Assembly (NCBI GenBank): GCA_964019335.1
Contig: OZ025760.1
Location: 124,001 to 188,000 of the forward strand
From: Diplonema japonicum
Taxonomy: Eukaryota; Protista; Euglenozoa: Diplonemea
Direction: 5' to 3'
Length of the DNA: 64,000 bases
How positions within the stretch are numbered: the first letter of the stretch is position 1; the number at the start of each line of letters is the position of its first letter. This document shows, one piece after another, positions 1 to 64,000 of the stretch. The translations under genes and the position numbers were made by a program. The notes under the pieces were generated by a model. It saw nothing but the letters and a program-made list of their open reading frames with translations. It was not told the origin of the DNA and searched no databases.

Positions 1-3
1 CTT

Positions 4-474
4 TCACACGCTTTCCTCAGGCTGGACATGAACAAGAGATGTGTGAGGCATGGAAGTAGCTTTTGCATTAGGGTCTGGGAGGCCTAGCCTGCGTCTCTCC
101 TTAGCGCGCTCCTCAAGGAGCTTCTTCTTGATATATGCCTCTTTCTTGGTCTTTCTAGCCAGCTGTCTATCATGCTCATCAATAGCGTATTGAAATCTAC
201 TCTGAGTGATACCCAAGGCGTCCGCTACTTTCTCTCCCAGGTAATCGGCTGTTGCATACATTTGATATAATACAGGATACACCGCTCTCCAAGTCTTTTC
301 TACCACTTCGTACTTAAATGGGACTTCGTACCACTCTGGGCTTGCGCTGTAGTAACCCTCAGCTTCAGGAGTGGGTTCCTCTCGGTCTTTAGCCTCTTCT
401 TCTATTTGTATTTCTATCTCTGTTTCGTCATCTTTCTCCTCTTCCACCAAGCTTTTGTGCTCCTCTTCGGACAT
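4..474 (-). CDS. FAM177 family protein
   Basis: 156 aa ORF; ADYLGEKVADALGITQSRFQYAIDEH resembles the FAM177A1 core (DFLGEKIASVLGISTPKYQYAIDEY); acidic N-terminus. Confidence 0.8.
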   Translation of the reverse strand: MSEEEHKSLVEEEKDDETEIEIQIEEEAKDREEPTPEAEGYYSASPEWYEVPFKYEVVEKTWRAVYPVLYQMYATADYLGEKVADALGITQSRFQYAIDEHDRQLARKTKKEAYIKKKLLEERAKERRRLGLPDPNAKATSMPHTSLVHVQPEESV

Positions 475-947
475 TTATTTAACCCTTTCTCCCCCTTTTT
501 GTTGTATGTTTTTGGTTTGGGGGGGGGGGGGGGGGGGGAAGGAGGGAAAAAAAAAAAGAAGAAGAACTGGCCATGAGGCACATTAAATATTAGGTGGCAA
601 GGGGGGGGTTTTTTTTTTAACGAGAGAGGATCTCGTTTTTCGCTCGTGAAGTAATAATTTCTTATTTTTTTCCCCCTCTCGAGTGTTTAAGCCCGCCCCT
701 CCTCACCCACAAAGTGGGGAAAAAAAAAAAAAAAAAAATAGGGCGTTGATTGCAACACTAAGTGGTGTTAAGTGTGCAACGAAGCATGAACTACTTGATT
801 ACAGGGCGCATCTCGGCCGAGCTGTGGCTTCTTTTGTGTTCCGCGTCGTGTCGTTAATGCGTGCAGTGTGTTCCGGGTAACCAAGATTCCGCGCCCGTGC
901 AGTTTGCTGCCGAGCATCTGCAATACGTTCTTCCACTCGGGCGCTAC

Positions 948-1004
948 TGAAATGATTTTAAGTCAGAATAGAGAAGCGAAAAAATGGATAAAAAGGGGTG
1001 GAAT
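948..1004 (-). mobile_element. 57-nt 3'-terminal retro-insertion (R1 family) with TSD
   Basis: Diverged copy of 12135-12190; flanked by direct repeat GGCGCTAC (940-947, 1005-1012). Confidence 0.7.
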
Positions 1005-1063
1005 GGCGCTACCGGTGATGACCCTTTATATTAAAAAAAAAAAAAATGGAAAAAAAAATAAAA

Positions 1064-1399
1064 TCATTGTTCAAAGATGTCCCTTGCAAGGTGCTTCGAA
1101 CATCTTTCTAAGGGGTCGAAGTAGTCAGCGCAGTGCTGGGTTCCTTGGTACTCTCCCACCGACCGGATCGACTTGAAGCACCTCCAGAAGCTGTCGGCTT
1201 CTGCCGGGCACGCACCGGCCTTCCCCACGCAGTGCAGGCAGGTCTCATACATTTCCACCCCTACTGCATTCAATGCTGTTCCCCCCTTCTCGGCCTTCTT
1301 CAGCTCTTTAGAATAGTTTTTCCAGTACACCTTGCAGTCCTTTGCCGCTTTTCTCCTCTGCGCTTCGGTCAGAGGGACGTACCCACCTTCGTCACCCAT
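1064..1399 (-). CDS. twin CX9C (CHCH-type) small protein, probably mitochondrial intermembrane space
   Basis: CPAEADSFWRC and CADYFDPLERC are both CX9C; A-tract+ACAG lies 16 nt upstream of ATG. Confidence 0.65.
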   Translation of the reverse strand: MGDEGGYVPLTEAQRRKAAKDCKVYWKNYSKELKKAEKGGTALNAVGVEMYETCLHCVGKAGACPAEADSFWRCFKSIRSVGEYQGTQHCADYFDPLERCSKHLARDIFEQ

Positions 1400-1599
1400 C
1401 CTTGTTGTGTATCTTCTGTTTTTTTTTTTTTTTTTTATAGGCCATGGTGCGTTGGGCGGCTAAAAGAATTTATAAAAAAAAAAAAAAGAAGAAAGAGAGT
1501 GTAACATTTAACCATTAAAAGGACCATGAAGGCATATGTGTCCTTAAGAAAAAATGTGACACTTTTTTGTGCCCCACAGCCCTTGGACTGCCGTCTGCA

Positions 1600-2350
1600 T
1601 CTCCGTCTATTCAGAGGTTAGACAAAACACTTCAGCACTGGCCAATCAGCGAAGGCACTGTGAAGGCCGTGCCAAAAATCAATAAAAAGCACAATTTAAC
1701 ACCTGCAAAGCGTGCAATGTTGCCCTGTGCCATCCACTGCGTTTCTATCATCGCTGTTCTTCAGCCTCCATAATTGTTCAGGTAACAAGGGTTCTTGACC
1801 AAGTGGGAAACACACATTTAATACTCCACGTATAACAGCGATGCAAGCAAAATCAGTTAGGCAGGAAACTTCGACAGCTGACCAAGGTGGGGAGGCAAAC
1901 AGGATGCACACATCTTCGGTATTGCAGCTCATACAGCAAACTGGTGTTCTACATGAGAGTGGTCCCGGACTCGCATGTGGGATGCAGTTCGAGAGCAGAT
2001 CGAAAGAATGGCAGCAGGCGAAATTGTCTATAAAAGTTGGCGGGCTTGGGACGAAGAGCTTACGCGCGGCTAACATGGCTTCGAGGGCAGAAGATGTGCA
2101 ATGGGCTGGATCTCAAATTCGAGCATGGGCTGGAAGGGGGTGTATGGGGGAGCTGGCTTGAGTAGTTCAACAGAACTAAAGGCGGCTGAAATGGTTTTAA
2201 GTTAGAATATAGAAGCGAAGAAATAGATAAAAAGGGGTGGAAAAGAACTAAAGGCGGCATGCAAATAACGTCAGACATGATGGGGCCCAGGCCCCACATC
2301 TGGAGGACCTCCTGACAAAAGCGGACGCGCGATCGAGGGAAAATTTCCTA
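1600..2350 (+). pseudogene. possible highly degenerate DDE (pogo-like) transposase remnant
   Basis: Broken frames with HIFGIAAHTANW, loosely like the pogo LPPHTSHLLQP motif; weak. Confidence 0.25.
2187..2243 (-). mobile_element. 57-nt R1-family insertion with 15-bp TSD
   Basis: AGAACTAAAGGCGGC at 2172-2186 and 2244-2258 flanks a copy of the R1 terminus. Confidence 0.8.
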
Positions 2351-2384
2351 AAGGATTTCTGTGTAGGGTATGTGGAGTATTAGA

Positions 2385-2475
2385 ATTAAGCAGGGGTTGC
2401 TTCCATGGCCCGTATATAAGTTTATTGCCAAGGCAAATAATAATGAAAATAACAGAACAAAGCGGAAAGGGAAAG
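2385..2475 (-). repeat. diverged internal R1 fragment
   Basis: GAATTAAGCAGGGGTTGCTTCCATGGCCCGTAT...AATAATGAAAATAACA matches 12900-12970. Confidence 0.7.
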
Positions 2476-2639
2476 GACCCACAGTGGTCGCCAAAGAAAA
2501 TGCTGGCCTGCGGTTCGATTCACAAAAAGAAAGGTGCTGGACCTTTATAAAAATTACGTTATCACTTAGTGATCCATGTCCACGGTCATCTTTAGTAAAA
2601 GGCGAAAGATGAGTTCGTTCTGAACAAGAATCGTGAGAT

Positions 2640-4440
2640 GCCTCTCCAAGACAAGACAAACTGCCTTTTTTACACAAATTGTGGTGCAAAGAAAGGGGGT
2701 ACGAAAGTTACCAGACTAAAGGAAAAAACCAAAGCAAAGGAACCCGAACCCACGTACATCGGGGGTTGACTCAAACGCTCAAACGAAAAACCATAAAGTG
2801 GAAGTTATGCAATTTTTTCTTCAAAAGAGAAATAAGCCTCACTAGCTTTTTAGAGAAAAACAACGTACACTGTAACCAGTAACCAGCTAACTTTTTTTTT
2901 CCACCCAGGTCTGTAAGCAGAATTTCCACCACTGTTACGATAAAATTCGGATCCACCCGAACTTTGCCCTGCCTGAGACAGGCTTTGTTGCCCAGGCAAC
3001 CACACCTCGGGCAAGCCGTTTTCACCTACAGTAGGGATAAACGGACAAGCTGCCTCTACTCTTTTTTGCAATAACATTTCTTTTCAAAAATTTGTTCAGC
3101 AAAAAAAAAAAGTAGACTCAATTAGCTAACAACGCCATAAAGAACGGCGATGTGAAGTGATGTTCATCTGAATTATTGCGTTTGAGTCAGTGGATTTTAA
3201 AAAAGAAGAGTAGGGTGTGCCACTCCTGGATGTTGTGCAGCTCCAGGGCAACACCTGCTCTTTAAAGCAACCAGGGTTGTGTATCTCTTTGGCATCCCTG
3301 AACTATTGTATTGAACTATTTTATTTGAAGTGCATGGCAGTTAACTATTGTCACTTCTAGGGCCCACCAGAAGAGTCCGCAACACCCAACGAAATGCAAG
3401 CCCCTCACAGCAGGGCTTCGGCCAGACCCACAGTCGAAAAGTAGCTATCGCAAACTACCGTGTTGTCATTTCCCCGGAAAGGCTCTGTTAACCCCAGCCC
3501 CGCTTTTTCCACAACACTGAAATCTTCAAGTGCGTGCCCCTCGATTTTGGTGGCGTGGATGTGAAACGCAAAAGATAACCCGTGCTCGCGCAGTTTAGGC
3601 AGTAGATTTTTATGCCATATCTTTTACGCTTGAAAGGACAGTAGACCCGCAGCCCCAATTGCCCCGTGAAGGTACGAGTGTCTCGTCAATGCTTAAATAT
3701 TTTCCTGGCACTGCTGCTTTTGCCCACTTGTCACCAATTCTGTCCAGAAACCCCCGTATCTTCACAACAAATCACCGTTTGACTCTTCTGTGTGAGTGAA
3801 GTGGAGGCTACTTTTGATTTCCCAGTAGCGTCTCCTGGGCTTCGTGTTGAAAAGGAGGATTTTCATGGGTCCTGTGGACCAATACGACTGCTGATTCTGG
3901 GCACGCCGTAAATCGCAATGCTCAATCCGAGTGAGCGGTGGAGTCTTGGGTCGAAATTTTATCAATCTCAGCGTCCTTTTGCCTGTTTGTCTCTTCTTGG
4001 ATGACGTCTGTTAACTTCTTATAAAAAAACCGAAGGAATAACCATTTTGCGTCGTCAGGTTTCTGCGTACCACGGGACAGCTTTTTTTCTCCCCACTGGC
4101 CTATTTTATGGTCTCTATGGGTACCAACTTCCTTACCCATGAAGGTTGGACCTCGTCCGTAGCTGTTTTGGCTTTACCTTTGCGTTTTTTGGGAACAATT
4201 TGGGCACAGTATGCACACCCGTTATTTTGCGTTTTTAGCCTATCTACTCGGATTTGGGACCCACTTGGTGGGTGGATAACAAGGTAAAGCGATGCAGCGC
4301 AGCATTAATTGCAGTTGAAAATAACTCCTCACTATAGTCGTTCTTGGAGATGCGGGGGTCGTGGGGACGAAAAAGTACTTAGAGAAAAAAACGATTTTTC
4401 AAAACGACAAATATTTGCGCCTTGGAGTGTTATGGGTTAA
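2640..4440 (-). mobile_element. degenerate piggyBac DNA transposon
   Basis: Minus-strand fragments PGKYLSIDETLVPSRG, YCPFKRKRYGIKIY and DNTVVCDSYFSTVGLAEALL are piggyBac catalytic-core motifs; GGG-TTAA end at 4434-4440; many stops. Left boundary approximate. Confidence 0.75.
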
Positions 4441-4973
4441 CCACTAAAGGACCGGGGGTTTTGGCGAAAATTTCCCGCGAGGGGGACCGCGACCAGGGGG
4501 GCCTCACCCAAGAAGTGAGTGCACGCCCTGGACATGCAATTGGGGGCCAAAAATGGCCTCGCCCTTGGAAAGAAAGCCCAGATGCCGAAGCTCATCCAGG
4601 TCCTCAGGGCCGTCGACGCCTGCATCCTTGGTGAGCCTCCGAAGGCGACGAGTCCAGTGATCGGCCGCGTCGCGGCGAGATCTCGCTTGGCCGCGGGGAG
4701 TGCGGGACCGTCCTCGGGCACCGGGCGTTTGTTCCTCTGTGCGTTGTAGGTGATCAGGAGAGGGGTCTTCCCCGAAGGTCTAGCTTTATCGCCTCCTGGG
4801 GTCTCGGAGCCAAAGAGCGGGTGTTTCCATCCACCTTGGGCGAACCGCCGACCACCACTGTTGCTGCACCAGGGTGTTCAGTCCCGAGTGCCACTCGTGA
4901 GACAGCCGGAGACGCTCGGACTCAGGCAGTGCGTTGTGCGCAGTCACAAGTAGTTGCTCTTGGTTGGCGACAG

Positions 4974-6005
4974 TTACTTGTTGGTCGGTAGTTCTGACCG
5001 CGTCACGAGCCTCGAGCAGCAGTTGATGTGGAGGGGTGTCCAGAGGTGCTTCGGGAGGGACCCGACCGCCAGGATCCGTCTCTGGTGTTCGTCCAAGAGC
5101 TCCGGTCGTTGTCGGAAGTAGACCAAGAGACTGAGGTAGCGGTCCATCCGTCTCTGGAGGAGCCTTCGGTCGAGGGCATCCTGGTCAAGGCCCTGGGACT
5201 GTTCGCGAAGGATGAGAAGCCCTTCGTCGTCGGTGGATGTAGAACTCTTACCACGACGGCTTTCGTGCTCGTATGCAGTGCCGTCGTGCTTCTTCTTACG
5301 CGAGGGTTTGTCCGGGGAGTCCTGCGTGAGGTCGATCACCTCTGGGCCCCCGCTTGTTTGAGGAGGGTCAAGGGGGGCAACTGCCTCGGTTCGGGCAACG
5401 GGCGCCTCCAGGGTCAGTGTTTGGATGCCGACCGCCGGTTGGAGTGTCGCGTGTCCCATGCCGGGAGGCATCGGCGTGTCAATCCCGAGCCCGATGTTCT
5501 GATGGGCGGACTGGGTGCATACCGTAAGCTGGGCGGCCCCAGGGACCGTCACTAGGGCTCCAATCGTCTGGTGGATGCCCAGGGGGCCCCCTGCCGAATC
5601 GGGCGTCGTCGCCTCGACTCGGACTAGAGATGGCTCCGCAGCCGACGTCGATTCCCTCTGGGTGCTGATAACCGGTTGGAGTGTCGCGTGTCCCATGCCA
5701 GACGGCATCGGTGTGTCAAACCCGTGCCCGGTGCAGACCGCGAGCTCAGAGGGTGCCACGCTCGTTGATGGCGGCTGGCACGGTGTCAACTGCGGCCCAG
5801 CATTCGTCCGTCTCAGCAGAGTCACGCGGGGTGTAGAAGCTGCAAGCGATCGCGGTTCTGTAGCCTCCGAAACCGGCCTGGCCGAGGTCGCAGGCGTCCT
5901 CAGTTCTATGGACCTTGTGAATAGCCTGACCTCTGGTGAAACGGGTGTCTGCAGTTTTGCCGACTTCGTGAAAAGCTTGATCGGCGCGGCCACGGGCGTC
6001 CTCAA
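4974..6005 (-). mobile_element. Pro/Thr-rich ORF fragment, probably TE-derived (ORF1-like)
   Basis: GC-rich, no ATG of its own, fused to retroelement fragments, internal duplication DTPMP.GMGHATLQP. Confidence 0.4.
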
Positions 6006-6009
6006 TTCG

Positions 6010-6325
6010 AATGGTACCGTAAAGGTACGGCATGCGACGCGTGGAATCGAGGTTGAAGGCCTTGGCCTGATCTGCTATCTCAGAGAAGATCGAGTCCAAG
6101 GGTCTCGAGACCGGCTCGAAAGCTTGACTGTCGAGCTGTTGGTGCAAGATCTTGAGGTAGTGGTCCTTGCAACAGACGCCGATGTCGTGGGTGCTCTTGT
6201 CAATGGGGAGGAAAACATAGATCTCCTGGAGTTTGCGAAGCTTTGTCTTGATGAACTCCGGGATCGAAGGGTCGAAAACCGGAGACTGGGTGTGAGGATG
6301 GAGGAGGTTTTGTGCTTCCCCACTC
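6010..6325 (-). mobile_element. Penelope-like element RT N-terminal fragment
   Basis: YVFLPIDKSTHDIGVCCKDHY...MPYLYGT resembles Penelope-type motifs (V.ADK...V..K..Y; LP.LYG). Confidence 0.6.
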
Positions 6326-7107
6326 CCCCACTCCGTGCCTGCCAGCGCTCGCATCACCTTGATTCTTTCCTCAAGTCGGGTGATCACATATTCAACGTGC
6401 GCCTTGAAGTTCACTTCTTCGTCGAACCTCACCCCCCAGGAACATGGGATTCTTCTCATATTTCTTCACTTCCGTTTTTTGCGTGCCATCCATGAAGTAC
6501 AGTGCGCCCTTCTCCTTTCCGCCCGTCCTCATGAAGCACGTCTTTTTGCGGGACAGCTTCAGACCCCACTCTTTGGCCCACGTGTCTATGGTGTCCAGTA
6601 CCTTTTGCGCCTTTTTCTGTGCTTCTGCGTGGTTGTCTGCGGTGATCACAGCTGTCATGTCGTCCGCGTACAGCGATGCGAAGACCCTTTGTCCTTCCTC
6701 TTCAAGGGCTCTCGCTATGTTGTCCACGTAGAACAGGAACAGCAATGGTGAGAGCACCGTTCCCTGCGGTACGCCTTCTTCCTTCTCACGGTTGTCGCTT
6801 GTTACTCCTTCCAGATTTACTGCTGCCTGTCTATTCTGTAGGAAGGCGCCTATCCAGTTCAAGTACAGCGGTGGGAGCTTCATGGCCGTCAGCTTCTCCA
6901 TTAGCTTTGCTTTTTGCACCGTGTTGAATGCTTTTTCGAAGTCGAGGAATATGGTGTAGGAGACTTTCTTCTTTTTTTGACCGTCCTTAAGCCTCTGTGT
7001 GAGTGCTGCAATCTGTTCTATTGTTGTTCGGCCTGCTTGAAATCCGGCTTGTGTGTTGCAGAGCTTGTGCACGTTCGATGTCGGATCTTCCAGTAAGTAG
7101 TTGAGTC
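6326..7107 (-). mobile_element. ingi/L1Tc-like non-LTR reverse transcriptase fragment
   Basis: QAGF, FLDFEKAF, GVPQGTVLSPLLF, YADD, FLGV.FD, ALAGTEWG; joined directly to the LRR gene at ~7107. Confidence 0.85.
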
Positions 7108-7751
7108 TTGCACCCATGCAAGAAGTAATCACCAATGGAAGAAAGATTGGTCATCGCATTCAAGTTGATGGTTTCTAGATTTTTGCACTCATATAAAAGA
7201 TTTTCATCAATGGTGGAAACATTGGGGAGGATGAGATCAACAGACGTCAGGTGGTCGCACTCTTCAAGAAACCCAGCGTCTATCCTTGTAACACAGCCTG
7301 TGGAGTCGGTGACAACGAGGAACCGAAGTTCAGAAGGAAGGACCGTCCTGTCCATGGACAAGACTTCGACAGCTGGCGAGTTCCCCACCTCCACCACCAG
7401 AACCAGCTCAGGGTCAGCTGTCACAAGCTCCTCAAGCGCTGAAACCACTTCTGAGCTCTCAAGCTCCTCCAGCTGAACGGTTCTCATCTTCTTCACCTCC
7501 ACATGGACCACGCTGCCCTCCACGAGCCCGAGTTCCTGGATATCTTCACCCCCGTTCCTGTCCAGGACCTCTCCCTCCCAAACCAGTTCGAACTTGCCTT
7601 CGAGTAAACCAGCAGCACACCCCGCCTTCTTGTACAGGATCCCCACCGTCTCCTTCCCCGACACTTCCACATCGTGAACCCCGCCTCCCGTCTTCACGAA
7701 CACTGTCATATCGTTCACCTCTTCACCTGATCCCTCTCTCCTGCCATTCAT
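7108..7751 (-). pseudogene. ubiquitin-like + BspA-type LRR gene, copy 1, truncated by ingi fragment
   Basis: UBL (VFVKTGGGVHDVEVSGKETVG...GLVEGSVVHV); nearly identical to 9910-10517; interrupted after the first LRRs. Confidence 0.8.
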
Positions 7752-9333
7752 GTTCTTTTTATATTATTTTTCTTTCTTTCTTTTTTTCTAATGTATTTTC
7801 CCTGTGTGCTTTGTCTCGAAGGCTGCAGGAGTCAAATGAAGAAGAAGAACCTCTAGAAAATAAAGGAAATCTTATTCATAAGGGCGGATGACTGGAAAAC
7901 ATCTTGATATGACACCTCGAGTGACCTTACGGTAGTCATCCTGTGGCGTTTGCGTGTGAGACGCCGGAGGACCCGCGATGTTGGCTGGCTGACTGCTAGA
8001 TGATCAGAATTGATCTCTGTGTCATCCTCCAAGGACGTCGCACTGGGCCGGCCTGGCTTGCACACTGTACCCATGCTACTGTAGAACAAGTCTTTTCCAA
8101 CAGTAAGGCCAGCTGCCTGAAGTGAGAGGGTGGGGATGAAACTACGGGGGTGCCGGGATGGTCAGGACTTACTTTACTTTACAAGGTCAGGACTTCCAAT
8201 ACCATGTGGTCTTCTCACCCCTGCTTTCTGAAAATCTTTTTTTTGATACCCAAAGGAGGGGGGGGGGGGGGGGGAGAAAGAGAAGAAAGATAAACAATTG
8301 TTTTTTTTTTCTTCTTATTTTTTTTTTATTTATTTTCTGGATTCCCTCTACAGGAATTTTGGCCAAAGCCGGGAAAAATAAAGTTTTCCATATTTCCCAA
8401 GGGAAAATAAAGCACTTTATTTTTTCATTTTTGAAAGAAAAAAAATTCGGAACGAAGTGGTTAGCAACGGCCCGCAAAAAAAAAAAAAAAAAGTCGATCT
8501 TTTAACATCAAGGTGACAAGTCAAATGGCGCTCAGTAAGAACGGTGATAAACTAAGAAGAAAAAGAAGAAAAAAAGAAGAAAAACGAAACCCATTAACTG
8601 TTATCGTCCAATACTTCCTACAGGCGCTCTTGCGACGACCACCACAGCCATCGCCAACGTGCCAAAATAAAATGGGCCAAACTCGCACACTGGTGTGAGC
8701 TTCAAGGGAGCTAAACGTTTCAGACATGGCGTGCCACACCCATAGGCCTCTCACGACCGGGGAGGGGGTGTCCTGGTCTTTTTTTCTTTCTCTTTTTTTT
8801 TCTTGGTGTTCTCTTTCCACAAGCTTTGCTGGCTGTTTAACACTTTACACTTTTTTTTTTTTTTTTTTTCTTCTTTTTTTGACTACTAAGGGTGCCGGAC
8901 CTCAGTATCCTTTCCCCCCCATATTTTTTCTTAATTATATGTTATCGGGGGTGGGGAAATGTTTGTTTGTTTGTTTTGTTTGGGGAGAGGGGGGGCTTTT
9001 TTTTTTTCACACTGCTGCATCTGATTGGTCGGGTGCTGTGGTGGGGAGGGGGTAGGTTCTCTGTTTCCGCGAGAAACAGGATGGTACACTCTCTATTTGG
9101 GGATCAGGGATGGGATCTCGGGATTCTGATTAAATGACAAGTGCCTCAGCCGCCTTCTGATCGGCATGCTACTTCAGCAGGTTAGATGGTTGTTGTGGAG
9201 TTGTTGCGGAGGGGGGCAGGTCCCCGGTGTCTTCGAGGTATTGGATTGCTTTCCGTTGGTTTTTCCACAAAGATGTTTCTCAGCGCCAGGGTGTTCTTTT
9301 TTCTTCTTTTTTCCCCTCTTTTTTCTTCTTCTT

Positions 9334-10544
9334 CTAAACACTGACTTTTCTTTTTAAATTCAAGTCGACAGTTTCTAGTTTTACGCACCCCTCCAAGAAG
9401 CTATGACCAATGGAAGAAAGATTGGTCAACGTATTCAAGTCGATGGTTTCTAGTTTTTCGCACCCAAACAAGAAGCGATGACCAATGGAAGAAAGATTGG
9501 TCATCGCATTCAAGTCGATGGTTTCGAGTTTTTTGCACCCATACAAGAAGCTATCACCAATGGAAGAAAGATTGGTCATCGCATTCAAGTTGATGGTTTC
9601 TAGATTTTCGCACCCATACAAGAAGCTATGACCAATGGAAGAAAGATTGGTCATCGCATTCAAGTCGATGGTTTCTAGTTTTTCGCACCTAAACAAGAAG
9701 CGATCACCAATGGAAGAAAGATTGGTCATCGCATTCAAGTCGATGGTTTCTAGTTTTTCGCACCCATACAAGAAGTAATGACCAATAGAAGAAAGATTGG
9801 TCATCGCATTCAAGTTGATGGTTTCTAGTTTTTCGCACCCATACAAGACCTCATCACCAATAAAAGAAAGATTGGTCATCGCATTCAAGTCGATGGTTTC
9901 TAGTTTTTTGCACCCAAACAAGAAGCCATCACCAATGGAAGAAAGATTGGTCATCGCATTCAAGTTGATGGTTTCTAGATTTTTGCACTCATTTAAAAAA
10001 TTTTTATCAATGGTGGAAACATTGGGAGGATGAGATCAACAGACGTCAGGTGGTCGCACTCTCCAAGAAACCCAGAGCCTATCCTTGTAACACAGCCTGT
10101 GGAGTCGGTGACAACGAGGAACCGAAGTCCGGAAGGAAGGACCGTCGTCTTCATGGACAAGACTTCGACAGCTGGCGAGTTCCCCACCTCCACCACCAGA
10201 ACCAGCTCAGGGTCAGCTGTCACAAGCTCCTCAAGCTCTGAAACCACTTCTGAGCTCTCAAGCTCCTCCAGCTGAACGGTTCTCATCTTCTTCACCTCCA
10301 CATGGACCACGCTGCCCTCCACGAGCCCGAGTTCCTGGATATCTTCACCCCCGTTCCTGTCCAGGACCTCTCCCTCCCAAACCAGTTCGAACTTGCCTTC
10401 GAGTAAACCAGCAGCACACCCCGCCTTCTTGTACAGGATCCCCACCGTCTCCTTCCCCGACACTTCCACATCGTGAACCCCGCCTCCCGTCTTCACGAAC
10501 ACTGTCATATCGTTCATCTTTTCATCAGATCTCTTTCTCTTCAT
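9334..10544 (-). pseudogene. ubiquitin-like + BspA/TpLRR gene, copy 2 (1-nt frameshift near 10025)
   Basis: MKRKRSDEKM-UBL-linker, then ~8 near-identical 25-aa LRRs; GGG here vs GGGG in copy 1 breaks the frame (real mutation or homopolymer error). Confidence 0.75.
9357..9990 (-). repeat. 75-bp coding tandem repeat (LRR units)
   Basis: Unit NAMTNLSSIGxxFLxGCxKLETI(D/N)L repeated about 8 times. Confidence 0.95.
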
Positions 10545-10560
10545 CTTTTTATTTCTTAAA

Positions 10561-10670
10561 GGGGCTGGATATTGGGTTGGAATTAACAAAATCACAATCA
10601 ATCATGGCTGGGGAACCTCCAAGTGGTGGCCCTGGGTCTTCTCCCTCAGGAGGAGAGCGAAAACCCCAGC
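10561..10670 (+). ncRNA. HDV-like self-cleaving ribozyme at the 5' end of LINE A
   Basis: P1 GGGGCT(10561-66)/GGCCCT(10628-33) with terminal G.U; P2 GCTGGGG(10607-13)/CCCCAGC(10664-70); P3 ACC/GGT; L3 TCCAAGT; P1.1 GG; P4 TCTTCTCC-CTCA-GGAGGAGA; J4/2 GCGAAAA with C10658. Confidence 0.85.
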
Positions 10671-11627
10671 AGGGGCAGCACCTTCGTGGGTGCAGGTAGC
10701 GCGGGCGAGACCAGGGAAGGGGAAGGTGGTACGCGCGGTGAGGGTAACGGCAGAGGCGGGATGGCCGAAGACACATGGCAAGCAGCAGCAGGAACGCTGG
10801 ATGGACGAGGACGAGGACGAAGACGAGAACGCCACCGAGGTGCTGAGAGTGGTATGGAGGCGACCGGCGGCGGGGGAAGGTCGAGGCCGACGCGAGAGAG
10901 CACACGAAGAAGGTGCTCGGATCCATGGGGATCGGGACCCGAGGGCTGTCAGACCCGAGGGGCGAGGGGTGGGACGGCAAGCTCACCAAGATGGACCTCC
11001 TGGTCTATCTGTCGGCGAGCGACGCGAAGAAAGCGAAGCAGGCCGGGGGTGCAGAAGGTACCGGTATGTACATCGAAGAACGAAGGAGGAGGAAGGAGGA
11101 CGCGCCACCGTTGTGGCTAAAGACGTGGAGCGTGTCGGAGGCACGGAAGGCGGCGGGGCCCGAGGCAGCCATCATCAGCAACGGGAGGGGGGTCGGGCTG
11201 GTGATGGAGAAGCAAGGACGCACGCGGCAGGCAGGGCACGGGAGGCAGGGCTACTGGTGGAAGCAGGGGGAGCAAAGAAGACGAAGTACGACCTCCACTG
11301 CGTACCGCGCGGAGTAACAGCAGAGCAGGTGCAGGAGGTGATCCGCACGAAGGGGTGGGAAGGTGCGGAGGTGCTCCGGATGATCCCCAAGAAAGGGAAA
11401 CAGCTCGCCATTATCCAGGCGGTTGTCCGACCCCCGTTCGGGGAAGTCCAAGTAGGAGAGAACCAAATGCCCTTGACAGAGGCATGGAAACTCCAACCGC
11501 TGCGGATGGTGATGGCGAAAGGGGAGACGCGGAAGGACCCAAACGAGAACAACGACACCAAGCGCCAAGTACTCCAAGCCAGAGCTTCTATGGCAAGGAC
11601 AAAGGCGAGGAGTACTGGGCAGCGGCG

Positions 11628-11722
11628 GACCCGAAGGCACAGCAGAAGCAGGACCCGAAGGCACAACAAAAGCAGGACCCAAAGGCACAACAGAAGAAGG
11701 ACCCGAAGGCACAGCAGAAGGG
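11628..11722 (+). repeat. 24-bp tandem repeat in ORF1 (DPKAQQKQ x4)
   Basis: Visible in the 11355..12149 translation. Confidence 0.85.
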
Positions 11723-12134
11723 GCAGAAGGAACAGAAGCACAAACCGCAGAAGGAGAAGGGAAAGGAAGAGCAAAAGGAAGAGCAGATGCCGACAGAAAT
11801 ACAACAGCAGATGCAGAAGCTGGAGCAGATCATCAAAGGGCTGCAAGAGGACAACAAGAAGCTGAGGGAGACACTGAAGAAGCAAGCGCTGAGGCACAGG
11901 GAGCTGAGGGAGAAGGTAATCGCAACGAACCCAGCATCTCCAGCATCCCCGACGAAGAGGCAGAGAAGCGGGACACCTCCGGAGGCTTCACCATCACCGA
12001 GGAGAAGGAAGGCACAGGGATCGCCGAAGAAGAACACAGCCGCGTCCCCCACGAAACGGCCAAGGAGCGTGACACCTCCAGAATCCCGGTCCCCGACACC
12101 GATGGAGACGGACGGCACGCCATCCTACAGGCAG

Positions 12135-12342
12135 CTGAAATGGTTTTAAGTTAGGATGAAGAAGCGAAGAAATAGATAAAAAGGGGTGGGAAAGAATAAA
12201 TACTGCATACGAAAACAGAGAGTCGAGTAAAAAAGGGAAAAGGTGACTGACATCCTCAAGAGGAGCCTCCCACGTACCAGGAATTAAGCAGAGGTTGCTT
12301 CCATGGCCCGTATCAGTCTATCGCCAGAAAGAATAATGAAAA
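12135..12342 (-). mobile_element. R1 insertion (5'-truncated LINE 3' end), 208 nt
   Basis: Identical to 12753-12960; sits where the ORF1/APE junction of LINE A is missing. Confidence 0.85.
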
Positions 12343-12752
12343 AGGAGGAAGGTCGAGGGCATCGCATCGAACTGGGTAGCGCAGAGGGGGGGACTCGCAA
12401 CACTCATCCGAGAACCCAGGACCGCACTACCAGGAACACTGGATACCTCAGACCAACCTGAGGAGCAAAGCCGGAGGTGGCTGCACACGCAGGTCGCGAT
12501 CGACGGCAAGCGCAAATGGCTGCACATCATCTCGGTTTACTGCCCGTCGGGAGCAGGGCGAGAAGAAACGGCAAAGAGGGAGACCCTCCTCCACTACGTC
12601 CTGCAGAAGAAGACGAGGGAGCTCGGCAACGTACCCATACTCGTTGTCGGCGACCTGAACACTGACGAGGACAGGTCTCCAGAACTGTGCAAGGCGCTGC
12701 AGACGGGCTGGACTGATGCAGCGGAGCTATGCGCAAAGATGAGAAGGGGCGA

Positions 12753-13281
12753 CTGAAATGGTTTTAAGTTAGGATGAAGAAGCGAAGAAATAGATAAAAA
12801 GGGGTGGGAAAGAATAAATACTGCATACGAAAACAGAGAGTCGAGTAAAAAAGGGAAAAGGTGACTGACATCCTCAAGAGGAGCCTCCCACGTACCAGGA
12901 ATTAAGCAGAGGTTGCTTCCATGGCCCGTATCAGTCTATCGCCAGAAAGAATAATGAAAATAACATAACAAAGAGAAGGGGAGAAGAAACGGAAAAAGAC
13001 GGCTTGGTCATCAGAGAATGTTGACCCAAATGCGTCGGCGGACGCAGTTTAACGTCATACCCGGGACGGAAACCATGTTGGGAAAGCAGAAGGGAAGTTA
13101 AAAGACAAGAAGTGGAAAAGAAGTGGAAAAGGAAAAGGTGGAAACTAAAATCATAGGGTGCGAGGTCTGTGAGACCCTGCATAGCCTATCGCCCTCGTAG
13201 CACGCCGGGCCGGCACTCCTACATTGCGTAGGGTCGTCTCCAGTAGTTCCTAGTTGTAGGAGCTCAGCACAGTCGACCACT
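12753..13281 (-). mobile_element. R1 insertion, longest copy (529 nt)
   Basis: Interrupts APE frame CAKMRRG|EQPEPTF with GCGA duplicated (12749-52, 13282-85); its 5' part encodes a short C-terminal peptide (LETTLRNVGVPARRATRAIGYAGS). Confidence 0.85.
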
Positions 13282-14262
13282 GCGAGCAACCAGAACCAAC
13301 GTTTGTACGGAAAAACTGCGCCACACGGATAGACAGGATTCTGGCAAACCCAGAGGCGGTGCCGGCCATCACGGACTGCAGCGCATACAAGCTAGTCAAA
13401 GGAACCGACCACAGAACCCTCACAGTCCGACTACAACTCGATAGGTTCAGTCTGCAGGTACAGAGGTACATGCTGCCGAAGGGGCTGGAAGCAGCAGAGG
13501 AGCCGGCAGAAGGTCAGGGCGCAGAGGCTGTTGAAGCGTGTCATTTCCAACTGCACTTGCGAGAGGGCCGAATCACAGAAGCCTTCGAAACACTCTCCCG
13601 ATGCACAGAAGATCTCCTGATAGGACAACCGGTAGGGACGCCAGGGAGGGCAGCATACGTTGGAAGGGGCAAACACATAAGCACGAAGAACAAGAATGTG
13701 TGTGCACCGACAACAACAGGCTCGATCGGGGCGGCTACAATCATGCAGGCCCGACTGGAGAAGCTGAGGCTCAAGACCCGTTCATTACGAGAGCAACTGG
13801 AACGGGCAATGGACGAGGGGAGCCTGAGCACGACCACTCTGAACACAATAAGAAATGTGAACAGAGAAGCAGCAGCGGCAGCAGTCCCGACGGAGCCAAT
13901 ACCGCAGGACACCACGTTCATCGAAGACATGCTGGCAGCAACCCTAGACATGGAGGACGCCGTGGCGGCGCAAGAACGGAGGAAGAGGACCGAGTCGAAC
14001 ACGACGCGAAGACGAGAATACCTGGCTGAGGTGGCATCGGGAAGAGAAACGGCCAAGCTGGTGACAGTAGCAAGAGGAAAACGCCAGAGCGATGGGACCA
14101 GGGCAGTCAAGGATGGGAAGTTACTAGTGGCAGACCCTGCGAAGATCGACGCAGTCATGCGCAAAGCCTGGAAGAGCGTCTTCTCGAAGTACGAAAACAA
14201 GCCGGAACCCCCCCTTCGCCCCCTTCAAGGCAAAGTATGGCAAGTTTATACAACGGCATGAG

Positions 14263-16908
14263 ATGACGAAGACGCAGCTCACGGGAGCGAGGCTGAGAGA
14301 GGTACTCGCAAGGAAGAGCAAGAGAAGCGCAGCAGGCATCGACGGGTGGAGGATGCTGGAGCTACGCAAACTACCAGAGTCGGTGTTGGACGCCTGGGCT
14401 CAGCTCTTCCAAGCGATCGAAGCAACCGGGAGATGGCCAGAGGCCGTGAAGACGGCGCTGGTCACACTCGTACAAAAATGCGACGACGCGGGACCGCTGG
14501 AGCACAGACCCATCACGGTGACATCAGCGGTGTACAGACTTTGGGCATGCACGCGACTGGCAGACATCCTTCTCTGGCAGGAGAAGTGGGTACACGACAA
14601 GCAGTACGGATTCCGCACAGGCTTCGGGACAGAGGACGCGCTAATGGACCTCGCCCTGGACATCGAGGAATCTCTACTCGAAGGGAAACCGCTGGTCGGG
14701 GTGGCACTTGACTTTGCGAAGTGTTTCGACAGCGTACCGCAGCAACTAGTGATGGAGCTGGTGGAGGACATGGGCATGGAGACGGGCATTCTAAGGGCGC
14801 TGAAGGGGATGTACGCGGGCATGCGGAGACGTTTCAGGTACGCCACGGGCGTTGGAGAGGAGTTCCACACGACAAATGGAATCCTACAAGGGTGCCCCAT
14901 ATCTGTGGTACTCATCAACGCGTTACTGGCAGTGCTGATGAAACAGGTAGAGGACGGCACGGGGGTCCGCTCGTTGTCGTACGCTGACGACGCGTACCTT
15001 CTGGCACAACTCGCGGCAGCGCTGCAGAAGGGGGTGGAGGCGGTGGAGGACTTCTGCAAAATGGTTGGCATGAAGCTAAACGTAAAGAAAACCAAAACCT
15101 TTACGACAGGCGCCAAGGCACCGGAAGTGAAGGTGGACGGTGAAGTGCTGCAGGCAGTGCGGACAGTGGAGGTGCTGGGAGCCAAGCTGCGGACGGACGG
15201 CCAGCAATACAACAACGACAGGGCCAAGGAAGCGATGAAGACGTTGAGCAGGCTGGGGGCAACCCCGCTGTCCTTTCAGCAGAAGGCGCGGATCATCAGC
15301 TCCACACTGCTGCCAAGCTGCCTGTACGACGCCCCCTTCTCACCGCCAAGGACGGGGATGATGGAACTCCTGGTGATGGAGACAACGTACACGCTGTGGG
15401 GCCAGAGGTATCGCACGCGGAGCCCCGGCGCAGTACTCTCCGTGACACTACCAGGGCACACACACCACCCGAAGATGACAGCAGCCTACAAAGCACTGAT
15501 GCTCATGTACAGGGCATGCAGGAAGGACGACCAGCTGTGGGCACGCTGCAACGACATCGCAAAGCTGTACCGGGAAGGGAAGAAGGCGCTGGGCCTGGTG
15601 GGAAACCTGAAGCAGAGGTGGCTACCCATGGTGCAAGCAACCTGGGACCAGCTGAAGGACACCATGGCCATGGAGAAGGAGCGGTTCCGACACTACATCA
15701 GAGACAAGCTCAGGCGTGGTGAAGCGGAGGCCATCATGGGAAAACGGAGCACCATGAAAGGAATGGCGACGGCAGCCGCTGTCGAGACAAACGAGCTGTG
15801 GGGGAAGCTGGCGTCGTCGGACCCCATCGCAGCAAGGAACCTACGCAGGGTGATCACAGGCGCGGTTTTCTACATCCACCCACGGGGATGGCGGACGGAC
15901 GCAGTGGCACACATCCCACCGACGGAGGAGGAGGTGGACGAAGAAGATTCCCGAGACGACTCAGAAGACGAAGAAGAAAGAGAGGCGGGTGGAGAAGGGG
16001 AAGTCGCGGAGCTGGAGCGCATGCTGCTGGCGGAGCAGAGGCAGCAGGACGAACCCGCAACGGCACGATGCGACGTTTGCGGTCAGATGCAACAGGTATC
16101 CAACATCCTGGAGCATGCACTGTGGGAGTGCGAACTGGCTGTCGAAGTAAGGCAACGGGAGGCACATGCAGGCACGACACGAACAGGCCTAGAACCATGC
16201 ATGAGGCTCCATGGCATCCTCCCGAGGGAAGCGGCCAAGGAGGACAAGGACAGGCTCGAGAAGACCCAGCGTTACCTGCTGGCTGTGGTGGGGGAACGCG
16301 ACGCAGCCTTGCAGGCAAAGAGGCAGCAGATCTACCGGACACACCAATGGCTGGAGATCACGGAGGGGGAGGCACACCCAGCACCAACAGAGGAGGAGTA
16401 CGCGAGGCTGCAGACCGGCAACACCCTGAAGGAGTACACGAAACCGGTGCTGAAATGGCTCAAGCAGCTGCGCTGGTATGGAGGGAACAGAAGCACGGCA
16501 GTGTCGACGGTGGAGCTGGCGCTGGATTTCGAAAACGTGACCCAGAAATCCCTTGGAGGGAAGCTAGGGGAGGTGCGACAGAAGGCCAGGAGACTGCACA
16601 CGGTGATGAAGAAGGTGTGGAACACATGGGAACTAGGGAGACTGCAGAAGAAGGTGAAAGGAAGGAGGGCCTTCCCTGCTGAACCATGCAAAAGAGTACA
16701 TACGCTGCGATCAATCGGAGGGACGAAGGCGGTGATCGGGTGGAGTAGAAGAGCAATCTTTGCATCAACGAAGACCAAGTACGACCTGGAGGAGCTGGGG
16801 AAGCAATGGGCAAAGGAAAGAAGGGAAAAAGTAGCCAAGCTGGGGAGGAGGCCGGCACGACCACCGAAGAAGGAGAAACCGCTGCTGAAGGGGGATAGGT
16901 GCAGGTAG
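14263..16908 (+). CDS. LINE A reverse transcriptase and C-terminal zinc knuckle (part of frameshifted ORF2)
   Basis: 881-aa open frame with RT motifs 1-7. Confidence 0.85.
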   Translation: MTKTQLTGARLREVLARKSKRSAAGIDGWRMLELRKLPESVLDAWAQLFQAIEATGRWPEAVKTALVTLVQKCDDAGPLEHRPITVTSAVYRLWACTRLADILLWQEKWVHDKQYGFRTGFGTEDALMDLALDIEESLLEGKPLVGVALDFAKCFDSVPQQLVMELVEDMGMETGILRALKGMYAGMRRRFRYATGVGEEFHTTNGILQGCPISVVLINALLAVLMKQVEDGTGVRSLSYADDAYLLAQLAAALQKGVEAVEDFCKMVGMKLNVKKTKTFTTGAKAPEVKVDGEVLQAVRTVEVLGAKLRTDGQQYNNDRAKEAMKTLSRLGATPLSFQQKARIISSTLLPSCLYDAPFSPPRTGMMELLVMETTYTLWGQRYRTRSPGAVLSVTLPGHTHHPKMTAAYKALMLMYRACRKDDQLWARCNDIAKLYREGKKALGLVGNLKQRWLPMVQATWDQLKDTMAMEKERFRHYIRDKLRRGEAEAIMGKRSTMKGMATAAAVETNELWGKLASSDPIAARNLRRVITGAVFYIHPRGWRTDAVAHIPPTEEEVDEEDSRDDSEDEEEREAGGEGEVAELERMLLAEQRQQDEPATARCDVCGQMQQVSNILEHALWECELAVEVRQREAHAGTTRTGLEPCMRLHGILPREAAKEDKDRLEKTQRYLLAVVGERDAALQAKRQQIYRTHQWLEITEGEAHPAPTEEEYARLQTGNTLKEYTKPVLKWLKQLRWYGGNRSTAVSTVELALDFENVTQKSLGGKLGEVRQKARRLHTVMKKVWNTWELGRLQKKVKGRRAFPAEPCKRVHTLRSIGGTKAVIGWSRRAIFASTKTKYDLEELGKQWAKERREKVAKLGRRPARPPKKEKPLLKGDRCR

Positions 16909-17198
16909 AGCATGAGAACAAGGGGGCGTCTCACAAAGACTTCCTTTAACTCATATATTTCTTTTTTGTTTCTGATGGAAAATTATAAAGGGGGGGGGGG
17001 GGGTAGCTGAAATGATATTGCAAGTGGGAATAAAAATTCCCAAGGGAGTTTTTAATACGCCAAACCTTGCGACGCTCTCCAGGCCCTGGAGAGGCTTCTC
17101 CAGGGCCGTGAGTTTCCTAAGGGAAATTTCAACATGCCAAATAGTGCCAAGATCTTTTTTTTTCCACTAGGGGACTCATTATTTAACGCGAAATGGCC

Positions 17199-18083
17199 AT
17201 TATTTAACTACCGTAAAACGAAAAACTCCCGGACGGAAAAATGTCCGAGTTTTTTTTTTTTTTTATTTCACTCTTCAGAAATTACTTCACGCACTGGGGG
17301 GCCCATTACTTCACGCTAAATCTCATTACTTCACGCTAAATCTCATTACTTCACGGTGAAATAATGGCCTGTTTTCCGTGAAGTAATAGGGGGTTTCCGT
17401 TAAATAATATGCCTCGGTAGGCCAATTTTTGCCTCGGTTCGGTTCCCAGTGGGGCTACTTTTTCCTCTCAGTTTGCTATTTCCCCCCAGGTTCAGCTCAA
17501 TTGGCCAACTTTTGCCTCGGCCCAGTTCCAAGTTGGACAACTTTTTCCTCCCAATTTGCCCACTTTTGGCTAGGCCTTGTTCCCAGTTTCTGGGGGTAAC
17601 TCTTCTGTGGGTAAGGGTAACTTAGTCAGCTTACCCAAGCACCCCAAATGACTTCAAAATACCGAAGCAGCAGAAAAAAAGGAGCCAGCGGCCGCGCCAG
17701 GTATGGGAAGGCCTGATTAGAGATGGTGACAGTGGCAATGCCAGCGACAGCGGCAGCTCTTAGTCAACAAAAGGAGGGAAAACAACTTGTATTGTAACCT
17801 TTGTAACCCCTCTCTTGTTGTACCCCTTGTCACCCTGTTGTGCCCCTCGTGGTGAAGTAATTTCAGAGTGTCGTGAAATAAAACCACTTACCTACCGCCA
17901 AGTAATGCTTTACCGACCTCTCGGTTCCGCATTTTACCATCTCGGGCCCTGCGGGCCCTCGACGGTAAAATGCGGAAACCTCGAGGTAACGGTAAAGTCA
18001 TTACTTGTTGGCAGTAAATAGCTATTTTTGGTGTCCAGGAGTTTTCCCGTCCGACATTATTCGTTTTACAGTAGTTAAATAAT
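17199..18083. mobile_element. pogo-type MITE with internal TTACTTCACG repeats
   Basis: Inverted ends CATTATTTAACTACCGTAAAACGAA / TTCGTTTTACAGTAGTTAAATAATG; the same terminus occurs at 61660-61703. Confidence 0.6.
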
Positions 18084-18303
18084 GAGATTTTGGAGTTAAA
18101 TTATGGGGCTTCAGAGTGAAAAAAATGGGTCTTGTCGTGAAAAAAGTGTACCCAACCCCTTGAAAAACTTTTTTTGGAGTGGGGGTATTTTGACTATAGG
18201 CATCCAACATGCCAAATCGTTCCAGATTTTTCCGAAGCCCATTTTTTCTACATAAGGGAAATTTCAACACGCCATTTAGTACATGCCAAATCGTTCCAAG
18301 ATT

Positions 18304-18854
18304 TTACGAAGAGGAGGAGTAGGCATCCCCGAAGAACTCGGGTGCCATGAAGAGAGGTGTCCCTGTTGTGACCGTCTCCCCGCTCACGACCTTCCGCCCG
18401 AGCCCAAGGTCTCCCAGTGCGAACACCTTCTCGCCACCATCCCCGACGAGCACGTTGGCGGGCTTCACGTCAGGTGGATCACCTGCTTCTTCTCGTGCAG
18501 GTACGACAGCCCACTGCACACCTCCCGAAGCATCTGAAGCACTACTTTTTCCACGACTCCCTTCCGCTTCACGAGTTCCTCCAGAGTCCCCTCGTTGAGG
18601 GTCATCACGATGCACACAGTCGTCGCCCCATCCCCAGCAAGGAACACCTTGTGGGCCTTCACGATGTGCGGGTGCTCCACCTCAGAAAGCAGGAACGCCT
18701 CCGCGAGTCCCCCGTGCCTCATAGTCTCACACCCAGCAGTTTTATTGCGTACACCTTCCCATCCTTCACCGCCCTCCACACCTCCCCGAATGCACCCTTC
18801 CCGAGCTTCTTCTCCAAGCGGTACCCTTTCAGGATCTTCCCTGTGTGCCACATT
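18304..18854 (-). pseudogene. NEK-like Ser/Thr kinase pseudogene
   Basis: LGKGAFGEV, YAIK, EHPHIVK, IH|DVKPANVL, GDLGL, GTPLFMAPE spread over shifted frames; C-lobe missing. Confidence 0.85.
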
Positions 18855-18927
18855 CTTTTATTGTCTCCTTTTTTTCCCGTTCACTGTATTGTGGTCAAGG
18901 TGCTTGAGAAATGAGGCAAAACTCAAA

Positions 18928-18981
<54 letters not shown>

Positions 18982-21900
18982 CAACCTTACTCAAAAGAAA
19001 AACCCCAGCTGGCTGACAACGGGCATAAGAAAATATATTCTTGAATTCCTTTCTTTGTGTGAACGAAAGGGGCTGTTTGTTTGTTTATAGAAGGGGGGAG
19101 GGGGGGATGGATAAAAAAAGAGGAAAGTAATGCATGTTACACCACTCTTCTAGAACTGATATTTTACTCAGGCTGAAGCAAAGACGATGGGAAAAGAACA
19201 TAAAAGGCGATGTTTAAGGGCAAATCCCACTCGAGGACCACCCTTAGGGGGGGTGGGGGTCTATCTCTTGATGCTTCCCTTTTGGAGCCTCGCTTTCGTT
19301 CCGATGGCGGATACCAGTGTCTTTCGCAGACGGTTGATGCGGTCCTTCTTCAGGTTGGTTTTCAGCTCTTTTAGCCTGTCCTGGGTTTCTCGTGAGGCGA
19401 AGATCGGTCTCCTTGCAAAGCCTATCGCCGCCTTCCCTCCTATTGCCATGAGGGACTTCACTCTCGTTTTGTTCTTCGCCGGGAAAGGCTTTTTCTTTCC
19501 TTGTAATGCGCACCTGTCGTTCACCTTTTGGATCAGTTTCTTGATCCTTCGCGCCTTTTCCTCCTGCGTCACTCCCAGCGATCTTCGTGTCGTCGCTTCG
19601 AAGTCTAGGGCTAACTCCACCGCCGTCACCTCCGACGTCGTGTCTTCTTTAACCCATCTTACGTTTTGCTACTATCATCGCCAGGTACCTCTGCAACCTC
19701 TCCAGGTGTGCAAACCCGTGCCCCCTCGGCAAGATCCCGTGCAGTTCCAGGCAGAGAGGCCAGCCTGACCTGTCGCGTAGCGGTTCCAACCCGTCCCTCG
19801 CTAGCTCTTCCTGCGCAAGTGGGCATTCGTACAGCTGGTGCCGTAGCAGCGTCACTGTGTTCTGGTGTACTGCCGTGCATATGTCGCATCTATAATTCTG
19901 AGGAAGCATTGTCTCTCCGGGTGGTCTCCCGTCCTCTCTTTTCAAGTCATCATTGTCCGGTTCTTCTTCCTCACTTGCCGGGTCGAGCGGTACGGTTTTC
20001 GGTCCCGCACTGGCGTGTGGGCTTATGTAGGGGACTGCTCCTGCTATGATCCTCCTGAACTGGTAGGCTACCACCGGATCCCTCTCCTCCTTCTACAGCC
20101 TATTCGTTTCAGGGTCAGCCCCAGCCTCGAGTCCTCGTACCGTGCTCCTTTCTTTCGTGAGGTCCCCGCATCGGGCCTTCCTCACAGCTCCCTGAAGACG
20201 TGTCCTCTTTCTGGCCATCCCATGTTCTTGCAGTCCAATCGGCTCCAGCTCCATCCGATGTACGGCAGCCATCTTTTCAACAGGTTCCCAACCGGACCTC
20301 TCGGCATCCCCCCTTCCACGTAGCGCTCCGCTATTCTCTGCAACCTTTGTCGCAGTCCTTCCTTTTCCATGCCCTCGGATATCATTTTGAGGGACCGGTA
20401 CGCCACTAATGAGGTAGGGTCGTTGGTGTGTCCCTTCAGTAGGACTGCATTCACAGCGATAGGCGAGCGGCCACGGTGGTGGGGGCCCCATAGGCATACG
20501 GTGATCCTCGTCGTCAATTTCTTGATCGTTTCCTTATTCGGCGGCGAGAAGGGGCTCGCGTATAGGCAGGAGGGCAGTATCGACGAGCTCACAAAGTGCG
20601 CTTTGGTTTCGAAGGCCAGGTTCGTGTTCCCCAGTCTATCCAGGGACCCGAATGCTTTGGTCGATGGGGCGATGTCGTCCCTGCTTCCATGCTCTTCAGG
20701 CTCTTTACCGTTTTGTACGGCACTGTGACCTCAACGCCCTTCCGGCTCTCCTTTCTGTTCCCCAGGACCTCGGATTTGAACCCTCTCGCCGTGCCGAAGG
20801 CTACGGTCTTCGTATCGTTCAGCTTCATGTCTGTTAGGGTGCAGAACTCCAGTGCGCCATCTATCCCTGCCTGCAGAATCGAGCGGAGCTTTGCCAGGAG
20901 GTATGCATCGTCCGCGTAGGCTACAACGTCCACCCCCGCTGCCTCCATCGTTTTGATCATCACAGAGAGCAGCGCGTTGATGATGATCACCGACAATGGG
21001 CAGCCCTGGAGGATGCCGTTGGTTGCCTCGAACGGGTCGCCCACTCCAATCGGGAACTTAAACCTCCTTGAAATCTGGTTGTACAGTGCTCTCCTTATTG
21101 GTTCTGCCAAGCCCATTGCACTCATCAGGTCCAGTGATAGTCTCTGCGGTACCATGTCGAAGCATTTGCTGAAGTCAAGGGCTATACCTTGGAGTGGTTC
21201 TTCCTCGACTAGTGCTAGTTCCAACTTTGTACAGAGTTCCATCAGAGCTGAAGTCGTGCTGTGCTTAGGCCTGAATCCGTGCTGATTTGGCGTGATCCAC
21301 CGCTCTTGCCAGCCTAGCACCTGCCTCAGTCTCGCGCTTGCCCACAGCCGGTAGATGGTGCTGGTCACCGTGATTGGCCGGTGGTTTAAAAATGCCGACC
21401 CCTCCCCTTTCCGTGTGAGCGTTACCAGGGCTGTTGTGATCTGCTCCGGCCATTGTCCTGTTCTTTCAACGAGGTTGAAGAGATCCGCGAATCCGCTGAG
21501 GATGGGCTTCGGCAGTCGCTTCAGCTCGCTGATGCGCCATCCATCCACTCCGCACGCTCCTTTGACAGGTTTCTTCCTGATTACCTCTTTCAGGAGGTCA
21601 GCGTCTATCGCGCTCTGTGGCATTGGTTTTTCCCCGATGAAGTTTGCGTATTTCTTTCTGAACGTTTCGAATTGTGGCTCATCCTTTGGTTCCCGTGCAC
21701 AGAAAATCGCTGACCACGCCTTTCGCATCACCGCGTCCATTTCCTGCAGGTTTGCCGTCACTCCCTCCTTCGTGCTCACTGCTTCCGTTTTCTGTTCCGG
21801 GCGGTCCTTCACCCACGCTGTGATGTGCTTTCGCTCGTCCACAAAGTCTGCGCGTATGGACCGCTCGTAAGCTTTTTTCTGGCACTCTTTCCGGTGGACG

Positions 21901-22798
21901 ATGAGTTCGGATCTCTCCCCCTCGACGAAGTCCCCCGCTATGTCTAGGTTCTCCCAGATTGCATCGAAACCCTCTGTCGCATCTATCTGGCAGTATTCCA
22001 CCTTGAGCGCTGCCCCCAGTTGCGAGATGTTCTTAAGGATGTTCCTCGTTTCCGTCGGCAGTGGGCCATGGTACCCCTCCTCCAGCTGAGCACGCATCCT
22101 TTCTTTCGCGATCCCGATCTTCTTTTTGATTTTCTCCAGTTGCATCTGTCTCGTCGGGATTGCCCCTCCGGTTCCTGTCCTCTCTTCTTGGCACAGAACT
22201 CAGCTGCATCCACCCAGTCTCTCTGGAGTGCCCTTCTCAGCGTCGGTGATCGCTCCTCGTCAGTGTTGAAGTCTCCGACCACCGCAACTGGTACCTCTCC
22301 CAGATCGAACCTCACACGTTGCAGGATGTGGTGTAGTAGTTCCTCCCTGGCGTTCTTCATTACCGGGTCCTGCCCTGAGTGACAGTACACGTTGATCACA
22401 TGAAGCCACCTTTTGCCTGCATCCAGGGAAATCTTCACATGAGTCCATCTGTCCTTGTGGGGTCCTGGAGTCTCGCATTTTATCGCCGTTCGGGGTCTCT
22501 TCACCAGGGTTCCCAGCCCTCCCCGTTTGGCGATTGTCAGCGACGAGATCTCGTTTGTCCTCCTGCCTGGCTGCGGTTTCCCCCAGAATCTGGTGTACTG
22601 CCTGCCCCATTCGTCATCTCTGAGCACGCGTTCCACTTCCAGCTGTGTCTGGGCTGTGAGCGCCGTCTCCTGGATGCAGAAGACGTCTGGGAGGACTCCA
22701 GCATATTCACCCAGCCTGTTGTTTAGGGCCGCGCCATTGTGCGTGAATAGGGTGAGCTCGTCTGCTCCGCGTCTCTCCAACTCGTCGTTCGCCGGTCC

Positions 22799-22861
22799 GG
22801 GCCCCGGGTTTGGCTCCACCCCATCCTCGACCAGTTGCTTCGATTCTCTGTCGGAGAGCAA
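22799..22861 (-). other. 2A/StopGo-like ribosome-skipping peptide
   Basis: LLSDRESKQLVEDGVEPNPG|P immediately before the APE domain, the same position as the L1Tc 2A. Confidence 0.75.
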
Positions 22862-24927
22862 CCTCGGGTCGTGCTTCGACCGGGGCCGGGTGATCGTGTG
22901 GTGATGATTATAATTGTGATTGATGAAATTGTTTAGGTTAGGGTGTTGGCCGTTCGGCGGGGTTGGGGGTCATTTATCATATGTCAGTCACCACCCGCCT
23001 TCCATACATCTACGGCACACGGTGGTCCTGCACTCGTTTATTATGCATTGTTGGGCCTGGTTCTTCTTGTGCACCCCTTCATCGCATATCTTGCACACTG
23101 CTCCCCTCCAGGTCGAGTACGTGCCGTTGAAGACGTGCGTCTTTCCTGTCACGCAAATGGTAAGGTCTCCTTCCTCCAACAGTTCCTCGTCCCCGTCTCC
23201 CCCTTCAGTTTCAATGTCCGTGTCCGTTCCCGTAGGCGGTGGTCCCAAACTAGACTCAGCATCTTCTGTTCCTTCCATCTCCGTGCCATACTGTGGGGAG
23301 CATGCTTCTTCCGACCTTTGTCCCTGCTTCACGAATACCTTCAGTTGGGCTGTTAGCTCCGTCATCGCCTGCTGTAGTTGGCGTACCTCCTGGCGTAGCT
23401 CGTCATTTTCCTTTCTCAGTTTCAGGACCTCCGACGACTCCTTTGGTTTCTTGAGTGGTCTGCCGGAGAGTTTCTGAATCGCTTTTTCGGTCCTAGACGG
23501 TCTTCCATCGACGTGTTCTTCTGCACCTTCCCCTCTGTGTCTGGCGAACCCTTCGTTGTCTGAGTCTTAGAGCTAGGGGTGGGACCAGTCTTAGCAACCC
23601 CTGCTGCCGCGTTCAGATAGGACTTGGCCCCAGCTGGCGAGGACTGTTTTCTGCTCCATGTCTGCCCTGGGTGTGACTTTAAGGTGGCCATCGGTCTGGT
23701 CGACGTATCCGACGTGATTCTGCAGTTTAGGATCTTCCCTGTCGGGGTCGTGATCCTCACCTTGTCGGTCGGAGGTTTCGTTCCTCTGATGTACCAGCAC
23801 CGAGTCCCGTTGCTCCATCCGCCTCTGACCGGTACTCCCTTCCATCCCATCTTTGCGGTGATCCTCTCCACGTGCTGTTCGCTGCAATCCGAGTAGAGCC
23901 CGGTGAGCTTCCACGTCGGCTCCCCGTGTTGGCTCGACTCTCCCGCTCAGCGCCGTCAGGAACATCGTCTTGTTGCTGTACTCGGTTGCCGTCTTGACGA
24001 CGATGTCGACTTCCAGCCTTCCGTCCCCCCCTTGCTTCGTGAGCACCCCCTTGATCCCTGACCATTTCATTGCCTGCACCTTCAACAAACTCTCCTCAGA
24101 CAGTAGCACCACGCCGTCCATTCCCTTCGCCATGTCCTATCTCGATAAAGGGGACTTGAAACTGGTCCTTTTCTAGCTTCCACACTTTCTTGGCGTCCTC
24201 CTTCGCTGGGGCCGTTCTCTTCTTGTTGTTGTTGGGGGTGCGCCAGGATTTGCGTTCTCCGTCTGTTGTTGGCATCCCCACCTTCACCAGCTCAAACTTC
24301 TGTTGAACGGTCTTCAGCACCCCTTTTTCGAAGGACTCAGCGACAAAGCAGAACCTTCCCTGTCCGTCGTGCCCTATGTGCACTTTCTTTTTCCCGCCTT
24401 GAGCGACCTGTACCACTAAGGACCCCTCTGCGAGCACTGCAACATGAATGTTGGCTTTCAGTGCCCTTGCGGCGGCCTGTATGCACAGGCTGTCTGCGAT
24501 GGATCCTTCACAGAAGCCGTCGAAGTTGCCTCCTTCCACGAGTGGGGTACTCCGCCTCGTTCCGCCTCAGTTCCTGCAGGGCCATGCCCTGCACCTCTGC
24601 CTTCTTCATCGCTAACTTCTTTGCTAGCACTCCGTACAAGGTGTAGTCCTTCCCCGCCTCCACCGTCATGCCAAACCCCTTCAGCGCTCGTGAGAGGTCT
24701 TGGAACCCCATCCTGCTTCGGCCTATCCCTTCTGTCGTTTTTACCTTCTCTGTTGTTATTGTCTTCTCGTCCAGTCTTCTTCGTCCTTCGCTTCCTTCTT
24801 TTGATTTGTCTCTTTTTCCGTCTTCCTAGTTCTTCGCTTTCTATTGATTCTTCCCTCTGTCTTCTCGTCTTTTACTCTTCTTCTATTTTTCCTCTTTTCA
24901 AACCGTATTACCTATTGAGTCGGACAC

Positions 24928-24943
24928 CAATAAAGTACAGAAA
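24928..24943 (-). other. spliced-leader (SL) 3' remnant
   Basis: TTTCTGTACTTTATTG equals the conserved 3' end of the kinetoplastid/diplonemid SL exon; lies at the apparent 5' boundary of LINE B. Confidence 0.8.
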
Positions 24944-25624
24944 AAAAAGGGGGGGGGGAGAAGCATGCTTAGCCTTTGTTTGTTGTGCACAGAACTGAAT
25001 TAAGTCCTTCGGAGGGAAGGAGAAAGTATGGAGCAGCAAAAGAAAGAAAATGCAATCAAAAGAGGAAACCCTCCACCCTTGTTGCTTTTTTTTTTTTTTT
25101 AGTGGGAGTGAAAAATCAGAATTTACTTTATTTTCTTATCCTTTGTTGTAATTTGTACCACCGCCACCTCCCAGACACTCAAATTCTGCTGTCGTTAATA
25201 AAAATATCGTATTTGTGAATATAAGATTGATTTCACTTGTGGGGGCAGTTTTGACTCGTTAAATGTTTTAACACCTCGCTTCGCTCGTGAAGTAATTACC
25301 TCACTCGTCAAAAAAACCACTGCCACCACCGCGTGAAATCGTGCGATCTTATATTATGTTCACTAAATATAAATAATTATTCATTACTCTCTTCCCCATA
25401 TTCCCCGAATCGAACAAAAATAAAACAAAAATAAAACAAAAACAAAAACAAAAAAGAAATAAAGTTTGCTCGCTCCCTGCTACCCACCGTGGTAGTGCCT
25501 AGCTGACGTTTTTTGTACCTTCCAAATCCTTTCATTTTGGTAATCTTCTCTCAGCTTGGCTGCCGCCATCCCCCCTCCTAGCCATAATTCCTCATGCCAA
25601 AATTACCGGTTCCAGCATTTGTCG

Positions 25625-25665
<41 letters not shown>

Positions 25666-26115
25666 CATTACGGCGGGCGTCAAGATCAGACCAGGAATTA
25701 TATTAGTTAGGTCTTATATATTAATCAAACGAACAACAAAAGACCTAACCCAGGTTAAAAACAGCCAATGGTGGGTTAGCCTGGAGGGACCCTCAACACC
25801 AGAACCTGTAGGGCATCTTGACAAACAAAAAAACAAAACAAACGAACAAAACTAAACAACGGTGAAAGGGACTGCCTATAACTTACGCTCGTGTAACGAA
25901 GAAGGGGGGGGGGGGGGGGGGAGGAGAAGACCTACCTCATAAGTTTTACTTTTAACCAAAAAAAAAAAAACTCGATGATTTAAAGCCGGTGGGGGCACCC
26001 TGCACAAGCACCATTTACTTGATTACAGGGGGCGCACCTCGGCCAAAAAAAAAAAAAAAAAAAACACACACGCAGTAAGGCGAGTGCGTACTTAATATAT
26101 ATATATATATTTTTT

Positions 26116-28701
26116 TTAAGCATTCGAGAACAGACTCTTCCTCTCGCTGCCCTGTTTGGACAATAAAACGTTCAGCTTTCTGTTCATGACCTTCTGGTTG
26201 TGGAGAACATCTTGAAGAATGGTAAGAACTTGCGGATGGTTCATGACCCCACCAACGATCGTTTCATCATCCCGATGACTATAGGCAGGATTGTGAGAAC
26301 TTTTTCGCGATTGAGGGCCTCCTCGGTAGGACCCGATGTCCGCTTCTTCCTCTTCGGGGGGTGAGAGGAGGAGGTTGTGGTGGGAGTGGTCCACGTCCTG
26401 ATCAGACTGCTGGTTAGGGATGGACAAAAATTTCCGTGTGTTGTGTGATTCCCTGTGGTTCATCAGATGCATCAGTTCAGCCCCGGTCAGGCTGGGCTGG
26501 TGTCGGGGAACGGTGAGAAATGACGGTGCGGGCTGGTTTCCATCGGCATCATCCTCAAAGGCGATGCTACCTGACCTGTCTCTCATTTCAGGGTCGCCGT
26601 TGCCACCACCGCCTCCTCTTCCTCCTTCTGTCGACCGTCCGTCTTCTCTCACCCGCTCCTCGTTTCGGTTTAGCATTGCCTTCTTGCTGAGGAACTTCGA
26701 CACGCACTCTTCGATCTCCCGTTGGTCCGTCTTACCTGGGGCGATACTTTTCCCAGATTTTTTCTTCAATAACGGGTGTTCTGGAGGTGGGGCCTTTGTG
26801 CGGAGAGCCATCTCTGCCTCCAAGTGGTATCTTAAAAGAGGGAAGGTTTCCACGATGGAGTCGAACCCTTCTTTCTTCAAGATCAGCATCTCGCAGTACG
26901 ACACGCAGCTCACAGACGCTGTACGGGACACGTCGCCGAGAAGCGCAATCTCTCCGAAGAAGGAACCCTTTTGAAGGGAAGCCACCTGCGTGCCATCGGA
27001 CTTCAACACCTGCGCGAACCCGTGCACCACAACGAACAATGCATCCCCCTTCTCACCCTCCACCACAACGTACTCCCCTCGACCGTAAATACGGTGCATC
27101 AAGGACTGCGCCAGTGCGATCCGGCAGTCTGCAGATGTGTGTCGGAATATTGGGACTTGTGACAGATATTCCACTTTCATGTATAGAGCAAGGTGGGCCT
27201 GTACAGTGGGAGGAAGCTTGTCCATCACCTCTGTGAAGGAGCGGAGGTGAATCTTCTGCGACAGTAAATGCTCTTGAAGAGACAGAATGTCGTCCACGGT
27301 CGCCGTGTCCATCCTGTAGTGCTCGATGACCTGAAGGGTCCGGTTCATGTAGTCTCTGTGTTCCACTTCGGTGTCGACAGCCATCATGTAAGAGGTCACC
27401 TTCCCGATCAGCCAGCCGTTCACGATCAGCGCGATCGCGAACAAGAATGTCGCCAGCATGTAAGCAGATGTAGTGCGGATTTCAATATCGCCGTACCCCA
27501 CAGAGGACACGGTGTACATTGTCCAGTAGGTTGCCTTCAGGTACCGAATGGCAGAGGGCCGCACCGTGAAGCAGGGGGCATCGTCGTCGTTGAGGTAACT
27601 GCAGGTCGCCACGATGAACAAACAGCTTGTGAGGTGGAGAAACCCCACCGCGTTCAAGCAGGTCTTCACCATCGGGGCGTACCCGTACTTGCACCGAACC
27701 CTGTTCGCCGTTACACGCTTTGCGCTTGAGAACTCGAACAGGGTCCCGATCCTAGCCCATTTCAACAGCTTTGTACAGTGCAACACAAAGTACACCCAAC
27801 GGTATTCATCCCCTGTCGCCGCCACCACCAAATCAAATGGTGTCCCCACCATTAAGTCTATCGCGAATCCAACAGTTTTGGGATACACTTTCGGCGCTGT
27901 CTTGTACCTTACCAATATGTCCGTCAGCAGTGTTGTTGTCGTCAGGATTTCAAGACAGAGAAGTACTGGGAAGTCCCCGTACCACGGTGTGGGGTGGATC
28001 AACACCAAAGGGACTGTTAAGATGTAGTAGAACGCAGAGGCGAGCACCAAGGAGTCGAAGATCCACCTCTGCGTGGAGTCCTGTACCCACAGAGGGAACC
28101 CATCGTAGGACATTGAAAGCTGCGTCTTCAAAAGGTTCCGTGTCTTGTCGTTGTTCGCTGCAAGGGAGTCGCGGATGGTCGGAACCTTTAACATGGTGCG
28201 TCTCCAGACGGACGGCTGGGTTGCTGTTTTTATCGCGCCCATTAAAGTGAGGAAGATTTCGCTGGAACAGGTCTTCTTGGTGGTGATGTGTGTGTAAGCT
28301 AGCCGTATTTCACCTTCTTTTAAGTCGAGGCCGAGAAGCTGGACTGAGGTTACGACGTCGGTCAGTGCGATGGATCCTTCCATGCCCCTGTCGAGCTGCG
28401 AGAAGATTTCGGAGAAAAGCGATTTTTCACTCGCGCAAAGGTTTTTGTTTCCTTCCCTCTGCTCCGTCATTGCCCTCATACCCCTTAGTCTCAGTGCACT
28501 TGTAGCACCGCCTCCAAGGAGCCCACCAAAATCAGGCGACGGTCCTGGGCTCAACCCTGGCGATGACCGTGTGGAGGGTGTTACTTCCTTCTCCTCCTGC
28601 TCCACCGTGATCTGCGGAACCCGCAGCTTATCCACCGCAAAGGTACTCCTCTTTCTAGGCTGTAGAGGGTTGTCCCCCTCGGTAACTGGAGGGGGTAGCA
28701 T
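26116..28701 (-). CDS. cyclic-nucleotide-binding-domain K+ channel (KCNH/HCN-like) with EF-hand-like N-terminus
   Basis: TM segments, pore TVSSVGYGD, C-linker, CNBD FGEIALLGDVSRTASV; FSQLDRGMEGSI EF-hand-like. Confidence 0.9.
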   Translation of the reverse strand: MLPPPVTEGDNPLQPRKRSTFAVDKLRVPQITVEQEEKEVTPSTRSSPGLSPGPSPDFGGLLGGGATSALRLRGMRAMTEQREGNKNLCASEKSLFSEIFSQLDRGMEGSIALTDVVTSVQLLGLDLKEGEIRLAYTHITTKKTCSSEIFLTLMGAIKTATQPSVWRRTMLKVPTIRDSLAANNDKTRNLLKTQLSMSYDGFPLWVQDSTQRWIFDSLVLASAFYYILTVPLVLIHPTPWYGDFPVLLCLEILTTTTLLTDILVRYKTAPKVYPKTVGFAIDLMVGTPFDLVVAATGDEYRWVYFVLHCTKLLKWARIGTLFEFSSAKRVTANRVRCKYGYAPMVKTCLNAVGFLHLTSCLFIVATCSYLNDDDAPCFTVRPSAIRYLKATYWTMYTVSSVGYGDIEIRTTSAYMLATFLFAIALIVNGWLIGKVTSYMMAVDTEVEHRDYMNRTLQVIEHYRMDTATVDDILSLQEHLLSQKIHLRSFTEVMDKLPPTVQAHLALYMKVEYLSQVPIFRHTSADCRIALAQSLMHRIYGRGEYVVVEGEKGDALFVVVHGFAQVLKSDGTQVASLQKGSFFGEIALLGDVSRTASVSCVSYCEMLILKKEGFDSIVETFPLLRYHLEAEMALRTKAPPPEHPLLKKKSGKSIAPGKTDQREIEECVSKFLSKKAMLNRNEERVREDGRSTEGGRGGGGGNGDPEMRDRSGSIAFEDDADGNQPAPSFLTVPRHQPSLTGAELMHLMNHRESHNTRKFLSIPNQQSDQDVDHSHHNLLLSPPEEEEADIGSYRGGPQSRKSSHNPAYSHRDDETIVGGVMNHPQVLTILQDVLHNQKVMNRKLNVLLSKQGSERKSLFSNA

Positions 28702-29241
28702 TTTTCTTTTATTTTTCTTTTATTTTGTTTTTGTGTTTTTTTGTGTTTTACCCGGCACGTACAAACAACGGCCAGTTCCTCTTTTTCCTGTGGTGGTGAA
28801 ATGGGAGGGACAGCAAAAAAAAAGAAGAAAGAAAAAAAAAGGGGGGGGGAGAGTATACACTATAGGTTTAGCAAAGGGATGGGGTGGTAGGAGGGGGACA
28901 CTGCCAGTTAGACAATATTGGTTACGCGTGCTATTTGAAGTTAGCCCCCTTCCCGCTACCTTCTTTTTTTTTTAAAACATTTTTCTTCCGTTCCAGCGGG
29001 GAAGGGGGGGGGGGGGTGTTATTCTATTCTCGTTCTTTTCTTTCTTTGGAGGTAAAAAAAAAAAAAGTAATATTATATGAAATTAACAACAAACCGTGGG
29101 GGAAAAAAAAAAAGAAAAAAAAAAGGAAAGAAGAAAGAGAACCCACAAACTGGGTGTGTGCTGTATAACCCCCCCCCTTTTTTTTCTCTATTTGGTGCAT
29201 AAACACCGCCCTTATTGCGACACCCCCCCCCCCCCCCCCCC

Positions 29242-29443
29242 AGGGCTATGCTGGCATGGAAACGCGTTTCCATGCATTTTTTGAAAAAAAGGGAAACGGA
29301 AACGGAAACGGATACGGAAACGGAAACGTTTCCTTATGTTTCCTTAAGAAGGAAGCCGTTTCCATAAGAATTTTGAAAAGTATGGAAACGGAAACGGGAA
29401 CGGAAACGGAAACGTTTCCACGTTTCCTGCCAGCATAGCCCTA
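29242..29443. mobile_element. hAT-like MITE with GGAAAC repeats
   Basis: TIR AGGGCTATGCTGGCA/TGCCAGCATAGCCCT inside poly-C; relative at 61880-62038. Confidence 0.75.
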
Positions 29444-29885
29444 GGGGGGGTCATAAGGGGGTCGTTATTTGCCCTTTTTCAGGCTCTTCGCCAAGGGCAT
29501 TTTGGGCCCTTAAAAAAACTGTAACCACCTCAAAAGTGCCCACAAATCACCCAAACCCCCGTTTCCCGATGCTTTCCGGCCCCAGAAGTGCCTAGAATCA
29601 TGTTCTAATTTTGGGGCCCCCGTTTGGTACTTTCCCTATGTAATCCTAGGGAACATAAAATAGGGGCCCCTAGGATTACATAGGGAAAGTACCAAACGGG
29701 GGCCCCAAAATTAGAACATGATTCTAGGCACTTCTGGGGTCGGAAAACATCGGGAAACGGGGGTTTGGGTGATTTGTGGGCACTTTTGGGGTGGTTACAG
29801 TTTTTTTAAAGGCCCAAAATGCCCTTGGCGAAGAGCCTGAAAAAGGGCAAAAAGTGGCCCTTTTTAAGGACCATATGACCCCCCC
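29444..29885. mobile_element. foldback MITE with ~200-bp inverted repeats and TA duplication
   Basis: Near-perfect palindrome around a ~15-nt spacer near 29660; TA at 29442-43 and 29886-87. Confidence 0.85.
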
Positions 29886-29930
29886 TACCCCCCCCCCCCC
29901 CCCCCCCCCCCCTCTCCTTTTTTTATTAAT

Positions 29931-31458
29931 CTACAGAATGGTCTTTGTCGGGTCGTTGATCCGCTTTCGCAAGTCGGCGATCTATTTTTATTATTATTAA
30001 TTTTTATCCTCCTCCCTCCCTCCAACACACACCTTACTGTCTACGTAACTGGCATCAATGGTAACAGTTTTCCCCTTGTATGTTTCCTGCGCAATGAGTT
30101 TTTTTTTTTTATATCATCCATACCGCTTCAAAAGAAATATCCTCAACGATTTTTTCAATCACGGTGACCAGCCGTCTTGCACCGATGTTCTGCATCTCCC
30201 CATTGATGCTCTTAGTGACCGCCGCTACCCGCCGTATCGCGTCCTCAGTAAAGTTCAGACCGACGCCCTCCGTCTTGAGAAGCTCTTGGTTCTGTTTTAT
30301 CTGGTTGAAAGCGGGCTCGGTGAGGATTCGGTAGAAATCGTTTTCGGTCAGATCGGAGAGTTCAACACGGACGGGGAGACGGCCTTGCAGTTCGGCTATC
30401 ATCTCCGAGGGCTTCGCGATGTGGAAGGCACCGGAACAAATGAACAATACGTTGTCGGTTTTAATAGTTGTCCCGTCCTTAAGGGTCACAACACAGCCTT
30501 CGATTAAGGGGAGGAGGTCTTGCTGTACACCTTCTCCTGAAGTGTCAGCGGATCTGTTTTTCTTTGGGGCGACCACCTTGTCGATCTCGTCGATGAATAC
30601 TACTCCGTGGTTCTCTGCTAGCTTCACGGCGTCGAGTTGGATCTGCTTACTGTCGATTAGTTTTTCTAGCTCGTCGTTTATGATTAGTTGCATGGCTTCC
30701 TTGATCTTCGCGGTGAGCTTTTTCGTCTTCCCCTTCTCGTCCTTCCCCTTGTGGTCGCTGAAGATTATCAACCCTTGCATCCTTTCGTCATCCATTTTGA
30801 CTTTTTTGTTCGGCTCTTCCGCAGCAACGGAAAAATCGATTTCTTTTTCGTCAAGCGCGCCTTCAAGAAGCAATGCCTTGTACTTCTCAAGCTCCTCCGG
30901 GTTGTTATCCGGAACGATCTTGCTCAGGATGATTTGAATCGCGGCTTGCTGTGTGTGTGTGTTTTTTTTTTTTTTAAATACTTTTGCATTGTCTTGCTGT
31001 CTTGCTTGAGCGAGTTTTTTAGCTCGTTGGACGGATGCGGTGAAGAGGTCTTCGACTATACTGTCAACGTCTCGACCTTTGAAGCCTACCTCGGTGTACT
31101 TTGTGGCTTCGACCTTTACGAAGGGAGCATCTGTGAGCTTCGCCATTCTCCTTGAAATCTCGGTTTTCCCCACCCCGGTGGGGCCGACCATTAAGATGTT
31201 CTTCGGGTGGATGTCGTCACGGAGGTCCTTATCCTTCAACATAGTTCGCCTCCACCTGTTGCGGAGAGATATCGCGACCGCCCTTTTCGCTGCGTCTTGA
31301 CCTATAATATACTTATCAAGCTCTGTTACCACCGCTCGGGGGATCATGGCTCGCTCAAGAATCTCCTTCTCAAGGTCCCAGTAGGTGGTGGTGGCGATCT
31401 CTGGTGCAGGTTGTGCTGCCGCCTGAATGCATCGCCGCGTAATACCGCGGAGCAACAT
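29931..31458 (-). CDS. hslU: mitochondrial HslU ATPase (4 exons)
   Basis: GPTGVGKT, KVEATKYTEVG, FIDEIDK, QGRLP, GARRL; introns 30949-30981, 30087-30123 and 29982-30032 restore the C-terminus ...DASYVDSK|IADLRKRINDPTKTIL*; N-terminal transit-like peptide. Confidence 0.95.
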
Positions 31459-31620
31459 TTTCTTTTTTTTTCTTCTTTTTTTTTTTGTGTGTGTTCTGTT
31501 TTTAGATTTAATACGCAAAGAAGAAAGAGAGGGGGATGGGGGAAAAGGGGTAATATTACACACTTTTTCCTTTTTTTTTTCCCCCCCCTTTCTCCTCCAT
31601 TTTTCTTTTTTTCTTTTTTT

Positions 31621-32085
31621 TCAAACAAGTTCGTCGCAGTCGTCTTCCACCTTTTGCTCTCGTCCTATTTTTTTTTTTTTTATATTTATTTGTAAAAATA
31701 TAATTACCTGACACCGCCATGTCCCAGTAGTGCCCGCTTCCAAGGGTGTCGAGGTACTTCTTCGCCTTCAGCCCGTCGGTGAAGGTGAGGGATTTGAACT
31801 CTTTCTGCATCTTCCTCTCGGAGTAGCCTTGCCACACGCAGCAGGCGTTGTTCTTGTTGTCCTCGTTTTCAGCCAGTTCGTAGTCGATACGGTGGAGGAG
31901 CAGCCTAGAGAATTTCCGGGTTGGCTTCCTCCCACCGTCAATCATCACCAAGTTGACACCATTTGTTCGTATCAACATCCCTGTTAGGTGCAGCTGCTTG
32001 GCGTTCTCAATAATCTTCCAGATGGCCCTCGCTGAGTGAAGCGCATTTATCCTGTTTTTTTTTTTTTTTTTTAATACCCGCTTTA

Positions 32086-32120
<35 letters not shown>

Positions 32121-33285
32121 GTAAATACTAGACACGGGGTCTTCATTAGCTTCTCGCGTCATCTTTCCTATTATTTTCCGCCTCTTGGCATCCGGGTCGA
32201 GTTTGCGTTCCTTTTTTTTTTTTTTTTTGAAAAAAAAAAAAAAAAAAAAACCTGATTCCGCGCTTCGTGTCTGCCCATTCTCTCTGCCATTTGCGTTCGG
32301 ACAAATCTCTCGATCGTTGTGGGGTCCTATTTTTTTTTTTTTTTTTTAATTGTTCCCTTCCCCCTACCTGCACGGCTTCCTTCCCCATCACCTTCATGAT
32401 ATTTGAGATCTTCACCTTCGGCGGCGGCGGTGCTAAAAGCCCCATCGCGATTTGTTCCTGTTTGTCCTTCTCCCGCTCCACCCTGGTTCGCGTTCGGATC
32501 TTCTTTGCTTCCTTCTTGGTGAGGATAAGTGCCTGCGGCTCTGGGGCTGCTGCAGAGTTCGGCCCCTCTATCGGAACAGGGTGCTCTATATAATGGGTCA
32601 ACACCTTGAACTTAAGCCTCCACTGCAATGCGTCGCTTGTAAGATCATCCCTCACGTCAGAATAGGACTTTGTGAGTAAAATGCTGGCGTCCCACCATTC
32701 CGTATCTGGGACATCGGTGATGTCGCTTTGGAGCTGTTCTTCTGTCAGAACGACAGCTGTTTCAGATGGTTGGATTTGAGGAGCGGACATTTTTAAGTCT
32801 GCGTCTGCAGCTTTCCGTTTTTCTTTGAATTCTTTTCTGGCGTCCATCAGCTTTCTCATTTTCTCGCCTTGTTCGGTGTACTTTCCCGTTTCGCCGAAGA
32901 TCATCCGTTTTCTGTCTTTTCCCTTCATGTGGACTAGTGACTCATCGAAGTAAGCGGACTTGGGTTTGTCGTAAAGGCCTGGTTCGATTTCTTCCTTCTT
33001 AGGGGGCTGCCTTCGTGTGTCGTTTTTCCCCTTCCCCGTCTCGGGTTCCAGTAGCGTGCCGTTTTCGTCGACAAGCCTACCTGAGTCGTCTAAAAAGGCT
33101 TTTATCGGCCTGTTTTGTGCGACCTTTTTCAGCTTGGCGGCGATGTGGTCCATGTGCGTGCTGGGGAGGAGCTCTGTCAAGTCATCCGGTTCAGGATCTG
33201 GGTACACATCCCTGCTCCTCTTTCTAACTTTGTTTGATCCCGTCGACCCGCGGCTTGCAGCACCGCTTTTTCGTGAAAACGACAT
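31621..33285 (-). CDS. PRP3: U4/U6 snRNP protein Prp3 (5 exons)
   Basis: EWWD, YIEHP, LTKKEAKKIR, GLLAPPPPKVKISN; introns 32327-32367, 32211-32251, 32052-32118 and 31665-31707 give EAVQ|DPT..ARNQ|ERKL..IYR|INAL..NAKQLHLTG..HYWDMA. Confidence 0.95.
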
Positions 33286-33390
33286 TTTTTTTTTTTTTTT
33301 TTCCCTTCAAAAATTCAAAAAATTCAAAAAAAAAAAAAAAAAAATGATTGATAGGGTGGGAGACAGGGTTTTTTTTTTTTTTTTTCCTCT

Positions 33391-33891
33391 TCAATCCGTG
33401 TTGCTACGTCTGAGTTTTCGCATTGCTTCTCGTTTCGCCGTTGCTCGGCTCGACGCGGCTTGTTTCAACCGCTCTGTTTTCCCCAGGCCCTTTATTTTGT
33501 CCATAGAGGATGTCAGCCCCGACTCCTTCTTCTTGTTCTTCTTCGCAAGTGGTATTTTTCGTGCTCTGGGGGTGTTGGCCTTGTTCAACGAGGTTCGAAG
33601 TTCGTCCTTCGCCCCCGCGATGGTCCCCCGGGCCGCCTCCTTCACGATGACGTAGTTCCCCACTGTGTTCTGCATACCAGCGTTGTCGTTCCGCACCATC
33701 CCCCTCCCGATGAGGCCTTCCAGGATCGGCTCCAACCACTCTGAGGTCCGCTTGACCGCTGCCTTGGGCAGACACGATTCAAATCGCTTTACAAGAACAC
33801 CCCCGATCGCCTTTTTCGACAGACCTCCTTTGGATTTTGACTGCGCTTCGCTTAAAACCCCCAACACCAGCATCTCTGGTTCAACTTCCAT
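33391..33891 (-). CDS. basic protein with possible linker-histone H1-like winged helix
   Basis: GLSKKAIGG..LEGLIGRGMV followed by a K/R-rich tail; A-tract+AG directly before ATG. Confidence 0.5.
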   Translation of the reverse strand: MEVEPEMLVLGVLSEAQSKSKGGLSKKAIGGVLVKRFESCLPKAAVKRTSEWLEPILEGLIGRGMVRNDNAGMQNTVGNYVIVKEAARGTIAGAKDELRTSLNKANTPRARKIPLAKKNKKKESGLTSSMDKIKGLGKTERLKQAASSRATAKREAMRKLRRSNTD

Positions 33892-34135
33892 CTTTTTTTT
33901 TTTTTTTTTTTTTTCCTTAATATGAGTGTGTGAAGCAATATAATTTTTTTTTTTTTTTTATAAATACATGGGATACAATTTTTTTTTTTTTTTGTTTTAA
34001 CAATATTATTGTCGAGACTAAAAACTAGTTGATGGCAGCGTAATGAGCTATTTTATTAGGTAAAATTCCGCTCGTGCGCACAAACAAAATGGAGCACCAA
34101 ACTAGTTTTTTTTTTTTTTTTTTTTTTTTTTTCTT

Positions 34136-34840
34136 CTACGTGAGAGGGTGCTGCACCTCACTCGCGATCTTTTTCACAACGCGATCAAGCTGCAGGACGA
34201 TGCTGTGTAACAAATTTTGCTGGACTCGTTGGGGTTGGGGTTGGGGTTGGGGTTGGGGTTGGGGTTGGGGTTGGGGTTGGGGTTGGGGTTGGGGTTGGGG
34301 TTGGGGTTGGGGTTGGGGGTTGACCGGTTGCTCCCAAGGCACGCAGGCGGGCGCCGAGAGGACCGACATTGTCAGAGAGGACGCCAGTTGCGCTTGGAGC
34401 TCTTGTTTTTTCGCCTCCGCCTCCCAGTACCGTGCCGTGTAGGCGGCAGAGACGGCTTCTCGATGCCGTTCAGCTTCGGCAATCCGCATTTTCTCCTTCA
34501 AACGGGTGATTTCTTGCTCTTTGCGCACCCTATCCAATTCACGAAGAGATGTTTCCTCTGCGATTCTTCCTTCCAGCCATTGTTTTACGGCTGCTGTGTG
34601 CTCGTCTTGCTGCAGGGACTTTAGTGTGACGGTGGCTCCTGATTCCAGTTCTTCTTTTTCTTCTTCTTCTTCTTCTTCTTCTTCTTCTTCTTCTTCTTCC
34701 TCGTCGTCTTCTTGTAGTGATTGCAGTTCTTTTTCTAAATCCCACACGGATTTTCCGCTTTCGGCATGTTGGTAATATGCCCTCCCCGTTCTTTTGTCGA
34801 ATTTCTCCTTCCACTCCCCAGATGTTAGGGCTTCGTTCAT
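34136..34840 (-). CDS. WW-domain coiled-coil protein with poly-E and (PQ)n
   Basis: WKEKFDKRTGRAYYQHAESGKSVW; start MNEAL follows an A-tract. Confidence 0.8.
   Translation of the reverse strand: MNEALTSGEWKEKFDKRTGRAYYQHAESGKSVWDLEKELQSLQEDDEEEEEEEEEEEEEEEKEELESGATVTLKSLQQDEHTAAVKQWLEGRIAEETSLRELDRVRKEQEITRLKEKMRIAEAERHREAVSAAYTARYWEAEAKKQELQAQLASSLTMSVLSAPACVPWEQPVNPQPQPQPQPQPQPQPQPQPQPQPQPQPQPQRVQQNLLHSIVLQLDRVVKKIASEVQHPLT
34229..34322 (+). repeat. (TTGGGG)n, ~15 units, encoding (PQ)n
   Basis: Direct reading. Confidence 0.95.
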
Positions 34841-35390
34841 TTTTTTTTTTTTTTCCGCTTTTCTCCTTCTCCTTCTCCTTTGATCGGGTGTTTGAAGAAG
34901 GGAGGGGAAAAAAAAAGAGAAAAAAAAAAACTGGTTTTCCTTTTTTTTTTTTTTATAATTTTTTTTTTTCCCCCGTTCGCCATTTTTAAATGGGCAAGTG
35001 CGGCGAGAAGCCCAAAAGGGAAGGAAAAACAAAATGGCGGGGGTGGGGGTGGGGGGTATTTTTAATAAAGGAGTGCGAGTAGTCAAAAAATAAAAATGCC
35101 TTAATGTGAGGGAAGAGAAAAGAAGAGAAAAAAAAGAAGAAAAAAAAGAGCCCTCGGTTTAACCTACTGTTCTCCCACCTTGCTTACCCACAGTCCTTTT
35201 TTTGTGAACGAAATTAATTTTTTTTTTTTTTACCAACCCCTCCTCTCTTTTTTTTTGGGGAAAAAAACAACGTTTTCAGTAAACATCTTTTGGGGTGTGT
35301 TTGGCAATGTTCAGTAACTCCGAAAAACCATAATTGGCAAAACGACCAAAAAAAAAAAAAAACACTACAAAAAAATTCACTGAAACCGTT

Positions 35391-35435
<45 letters not shown>

Positions 35436-35542
35436 GAAAAACCACACACTTGAAAAAAAAAATTCTACTCAAAAAAAAAACTTTTTTTTTCCTTTTTTTT
35501 TTTGTTTCTCTCTCTTTTAAAAAAAAAAAAAAAAAAAAAAAA

Positions 35543-35605
35543 TTAAATCACCGCACTAACTTTCCGCGTCCACGCTGCATCGTTGAAAATCGGGAGGATA
35601 CTGTA

Positions 35606-35641
<36 letters not shown>

Positions 35642-36845
35642 CAAAGCTATAAATTTTCTTCCCCCTCCCTCACCCCCCTATACCAAGCAATCAAAGTCAC
35701 CCCAATCGTCAGCCTGATTGATTCCGTCCCGGCGCAAAGAAACAAAACAGCGGAAAGAATCACGGTGATGGAGTCGGTGGTACCCTGCTTCCGACGGCTC
35801 CCGGAATCAATACATATATCGTACACCGCCGAACAAGAAACAGCGATCGCAAGCATGTACACCGTAAGCTGGAACGCGAAAGAGAAAGGCGACCTGTTAA
35901 TAAGAGCCGGGAGTTCAATCCAAACAACTTCCTTCGCAAGCATAAGCAACGCCGCGACAATCGACGGCAGGTATCTGGTCAACTGTTCAGGGTCGGCAAT
36001 TCCATTTAACATCCAACCGTCGTCGTGCATCAACAACAGCAAAGGTGACATTAACACAGGCAATCCCGGTCCAGCATCTCCGAAGTCCGAACGAAGAATT
36101 AACAGCGAAACATATGCTTGCAACACACAAATATTACCCAACAACCCAAACTGCGATCCGTCCCCAACGGCATTTCGCATACTGTCCACTTTTTTCATGT
36201 CGCGTGATCGTAAGGCTGGACGGTCCGTCAGCTTCAGCTTCAACAACGCCGCGAGTATCAAATTAATCCCGATCGACAACGACAATATACTATTGGACTT
36301 CTGATTCGCCGTTTCAAACTTCAACGTTGCATCAAAACTCTCAGGTATGCTCCAATGGGCGTCGAGAAGTGCTGCAAGAAGCGTAACCAGTGTCCCAGTG
36401 TAGAATCCCCAGATTGTGTTCGAATCTTCTCTTTGAGCGGAGACCGAGAAATGTGTGAAGTCAACGCATAGAACTGTAAGCCCGAATACAAGTGTGATGT
36501 ACAGGTAGGCACTCCACCCTGCGTAAGGTATGAACAGTGCTGTGAATGAGATCCCACATCCTGTTGATATAATGGTCCACCAGGCCACGCGGAGCCCTGA
36601 GTTTTCCGGCATTTGAACGACTCCTAAGAGTGTGATGCCCACTGCTGTTATGGACAGCAGGCCGAGCGCGGCTCCCCAAGACGGGGCTTGGTACAAATCT
36701 ATGTCGTTTTCTTCTTCTGAAGCGCCTTCCACCATCGGGTCCATCAACGCGATCAAACTCCCAATCACCATGAACGCTTGGCAGATCTTCCTCGCCCTTC
36801 GTTGCGATGTGGGCAGAACATGCAGCAACGGGAACTGCAGGACAC

Positions 36846-36876
<31 letters not shown>

Positions 36877-37430
36877 ATATATACCCTGCGTAGATGGCGA
36901 CGAGACCCAACATCCGTCCGTAACCAAGGTCACTGTCGCCGGTTGTTAGCTCGCCCAGTGCGAGGACGATGGAGTTTTTCGACAGAATGGCGACCGTACA
37001 GCAGCAAACTAGGTACATGTTCACCACCGGTACCAGGCTTGACCTCCTCTTCTTCTCCTTCTTCTCGTAGTAAAGCTGCAGGAGGATCGTTATCATCGCT
37101 GTGCACATGACGTACGCAAGCATCAAAGCGTGCATCCCGTAAGAGTGGTCGTAAAGATCCGAGTCCCGTTCAGGCAGCGTGCTGACCATGCAGAAGAGGT
37201 AGAACTTTGATAGGTACAGACCCGTTAGTACCTTTTTTTTTTTTTTTTTTTTTTTGTTCCTTTTTTAAAATATATATATACCGAAGCCTGTCCTTTCTCC
37301 AGCTTCTTGTTTCGGTACAACTTCTGCACGAAGAACAGCCCCCAGACGGACGTCCCTATCACACACGTGAAGGGGTAGAGGTTCTCTGGTTGGGAGTACA
37401 GGACGTGCTCGATGATCGTAAGGGCAACCA

Positions 37431-37468
<38 letters not shown>

Positions 37469-39196
37469 CTTTCTTCCCTCTTTCCTCACTCACACACCTG
37501 CTGCAGCAAACTGATGTAAAACGCAGGCTGGTTTTCAACCAACCCCAACGGGAAGATGCAGCACTGGATGAGGTACAGCCACAAGATATAAACAGACATC
37601 CTGACAATTTTTTTTTTTCTCTTTTTTTTTTTTTAAAAACCAAAACACATACTGAGGTAACGAGATATGCTCGGCCCCGCCGAAAATCGCAAGATCCACG
37701 TTCAGAAACGAGAACGATTTGTACATCCACCAGGTAAGCAAAATAAATGTAGTGGACACGAAAATCAGGTAATTGTTCAGATTCCTCGGCTCCAAGCAGA
37801 ACGACGTCAAGCAAGCAGCAGACAACGCGGAACAACAAATCACAAACCTCGGCATCCCCGCCACATAGCTGAAAGCAATCGCAGCACAGATACTGAAGAA
37901 CAGCACACCGGTCCATTTCACAGCACGGTCCATGCCGTTCTGAGGCATTTCTGCAAGCTGCACAGCCCAATAAACAACAAGCGACCCACAATATCCGGAA
38001 ATCGCAATTAAAATTACGTTGTAAGGCGGTGTGACCCCTGCAAGAAGATGCGCGAAACGACCGAACGCCACCCTGTAGATGACCCAGTGAAGCACTATTA
38101 GATACGACCCAAGCAAAATCGTGTTTCTTGTGTATGCGGCAGCACTGTCTTTTTTTGTCTCGGACCGCTGCCCGTAAGGATCAGCGTACGCGAACCACAA
38201 CGACTCCTTCGCATCGTAAAACAGGTACAGAAGAGGAATGGCAACAAGCGTCCCGATGTTTAACAGGTGCAGCATTGAAAGATGCTGCTTGTGGTTGATA
38301 AGAATCTCGGTCAACGCAGGGAGAACCACAGTGGCAAACGTGAACAAACCGGGTTCTAATAACCCGTTGATGTATTCCTCATCCTTGGCCTCCGGTGCCA
38401 ATGCTTCCTTAAACGCGGACTTTCTCTTCGTGTAAAAGATTCTGTGCAAACCTATCATGACAATCGCCAATCCAAATGGTGCGAGCTGCGACCCGATCAA
38501 GCTCAAACAGGTGCTGAACAACAATGGTAAACACACGATCGGGGACAACCCCAGGAGGACCCTTTCCGCAGCCAAAGCGATCTCGGGCGACTGAATCTGA
38601 AGCCATTTAAACTGTATCGTTGAAAAAACCCCCAATATAAAGAGGTACAACGACAGATCTAAAAGAATAAACGACGACAGCCACGTGTTCGTCAGCACGT
38701 TTATATTCGTGAAGTACATCCCGACCCATACTGATATGACACATGCCCATACACTCACCAAAGCAAGGTTTTTTGCGTTTGTATAGTCAAGGATGTATGT
38801 TGCAATGATACCCACGAGTAAAGTTGCCAAAACGTGTTTCCCGCTGACGGCCAATGCGGGAAGTAAGCATGAGAGCACTAAGGCGCTGAGCTCAGGGATG
38901 AAATTGATGTATCCTGGGGTGAATTCTAATTTGAAGGAGCCTTCGCTTCTTTCCATTTTTCCTCGGCTTGAGAAGTACGGATCGTCGGTGGCGGCTGTTC
39001 TTCTATGTACGTTGCTGAAGGCTCGGTCGTCTTCTTTTGATTCCATTACTACTTCTCTCGGGGGTTCCCCCACGACTTCCTTCTGTGCCACCACGAGGTG
39101 CTGGATGGCCTGGCTGATTTCTTGTGCCAAGATTTTCTTGTCTTGGTCCCGGTCTTGTTCCAGCGGGACTTGTTCGTACTGAGGTTGACCCGACAT
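35543..39196 (-). CDS. NO EXINE FORMATION 1 (NEF1)-like multi-pass membrane protein (6 exons)
   Basis: IQFKWLQIQSPEIALAAERVL resembles plant NEF1 LQFKWLQLENPSIVVALERLL; introns 37601-37652, 37432-37497, 37232-37281, 36845-36884 and 35601-35683 (last donor less certain). Confidence 0.8.
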
Positions 39197-39265
39197 ATTC
39201 TTTAAAAAAAAAAAAAAGTGGGGGGGTAAACAAACAAGGGTCTTTGGCCCTGCCCTGTTGTTGTG

Positions 39266-39298
<33 letters not shown>

Positions 39299-39424
39299 AG
39301 AAGAATAGAATATAAAAAAGAAATAAAATACTTAAGGAAAAAATGGGGAAACTGATCTAACGCAAGATTTTTTTTTTTTTTTTTTTTTTTTTTAGATAGC
39401 CCCTTTAAAAAAATAGAAAAATGC

Positions 39425-39457
<33 letters not shown>

Positions 39458-40006
39458 CCTTTCTTTTTTTCTTCTCTTTCTCTTTTTTCTTTTTTTTCTC
39501 TTTTTGTGCGATTGCAAGAACCGTTTTCAGAATTATTATTATTGCCCCTTTAAAAAAAAATCTCTACCGGTTGGTACTACAGTAATTAAGGGCCGCTTTT
39601 GCAAAGACTACCCCCCCCCAAAAAAAACCCCTGAGCTGAGATTATCTGATGATTTTTTTTCCCTCCTTATTTTCTTGTATCTTAAAAATAAGTTTTAAAA
39701 AAAAAATCTTTAAACAACTCCTATTCTTTCCTTTTCTTTTCCTTTTTCAAATAATGAGCCATTTTTCCCCTCCCTCCCCCCTTTTTTTTTCGAAGACCGA
39801 AAAACTTTTTCCCCCTCCGTAGGTTGTAAAAAAAAATCTTTTTTTGGTCCCTCTAAAAAAAATATCATTCCTCCCCCCCCTCCCCTTTTTTTTTCTTTCA
39901 TTCTTTTAATTAAGGTTAAATAATATTTAATATGACGGAGTACATGGGGAGAGGGAAACAACAACACTCTTTTCCTTCCAAAAAAAAAAAAAAAAAAAAA
40001 GAGGAG

Positions 40007-40521
40007 GAAAAGAAAAGAAAAGAAAAGAAAAGAAAAGAAAAGAAAAGAAAAGAAAAGAAAAGAAAAGAAAAGAAAAGAAAAGAAAAGAAAAGAAAAGAAA
40101 AGAAAAGAAAAGAAAAGAAAAGAAAAGAAAAGAAAAGAAAAGAAAAGAAAAGAAAAGAAAAGAAAAGAAAAGAAAAGAAAAGAAAAGAAAAGAAAAGAAA
40201 AGAAAAGAAAAGAAAAGAAAAGAAAAGAAAAGAAAAGAAAAGAAAAGAAAAGAAAAGAAAAGAAAAGAAAAGAAAAGAAAAGAAAAGAAAAGAAAAGAAA
40301 AGAAAAGAAAAGAAAAGAAAAGAAAAGAAAAGAAAAGAAAAGAAAAGAAAAGAAAAGAAAAGAAAAGAAAAGAAAAGAAAAGAAAAGAAAAGAAAAGAAA
40401 AGAAAAGAAAAGAAAAGAAAAGAAAAGAAAAGAAAAGAAAAGAAAAGAAAAGAAAAGAAAAGAAAAGAAAAGAAAAGAAAAGAAAAGAAAAGAAAAGAAA
40501 AGAAAAGAAAAGAAAAGAAAA
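40007..40521 (+). repeat. (GAAAA)n microsatellite, ~100 units
   Basis: Perfect pentamer array. Confidence 0.98.
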
Positions 40522-40544
40522 AAAACCAACCACCACCCCCCCCC

Positions 40545-40608
<64 letters not shown>

Positions 40609-40609
40609 C

Positions 40610-43600
40610 TTACCAACCCTTTCCGTTACTTGTAACACACAAACTAGCATGCCGCGATATTGCAGGCTTGGGTTCGATATCTGGGAATCTGAAGGAGCCC
40701 GCAGACCGATTCCGCTGTAGCCGGCTGTTGTGTGGGCTCTCGTCGAGCACGGGTACGGTGAGATTTCCGTTGGACCTCTTTAGCTCAGTGACAAGAGCGG
40801 AAAATGCAGGCAGTACCTCTCGCAGCTTCTTCTCAATCAAGTCGATTTTTCGAGATTGCGCTCGGAGCTCTGACCACACCTCACTGTACTTGGTGTCGGG
40901 GATGTTTGGTTTCACGCTCGGCTGCTTTCTCGCAGCGTCTTCTTGCTCCTCCTGCTGCGTCCCCTTATCCTGCAAACTAATCGCCTTATTGCTTGGAAAG
41001 AACGACAAATCTAACCCTTGCATTCTGTTCCACACAAATGATTCCTGCCCGGTGAACTCCGACTGATCCTTTGTACGAAGATGATGGATGAAATAAATGT
41101 AAAACCACATATTGTGGTCCCGCTTTATGTGGCACTCGAATCCCATCGCATGTCTGTCGAACTCGGAAGATTCAATACCTTTTTTAAAAAAAAAAATCTT
41201 TTTTTTTATATTGAAACATACCGCATATAAAGCATTTTGTTCGGATTTCCTCCTCCACCTTCTGCTTCTCGGCACGAAGCTCCGCGAAGGTGTCGATGAT
41301 GATCCCGAAAATTATGTTCAAGAGGATCACGATGACCACCACATAGAACGAGAACTCGAATGCCATTCGCAGCCCGTACATCGTGTCGATTGCTCCATCA
41401 CCGTCAACGTCGAATTTCGGGGGGTGCTGCGTTTTTTTTTTTTTTTTTTTTTTTTTTCTATACCAACAGCTCCGAGATGCCCCCTGCGGCAATTCCCTTG
41501 AACAAGGTGTGGACAAACGTTCTGAAAATAGTAGCTGTGGTCTCCCCTGAGTCTTGGTAAGACGACCTGAAAAACATGAACCCCGCGACCGCAAAATGGT
41601 ACACTATAATAACCGCCAGCAAACCCGTCAATAAGAGCGACTTCCCGTTCTTCGTGATCGACCTTATAACCGACTGAAGAATCGGACTGTTCGCCACGAT
41701 CGAAAACAGCTGACTCGTGAAAAACAGCGGCGACACAAAGAGCCCCAACACTGAGCACAACACCATAAAGCACTGCGCTAAAAACTTCGCGTCCTTCAAA
41801 AGACACAGCAACACTTCCGCTGAATGGAAATCACCTTCCAATCTCGAGCTTTCAGGCTGACTGCTATCCTGTTGAACTTGCTGCGAGAAGATAGGCCGCA
41901 TAGGATGCGGGGAGCCCCTCCGTGCTCTGGGTGAAATCCCATTCCGCCCTTTTGTCTGCATCAACCCCGGTATCTCATAACTGAAATCATCGTCTGCTAG
42001 GCAAGGCGACGCAAAGTTCGGTGATGGTGTCGATTCCGAGCTTGCACCCTGATCGGGGGGGAGTAACTTATTTGGTTCGTGTTTGTCTCTGTCCTTGCTG
42101 ATTTTCCCGGTGATCTCCGGTGATGTGATGGGGCTTGGTCTGTAATCCGACATTCTACGCGGGGTTCTCACCGCCGGGGAGGCAACCCCTGAAGAGTACG
42201 TCCTGTACCCAAGACCTTCGTCGTCTTCATTGTCACTGCACCGCATCAACGGGTCCGGCTTCGGTACACGACGTAGCCCACGCAGAGTGTTGCTGAGGAC
42301 TCCCTCCTTGCGGGATGATGTTAGCGAAGATCCCAGTTTTTCGGTACAACTGCTGAAAAGTATATCTTTTGCTTCGAGCTGGGGAGACGTGTCAAAGTGG
42401 TAACGGGTGTCTAACCGCAATGGAGATGCTACCATTTTGTTCCGACCGTTGGGAACATTCAGTCTTGCTGGCTGCATGTTGGGTGATTCCATGAACGCGC
42501 TGCTTCCTCCTGACACCCTTCGTTGGAACCCACTGTTTGGCGTCGCACGCTTCGGAGCACGCGGGGACCCGTACACACCCATGTCCGATCCTTTCCGGCT
42601 ACCCATAGTTACATTAACGGAAGGCGGTGCGGGTATACACCCCATTGCAGGCGACTCCGGGTACGGATCTTCAGCTTGTCGAAGCTGGAGAAGAACCTCC
42701 GGCGACGTCGATCTTCGAGACCAACCTGCTGTGTTGCTGGACTTCAAAAACTTATGCGCCATGATAGGCCCCTCGGAGACCGCCTTGTTGACGGCAGACG
42801 CCGTGGTAAGCAACAGCTGCAGCGTCCCGAAGAAGTACAAGAGGAAGATGAGAAGCACGGAGTGCTCTTGCTCGATCATCGCAGCGTTGAGGAACGACAG
42901 GAGAAGCGAGATGTACACCGTGCAAGAATATATCCCCCAAGAGTGCCGGTGGATGTACACAGCTACAATGGTTCCGATGGCAGCCACGTAACTTTTTTCC
43001 GCCCATTGTTGGAAGCCTGTCGACAACGCCTTCCTGGAAAAGTGGCTGTCGTTGTACTTCATCTCAAAGAGCGCATCATCAGCCATCGAGTAAAAGCTCA
43101 ATATCCTAGCAGTCGGTGTGTCTCTATCCACAGACCACAGAATCCTTTTCTTTGTGGTTTCGGAGAGGTTTAGACAAAGCTCCGGGACTCTGAAGTAAAC
43201 CCGTTGAAGGCGGCCTTCTCTCACCGCGATTTCTATGCGACCTGTCATGGCCTGGTAGTACATGAAACCCTTTTCGACCCTCATGAAGAATCGGTTGTCC
43301 GCCAGGATGTGCTGTTCGTCGAAGGCGGACAGTGTTTCCATGAAGATGTAGAGGTTGAACCCGAGCTCAAGTGCCGTGTCGTGTTCCTCGTTCCCACGTT
43401 TTCTGTTGGCCCAGCAGGCGTCCAGTGCGGACCCGATCAGTAACATTAAATCCGCGTTCTGCATCAGCATGTTGGGAACCTTGTTGTCCTCGCAGCCCTC
43501 CAACAACGAGAGCAGTGTGATGGTGGCCGCGTTCTGCATTTCATCGGTTTGCTCACGTGTTATCCTGCCTGCAGTGGCACCCTCGTACTCCAGCTTCAGT

Positions 43601-46600
43601 ACTGTTGAAACTTCCTTCGCAAGGTGCGCGTTGACCAAAGCTTCTTGATTCGTTTTGCAAGGCCCTTGACAGTACTCCGTAAGTGAGTTGAAACATTGCA
43701 GAAGTAAGTCGAACAAAACTGGTTCGTAACAAGCTGGTGGGACGGATATCACGGATTTTAAAACAAGCAGGCTCTCCTTGACGAGGTCTACGGAATGCAG
43801 GTTGTCGGGTTGCGAATGTATGTAGTTCTGCAGCTCGTTGTTGTGTCCCTCGCAGAAGAGCTGAAGAAGTCTTAACGTTTTCGTAACGCATTGTATGGTA
43901 GAAGCAGGGCCGATCCTCGCGGGGGAGAGCGGGAATCTGTGCGACATCCCTGTTTGATCTGTTAACCACCGTCGCTTCTCCTTTACCTCAACGTCCTTCA
44001 GCTCCACTACGGCGGAGTGCAGCTTCTGTCTGATGCATTGAAAGAAAGCCTCGTCGCTGATTGAATCGAAGTACGACATCAACTGTGCCTGCACTTGCAG
44101 GTTCCCCCCTTCCAGCATTGCTATACCAAAGGCCAACGCGTAGTTAACAATAGCTTCATCGGGGGCTTCAATAAGGGACGACATGAGCAGCGTGCAGCCC
44201 AGTCTGTCAAGGTTGCACTGCATTTGACGCATGGCTTCGTCGCCTCCTTTATCTTTCTCCGATGTGATTAGATGAGTGAAGACCCTCAGAATGAAGCAGA
44301 CGCTGAACGTGTCGTCGAAAGAGTTCGAGAAGTGCGATACCAAGTGCCGTACGATGACGCCTGAGGTGTTCTGAGTTGATGCGAGCTGTGCTGGTCGGTG
44401 TAGGACGTCTTGCTTGATGATGCTGGACAGTCCCACAACCGCCGCGTTCTCCCTCCCGTCCGCTTCCGGAGGGAAGTCGCCGTACCCTGCACACAATGGG
44501 TCGTCGACTAGCGATTTGCAAAGCAGTCTGAACGCGACTTTAAACAACTCGTCGTCACCTTGGTACATGCTGACCTCTAGTAGAACCTTCGATAAGGCAT
44601 GGCTGCCCTGCAGCACCCCTGCATGGGTTTCGACAGAATCAACCCACTTCGACATCGCCTGGCCCTGCCGTGCTGTGCATTCCAAAAGCTGGCACGCTAC
44701 TATTTTGCACCCCGTCACCGTTTTGTTGTTTTCCGACTCGCGGAAATTCGCATCTTCATGTCCTTGTTTCGGCAGTGCTTCCACCACAGCCTGCTGCCAC
44801 ATACCAGTGGCGGCGTCCTTCTTCTTCGAGAAGTACCCGACGAGCTTCGCGGCGCCGCTTGTAAGGGTGCAATGGCTTGCCTCGTCCATTGTGTCTGTGG
44901 ACGGGTCAAGCAGCTGGACGAGGATTGGAGCGAGCTTCTGAAGCTCCTGTTGGCTGAACCGGTTGTTCTCCACAAGGAGGAGGAGACATTTCAGAGTCTC
45001 GCGCACCTGTTCGTTTCTGCCCACCTTCGGGGAGCACAACGATGTGTTCCGCTTGATATCGTTGCACAGCAGCCTTTTCCATCTCGAGACCAAATCGCCA
45101 GGATCCTTCTTCCCACTGGGTGCCAGGTACAGCATCCTGGCAAGGGCAAGGAACCGGGTACGAACGGCGTCTCCAAGCGCAGTGGTGTGGGAGCTGGTTG
45201 GGTTGGAGAGAAGCCCTTTTTCCAGCGCGACTAAAATGTGGCCACGGGGGATCAGGTCAGAGACGTTTTCCCTGCATTCGGGGTTCCCAGCGCAGAGAGC
45301 CGCCATCAGATTCAACTGCCGTTCGTAGTACTTTACAGACCGATAGGTCCCGGTGGCTATGAAGTTTTGCATTGGAACCCACTGTTGGTTCTGCCAGTCG
45401 CTGATATCGTGGTGAGTCGTGTCGCCTAGCGGAGTCACCAGGTCGAATATGGTTGAGGTGTGGAAGTTCAACGACGCATCGCTGGAGTGCTCGGGGAGGA
45501 TCTCGACTTCTAAAGCGCCTTTGTTCAAACGGGTTCGGTGCAACAACCGGCCGGGCTGGTTCTGCAACCGGAGAACCTCAGTGCATACTAACGTTTGCGT
45601 GCGTGGGATGCCTTCACCGCTTGTCTCGCACACCGCAGACAGAAGATTGAGGTAAGACGGACTCCGCCCGTAGGAAGGAACGAGGTTAACAAACCGCTTG
45701 ATTGTCGCGTCTTTAAGTTGCGACAGAACCCGCTCGTGGTCATGCACAATGGCGTGGACGGTATCGGCAGCATTGAGCCGGTACCCGGACTGGGTTTCGA
45801 AGAAACTGATGTAAGGGACGAGGTCGTTGGCAGCCTGTTCGAACCCAGCGACTAGCAAGGTGATGAGCCTGTATCCCAATCGGAGGATGACAGAGAGCGA
45901 GTCATAGTTCCGGACCGAGTCGAGGGTGATGTTCTTGTTGGTGAAGGGAGCAGACACTAGTTTGTACACCATGTGGTGAACGCCCTGCTCGTACAGAATT
46001 TTCTGACCCTTTTTGACAGGCCGAAGCTTTTTCACGAACAGCTCCTCGGCTTCCCTCACTGCTGTTGCAGTTGACGGAGGGATGTTCGGCGGTCGGACGC
46101 CCTCAAGGATCACCTCCCCCGAGACGAATGCTATCAGATCTGAGAGGACCGTTATGATAGATGAGATCACCGCTTTGAGGTTTGCACGCCACGCGGATCG
46201 CTTGAGCTGGTCCAAGGTGTTCTTGATGAGCTTGTCGGACCCAAGACACGAAATGGCTTCGGTTGTTTCTATAACAGAAAGCTCCCTTCGTTTGTAGAGC
46301 TTTCGGTTGTACATCCAAGAGACGGACGATATATTCTGCTGTTTGCTTAAACCCGAGGTGGTACGGTGTAGAATCGGTTTAGGGCGTTGCTGCCTGCAGC
46401 TGCACAAAACTGCAGCGGAGAGAACCGTCATAACAGCGGAGCTTTCTTCTGAAGTGACGTCTTCCTCGTCACAGTTCCGGCATATAATCAACGGGGCGAT
46501 GGCGGCCAGCAATTCTTCCCGGAGCGAGGTCGAACCAGAGGGCGACGAAACATCATCTAGCGAATCTGCGAATGATTGTGGAGACAAGTCCGACGCAACT

Positions 46601-47904
46601 TCATTCCAAACAGCGTAAGTCGATTTTGATTCGAATATCTCAGAAGCAGCTTTTAAAAGGGGAAGCATAGACCCGACACGTTGCAGTGCTGGTGCGATAC
46701 CGTACTCCGCATGGTGTATGGCGAAGAGGTCTTCATATATAGGACGCGGTGCAACGGCCGCAGTGTACCCAGCACCCTCACCAACATCGGAGGTGCAATG
46801 GACCCACGTCCCGCTCTTCACCATTTCAAGACGAGCATACCCGCCTGCCTTCATAACCTCGTCCTGGTTGTCTAAAGGATGAAAGCTGATCAAAGTGTCA
46901 TCGATGTAGTCTTCGGTACCATGAACCAGCGACGACACAAGCCCTAATCGTTGCCTTTGAACAGCGTGCGATGAAGGTCCATTCTGTGCCATGTTAGCAT
47001 GGCAGCACAGGTATTTACCTGTTGCAAGATGCCGTAATCGGTAAGCTGCTTGTGCACCTCCGAGCGATGCCGCGGCGATGGTGCCTCCTGTAACAATCTG
47101 ATTCGATTCGATAATCCACACAGCTCCAGATGGTTGCGGGACGTCTCGTACAGAGTACGTTGCCTTCGGTGGTTTTACAGGTGTGAAGGATACTGATGAC
47201 GGGCCGCCTTCGAAAAACGCTTCTTTTTCTTTGTGAAATAGAACAACTGGATCGCCTACCCGCAGAGGGGCAACTCCTGTCGTGTGGTCTGGCTGGCTTG
47301 CTTGTATGTCGAAAGCCTCGATTGCCCATACTGTTTCTGAGGATGGTTTTTGCGACAACCCCACACCCCTCCCTGTTGGACGACACGCTCCGTTAGGAAG
47401 AGGCGCGAAAGATATTCTTGAAAAAGACGGTCCCACCGATAAGTATTTCGACGTAGAGACGGATTCGAGAAGGAGTTGTTCCCCAGCTCGAACAACCTCT
47501 CCTTCCTCGCGGATTCTTCCCTTTGGGAGGAGGCGGAAGGTTTCTTCTAAAGAAACACTAGCGCCTTCGATCCTCTCGGCTAGGCAAAGCCCGACTTGAT
47601 CGCTGTCTTCTTCATGTGGGACAACTTGTAGGACTTGATTGGCTATGACGGAGCTGAGTCTGACGCATGAACCATATGTCACTGATCGTACCCCGTCCAC
47701 GGCTTGGTCCTCCACGGGGCGCAGGATGCTGAAGACGCACCTTTCGAACCCTTTCGGTATCGTCACCATGCCCACCCCTTCCAGCTGGTGCATTTCGTGA
47801 ACCGTGACGGTTGGGTAGCACTTCCCGTTCATGAAGTTCCCGCAGAGATGCCCCTCCGTCAGTATCGGGGACAGCGTTATCTCGTCACCATATTGAAGCT
47901 CCAT
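40610..47904 (-). CDS. ITPR: inositol 1,4,5-trisphosphate/ryanodine receptor family Ca2+ channel (3 exons)
   Basis: MIR-like YRLRHLATGKYL, LQLFCEGHN, LTEYCQGPC, LNIIFGIIIDTFAELR, CFICG, HNMW; introns 41427-41463 and 41179-41221. Confidence 0.93.
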
Positions 47905-48065
47905 TTAAACAAAAAAAAAAGGAGAGGGGGGGAGGCCCCCCCGCCCGACCCCCCCCACCCCGTTGTGTTTCTCCCCTCCTTTCTAACCGGATGTATAAAA
48001 AAAAAATTTTATCCAATGGAAAAAAATTTTTTAAAAAAAAAGAAAAAAAAAAAAAAAAAAGAAAC

Positions 48066-48728
48066 TCATCGTTTCCATTGGACAGCGAAGGTGTATTGTG
48101 ATTCGTAAAGAATCTCGTTCGATACGCTGCTTGGCCGTGGTAAGAGCGACCTCCAAGGGTTTAGTTCTGTCCCCCATACGTACCAAGGGAACGGGTCTTC
48201 AACAGGGGGATGGTACTCGGGGCCCCACAGTTCTTTGATCAAATCATCGACGACTTCCTCATCAGCGTCTGACTCAACCGGTGAGTAAGATGTAATGACG
48301 AAAGGCACCGAACTCGACTGGAGGATAAGCGCACGCACTGCGGGCCGCCAAGAAGGGTAACCCCATAGTCCTGCATTGAAAGCTATGCAGAATGTGGGTG
48401 GTGGGGTTGCTCGCTCTGTCACGTAATCTTCGTACATTTGCTTGTGGCATTGAATGCCGTTCGCCGTGATGCCGTCTAGTTCAGCAGGGACGTTGGGGCC
48501 CACCAGTACGAGCATTAATTTGTATCCTTTGCTTTTCGCGTCCAGCATTGCCTCTTCAAAACATTTTTCTACAGCCTGCATCGTCCTCCCCTCCAAATCG
48601 TCGCAGCCAACAAGCTCCACAATCCTGTCTCCTGTCAGTTTTAACTTCTCAAAGCACCACAGGAGCGTCCGCGCCCTTGTTCGCTGCTGTGTCTCGGCTG
48701 CTGGTGTATCTTCGTCCCACTCTGACAT
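48066..48728 (-). CDS. MSS51/ZMYND15 C-terminal-like domain protein
   Basis: LVLVGP, FNAGLWGYPSW, ITSYS..E...D, NPWRS; start MSEW follows an A-tract. Confidence 0.7.
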   Translation of the reverse strand: MSEWDEDTPAAETQQRTRARTLLWCFEKLKLTGDRIVELVGCDDLEGRTMQAVEKCFEEAMLDAKSKGYKLMLVLVGPNVPAELDGITANGIQCHKQMYEDYVTERATPPPTFCIAFNAGLWGYPSWRPAVRALILQSSSVPFVITSYSPVESDADEEVVDDLIKELWGPEYHPPVEDPFPWYVWGTELNPWRSLLPRPSSVSNEILYESQYTFAVQWKR

Positions 48729-49327
48729 TTTTTTTTTTTTTTTTTTTTTCCTGCAATTTTTTTTTTCTTTTCTTTTTAGGGATTGGGAAAATAAAATAAA
48801 AAACTCAGGAAACAAAAAAAAAAAAAAAAAGAAGACAAGAAAAACCGAAACTGACGGGGGTGTAAAGGGAAGCAAGATATGTTTTTTCTTTTTAAAAAAA
48901 CTCTTGAAGGACAGGAGGGGAAAACAACTTTGGAGGGGGAGGGGGGGGATCAAACCTTACAGAGGCCCAAAAAATAAAACATTTGGCCGTATCCGTCCCC
49001 GCAAAAAAAAAAAAACATGTTGGTGCAAACAGCCAGACACAGGAACGAGAAGTCAAGGGCCCGATATGCACTGGCTCTCGCACCATGTGTTTAAGTTGCA
49101 AGCACACAGACCCCATGCTCGCCAAGCTTCAGGAGAAGACGCTCTGCTATGTGAACAACGAAAAGGGGTGGCGATAGCAACACCGCCACCGCCACCGCCA
49201 CCGACAGGCAGTGACAACATGAGGTGGACATCAAAGGCAGCAGTGACGAGGTGCCCTGTGACGAGCAGCCACGTGGTAGGACTGCATACCAGAGAAAGAA
49301 GACGCTTGTGGCGGATCAGCCAATCTT

Positions 49328-49373
<46 letters not shown>

Positions 49374-49963
49374 TCGCGGTGGTGGAGACATGGCATTTTC
49401 TTGACGAAAATACTCTTTTCTTATTGTGTGTTTCTATAGTATTTCCCTTTTTTTCTTTTTGTTTTGTTCTTCCCCGCTTTGTATCACAGATAGGATCTAT
49501 CACTAGAGGCTATCTCTTTTTTATTTTTATTTTTTTTTTTGGCAGTTGATTTTATACAAGGAGGATATTTTTGAAATCAACATTTTTGTCACCCAACAAA
49601 AAAAAAAGAGCCGATTTTTCAGTATTGCTATCACTATTTTCTCCCCTCTTCCCCAAAAAAAAAAAAAAAAAAGAAACGTAATAAAGACCTTGTTTTTACA
49701 TAAAAAGAAACGTCAGTTGAAAATTTTTCTTCTTTCTTCTCGTTTTATTGTCTTGCGTTCCCTTTTTTTTTCCCAGTATAGAGAAAAGGCAGAGAGAGAG
49801 AGGTAGGAACCTACTTTTATATTCCCCCCCCCCCCCGCCTCCCTTCTTCTTCTTTTTTCTCTCTCTTTACACAATTAAAGAAAGGAACACGTCCTAGAAA
49901 GGAAAGAAGAAGAAAAATAGCAAACAAGATCATCAGGCAGGAGAAACAAAAAAAAAAGAGAAA

Positions 49964-49996
<33 letters not shown>

Positions 49997-50306
49997 AGCG
50001 GAACTCAGTCGGTGTTGGTGCGTGACTGTGGGAGGAGAAAGGGGAAGAATATTTGTCCCCGCCCTCCCCTCCCCTCCCTCCCGCCCCTTGTTTTTGTGTA
50101 GACATTGAGCTACAAAGTTTTTTAATCGCACTAAAAAAAAAAAAAAAAAAGGAGAGGGGGGAGACAATTTTTTTTGTTTGTGCACAGCCGGGATTAACCT
50201 GTAGAAGGATAAGCCCAACAATGTTTACCACTACTTTTTTTTTTTTTTTTAAAGCACTAACAATTCATTATCAAGGCGAAAAACAATATCTGTGTCAAAA
50301 ACTCCG

Positions 50307-50337
<31 letters not shown>

Positions 50338-50414
50338 TTTTTTTCTTGCTTTGACCAGTTCTTCGCCACCATGTATACGGTTTTTCATTAAAAAAAAAAA
50401 AAAAAAAAAAAAAA

Positions 50415-52310
50415 TCATTCTCCAAACAAATTCCCCGGTTCGGGCAAGCTGGTGCTGGGCTTTCCCACGGACACTAAGAACGGGTGCGCGATCAGCTCCT
50501 TGGCGCTAGGGCGGTCCTCCGGCTGTATAACCAAACAGCTATGCATGAACGACGTCGCCTGCTCCGACACATGCGTTGGAAGGTTAGTAGGCAAAGTCGT
50601 AGAAGAAGCAATATGATAAATTGCTGCCCACATAGTTGGATAGATAGGCCACGGCGGCGCGCCCTTATTGAGCATTTCAGAGACTGTGCATCCAACAGAC
50701 CACACATCGGAAGCAGTTCCATAAATTGCATCACCACCTATAACCTCAGGAGCCATCCAGTAAGGGGTTCCCACCATAGTGGAACAACCTTTGTTGTTGT
50801 TGCACGCGTTTTGAATCTTTTTCGAGCATCCGAAATCCGCCAGCTTCACAACCCCGTCGTTGCGGACGAGCACGTTTTCACCTTTTATGTCACGATGTGC
50901 TACTTTCATGTTGTGAAGGTACGCCAGGCCTTCTAACAACTGTATAGTGTAACGTTTAGCAAGAGCTTCGTCCAAATATGTTGGAAGCCTCTTAACAAGA
51001 GAAGACAACGATCCACCGTCGACGAATTCCATGAAAATGTGTAGTTTTACCAAATGACGGTCGTACTCGACGTCGAGGTACTGGGTGATGTTTGTGTGGG
51101 AGAAGTCCTTCATGAGAGAAACCTCCGTAAGAAGATCACAGATCGATTTTTCAGACACGCCTTTACTGAGGTCGACGACCTTAACAGCGACGAAGAGACC
51201 CGTGTGTAGAATACCTAGATACACCTCACCAAAGGAACCCTTACCTATCATGTGGGATTTCTGCCATTTGTCGAACGTGGAGCGATCGGATTTTACATTA
51301 AGCAACATGTCGGGGGTTGGAATGACAGATGAATCCGGCTGCATCGACGCGACGAGACCAGACTGTACAGATTGAATGGAGGTTTCTAATGGTTGCGGTT
51401 CAGGGGTTTTTTCATCCTTCATTCCGAGGCTGACCTGCGCCACGGATTGAACCACGGACGGGAACACAGAACTGTACACCGTGTCCATTGGGGATGTGAC
51501 TATAACATCAGCAGACGCTTCCAAAGGGTTCTTCGTCTGGTCATGCTCGATGACTTTCAATTCCTCTTGTACTGGCTTAACAGGTGGAAGTGAATCTTTT
51601 GCTCTCTTATCAGCGACACCCTGTATCTTCCCACGCCTCCAAGACCTCACGATCCCGCATAAGGTAAGAGCGACCAACAGAAACGACACCACCGACACTG
51701 CGAGGACTATTAGAAGCCATGCTGGGAGATTGTCCGAAGACGATGGGCTGGTGGTTGTGGTTGGTTGGAAGATTGCAGTGCAGAGCTCCTCGGTGTTGGT
51801 GCACACGGCGTAGTCCGGGTCTGTGAGGCAGCGGGAGTATACGTTCTCCCCGCAACTGTACTTTAAACGGCAAGCGTGGGTTTCTGTTTTGCATGATGGG
51901 GTGCATTCTTGCAGCGTGCACACGTCCAGTTTGCGAACGCAGTTTATGGCGTACTCGTATGAAGGGAGGTCGCAGCCCCACGCCTTGCAGATATCCCATT
52001 CGTGAGTTGCCACCGCGCTCTGGTTGCTCGTATTATGGGGGAACATTATCTTACCATCGAACCCGTCTTGACATATGTCATCTGCTTCGGTGATGCAGTG
52101 GCTGAAGTTGCACCATGCCTTCGCCCTGTAGTAGGTGTCGAAGTTTTGATTGTCTCTGTTTGTGTATACTGCACAGTTGCACCCGGGGCTCATGCAGCAC
52201 TCCGTCTCGCATTCTGCGATCTTGTCCGCGCATTGTTCGCTCAGAGCAGCGGACGCGGTGGCCGACAGGCTTGCCGCGAGGTAGACTGTTAAATAGATTG
52301 TTGGCTTCAT
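50415..52310 (-). CDS. receptor-like STE11/MAP3K kinase (signal peptide, Cys-rich ectodomain, TM)
   Basis: GKGSFG, VAVK, HRDIKGEN, DFG, GTPYWMAPE; hydrophobic N-terminus and single TM. Confidence 0.9.
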   Translation of the reverse strand: MKPTIYLTVYLAASLSATASAALSEQCADKIAECETECCMSPGCNCAVYTNRDNQNFDTYYRAKAWCNFSHCITEADDICQDGFDGKIMFPHNTSNQSAVATHEWDICKAWGCDLPSYEYAINCVRKLDVCTLQECTPSCKTETHACRLKYSCGENVYSRCLTDPDYAVCTNTEELCTAIFQPTTTTSPSSSDNLPAWLLIVLAVSVVSFLLVALTLCGIVRSWRRGKIQGVADKRAKDSLPPVKPVQEELKVIEHDQTKNPLEASADVIVTSPMDTVYSSVFPSVVQSVAQVSLGMKDEKTPEPQPLETSIQSVQSGLVASMQPDSSVIPTPDMLLNVKSDRSTFDKWQKSHMIGKGSFGEVYLGILHTGLFVAVKVVDLSKGVSEKSICDLLTEVSLMKDFSHTNITQYLDVEYDRHLVKLHIFMEFVDGGSLSSLVKRLPTYLDEALAKRYTIQLLEGLAYLHNMKVAHRDIKGENVLVRNDGVVKLADFGCSKKIQNACNNNKGCSTMVGTPYWMAPEVIGGDAIYGTASDVWSVGCTVSEMLNKGAPPWPIYPTMWAAIYHIASSTTLPTNLPTHVSEQATSFMHSCLVIQPEDRPSAKELIAHPFLVSVGKPSTSLPEPGNLFGE

Positions 52311-52340
52311 GACATTTCCCTCTTTTTGTTTCTTTCTTTC

Positions 52341-52380
<40 letters not shown>

Positions 52381-52585
52381 TGCTGTGTTGTGTGTGTTTT
52401 GTTGTTGTTGTTGTAGTGAAATGAACAAACTAAAAAAAGAATGACCAGCGTGTCGCTATCATCTTAACCAGTCGAGTCTTGCTGTCCCAATGGGGGCACC
52501 AAGGAGGTCGAAGACCCAGCAAACAAAAAAAAAAAAAAAAAAAAAAAAAAAAACACACACACACGCACATGCTGTAAAGCGTGTG

Positions 52586-54715
52586 CTATACCCTCTCGGT
52601 GAGCACCATAAGAGAGCAGGAAGGAAGCGGGAGGCTGATATTTCGAGGTGTGGCGCGAAGAGAAGGCAAGGGAGAGACGTCAAGACGGTAAGCAGCAGGG
52701 GGTGGAGGGGTGAGAGAGTTTGGGAAACAGCCCTGGCCATGGCAAAACAAAGAATTGTCGGCGGATACAGCCGAGATTCGAGGAAGGACGGACACCGCCT
52801 GGGGGAGGGACAGCAGCGCCTCCTCGAGGGTTTCTATCTTCCTGCCGATGAAAGCCGCAGCGCGGTAGTTGGAAAACGCCTTCTGCGAGTGAAGCTCGAC
52901 GTGGAGCAGTCTCAAAACCGTCGTGAGATGCGCCTGCTGAGCTGTCTTAAGGGCGTCAAGCGATTTCTCCCATAGTTTCCATTTGTTGACCACTTTTTTG
53001 ACAAGCTTCCGCTTGCTGATGACGGAGTTCTTCGTTCTGTTTGGGAAGCGGCTCATCCTCACCCCTCCTTCGAACCTGTCATCGTCATCAGATGAGCCAT
53101 CGTCTCCTTCAGGAAACTGCCCCGAGAGCGACAGAACCTGCCGATGGATAGCAAGAAGGGTGTCGAGAGCGACTGATAGACTCTCACCGTGTTCCATCTC
53201 AGAGAGTTTTATTCTGAGCTCTTCGAGGGTCTGCTCCAAGGTGAGTGTCTGTATCTCACACGGTGCGGTGATGATGCTCTTGCTGCAGGCATCGTTCTCG
53301 TGATGCATCTGTCGTTGTTCTTTTTCCGCGTTTTCTATTTTTCGAACGGCGTCTTCGTTTTTTAACACGAGCTCTCGCTCTCTTTTTTTTAAGAGGGTGA
53401 TGGTGTCTCGGGATTCTATCTCCGCTTTCCGAAGCTTGTTCACCTCGACTTGAATTTTTTCCCTGTCGGCTTGACACGTTTCAAGTTGTTCTGCTATACG
53501 GGCGTGTTCTGCATCCTGTTCGGTCAGGTAGCTTTTGAGTTTTTTCGTTTCGGTCAACAATTTCTCCATCTTTTTGACCGGTTCATGCGCGTGGGGACCG
53601 AGGTCGTTGTTCAGAGTTTCTTTTCGAACAACCGTCGCTGGTTCGTAATCCACATCGGTGAGTAATGATGAGAACCGCGTGTACACGGCAGAGGGGAAGT
53701 CAATTGCTGCTCCGAGTTTTGCGGACACGTCAAGAAACCTTGATTCAAGATGGCGGGCGTTATCTATAAATGATGCTAAAGGCGTTTTGGTGGTGGTTTC
53801 GAATGGGTTTCCCTTGCATCGAGTCGGGGTGATACCGAGCTCTGATGAGAAGACCTGCATCGTGGTCAGGAGGAAGGCCGAGTTGGCACGTTTCAGTTCC
53901 CGCACTGTGTTCTTCAAGGGAAGCAGTTGTGTCTCGATATCTTCAAAGGCTGCTATTTTCGCGGTGAGGCTTTTCATCTTCAGCTCCTGCTCGGCTATGA
54001 TCGCGCTGGACTCGTCGTTCATCTTCGCAAGTTTTTTGTTCGCGCGTTCTTCTTTCGCAAGCTGTTGAAGGAGTTCTTTTGTTGCTTCTGATTGAGACAC
54101 CTCTTCTTCTGGTTGTTCGTCGGTCGTTTTTTGTTGGTCACCGTCTTCTAGCAATGCTTCTTCCTCTACTTTCAACATTTTTGAGCATTCGCTCGCCGTT
54201 TTTGTTACAAGCCACTCCCTGCATTTTCTCATTAACCGGAAGCAGTCTTGTCGAATCTTCAGCTTGAAGAGAACCGCTTCTTTTGAATGCTGTGCTCGGA
54301 GCGCTTGGATCTCCTTTTGTTTTTCCTCAATTTCAAATTTTTTTGCAAGAGTCTTCTCTGTGAGCGAGCTGATGCGCTCCTTCAGCTTTCGTATGTCGCA
54401 GTCCTTTCGGGATATAAGGGCAGTGTACTTCTCTGCGATTTGGTTTTCCAGTACCGCTGTTCTCAGATCTGTCGTGAGACCGTTCCACTTGCCTTCGCTC
54501 GGTGTTTCGGTTACCGCTTGACTGGGCTCGGAAGGGGCTGGGGCTGTTGGGGAGTAGACTGCAGACGACGTCTCGCTTTGGTCCTCATCCTCCTTTTGAA
54601 TTGTTTTCGTCGCGTCGCTGGTTTCCGTGTAAGATTTCAACGCCTCTAGCAGGCTGCTCCCGTCTTTGGAGTTCATGCCCCCGAGTTTCTTGGCCTTCTT
54701 CTTGAACTTTCCCAT
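52586..54715 (-). CDS. coiled-coil hypothetical protein
   Basis: Long heptad-rich ORF; likely start MGKFKKK; 3' end may continue through an intron (GTATAG at the stop). Confidence 0.7.
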   Translation of the reverse strand: MGKFKKKAKKLGGMNSKDGSSLLEALKSYTETSDATKTIQKEDEDQSETSSAVYSPTAPAPSEPSQAVTETPSEGKWNGLTTDLRTAVLENQIAEKYTALISRKDCDIRKLKERISSLTEKTLAKKFEIEEKQKEIQALRAQHSKEAVLFKLKIRQDCFRLMRKCREWLVTKTASECSKMLKVEEEALLEDGDQQKTTDEQPEEEVSQSEATKELLQQLAKEERANKKLAKMNDESSAIIAEQELKMKSLTAKIAAFEDIETQLLPLKNTVRELKRANSAFLLTTMQVFSSELGITPTRCKGNPFETTTKTPLASFIDNARHLESRFLDVSAKLGAAIDFPSAVYTRFSSLLTDVDYEPATVVRKETLNNDLGPHAHEPVKKMEKLLTETKKLKSYLTEQDAEHARIAEQLETCQADREKIQVEVNKLRKAEIESRDTITLLKKRERELVLKNEDAVRKIENAEKEQRQMHHENDACSKSIITAPCEIQTLTLEQTLEELRIKLSEMEHGESLSVALDTLLAIHRQVLSLSGQFPEGDDGSSDDDDRFEGGVRMSRFPNRTKNSVISKRKLVKKVVNKWKLWEKSLDALKTAQQAHLTTVLRLLHVELHSQKAFSNYRAAAFIGRKIETLEEALLSLPQAVSVLPRISAVSADNSLFCHGQGCFPNSLTPPPPAAYRLDVSPLPSLRATPRNISLPLPSCSLMVLTERV

Positions 54716-55117
54716 GTTTTTCTTTTTTCCCCCCACTCCTTTTTCTAAGCGGGGGGGAGGGGGATAGAAAAAAAAAAACAAGGGCCGAGCAAATAGCACG
54801 TGATGCTGATGCGTACGGCGCACTGAGAACTTTCATCTGCCACCGGCTTTCCTTCCTGCCACAAAAAAGAAGTGCGTAACGCTACCTTCAAACCATTTAT
54901 ATCTGTGTAACGGTATCTCAAAGTCCTCTGTCACACTGTCTCACATACGAAGCAGAGGTGCCTCTAGCCCTTCTTATCACGCTTGTATCACTGCCGCATC
55001 TATACAGCAATTCTGGTGTGTTATCTTCCGTCGTGTTCAGGTCTCCTCCTACTATTCTAGGTACCAGGCGTAGTGTAAAGGGAAAGAAGGGGGGGGGGGG
55101 GGGGGGGGGGGAATAGA

Positions 55118-55260
55118 GAATACTGCAATATAAAGGTGACTGACATCCTCAAGAGGCCACCCAACGTACAGGAATTAAGCAGAGGTTGCTTTCATGACCC
55201 GTATCAGTCCATTGCCGGAAAGAATTTAAGGAAAGTAACAGAACAAAGGGGAAGAAGAAG
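55118..55260 (-). repeat. diverged R1 core copy
   Basis: GGTGACTGACATCCTCAAGAGG...GGAATTAAGCAGAGGTTGCTTTCATGACCCGTATCAGTC; a shorter remnant lies at 56327-56411. Confidence 0.75.
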
Positions 55261-55355
55261 AAGGGAAAAAAAGGGGGGGGGGGAAAGATCCCTGCTAACT
55301 ATTTTCTTTCTCTACGCTACAATATATGTTCACTACATGCACTCCACCCCTACTC

Positions 55356-55916
55356 CTACCCGGTCAGCAGTTTCTGCAAGACGCCTATCAATAAGCTCAG
55401 GAGCATCGAACTGCCTATGGGTGCAAAGAAGAAAACATTACCGTAATTGAAACTGAGGTCCCCTGGAACGCCAGTCGAAGCGTAGCGGGGGGAGGAAGAA
55501 GAAGAGGAAGAAGACGAGGACGATCTAGGCGCGGAGGGGAACAAAACAAATTTGTACAGAAGCGTCAGAAATATCAAAGAATATATCAACAGTATAGGAA
55601 GGCGGTAGGCTGGGAGGATACCGAAAGTGCCTATGTAGTCCTGTGCACGTGTTAGCAAAGGGACAGGTGGTGGCGGCGGAGGTGAAGAAGTGCTTTGCTG
55701 CGTCTCTGTGACCCTCGGTGCCCGCCCTGATTCGATTTCCCTTTCCACGCTTTCCAGTAGCCTCTCAGCACAGACCGCCACCCTTGTCCCGGGGGACAAT
55801 GTGCCCACCTTCTTGCAAAACCTCGCCGCGCGCTCAAACTGTCGCTTTCTCACGAAGCCCTCGGCCAACGCCATACACCGCTCTGCTTCGCATTCGTTCG
55901 CTGTTGAAAGATTCAT
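55356..55916 (-). CDS. small membrane protein with DNAJB12/14-like N-terminal helical motif, no J domain
   Basis: NECEAERCMALA...ERAARFCKK resembles NKDEAERCISIA...RALRFLEK; two hydrophobic segments. Confidence 0.55.
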   Translation of the reverse strand: MNLSTANECEAERCMALAEGFVRKRQFERAARFCKKVGTLSPGTRVAVCAERLLESVEREIESGRAPRVTETQQSTSSPPPPPPVPLLTRAQDYIGTFGILPAYRLPILLIYSLIFLTLLYKFVLFPSAPRSSSSSSSSSSSPRYASTGVPGDLSFNYGNVFFFAPIGSSMLLSLLIGVLQKLLTG

Positions 55917-55956
55917 GGTTCGCCTCCCCACACCAAGCCCCCCCTTTTATTATCGT

Positions 55957-56001
<45 letters not shown>

Positions 56002-56351
56002 GGTATAGAAAAGGGGGATAAAGAGGATGAAGGGGGGGGGGGTTTCTTTTTTTTTTTTACGTTGTTCCCGAGGGGGATAAAGCTAGCGGAAGAAGGGAAA
56101 AAAAAAAAAAAAAAAAAAAAAAAAGATGTCGCTGAAGGAACGAGAAGAAAGAGGACAGAACTTAGGTTCAAAACAGAAGTGAGTTGGGGAGTGCAACGGG
56201 GGGGGGGGGGGTCACCACCCGAACACAAGGAATCTCATTCCAAAGTAACTCGCTTAAGCCAGGCCTGAGGTCTTGCTGCCCCTAAAGAAAGAGATAACAA
56301 ATAACAACTTTAAAAAAAAAAAGGACAAATACTGCAAAATGAAAACGTAAA

Positions 56352-56390
<39 letters not shown>

Positions 56391-56668
56391 GACTGACATC
56401 CTCAAGAGGAGACACAAAAAATTAATTTCCTTTTTGAGTGTGTTGGTGGACGACGACGGAACACTACTTCAAGAACACCATTTTGTTCTCAGAAATCTCA
56501 GAAAACAAAAAAAGACAATCCCGCAGCAGAGCCTTCGTCCCTATTGTTGCCTTTAGTCTAACGCAGCCGTGCCACTCGGTTTTTCTTGTAGAGGGGTGGA
56601 TAAGATTGGTCCCACCTCCCTACCCTTACAAGCTGACGATAGTATCGTTTTTTTTTCTTTTCTTTTTT

Positions 56669-59600
56669 TTAACCCCCCCCTCCCCTTTCATTTTTCAGAA
56701 CACACTGTTGCTTGAGCCAACCGACGCTCCGTGTCAGGAGGTCGTGGCAGGCGGCAGAATCCTCGTCCATGGCGACCTCTTCCAAAAAATGGTTCTCTCG
56801 TTGGAACAAAACGTGAAAGATAGGCAGCAACGGGTACCGAACAGTCTTGTCATGAAGTGCACCTTCAGCTTGTTCCACACAAATCTTGTAGAAGGTTTCT
56901 CTCCATTCCTTGTAGCACAGCACCTTTTGTTCAACACCAGTGGCAGCCGCCACCGTGTCAAACAGCGCCTTCTTCCGCAGAAACAATGCGGGTATGGCAC
57001 GGAAAAGAGACACGTTTTGATAACCACTACCTGCAGCATGAAGGATTACCTGTGCGCACCGGTCAGCAGGAAGCACGTGCATGCCTTGGTCGTCGTTCGC
57101 GTCATCGAATGTGTACAGAGGACCGCCATAGAGAAGCGCCTCCAGAAACCTGTGGTAGTAATCACGTCGTTGGCCTCGTCCGGTGCGGGAGTTGCACCCA
57201 ATGTACCCCAAGCGTATGATGGCAAGGCTGCCATCGGTACAACCGGCTTGATGGTGGATAAGCGCGCGTTCCGCCACAGCCTTGGAAACCGCATACCCGC
57301 GTTTGGCCGCGACTTCGTCGAGATCCAGCTTGTCAGACACAGAAGCGACGCTGGCGGTGGAGATGAACACATAACGTGCGGCAGGGTACAGATGTCTCAG
57401 GGTGACCGGCATCATCACGTTGGCATCACGCAAACTTGAGTACGACTTTGAGAAGTCAACTGCGGCAGCAGCGTCGATCACAAGGTCCACGTTGTTGTGA
57501 GGGCAGGTCTCCTTCAATACTTCCGATGACGGCAGTACATGGATAGCTCCACTTTCCAGCAGTGTCGCGATGCGTGTGAAGCTATCATCCGCGTCGCCCA
57601 GATAGTGCTTTGCCGTGTCCACCACTCGCGCACGTCCCTCGCGTTCGTTTTCACACCTCACCAAGCACGTGATCCGTGTGGAAGACTCCACGCGGCTTAT
57701 CTTCTCAACGAGGCTTGCTAGAACGTGGAACCCAACCAACCCCGTGACACCAGTGAGAAGCGTTTGTTTTGGAACTTCCCTGCTGGGAGTGTCGGAATGC
57801 AGGTCGTCATGACGGAGTGGAACGACCTCCAGGTTGATCGGTTCCTTCAAGGACCACTTTGCAATGTCGTCTTGGATGGTCGTGGCTGCTGTGCGTGACA
57901 AAAGGCGGTTCGAAACAAACTCCATTGTCGGGGCGTATGATGGGTCGCGTGCTTTCTTCCCGTCGTCGCTTCGTTGGCGGCGGATTGCGTTTACGAGGAG
58001 AACACGGCGGAGGGAGTCTAGTTCCGTGTACGTGTCACCCCCGGTGAGTTGTTCAGCTTGTTCGTCGAAGGAAGCGTTCACTGCATCTTGCAGCTCCTTC
58101 AGATCCTGCTCGTAGTGGTGTTTCACTACGGCACGCTTGACTTTCATCGAGTCCGTGCGCATGCTGTCATCGAACAAACTGGCTTTGGAAACCACGCGGA
58201 GCTTCAGCGGGGCAGATCCTGGCAAATCCTCGCACAGCTTCTGCACGTCTTGCAGCAGCTTCTCCTCATCGGCGTCTTCCTTCGCCGACGTGAGAAGCGC
58301 AACTGTGAAATCACCGCAAAAATGTACGAACATCGACGTGATGCCGTACAAGCCGACACTGCGCTGTTCTACGACTTCTGGTTGGCAGAATCTTCCGTTC
58401 GGAAGCTTCATGGTGCTGTTCAGGCGTCCGGTGAGGACCAGTAAGCGCTGGCCGCTTTTCGTCTCCCAATGCCCGGTGTCATTCGTACAAAAGTACCCAT
58501 CCGAGTCCAAGTGAGTTGCCGTGCCATACATCCCGTCGCAGAGGAAGGGGCTCTTGACCAAGACGGCAGAGTCGGAGTCACGGATGCGGACTTCCACGTC
58601 TCTTTGGACGACCCCGTCGCGTGCAATTGGACCGGCTTCGGTAGAGCCGTAGCCGTTGATCACCCGGAACTGCGAACCAAACGTGCGCTTCATCCATTCC
58701 ACCACAGGTTCCGGTGTGGCAGCTGTCCCTGTGATGACCACCATACACCGCAGCCCTACGAGGTCCTCTGCCGCAACACGCGCACCGTGGTACTTGTCAA
58801 ACAGGGCCTGCCACAGCAGTGGTACCAAAGATACACCTGTGAGATGAAGGTGCGGGAGAAGCTTCAACATAAGGGTTGTGTCATTGATCAGATATTTCGC
58901 CCCACCCGTAAACAGCGATGTCCACAAACCGTGCCGGCCTGAGAAATGCGCCAAGGGTGTGTACGTTGCAGACACGGTCATGCTCATTGCCCCGTCCTTG
59001 GGGGCGCCCTTCGCGAATATCGCCCGCCACTTGTTGCGAGTGTAAAACACGGGCTGCTTCAGGGTTCCAGAGGTACCGGAGGAGGGGAAGTAGCCAACTG
59101 GCGTGTCGTCGCTGACGCCATCTGCCAGCTCCTTACGCAGGAGCTCCAGCAACTCCCGAGGAGCTTCTGTGGGAAGCGGACGGGAGAGAAGCTGCGAGAG
59201 TGGGAGGTACCTTGTTCCAGGAGCTAAGTCGGGGTGCATTGGTACTACATCATCGTTGCATACAACAACGGCAATCGGCACTGCTACTGCGTTGACATCT
59301 GCGGCGAGCGCCGTCCCTCCCTGTTGGGGTGCCAGAGGAACTGTCGGAACCCCCAGTAGCGCACAGGCGAAGTCCACAGCAGCCCACGATACACAGTTGG
59401 GAAGAGCAACCGCGACAGCAGCGTCATCGGAAGGGAGCTCTCGTTCCGCCAGTACTTGCTTGAGTACCAGCGATGCCCGTGCAGTTGCGACGAGAAGATC
59501 GCCGAATGTGTGCCAAAGGAAATGACGATGTGGGTCAAGCCCGCCACCCTCCGCAGCCCCGAAGTCAGAACCCGTCATCCGTTCAGCAAGGAACGGCTTG

Positions 59601-60307
59601 TCCATGAACTGTTCGAAGTTACGCAGGATCGCAGCCCGCAACGTGGCGTGATCCTGCGGGTGCAGACGCTCGTGCGGTTTCACAAGGAAGCAATGATGTC
59701 CAGCCGTGTCGCGTGAATGCTGCTCAGCATGCTGGGAACAAAAGGTAACATTCGGGCACTCCAGGCAAACATGCATCGCGTCTTCGTCCGGTGTGAGCTT
59801 CTCTTGAAGCTCGGTGAGCTCCACGGCAGTCGCCTGTACGTATGCTTGCGGCGTGAGAGCGTCTTTACAGCAGGCTTCACACCAACGATATGGAATCGAT
59901 AGCCCAGATGCAGCAACAGAGCTCAGTAGTGAAGAGTCTTCCGACAGGGAACGGCGTGAGTACTGCGTTCTCACGCAAGTGAGAAGGCTTTGAGGGACTG
60001 GTGTAGACAGCTCCACAGTGCAGGTCCCTCCCACATCGATAATGTCGATCAACATCCGTTGCAGCAAAGCAGCAGGATAGACGTCGCGGGGCAGAGCTTT
60101 CGACAACGCCTCGAATACTGTGTTCATTCCCTCCTCAAGCCATGCTGTTGCGGTCGGGGGTCCCTGCGCCACCCAGTTTCCTTCCTCGCATGAATACACC
60201 TCTACCTTGCAGGACCTTTCCACACCAGTTAGCGGAAGCCTCAATAGTGCTTCGGTTTGGACACCATCGCATTTAAGGGAAAGCACACTTTTAAGCGGTC
60301 CCACCAT
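56669..60307 (-). CDS. carboxylic-acid-reductase-like NRPS module (A-T-R) with N-terminal Cys/His zinc finger
   Basis: SSGTSG, GYGSTE, TND, GR adenylation motifs; ELDSL carrier Ser; TGVTGLVG and YAVSK reductase motifs. Confidence 0.85.
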   Translation of the reverse strand: MVGPLKSVLSLKCDGVQTEALLRLPLTGVERSCKVEVYSCEEGNWVAQGPPTATAWLEEGMNTVFEALSKALPRDVYPAALLQRMLIDIIDVGGTCTVELSTPVPQSLLTCVRTQYSRRSLSEDSSLLSSVAASGLSIPYRWCEACCKDALTPQAYVQATAVELTELQEKLTPDEDAMHVCLECPNVTFCSQHAEQHSRDTAGHHCFLVKPHERLHPQDHATLRAAILRNFEQFMDKPFLAERMTGSDFGAAEGGGLDPHRHFLWHTFGDLLVATARASLVLKQVLAERELPSDDAAVAVALPNCVSWAAVDFACALLGVPTVPLAPQQGGTALAADVNAVAVPIAVVVCNDDVVPMHPDLAPGTRYLPLSQLLSRPLPTEAPRELLELLRKELADGVSDDTPVGYFPSSGTSGTLKQPVFYTRNKWRAIFAKGAPKDGAMSMTVSATYTPLAHFSGRHGLWTSLFTGGAKYLINDTTLMLKLLPHLHLTGVSLVPLLWQALFDKYHGARVAAEDLVGLRCMVVITGTAATPEPVVEWMKRTFGSQFRVINGYGSTEAGPIARDGVVQRDVEVRIRDSDSAVLVKSPFLCDGMYGTATHLDSDGYFCTNDTGHWETKSGQRLLVLTGRLNSTMKLPNGRFCQPEVVEQRSVGLYGITSMFVHFCGDFTVALLTSAKEDADEEKLLQDVQKLCEDLPGSAPLKLRVVSKASLFDDSMRTDSMKVKRAVVKHHYEQDLKELQDAVNASFDEQAEQLTGGDTYTELDSLRRVLLVNAIRRQRSDDGKKARDPSYAPTMEFVSNRLLSRTAATTIQDDIAKWSLKEPINLEVVPLRHDDLHSDTPSREVPKQTLLTGVTGLVGFHVLASLVEKISRVESSTRITCLVRCENEREGRARVVDTAKHYLGDADDSFTRIATLLESGAIHVLPSSEVLKETCPHNNVDLVIDAAAAVDFSKSYSSLRDANVMMPVTLRHLYPAARYVFISTASVASVSDKLDLDEVAAKRGYAVSKAVAERALIHHQAGCTDGSLAIIRLGYIGCNSRTGRGQRRDYYHRFLEALLYGGPLYTFDDANDDQGMHVLPADRCAQVILHAAGSGYQNVSLFRAIPALFLRKKALFDTVAAATGVEQKVLCYKEWRETFYKICVEQAEGALHDKTVRYPLLPIFHVLFQRENHFLEEVAMDEDSAACHDLLTRSVGWLKQQCVLKNERGGGG

Positions 60308-60357
60308 TTCTTTTTTTGATACAGAAGCGGTGGTTTCTTTTTCTTTTTTTTTTCTTT

Positions 60358-60485
60358 AGGGAACCCATCGTAGGACATTGAAAGCTGCGTCTTCAAAAGG
60401 TTCCGTGTCTTGTCGTTGTTCGCTGCTAAGTCGGAACCTTTAACATGGTGCGTCTCCAGACAGACAGCCGGGTCGCTGTTTTTAT
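60358..60485 (-). repeat. copied fragment of the K+ channel CDS (28093-28233)
   Basis: 69 nt identical, a ~13-nt deletion, then ~55 nt near-identical. Confidence 0.9.
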
Positions 60486-60489
60486 ATTT

Positions 60490-61702
60490 ATCGGGTGCGC
60501 AGAGCCAAAATGTTCACCCTGCGTGGCAGTTTGAATTTTTCTTCCCCCTTTCAATGCACCAAGGGGGCCTGGTCCACTACCACCTACATACTGGCCTGGG
60601 CTGCAAATGGCAACCGCGCGAAGAAACCCCCAGGGTTCCCTTTTGCATCGTTGTCCTCCCTTGCTGCCCCTGAGGCAATCAGCTTGTCGAGCCTTCGTGT
60701 GGCCCACTATTTATAACCTTTCTTAATAGATGCTTTACAGCTGCGTTCAACCCAATATCCATCGGTTGAACCATGTAGGTGAGCCCAGGGGGACAAAAGC
60801 AATGTGCACGTTTGCGCCTGCGAACCACTCTACGAACCCATAGGCATAGGTCGTATGAGAGTTGTGGTCGCCGACAAGCAGCAGAATCGGCCCGTTCGGC
60901 AAAACCATGGGAATCGATGATTTATAGCAAAAAGGAAGAAACAGCTCCGTAACCCAGATACCGAGTATCATAATTAGCCCAATGATTGGGCGATGCCGTT
61001 AGGCTCCATTCGGTGGCTCATCCAGCCAAGGAAACAGCCAGCTGTTCGGTTATAGCCCGTTTTGTCCCCCAAGCCACGGACTTTTATGACCTTAGCACCG
61101 CTTTTTCGTTTTAGTTTTTAACCCCGTATTCCAGACCAATTCCGGCCTTACTTTATGGGTGTCGATTATGGACCTGAATTCCATGGTGGAACAGTGTGCC
61201 CTCTCGTTGTCCTTCTCGTTTCCGGAGGTGGCTTGCGGCTTTTGTCTTTCTTGCTGCAAATTTTGTCAGCCTAGACGGTAAAGGGGGCAGCAACAGGCCC
61301 AACAGAGCCCCCACTCCTCCGAGATCCACACCCTGGCCGCCGCGACGCCGATAGCAGCGTATCGCCCAATACGGGATTTAGCACCCTTCGAGGGCTGAAG
61401 CTTTCGGGGGTTTGTACTGGCCTTCTCGGCCCGGTGTAAGGAGTTTATCTCCTCCACCTCTCGGGGGTGAGCTGGCCGGGGGTGTCAGCACCAAAGTTGG
61501 GCCCCTCACAAGCCAGCTGCTCAACGTGCCTTGGGTAGTCGAACTGGTCAATTTGACGAAAGAAGTACGGGTTTATGAGAAGTTAAAGATCCCGTGGGTG
61601 CTGTTTGTTGGTGACGGCTTACCTAAAAAAAATTCCCGGACGGAAAAACTCCCGCCAAAAAAACTCGGACATTTTTCCGTCCGGGAGTTTTTCGTTTTAC
61701 AG
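60490..61702 (-). mobile_element. degenerate pogo/Tc1-superfamily (DDE_1) transposon
   Basis: PILLLVGDHNSH...HIAFVP resembles LLILDGHSSH...LP; CGTTTTACAG-TA terminus; other boundary uncertain. Confidence 0.6.
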
Positions 61703-61879
61703 TAATAATAAAAATAAAAGACTGACCTCTTGTTGAAAAAGAATAAGAAAGAGAAAGAATTATGAGGGGGGGGGAGGGGTAGTTGAACTATGTTAAGGAG
61801 AAAGATAAGAGTTCCTTTTTTTTTCTTCTCCCTCCTCTTTTTTTTTATAGAAAATGAAGCGGGACCCCCCCCCCCCCCC

Positions 61880-62038
61880 TAGGGCTACGTTGTCGGCGTA
61901 CGGCCGTACGTACGCCGTGCGCACTTTTTCAAATTTTTCTGCGTACGCGTACGCGTTTTGTGCGTACGCCGTTTTCTTAAGTATCTGAATAATAAGGGAA
62001 ACGGAAATGTTTCCCCGTTTCTTGCCAACATAGCCCTA
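61880..62038. mobile_element. hAT-like MITE related to 29242-29443
   Basis: TAGGGCTACGTTG/CAACATAGCCCTA in C-rich flanks; internal CGTACG and GGAAAC motifs. Confidence 0.7.
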
Positions 62039-62381
62039 GCCCCCCCACCATCACCCCCCCTTTCTCTTAATAGACACTATTTGTAAGTAAAAACAAAAAA
62101 ACAAAAACAAAAACAAAAAAGAGCCAGCTGATTGTTTTGTGCAAGCTGTTCCACCAAGTACCCCCCCCCAAAAAAAGTCTTCAGAAAAACTTAAACGAAG
62201 CTCCTCCCCCCTCCCCACCCCCTCTCCCCCCTTGGTTTACAAAATCCTCAGATCGACACCCCCCCCCCCCCCCCCCCCCTTTTGTTTCATAAAAATAAAA
62301 AAATTCTCATCTCACAACTTTCTTTTTCCCCCCCGCTGTATATAAGAAGCAATTTTCTTTTTTTTTTTTTTTTTTTTTTTT

Positions 62382-63533
62382 TCACTGCCGCATTTCCGGC
62401 TCGCCCGTTTTTATCGCTGTGAAGTAAATGCAGTTGTACACGGTCCACTTCATGGAGCAGGCGTTGACGGTGTATCCCGACTGCACCCGTCGCTCCTCCT
62501 GGATGGTGAATCCGAAGGAGATGACAATACGCCTCACTTCATCATAAGATAAATCAACAGAAACCTCGTCAGGAGAGTCGGAGAAATGGTAAAGAAGCGG
62601 CCCCACGTTCACCCAGATCGCCCCGGGCTTCAAAAGCCTGTGAATCGTTTCGATGTACTCGAAAATATTATGCGCGGTGTCGAGGAAATAACACGTCACA
62701 ACCGCACCCCAAGTCCCGGCCTCATTCGGGTTACTATACACCTCTAAAAAGTCTCCCGCAACCATGGAAAAATCACCTTTTTCAAGCCCTTGATCTTCCA
62801 AATCGTCAATTGCTTCAGAAGGGCACATATCCGGGATCAGAGCAGGCCTGAACTGTTCAGAACGCTGGAACACGTTAATTGTCTGATCGACATAGGGGTA
62901 AATCGCGATTTGTTCCTTAGCGGATACATGATTCAGCAGGAAATGACCGGAAATTAACATGTGGTGGGAGAATTCGTTTCCTTGCGTGTTGAAGCCCCTT
63001 AGTGACAATTCGAACGCGAGGCGTGATAAGCCGCTTCCTGGGATTAAAACCTTTACCGCAAGCCGTTCTTCTCTTGTTTGGTAGAAATTTTCCAGCGATG
63101 TGTATATCGGATCGTAGGTTAGCTGTCTTTCCGCACGGCCCTCTTCGCTCCAGTCTCGAACAAATTGTTTCAGGGTTGAAATAACCTTGTCGATGTCCAG
63201 CCCTGTAGGGGTTTCGAAAAGCGGTTTCAGTTCGCCCTGCGGCCAGTAGCAGTCGAAGAGAAATTTGCTTGCCTTTGCGATGGAGTCCAAAAACCGTCCG
63301 TTAGCATCTATCGCCTGCTGCCACTCGCTAAAAATATGGCTGTGGTCACCCATCAGCTGTCTGAATCTTGGTTCCAATCGGTCGAAATGCGCTTTACGCT
63401 GCATCATCACGGCACTGCTGGTCGATTTGTATACACGCATTGCCTCCGCGATTCGCATGTAAGATTGCTGTTCTTGGATGATATCTGCCTCTCCCATAGG
63501 CGGGCCTTCAGGGGGACATGGGGGACCCGACAT
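62382..63533 (-). CDS. CARNMT1: carnosine N-methyltransferase (N2227 family)
   Basis: LKQFVRDWSEEG, VLIPGSGLSRL, GNEFS, AGDFLEVY, FLDTAHN, NVGPLLYHF. Confidence 0.92.
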   Translation of the reverse strand: MSGPPCPPEGPPMGEADIIQEQQSYMRIAEAMRVYKSTSSAVMMQRKAHFDRLEPRFRQLMGDHSHIFSEWQQAIDANGRFLDSIAKASKFLFDCYWPQGELKPLFETPTGLDIDKVISTLKQFVRDWSEEGRAERQLTYDPIYTSLENFYQTREERLAVKVLIPGSGLSRLAFELSLRGFNTQGNEFSHHMLISGHFLLNHVSAKEQIAIYPYVDQTINVFQRSEQFRPALIPDMCPSEAIDDLEDQGLEKGDFSMVAGDFLEVYSNPNEAGTWGAVVTCYFLDTAHNIFEYIETIHRLLKPGAIWVNVGPLLYHFSDSPDEVSVDLSYDEVRRIVISFGFTIQEERRVQSGYTVNACSMKWTVYNCIYFTAIKTGEPEMRQ

Positions 63534-63617
63534 TTTTTTTTTTTTTTTTAAATTTCTTGATGATTTTTTTTTTTGTGATTTTTTTTATAAAAAAAAGAAA
63601 AAGAGAGGGGGGAGACG

Positions 63618-63648
<31 letters not shown>

Positions 63649-64000
63649 ACTGAAAGGGAAAAAAAAAAAAAAAAAAGAACACAAACGAAGATGGATTGGA
63701 AAAAAAAAAAAAAATTAAAAAAAAAAAAAAAAAAAACTGTGAGCAAACAACAAAGGGGGCAGGAAAAAACAAAAAAATTAAAAAAAAAGGGTGTCAGAGG
63801 GGAACAAAGACCCTCCAGGAGGTAGGGAAGAAGGAAGAAAAAAAAGGGGGGGGGAGAAAGAATCACAACAAAGAATCAAAAAAAAGAAATCTGCTCAAAT
63901 AAAACACAAGGGGGGGAGGGGGGGGGGGGGGGGGGGAGGAGGAGGAATCTTCACGCCTTCTTTTTGCCATGATGGTTCTTTTCTTTTTTTTTTTTCAGTT

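What the first reader, a model, noticed from the sequence alone, without database searches (positions are those of the whole stretch)
29982..41463. Tiny GT-AG introns with a poly(A) tract replacing the polypyrimidine tract
Seen: 14 introns of 33-83 nt (HslU 33/37/51; Prp3 41/41/67/43; NEF1-like 52/66/50/40/83; IP3R 37/43). Removing them restores conserved protein (e.g. Prp3 EAVQ|DPT, IP3R CFICG|IE, HslU C-terminus); the last NEF1 intron is less certain. All are GT...AG with an A run or A-rich tract before the acceptor (AAAAAG, AAATAG, AAACAG, AAACGCAG), e.g. GTATAG-A26-CGCAG. None has a pyrimidine tract next to the AG or an obvious branch consensus. Established: U2AF65 normally reads a U-rich tract and U2AF35 prefers YAG. 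Inference: this lineage may define 3' splice sites through an A-tract, using a divergent U2AF, a PABP-like factor or a length-ruler with redundant branch adenosines.
Basis: partly seen in the sequence, partly recalled or inferred. Interest (0 to 1): 0.9.

Follow-up and report, generated by a model that had tools for sequence, protein, structure and literature searches.

The report
Poly(A)-bodied micro-introns of Diplonema japonicum
The 14 tiny A-rich introns are real spliceosomal introns of the marine protist Diplonema japonicum, but this oddity was published for the species in 2025, and other introns in the same genome carry T-, C- or CA-rich bodies, so the A-tract is common rather than required.

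Summary
Seven junctions are skipped exactly by RNA-like contigs. Six more are fixed by residue-level colinearity with a full-length homolog or with solved IP3R structures. One (I1) rests on reading frame alone.

The introns are 57.5% A, against 28.6% A in sense-strand intergenic DNA. The last 20 nt average 79% A, against 33% in 1,035 intergenic pseudo-introns (p=6e-9), so the stated refutation test fails.

The genome is Diplonema japonicum: a U2AF65 exon is 345/345 residues identical to that species' protein. [quoted passage not shown]

The A-tract is not the rule. Of 23 micro-introns in another 200-kb region, 5 are A-type, 13 pyrimidine-type and 5 mixed.

The shared features are:
- a length of about 43 nt;
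- a G-poor (2-3% G) stretch before the acceptor;
- an AG-free zone of about 30 nt, mostly ending in CAG.

U2 snRNA is canonical. U2AF65 RRM2 lacks its RNP aromatic residues, but this holds in all diplonemids sampled. The scan flagged the same thing in at least 8 other windows of this genome. How these introns are recognised remains untested.

The parts
29931..31458 (-). HslU-type AAA+ ATPase gene (4 exons, 3 introns)
   Evidence: Start, stop and exon phases. Pfam AAA_2, AAA and ClpB_D2-small.
30949..30981 (-). Intron H1, 33 nt: GTATTT-A14-(CA)5G
   Evidence: RNA-like contig X1 record 2 spans it with 44 reference letters against 11 record letters, so 33 nt are removed.
30087..30123 (-). Intron H2, 37 nt: GTATGG..A12..CTCATTGCGCAG
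   Evidence: Exact 37-nt skip with CT..AC ends on the + strand in X1 (table 5).
29982..30032 (-). Intron H3, 51 nt: G/T-rich 5' half, A/T-rich 3' half, ends AAAAATAG
   Evidence: Exact 51-nt skip in X1 (table 5).
31621..33285 (-). Prp3 (U4/U6 snRNP protein) gene (5 exons, 4 introns)
   Evidence: PF08572 PRP3 at 9e-45; PF06544 Prp3_C at 1e-19.
32327..32367 (-). Intron P1, 41 nt: GTAGGGGGAAGGG..A18TAG
   Evidence: X1 record 4 and X2 record 6 cover 322 reference letters with 173 record letters, so 149 nt are removed, equal to P1+P2+P3.
32211..32251 (-). Intron P2, 41 nt: G-T21-C-A17-G
   Evidence: as for P1.
32052..32118 (-). Intron P3, 67 nt: (GT)n..A18CAG
   Evidence: The 67-nt version fits both the phase and the 149-nt total removed.
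31665..31707 (-). Intron P4, 43 nt: GTAATT..A14TAG
   Evidence: The loose end of X1 record 4 at 31707 reads on into the exon 5 sequence (table 7).
35543..39196 (-). NEF1-like multi-pass membrane protein gene (6 exons, 5 introns); no Pfam match
   Evidence: Full-length homologs P0002 (1141 aa) and P0004 (1104 aa).
37601..37652 (-). Intron N1, 52 nt
   Evidence: Exon 1 ends at P0002 residue 532 and exon 2 starts at 534, with the split codon at 533.
37432..37497 (-). Intron N2, 66 nt: GTGTGTGAGTGAGG..A36G
   Evidence: There is an in-frame TGA inside it. The exon 2 and exon 3 alignments to P0002 leave only a 3-residue offset.
37232..37281 (-). Intron N3, 50 nt: GTATATATATATTTT..A23G
   Evidence: Exon 3 ends at P0002 residue 620 and exon 4 starts at 621.
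36845..36884 (-). Intron N4, 40 nt: GTATATAT-A27-TACAG
   Evidence: Exon 4 ends at P0002 residue 735 and exon 5 starts at 737, with a split codon between.
35601..35683 (-).
   Evidence: Exon 5 ends at P0002 residue 1122. The 18-aa exon 6 aligns to residues 1125-1141, the homolog's C-terminus, at 47% identity.
40610..47904 (-). IP3 receptor gene (3 exons, 2 introns near the 3' end)
   Evidence: RIH, RIH_assoc, MIR, Ins145_P3_rec, Ion_trans.
41427..41463 (-). Intron I1, 37 nt: GTATAG-A26-CGCAG
   Evidence: Frame evidence only. There is an in-frame TAG at intron bases 4-6, and removal restores the frame of the conserved pore-helix exon. No junction-level support.
41179..41221 (-). Intron I2, 43 nt: GTATGTTTCAATAT-A9-G-A-T11-A6-G
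   Evidence: Exon 2 ends on ITPR2 residue 2565 (..TCFIC). Residue 2 of exon 3 aligns to 2568, so residue 1 falls at 2567 and the split codon G at 2566.

Best explanation
These are ordinary U2-type (major spliceosome) GT-AG micro-introns of Diplonema japonicum. This species has a median intron length of about 41-43 nt, and the stretch before the 3' splice site does not have to be a pyrimidine tract.

What the introns share:
- a GTATG-like donor;
- a short length;
- a 3' stretch that is almost free of G and free of AG for about 30 nt;
- an acceptor that is mostly CAG.

Within that constraint the body is low-complexity filler. It is most strikingly A(n), but also T(n), C(n), CA-rich or mixed.

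Inferred mechanism. The intron is recognised as a unit (intron definition). U2 docks on a weakly specified branch adenosine, and an A-run offers many of these. The first AG downstream is used as the acceptor. The A-run is therefore tolerated, and perhaps mildly favoured, but it is not a required recognition signal.

Shown here: the introns are real, the A enrichment is real, the A-tract is not obligatory, the U2 snRNA is canonical, and a U2AF65 ortholog is present. Inferred: branch-site choice, the first-AG rule, and the role of U2AF.
For: Reality of the introns:
- RNA-like contigs skip 7 of 7 tested junctions exactly.
- Exon-by-exon colinearity with the 1141-aa homolog P0002 fixes N1-N5.
- ITPR2 structures fix I2.
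- Frames are open throughout.

A enrichment: (p=6e-9 against the intergenic background).

Species: a U2AF65 exon is 345/345 residues identical to EukProt EP01064 Diplonema japonicum.

Prior description: PMC12621601 reports for this species a 41-nt median, (G)/GTATG, CAG, A as the commonest base in the PPT region, 'atypical poly(A) tracts', U2AF1/2 present, and YTRAY in 13.9% of introns.

A-tract not required:
- 23 curated micro-introns in C12:400001-600000 are 5 A-type, 13 pyrimidine-type and 5 mixed. T-type 25633-25675 and A-type 25915-25958 are 240 nt apart, flanking a single 264-nt open exon.
- The U2AF65 gene has introns of mixed, C/A-rich and T8-ending types, validated by the transcript-derived protein P0009.

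Shared constraint:
- G is 2-3% in the last 12 nt in both sets. In C12 the last 12 nt are A 42, C 32, T 23, G 2% against a noncoding background of 27/23/29/21 (chi-square p=6e-18).
- The median AG-free zone is 30 nt (window) and 34 nt (C12).
- A-runs end a median of 5 nt from the AG; T-runs end a median of 25 nt away (p=0.0014).

Machinery: U2 snRNA scores 139 bits with an intact GUAGUA. U2AF65 has a canonical RRM1.
Against: - The two regions differ sharply in A-type share: 12/14 against 5/23 (Fisher p=2e-4). A pure 'any filler will do' model does not explain this.
- A-runs hug the acceptor while T-runs stay away from it.
- A roughly 1.4-kb TE-bearing intron in the U2AF65 gene also ends A22CAG. 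Both of these points hint that A next to the AG is more than neutral filler.
- Genome-wide, GTATG..A10..AG occurs 2214 times against 1096 for its reversed control. The T10 version occurs 250 against 179, and the Y10 version 1600 against 1353.
- No branch points, lariats or protein-RNA contacts were observed. The run type of X1 and X2 is only guessed to be RNA.
- The C12 set is small and hand-curated from open-reading-frame adjacency.
Confidence: 0.7

Rival explanations
1. The A-tract is itself the 3' splice-site signal, bound by a retargeted U2AF65 or by another A-binding (PABP-like) factor that takes the place of pyrimidine-tract recognition.
For: - A is the commonest base at nearly every position from -25 to -4.
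- A-runs end a median of 5 nt from the AG, while T-runs sit a median of 25 nt away.
- A 1.4-kb intron also ends A22CAG.
- The GTATG..A10..AG pattern occurs at twice its reversed control, 2214 against 1096.
- U2AF65 RRM2 has lost the RNP1 and RNP2 aromatic residues.
Against: - 13 of 23 micro-introns in a second region are pyrimidine-type with no A-run, and 5 are mixed.
- The RRM2 change is shared by all diplonemid orthologs aligned. PMC12621601 reports C-rich tracts for the other diplonemid species it studied, including Rhynchopus humris, which is in the alignment.
- RRM1 keeps canonical RNP motifs.
- 11 of 13 genes in the window keep long pyrimidine runs followed by AG upstream of the start codon, the expected SL acceptor signal. 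Pyrimidine-tract reading is therefore probably still in use.
Confidence: 0.13
2. The bias is a discrimination device. In an organism that adds a spliced leader at pyrimidine-tract + AG sites, U-runs directly upstream of an internal AG would attract SL trans-splicing. Selection therefore pushes U-runs away from cis acceptors, leaving A- or A/C-rich sequence there.
For: - Pyrimidine runs of 10-39 nt followed by AG lie within about 160 nt upstream of 11 of 13 start codons.
- In introns, T-runs of 8 nt or more end a median of 25 nt from the AG, against 5 nt for A-runs.
- Intergenic sense-strand A-runs and T-runs are about equal: 61 against 66 runs of 6 nt or more in the window, and 244 against 289 runs of 8 nt or more in C12. 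The intron asymmetry is therefore not simple mutational bias.
- Other notes of this scan report SL trans-splicing in this genome.
Against:
- Several cis introns do end in short pyrimidine runs next to the AG: C12 25633-25675 ends ..CTTTTTTTTCTTAG, the fourth U2AF65 intron ends ..T8CAG, and I2 has a T11 run 7 nt from the AG.
- Euglena uses the same C-rich tract for both introns and outrons (PMC11170887).
Confidence: 0.12
3. The gaps are not introns at all. They could be assembly errors in homopolymers, pseudogene frameshifts, or sequence absent from a relative's DNA rather than removed from RNA.
For: - X1 and X2 are only guessed to be RNA and are 95-97% identical to the window rather than identical.
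- Homopolymers are error-prone in long-read assemblies.
Against: - Seven exact GT..AG-bounded skips occur in two runs, while contigs identical to the window retain the sequences.
- Six further junctions fit homologs to the residue.
- The same class of introns is removed in the D. japonicum transcriptome protein P0009.
- PMC12621601 reports RT-PCR validation of such introns in this species.
Confidence: 0.02

Closest known systems
Canonical introns of Diplonema japonicum as described in 'Splice site diversity and abundance of noncanonical introns in diplonemids', RNA 2025;31:1826 (PMC12621601)
   Same: Same species, by 345/345 identity of a U2AF65 exon. Same length class (41 nt there, 43 nt here), same GTATG donor and CAG acceptor. 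[quoted passage not shown]
   Different: The paper gives only a logo-level remark. This report adds exact examples and a background test. It also shows that A-type, pyrimidine-type and mixed introns coexist, that G and AG exclusion is the shared feature, that A-runs abut the AG while T-runs do not, and how the U2AF65 RRM2 has diverged.
Pyrimidine-tract-independent 3' splice-site choice in Saccharomyces cerevisiae (first AG downstream of the branch point); from my own knowledge, not tested here
   Same: The acceptor can be chosen by distance or first-AG rule without a strong pyrimidine tract. The AG-free zones of about 30 nt seen here fit such a rule.
   Different: Yeast has a rigid UACUAAC branch site. 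Here YTRAY is present in only 6 of 37 introns, although U2 keeps GUAGUA.
Human ultra-short, G-rich introns with truncated pyrimidine tracts that use SPF45/RBM17 instead of U2AF (from my own knowledge; the cited library hit PMC8594467 concerns SPF45 complexes)
   Same: Short introns, G-rich 5' parts and weak or absent pyrimidine tracts, giving a precedent for U2AF-independent recognition of short introns.
   Different: The human cases do not carry poly(A) bodies. No SPF45 ortholog was sought here.
C-rich pyrimidine tracts of Euglena gracilis introns and outrons (PMC11170887)
   Same: Another euglenozoan whose tract composition departs from the U-rich norm, with a CAG acceptor.
   Different: It is still a pyrimidine tract and is shared by cis and trans acceptors. 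In the window the cis introns are A-rich, while the presumed SL acceptors are pyrimidine-rich.
Giardia/Trichomonas introns with a fused branch-site and acceptor motif (ACTAACACACAG) (PMC2483917 in the library list; details from my own knowledge)
   Same: Many D. japonicum introns end in ACACAG or CACAG, and H1 ends in (CA)5G.
   Different: There is no conserved CTAAC in front of the CA-rich end. The genome is intron-rich, not intron-poor.

Membership tests
U2-type (major) spliceosomal GT-AG introns | GT at the 5' end and AG at the 3' end | tested here: met
   14 of 14 in the window, 23 of 23 in C12, and 4 of 4 in the U2AF65 gene.
U2-type (major) spliceosomal GT-AG introns | Precise removal from the mature transcript | tested here: met
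   7 junctions by spliced RNA-like contigs. 6 junctions by residue-level colinearity. I1 by frame only.
U2-type (major) spliceosomal GT-AG introns | U2 snRNA with a branch-site-binding sequence encoded in the genome | tested here: met
   At least 7 U2 genes at about 139 bits with 5' ..AAGUGUAGUAUCUGUUC.. intact.
U2-type (major) spliceosomal GT-AG introns | Branch adenosine and lariat formation | not testable with these tools
   No lariat reads are available. YTRAY occurs in 1 of 14 and 5 of 23 introns.
U2-type (major) spliceosomal GT-AG introns | Pyrimidine tract between branch site and AG (typical of the class but not universal) | tested here: not met
   Pyrimidines average 19% of the last 20 nt in the 14 introns. 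The feature is met in 13 of 23 introns elsewhere in the genome.
A-rich-3'ss micro-introns of D. japonicum (PMC12621601) | Organism is D. japonicum | tested here: met
   A U2AF65 exon is 345/345 residues identical to EP01064_Diplonema_japonicum_P035732. Another follow-up in this scan reached the same species.
A-rich-3'ss micro-introns of D. japonicum (PMC12621601) | Median length about 41 nt, (G)/GTATG donor, CAG acceptor | tested here: met
   The median is 43 nt in both sets. GTA occurs in 30 of 37 and G at +5 in 26 of 37. C at -3 occurs in 25 of 37. In the window alone the donor is looser: GTATG in 3 of 14.
A-rich-3'ss micro-introns of D. japonicum (PMC12621601) | A is the most abundant base in the 20 nt before the acceptor | tested here: met
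   The window averages 79% A in the last 20 nt. In the pooled 37 introns A is the top base at every position from -25 to -4 except -5.
Euglenid-type nonconventional introns | Non-GT-AG borders with base-paired intron ends | tested here: not met
   All borders are GT-AG. Base pairing of the ends was not examined.
U12-type (minor) introns | /RTATCCTT donor and TCCTTAAC branch site | tested here: not met
   The donors are GTATG, GTATA, GTGTG and similar, with no ATCCTT. PMC10161547 reports no U12-type snRNAs in the related P. papillatum.

The most novel reading that the evidence does not exclude
A-runs abutting the AG are a functional 3' splice-site element in Diplonema. They could be an array of redundant branch adenosines, or the binding site of a factor other than canonical U2AF65. 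Either way they would let the cell tell cis-intron acceptors from the pyrimidine-tract + AG acceptors used for spliced-leader trans-splicing. The regional difference in intron type (12/14 against 5/23 A-type) would then reflect a regulated or evolving switch rather than noise.
Probability: 0.15. Interest if true: 0.75.

Novelty: already known. Interest (0 to 1): 0.38.

Why it matters
A purine homopolymer in the place of the pyrimidine tract runs against the textbook picture of 3' splice-site recognition by U2AF65.

For this species it has been in print since December 2025, though only as a logo-level remark, with no mechanism and no test against background.

This check adds a constraint on any mechanism. 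The same spliceosome, with a canonical U2 snRNA and a U2AF65 whose second RRM has lost its RNA-stacking residues across the whole clade, removes 40-nt introns filled with A, T, C or CA. The invariant features are the absence of G and AG, not the presence of A.

D. japonicum is therefore a convenient natural system for asking how much sequence a minimal intron really needs. It may also show how cis- and SL trans-splicing acceptors are kept apart. It is not a new kind of intron.

Tried and rejected
- A home-made intron scanner (dicodon coding score on both flanks plus a read-through stop) was too noisy: it gave many false long 'introns' inside coding sequence. I abandoned it for ORF adjacency plus frame-checked curation.
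- The minimal-length bridging rule picked spurious short GT..AG pairs inside overlapping ORFs and was not used for statistics.
The second sample is therefore one region, and the share of A-type introns genome-wide is not measured.
- The pattern counts are crude. Matches overlap, the A pattern makes its own AG, and most pyrimidine-type introns fail the 'run within 6 nt of the AG' condition. They cannot give a ratio of types.
- The SF1 helix-hairpin domain PF16275 gave no hit in the genome, but the controls gave none either, so this says nothing.
- The rest of the window was read for more introns. The other genes look intronless, and 1-25 kb is retroelement-rich.
- A replication-type strand bias was considered as the cause of the regional difference. 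It was set aside because sense-strand intergenic A- and T-runs are about equal in both regions.
- Every search and comparison was done exon by exon by reference, and frame continuity was checked by arithmetic.
- Read laying was given 3,401 letters.

Full report
WHAT IS THERE

The window is eukaryotic nuclear DNA rich in homopolymers. It holds 65 A-runs and 76 T-runs of 8 nt or more on the + strand. From about 26 kb to 64 kb it carries a head-to-tail array of genes on the minus strand. The first 25 kb are mostly retroelement copies.

The third Prp3 intron is 67 nt. Every exon stays open in the phase handed over by the previous one, from start codon to stop, in HslU, Prp3, the NEF1-like gene and the 3' end of the IP3 receptor gene. 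Pfam confirms the identities of HslU (AAA_2), Prp3 (PRP3, Prp3_C) and the IP3R (RIH, RIH_assoc, MIR, Ion_trans). The NEF1-like protein has no Pfam match.

ARE THEY REALLY SPLICED OUT?

I laid four public runs on window 29950-33350.
- Contigs of two runs guessed to be RNA (X1, X2; 95-97% identical to the window, so from a close relative or another strain) skip H3 (51 nt) and H2 (37 nt) exactly, with CT..AC ends on the + strand.
- They bridge H1 with 33 nt missing.
- In both runs they bridge P1+P2+P3 with 149 nt missing (41+41+67).
- They read from 31707 straight into Prp3 exon 5, which removes P4.
- Contigs of two runs identical to the window keep the introns.

For the NEF1-like gene, an exhaustive HMMER search with exon 5 found full-length homologs. 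Exon-by-exon BLASTP against the 1141-aa P0002 places the junctions at:
- 532|534 (N1);
- 620|621 (N3);
- 735|737 (N4);
- 1122|1124 (N5);
- within three residues for N2.

The 18-residue last exon aligns to the homolog's very C-terminus.

For IP3R, exon 2 ends on ITPR2 residue 2565 (..TCFIC) and exon 3 starts at 2567. The split glycine codon falls between them. Only I1 rests on frame alone. All comparisons were made exon by exon.

IS THE A-TRACT MORE THAN BACKGROUND?

Yes.
- The 14 introns are 57.5% A and 3.4% C. The sense strand of the 12 intergenic spacers of the same cluster (9.5 kb) is 28.6% A and 32.7% T.
- A-runs of 6 nt or more cover 41.5% of intron bases, against 8.4% of spacer bases. 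T-runs cover 4.7% against 8.5%.
- The A fraction of the last 20 nt averages 0.79. In 1,035 GT..AG pseudo-introns of 33-83 nt cut from the spacers it averages 0.33 (Mann-Whitney p=6e-9).

WHICH ORGANISM, AND IS THIS KNOWN?

Notes from other windows of this genome mention spliced-leader trans-splicing and polycistron-like arrays. That pointed to Euglenozoa.

The U2AF65 gene of the assembly (contig C19) has a 345-residue exon. It is identical in all 345 residues to EukProt EP01064_Diplonema_japonicum_P035732. The D. ambulator ortholog is about 83% identical. Another follow-up of this scan reached the same species independently.

The paper 'Splice site diversity and abundance of noncanonical introns in diplonemids' (RNA 2025;31:1826, PMC12621601) reports for D. 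japonicum:
- 10,131 RNA-supported introns, 98.3% of them GT-AG;
- a median length of 41 nt;
- a (G)/GTATG donor and a CAG acceptor;
- YTRAY in 13.9% of introns;
- U2AF1/2 present.

At least eight other first-stage notes of this scan flag the same thing on other pieces of the genome.

IS THE A-TRACT THE RULE?

No. I fetched 200 kb of another contig (C12:400001-600000, genes on the + strand). I collected micro-introns without regard to their composition. The steps were:
- find adjacent codon-model-positive ORFs;
- find frame-compatible GT..AG pairs;
- check by frame that both flanks are long and open.

Of 23 introns (median 43 nt), 5 are A-type (at least 60% A in the last 20 nt), 13 are pyrimidine-type and 5 are mixed. 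The window has 12 A-type and 2 mixed (Fisher p=2e-4). Examples from C12:
- G-T-A-T17-CC-A7-C-T8-CTTAG (25633-25675), only 240 nt upstream of GTATGGGAAAAT-A13-..-A10-CACAG (25915-25958), the two flanking one short exon;
- a C10 intron (30354-30391);
- CA-rich ends such as ..CCACATCCACAG.

The U2AF65 gene's own four introns, validated by the transcript-derived P0009, are:
- a 37-nt intron with an A-rich end;
- a 36-nt C/A-rich intron;
- a roughly 1.4-kb intron that carries a retroelement fragment and ends A22CAG;
- a 39-nt intron ending T8CAG.

Genome-wide pattern counts show that A-run introns are very common. GTATG..A10..AG occurs 2214 times against 1096 for the reversed control. The T10 version occurs 250 against 179, and the Y10 version 1600 against 1353. 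For the reasons given under 'tried and rejected', these counts cannot give the ratio of types.

WHAT THE INTRONS SHARE

Pooled over the 37 introns:
- the donor is GTA in 30 of 37, with G at +5 in 26 of 37;
- position -3 is C in 25 of 37;
- A is the top base at every position from -25 to -4 except -5.

G is nearly absent from the last 12 nt, at 3% in the window and 2% in C12. There the composition is A 42, C 32, T 23, G 2%, against a noncoding background of 27/23/29/21 (p=6e-18).

The stretch before the acceptor is free of AG for a median of 30 nt (window) and 34 nt (C12), so the acceptor is usually the first AG after the first dozen bases. A-runs of 8 nt or more end a median of 5 nt from the AG. 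T-runs end a median of 25 nt away (p=0.0014). YTRAY occurs in 1 of 14 and 5 of 23 introns.

THE MACHINERY

The genome has at least seven U2 snRNA genes at about 139 bits. They carry the canonical ..GUGUAGUAUCUGUUC.. branch-binding region.

The U2AF65 ortholog has an R/E-rich N-terminus and an RRM1 with canonical RNP2 (RLYVGNV) and RNP1 (GFAFVEL). In RRM2, RNP2 reads KLVMSGF and RNP1 reads SKACCVFEF, against KLFIGGL and SKGYAFCEY in the human protein. The UHM carries an insertion of about 100 residues.

The loss of the RRM2 aromatic residues is shared by all diplonemid orthologs aligned: Diplonema, Rhynchopus, Flectonema, Hemistasia and unnamed ones. It may relate to the generally weak tracts of diplonemids. 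It cannot explain a feature peculiar to D. japonicum.

In the window, 11 of 13 genes have a pyrimidine run of 10-39 nt followed by AG within about 160 nt upstream of the start codon, and 8 of 13 have an A-run between that AG and the ATG. By analogy with kinetoplastids these are the SL acceptor sites. No SL junction was seen here.

READING

These are ordinary major-spliceosome micro-introns of D. japonicum. The region before the acceptor must be short, G-free and AG-free. It may otherwise be A, C or U, and homopolymer-prone noncoding DNA fills it mostly with A-runs.

I infer intron definition: a loosely specified branch adenosine, of which an A-run offers many, and use of the first downstream AG.

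Three observations keep open the possibility that A next to the AG is favoured for a reason:
- A-runs hug the acceptor while T-runs avoid it;
- a long intron also ends in A22CAG;
- the two regions differ sharply in A-type share.

One such reason would be to avoid capture by the SL trans-splicing machinery. That is the most novel reading not excluded, and I give it about 15%.

LIMITS

- Only one extra region could be sampled.
- The C12 set is small and hand-curated.
- The run type of X1 and X2 is a guess.
- No branch points or protein-RNA contacts were observed.

Noticed in passing
window 12/14 A-type against G000:C12:400001-600000 5/23 A-type: The share of A-type micro-introns differs strongly between two regions of the same genome (Fisher p=2e-4). 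Sense-strand intergenic A- and T-runs are about equal in both regions. No explanation was found.
   Followed up: partly
L005 1516-2664 and L029 926-1667 (G000:C19:430973-434211): U2AF65 ortholog. RRM1 is canonical. RRM2 lacks the RNP1 and RNP2 aromatic residues (KLVMSGF; SKACCVFEF) in all diplonemid orthologs aligned. The UHM carries an insertion of about 100 aa. The gene has a roughly 1.4-kb intron holding a retroelement fragment on the opposite strand and ending A22CAG.
   Followed up: partly
window 29459-29860: A perfect-looking hairpin element: two 193-nt arms, 96% complementary, 16 nt apart. It lies between the HslU gene and a GGAAACG-type short tandem repeat block at about 29290-29440. 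A related 'ctagggctat..ggaaac..tttccgtttcc' sequence recurs near 61900-62040. MITE-like.
   Followed up: partly
window 33286-33302, 33892-33914, 34841-34854, 48729-48749, 63534-63549 (minus strand): A-runs of 14-22 nt sit directly against the start codon of five genes (Prp3, the 166-aa protein, the WW protein, the MSS51_C protein and the CARME methyltransferase). Their 5' UTRs would therefore be largely poly(A).
   Followed up: no
window about 40020-40610: Directly after the IP3R stop codon, on the sense strand, lie a T-run of about 57 nt and then about 540 bp of (TTTTC)n microsatellite.
   Followed up: no
window about 34230-34335 (minus strand): (CCCCAA)17 lies inside the coding sequence of a WW-domain protein and is read as (QP)n. 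The unit equals the ciliate telomere repeat, presumably by coincidence.
   Followed up: no
window 19200-24830 (minus) and 14128-16905 (plus): Non-LTR retrotransposon copies with RVT_1 domains. The minus-strand copy is broken by frameshifts and stops. Shorter related fragments recur at about 7413 and about 10212, and the same element family sits inside the U2AF65 intron on C19.
   Followed up: partly
window 18300-18860 (minus strand): Protein-kinase-like fragment with in-frame stops and a frameshift. It looks like a pseudogene next to a T-run of about 60 nt.
   Followed up: no
window 56690-60307 (minus strand): Intronless 1,206-aa gene with AMP-binding and NAD_binding_4 (terminal reductase) domains. 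It is a carboxylate-reductase or NRPS-like enzyme sitting in the protist gene array.
   Followed up: partly
L002 1501-1693 and 2468-2772 (G000:C12:800970-802241): A U2 snRNA gene lies about 775 nt upstream of an SRP RNA gene on the same strand. U2 occurs in at least seven near-identical copies on different contigs.
   Followed up: no
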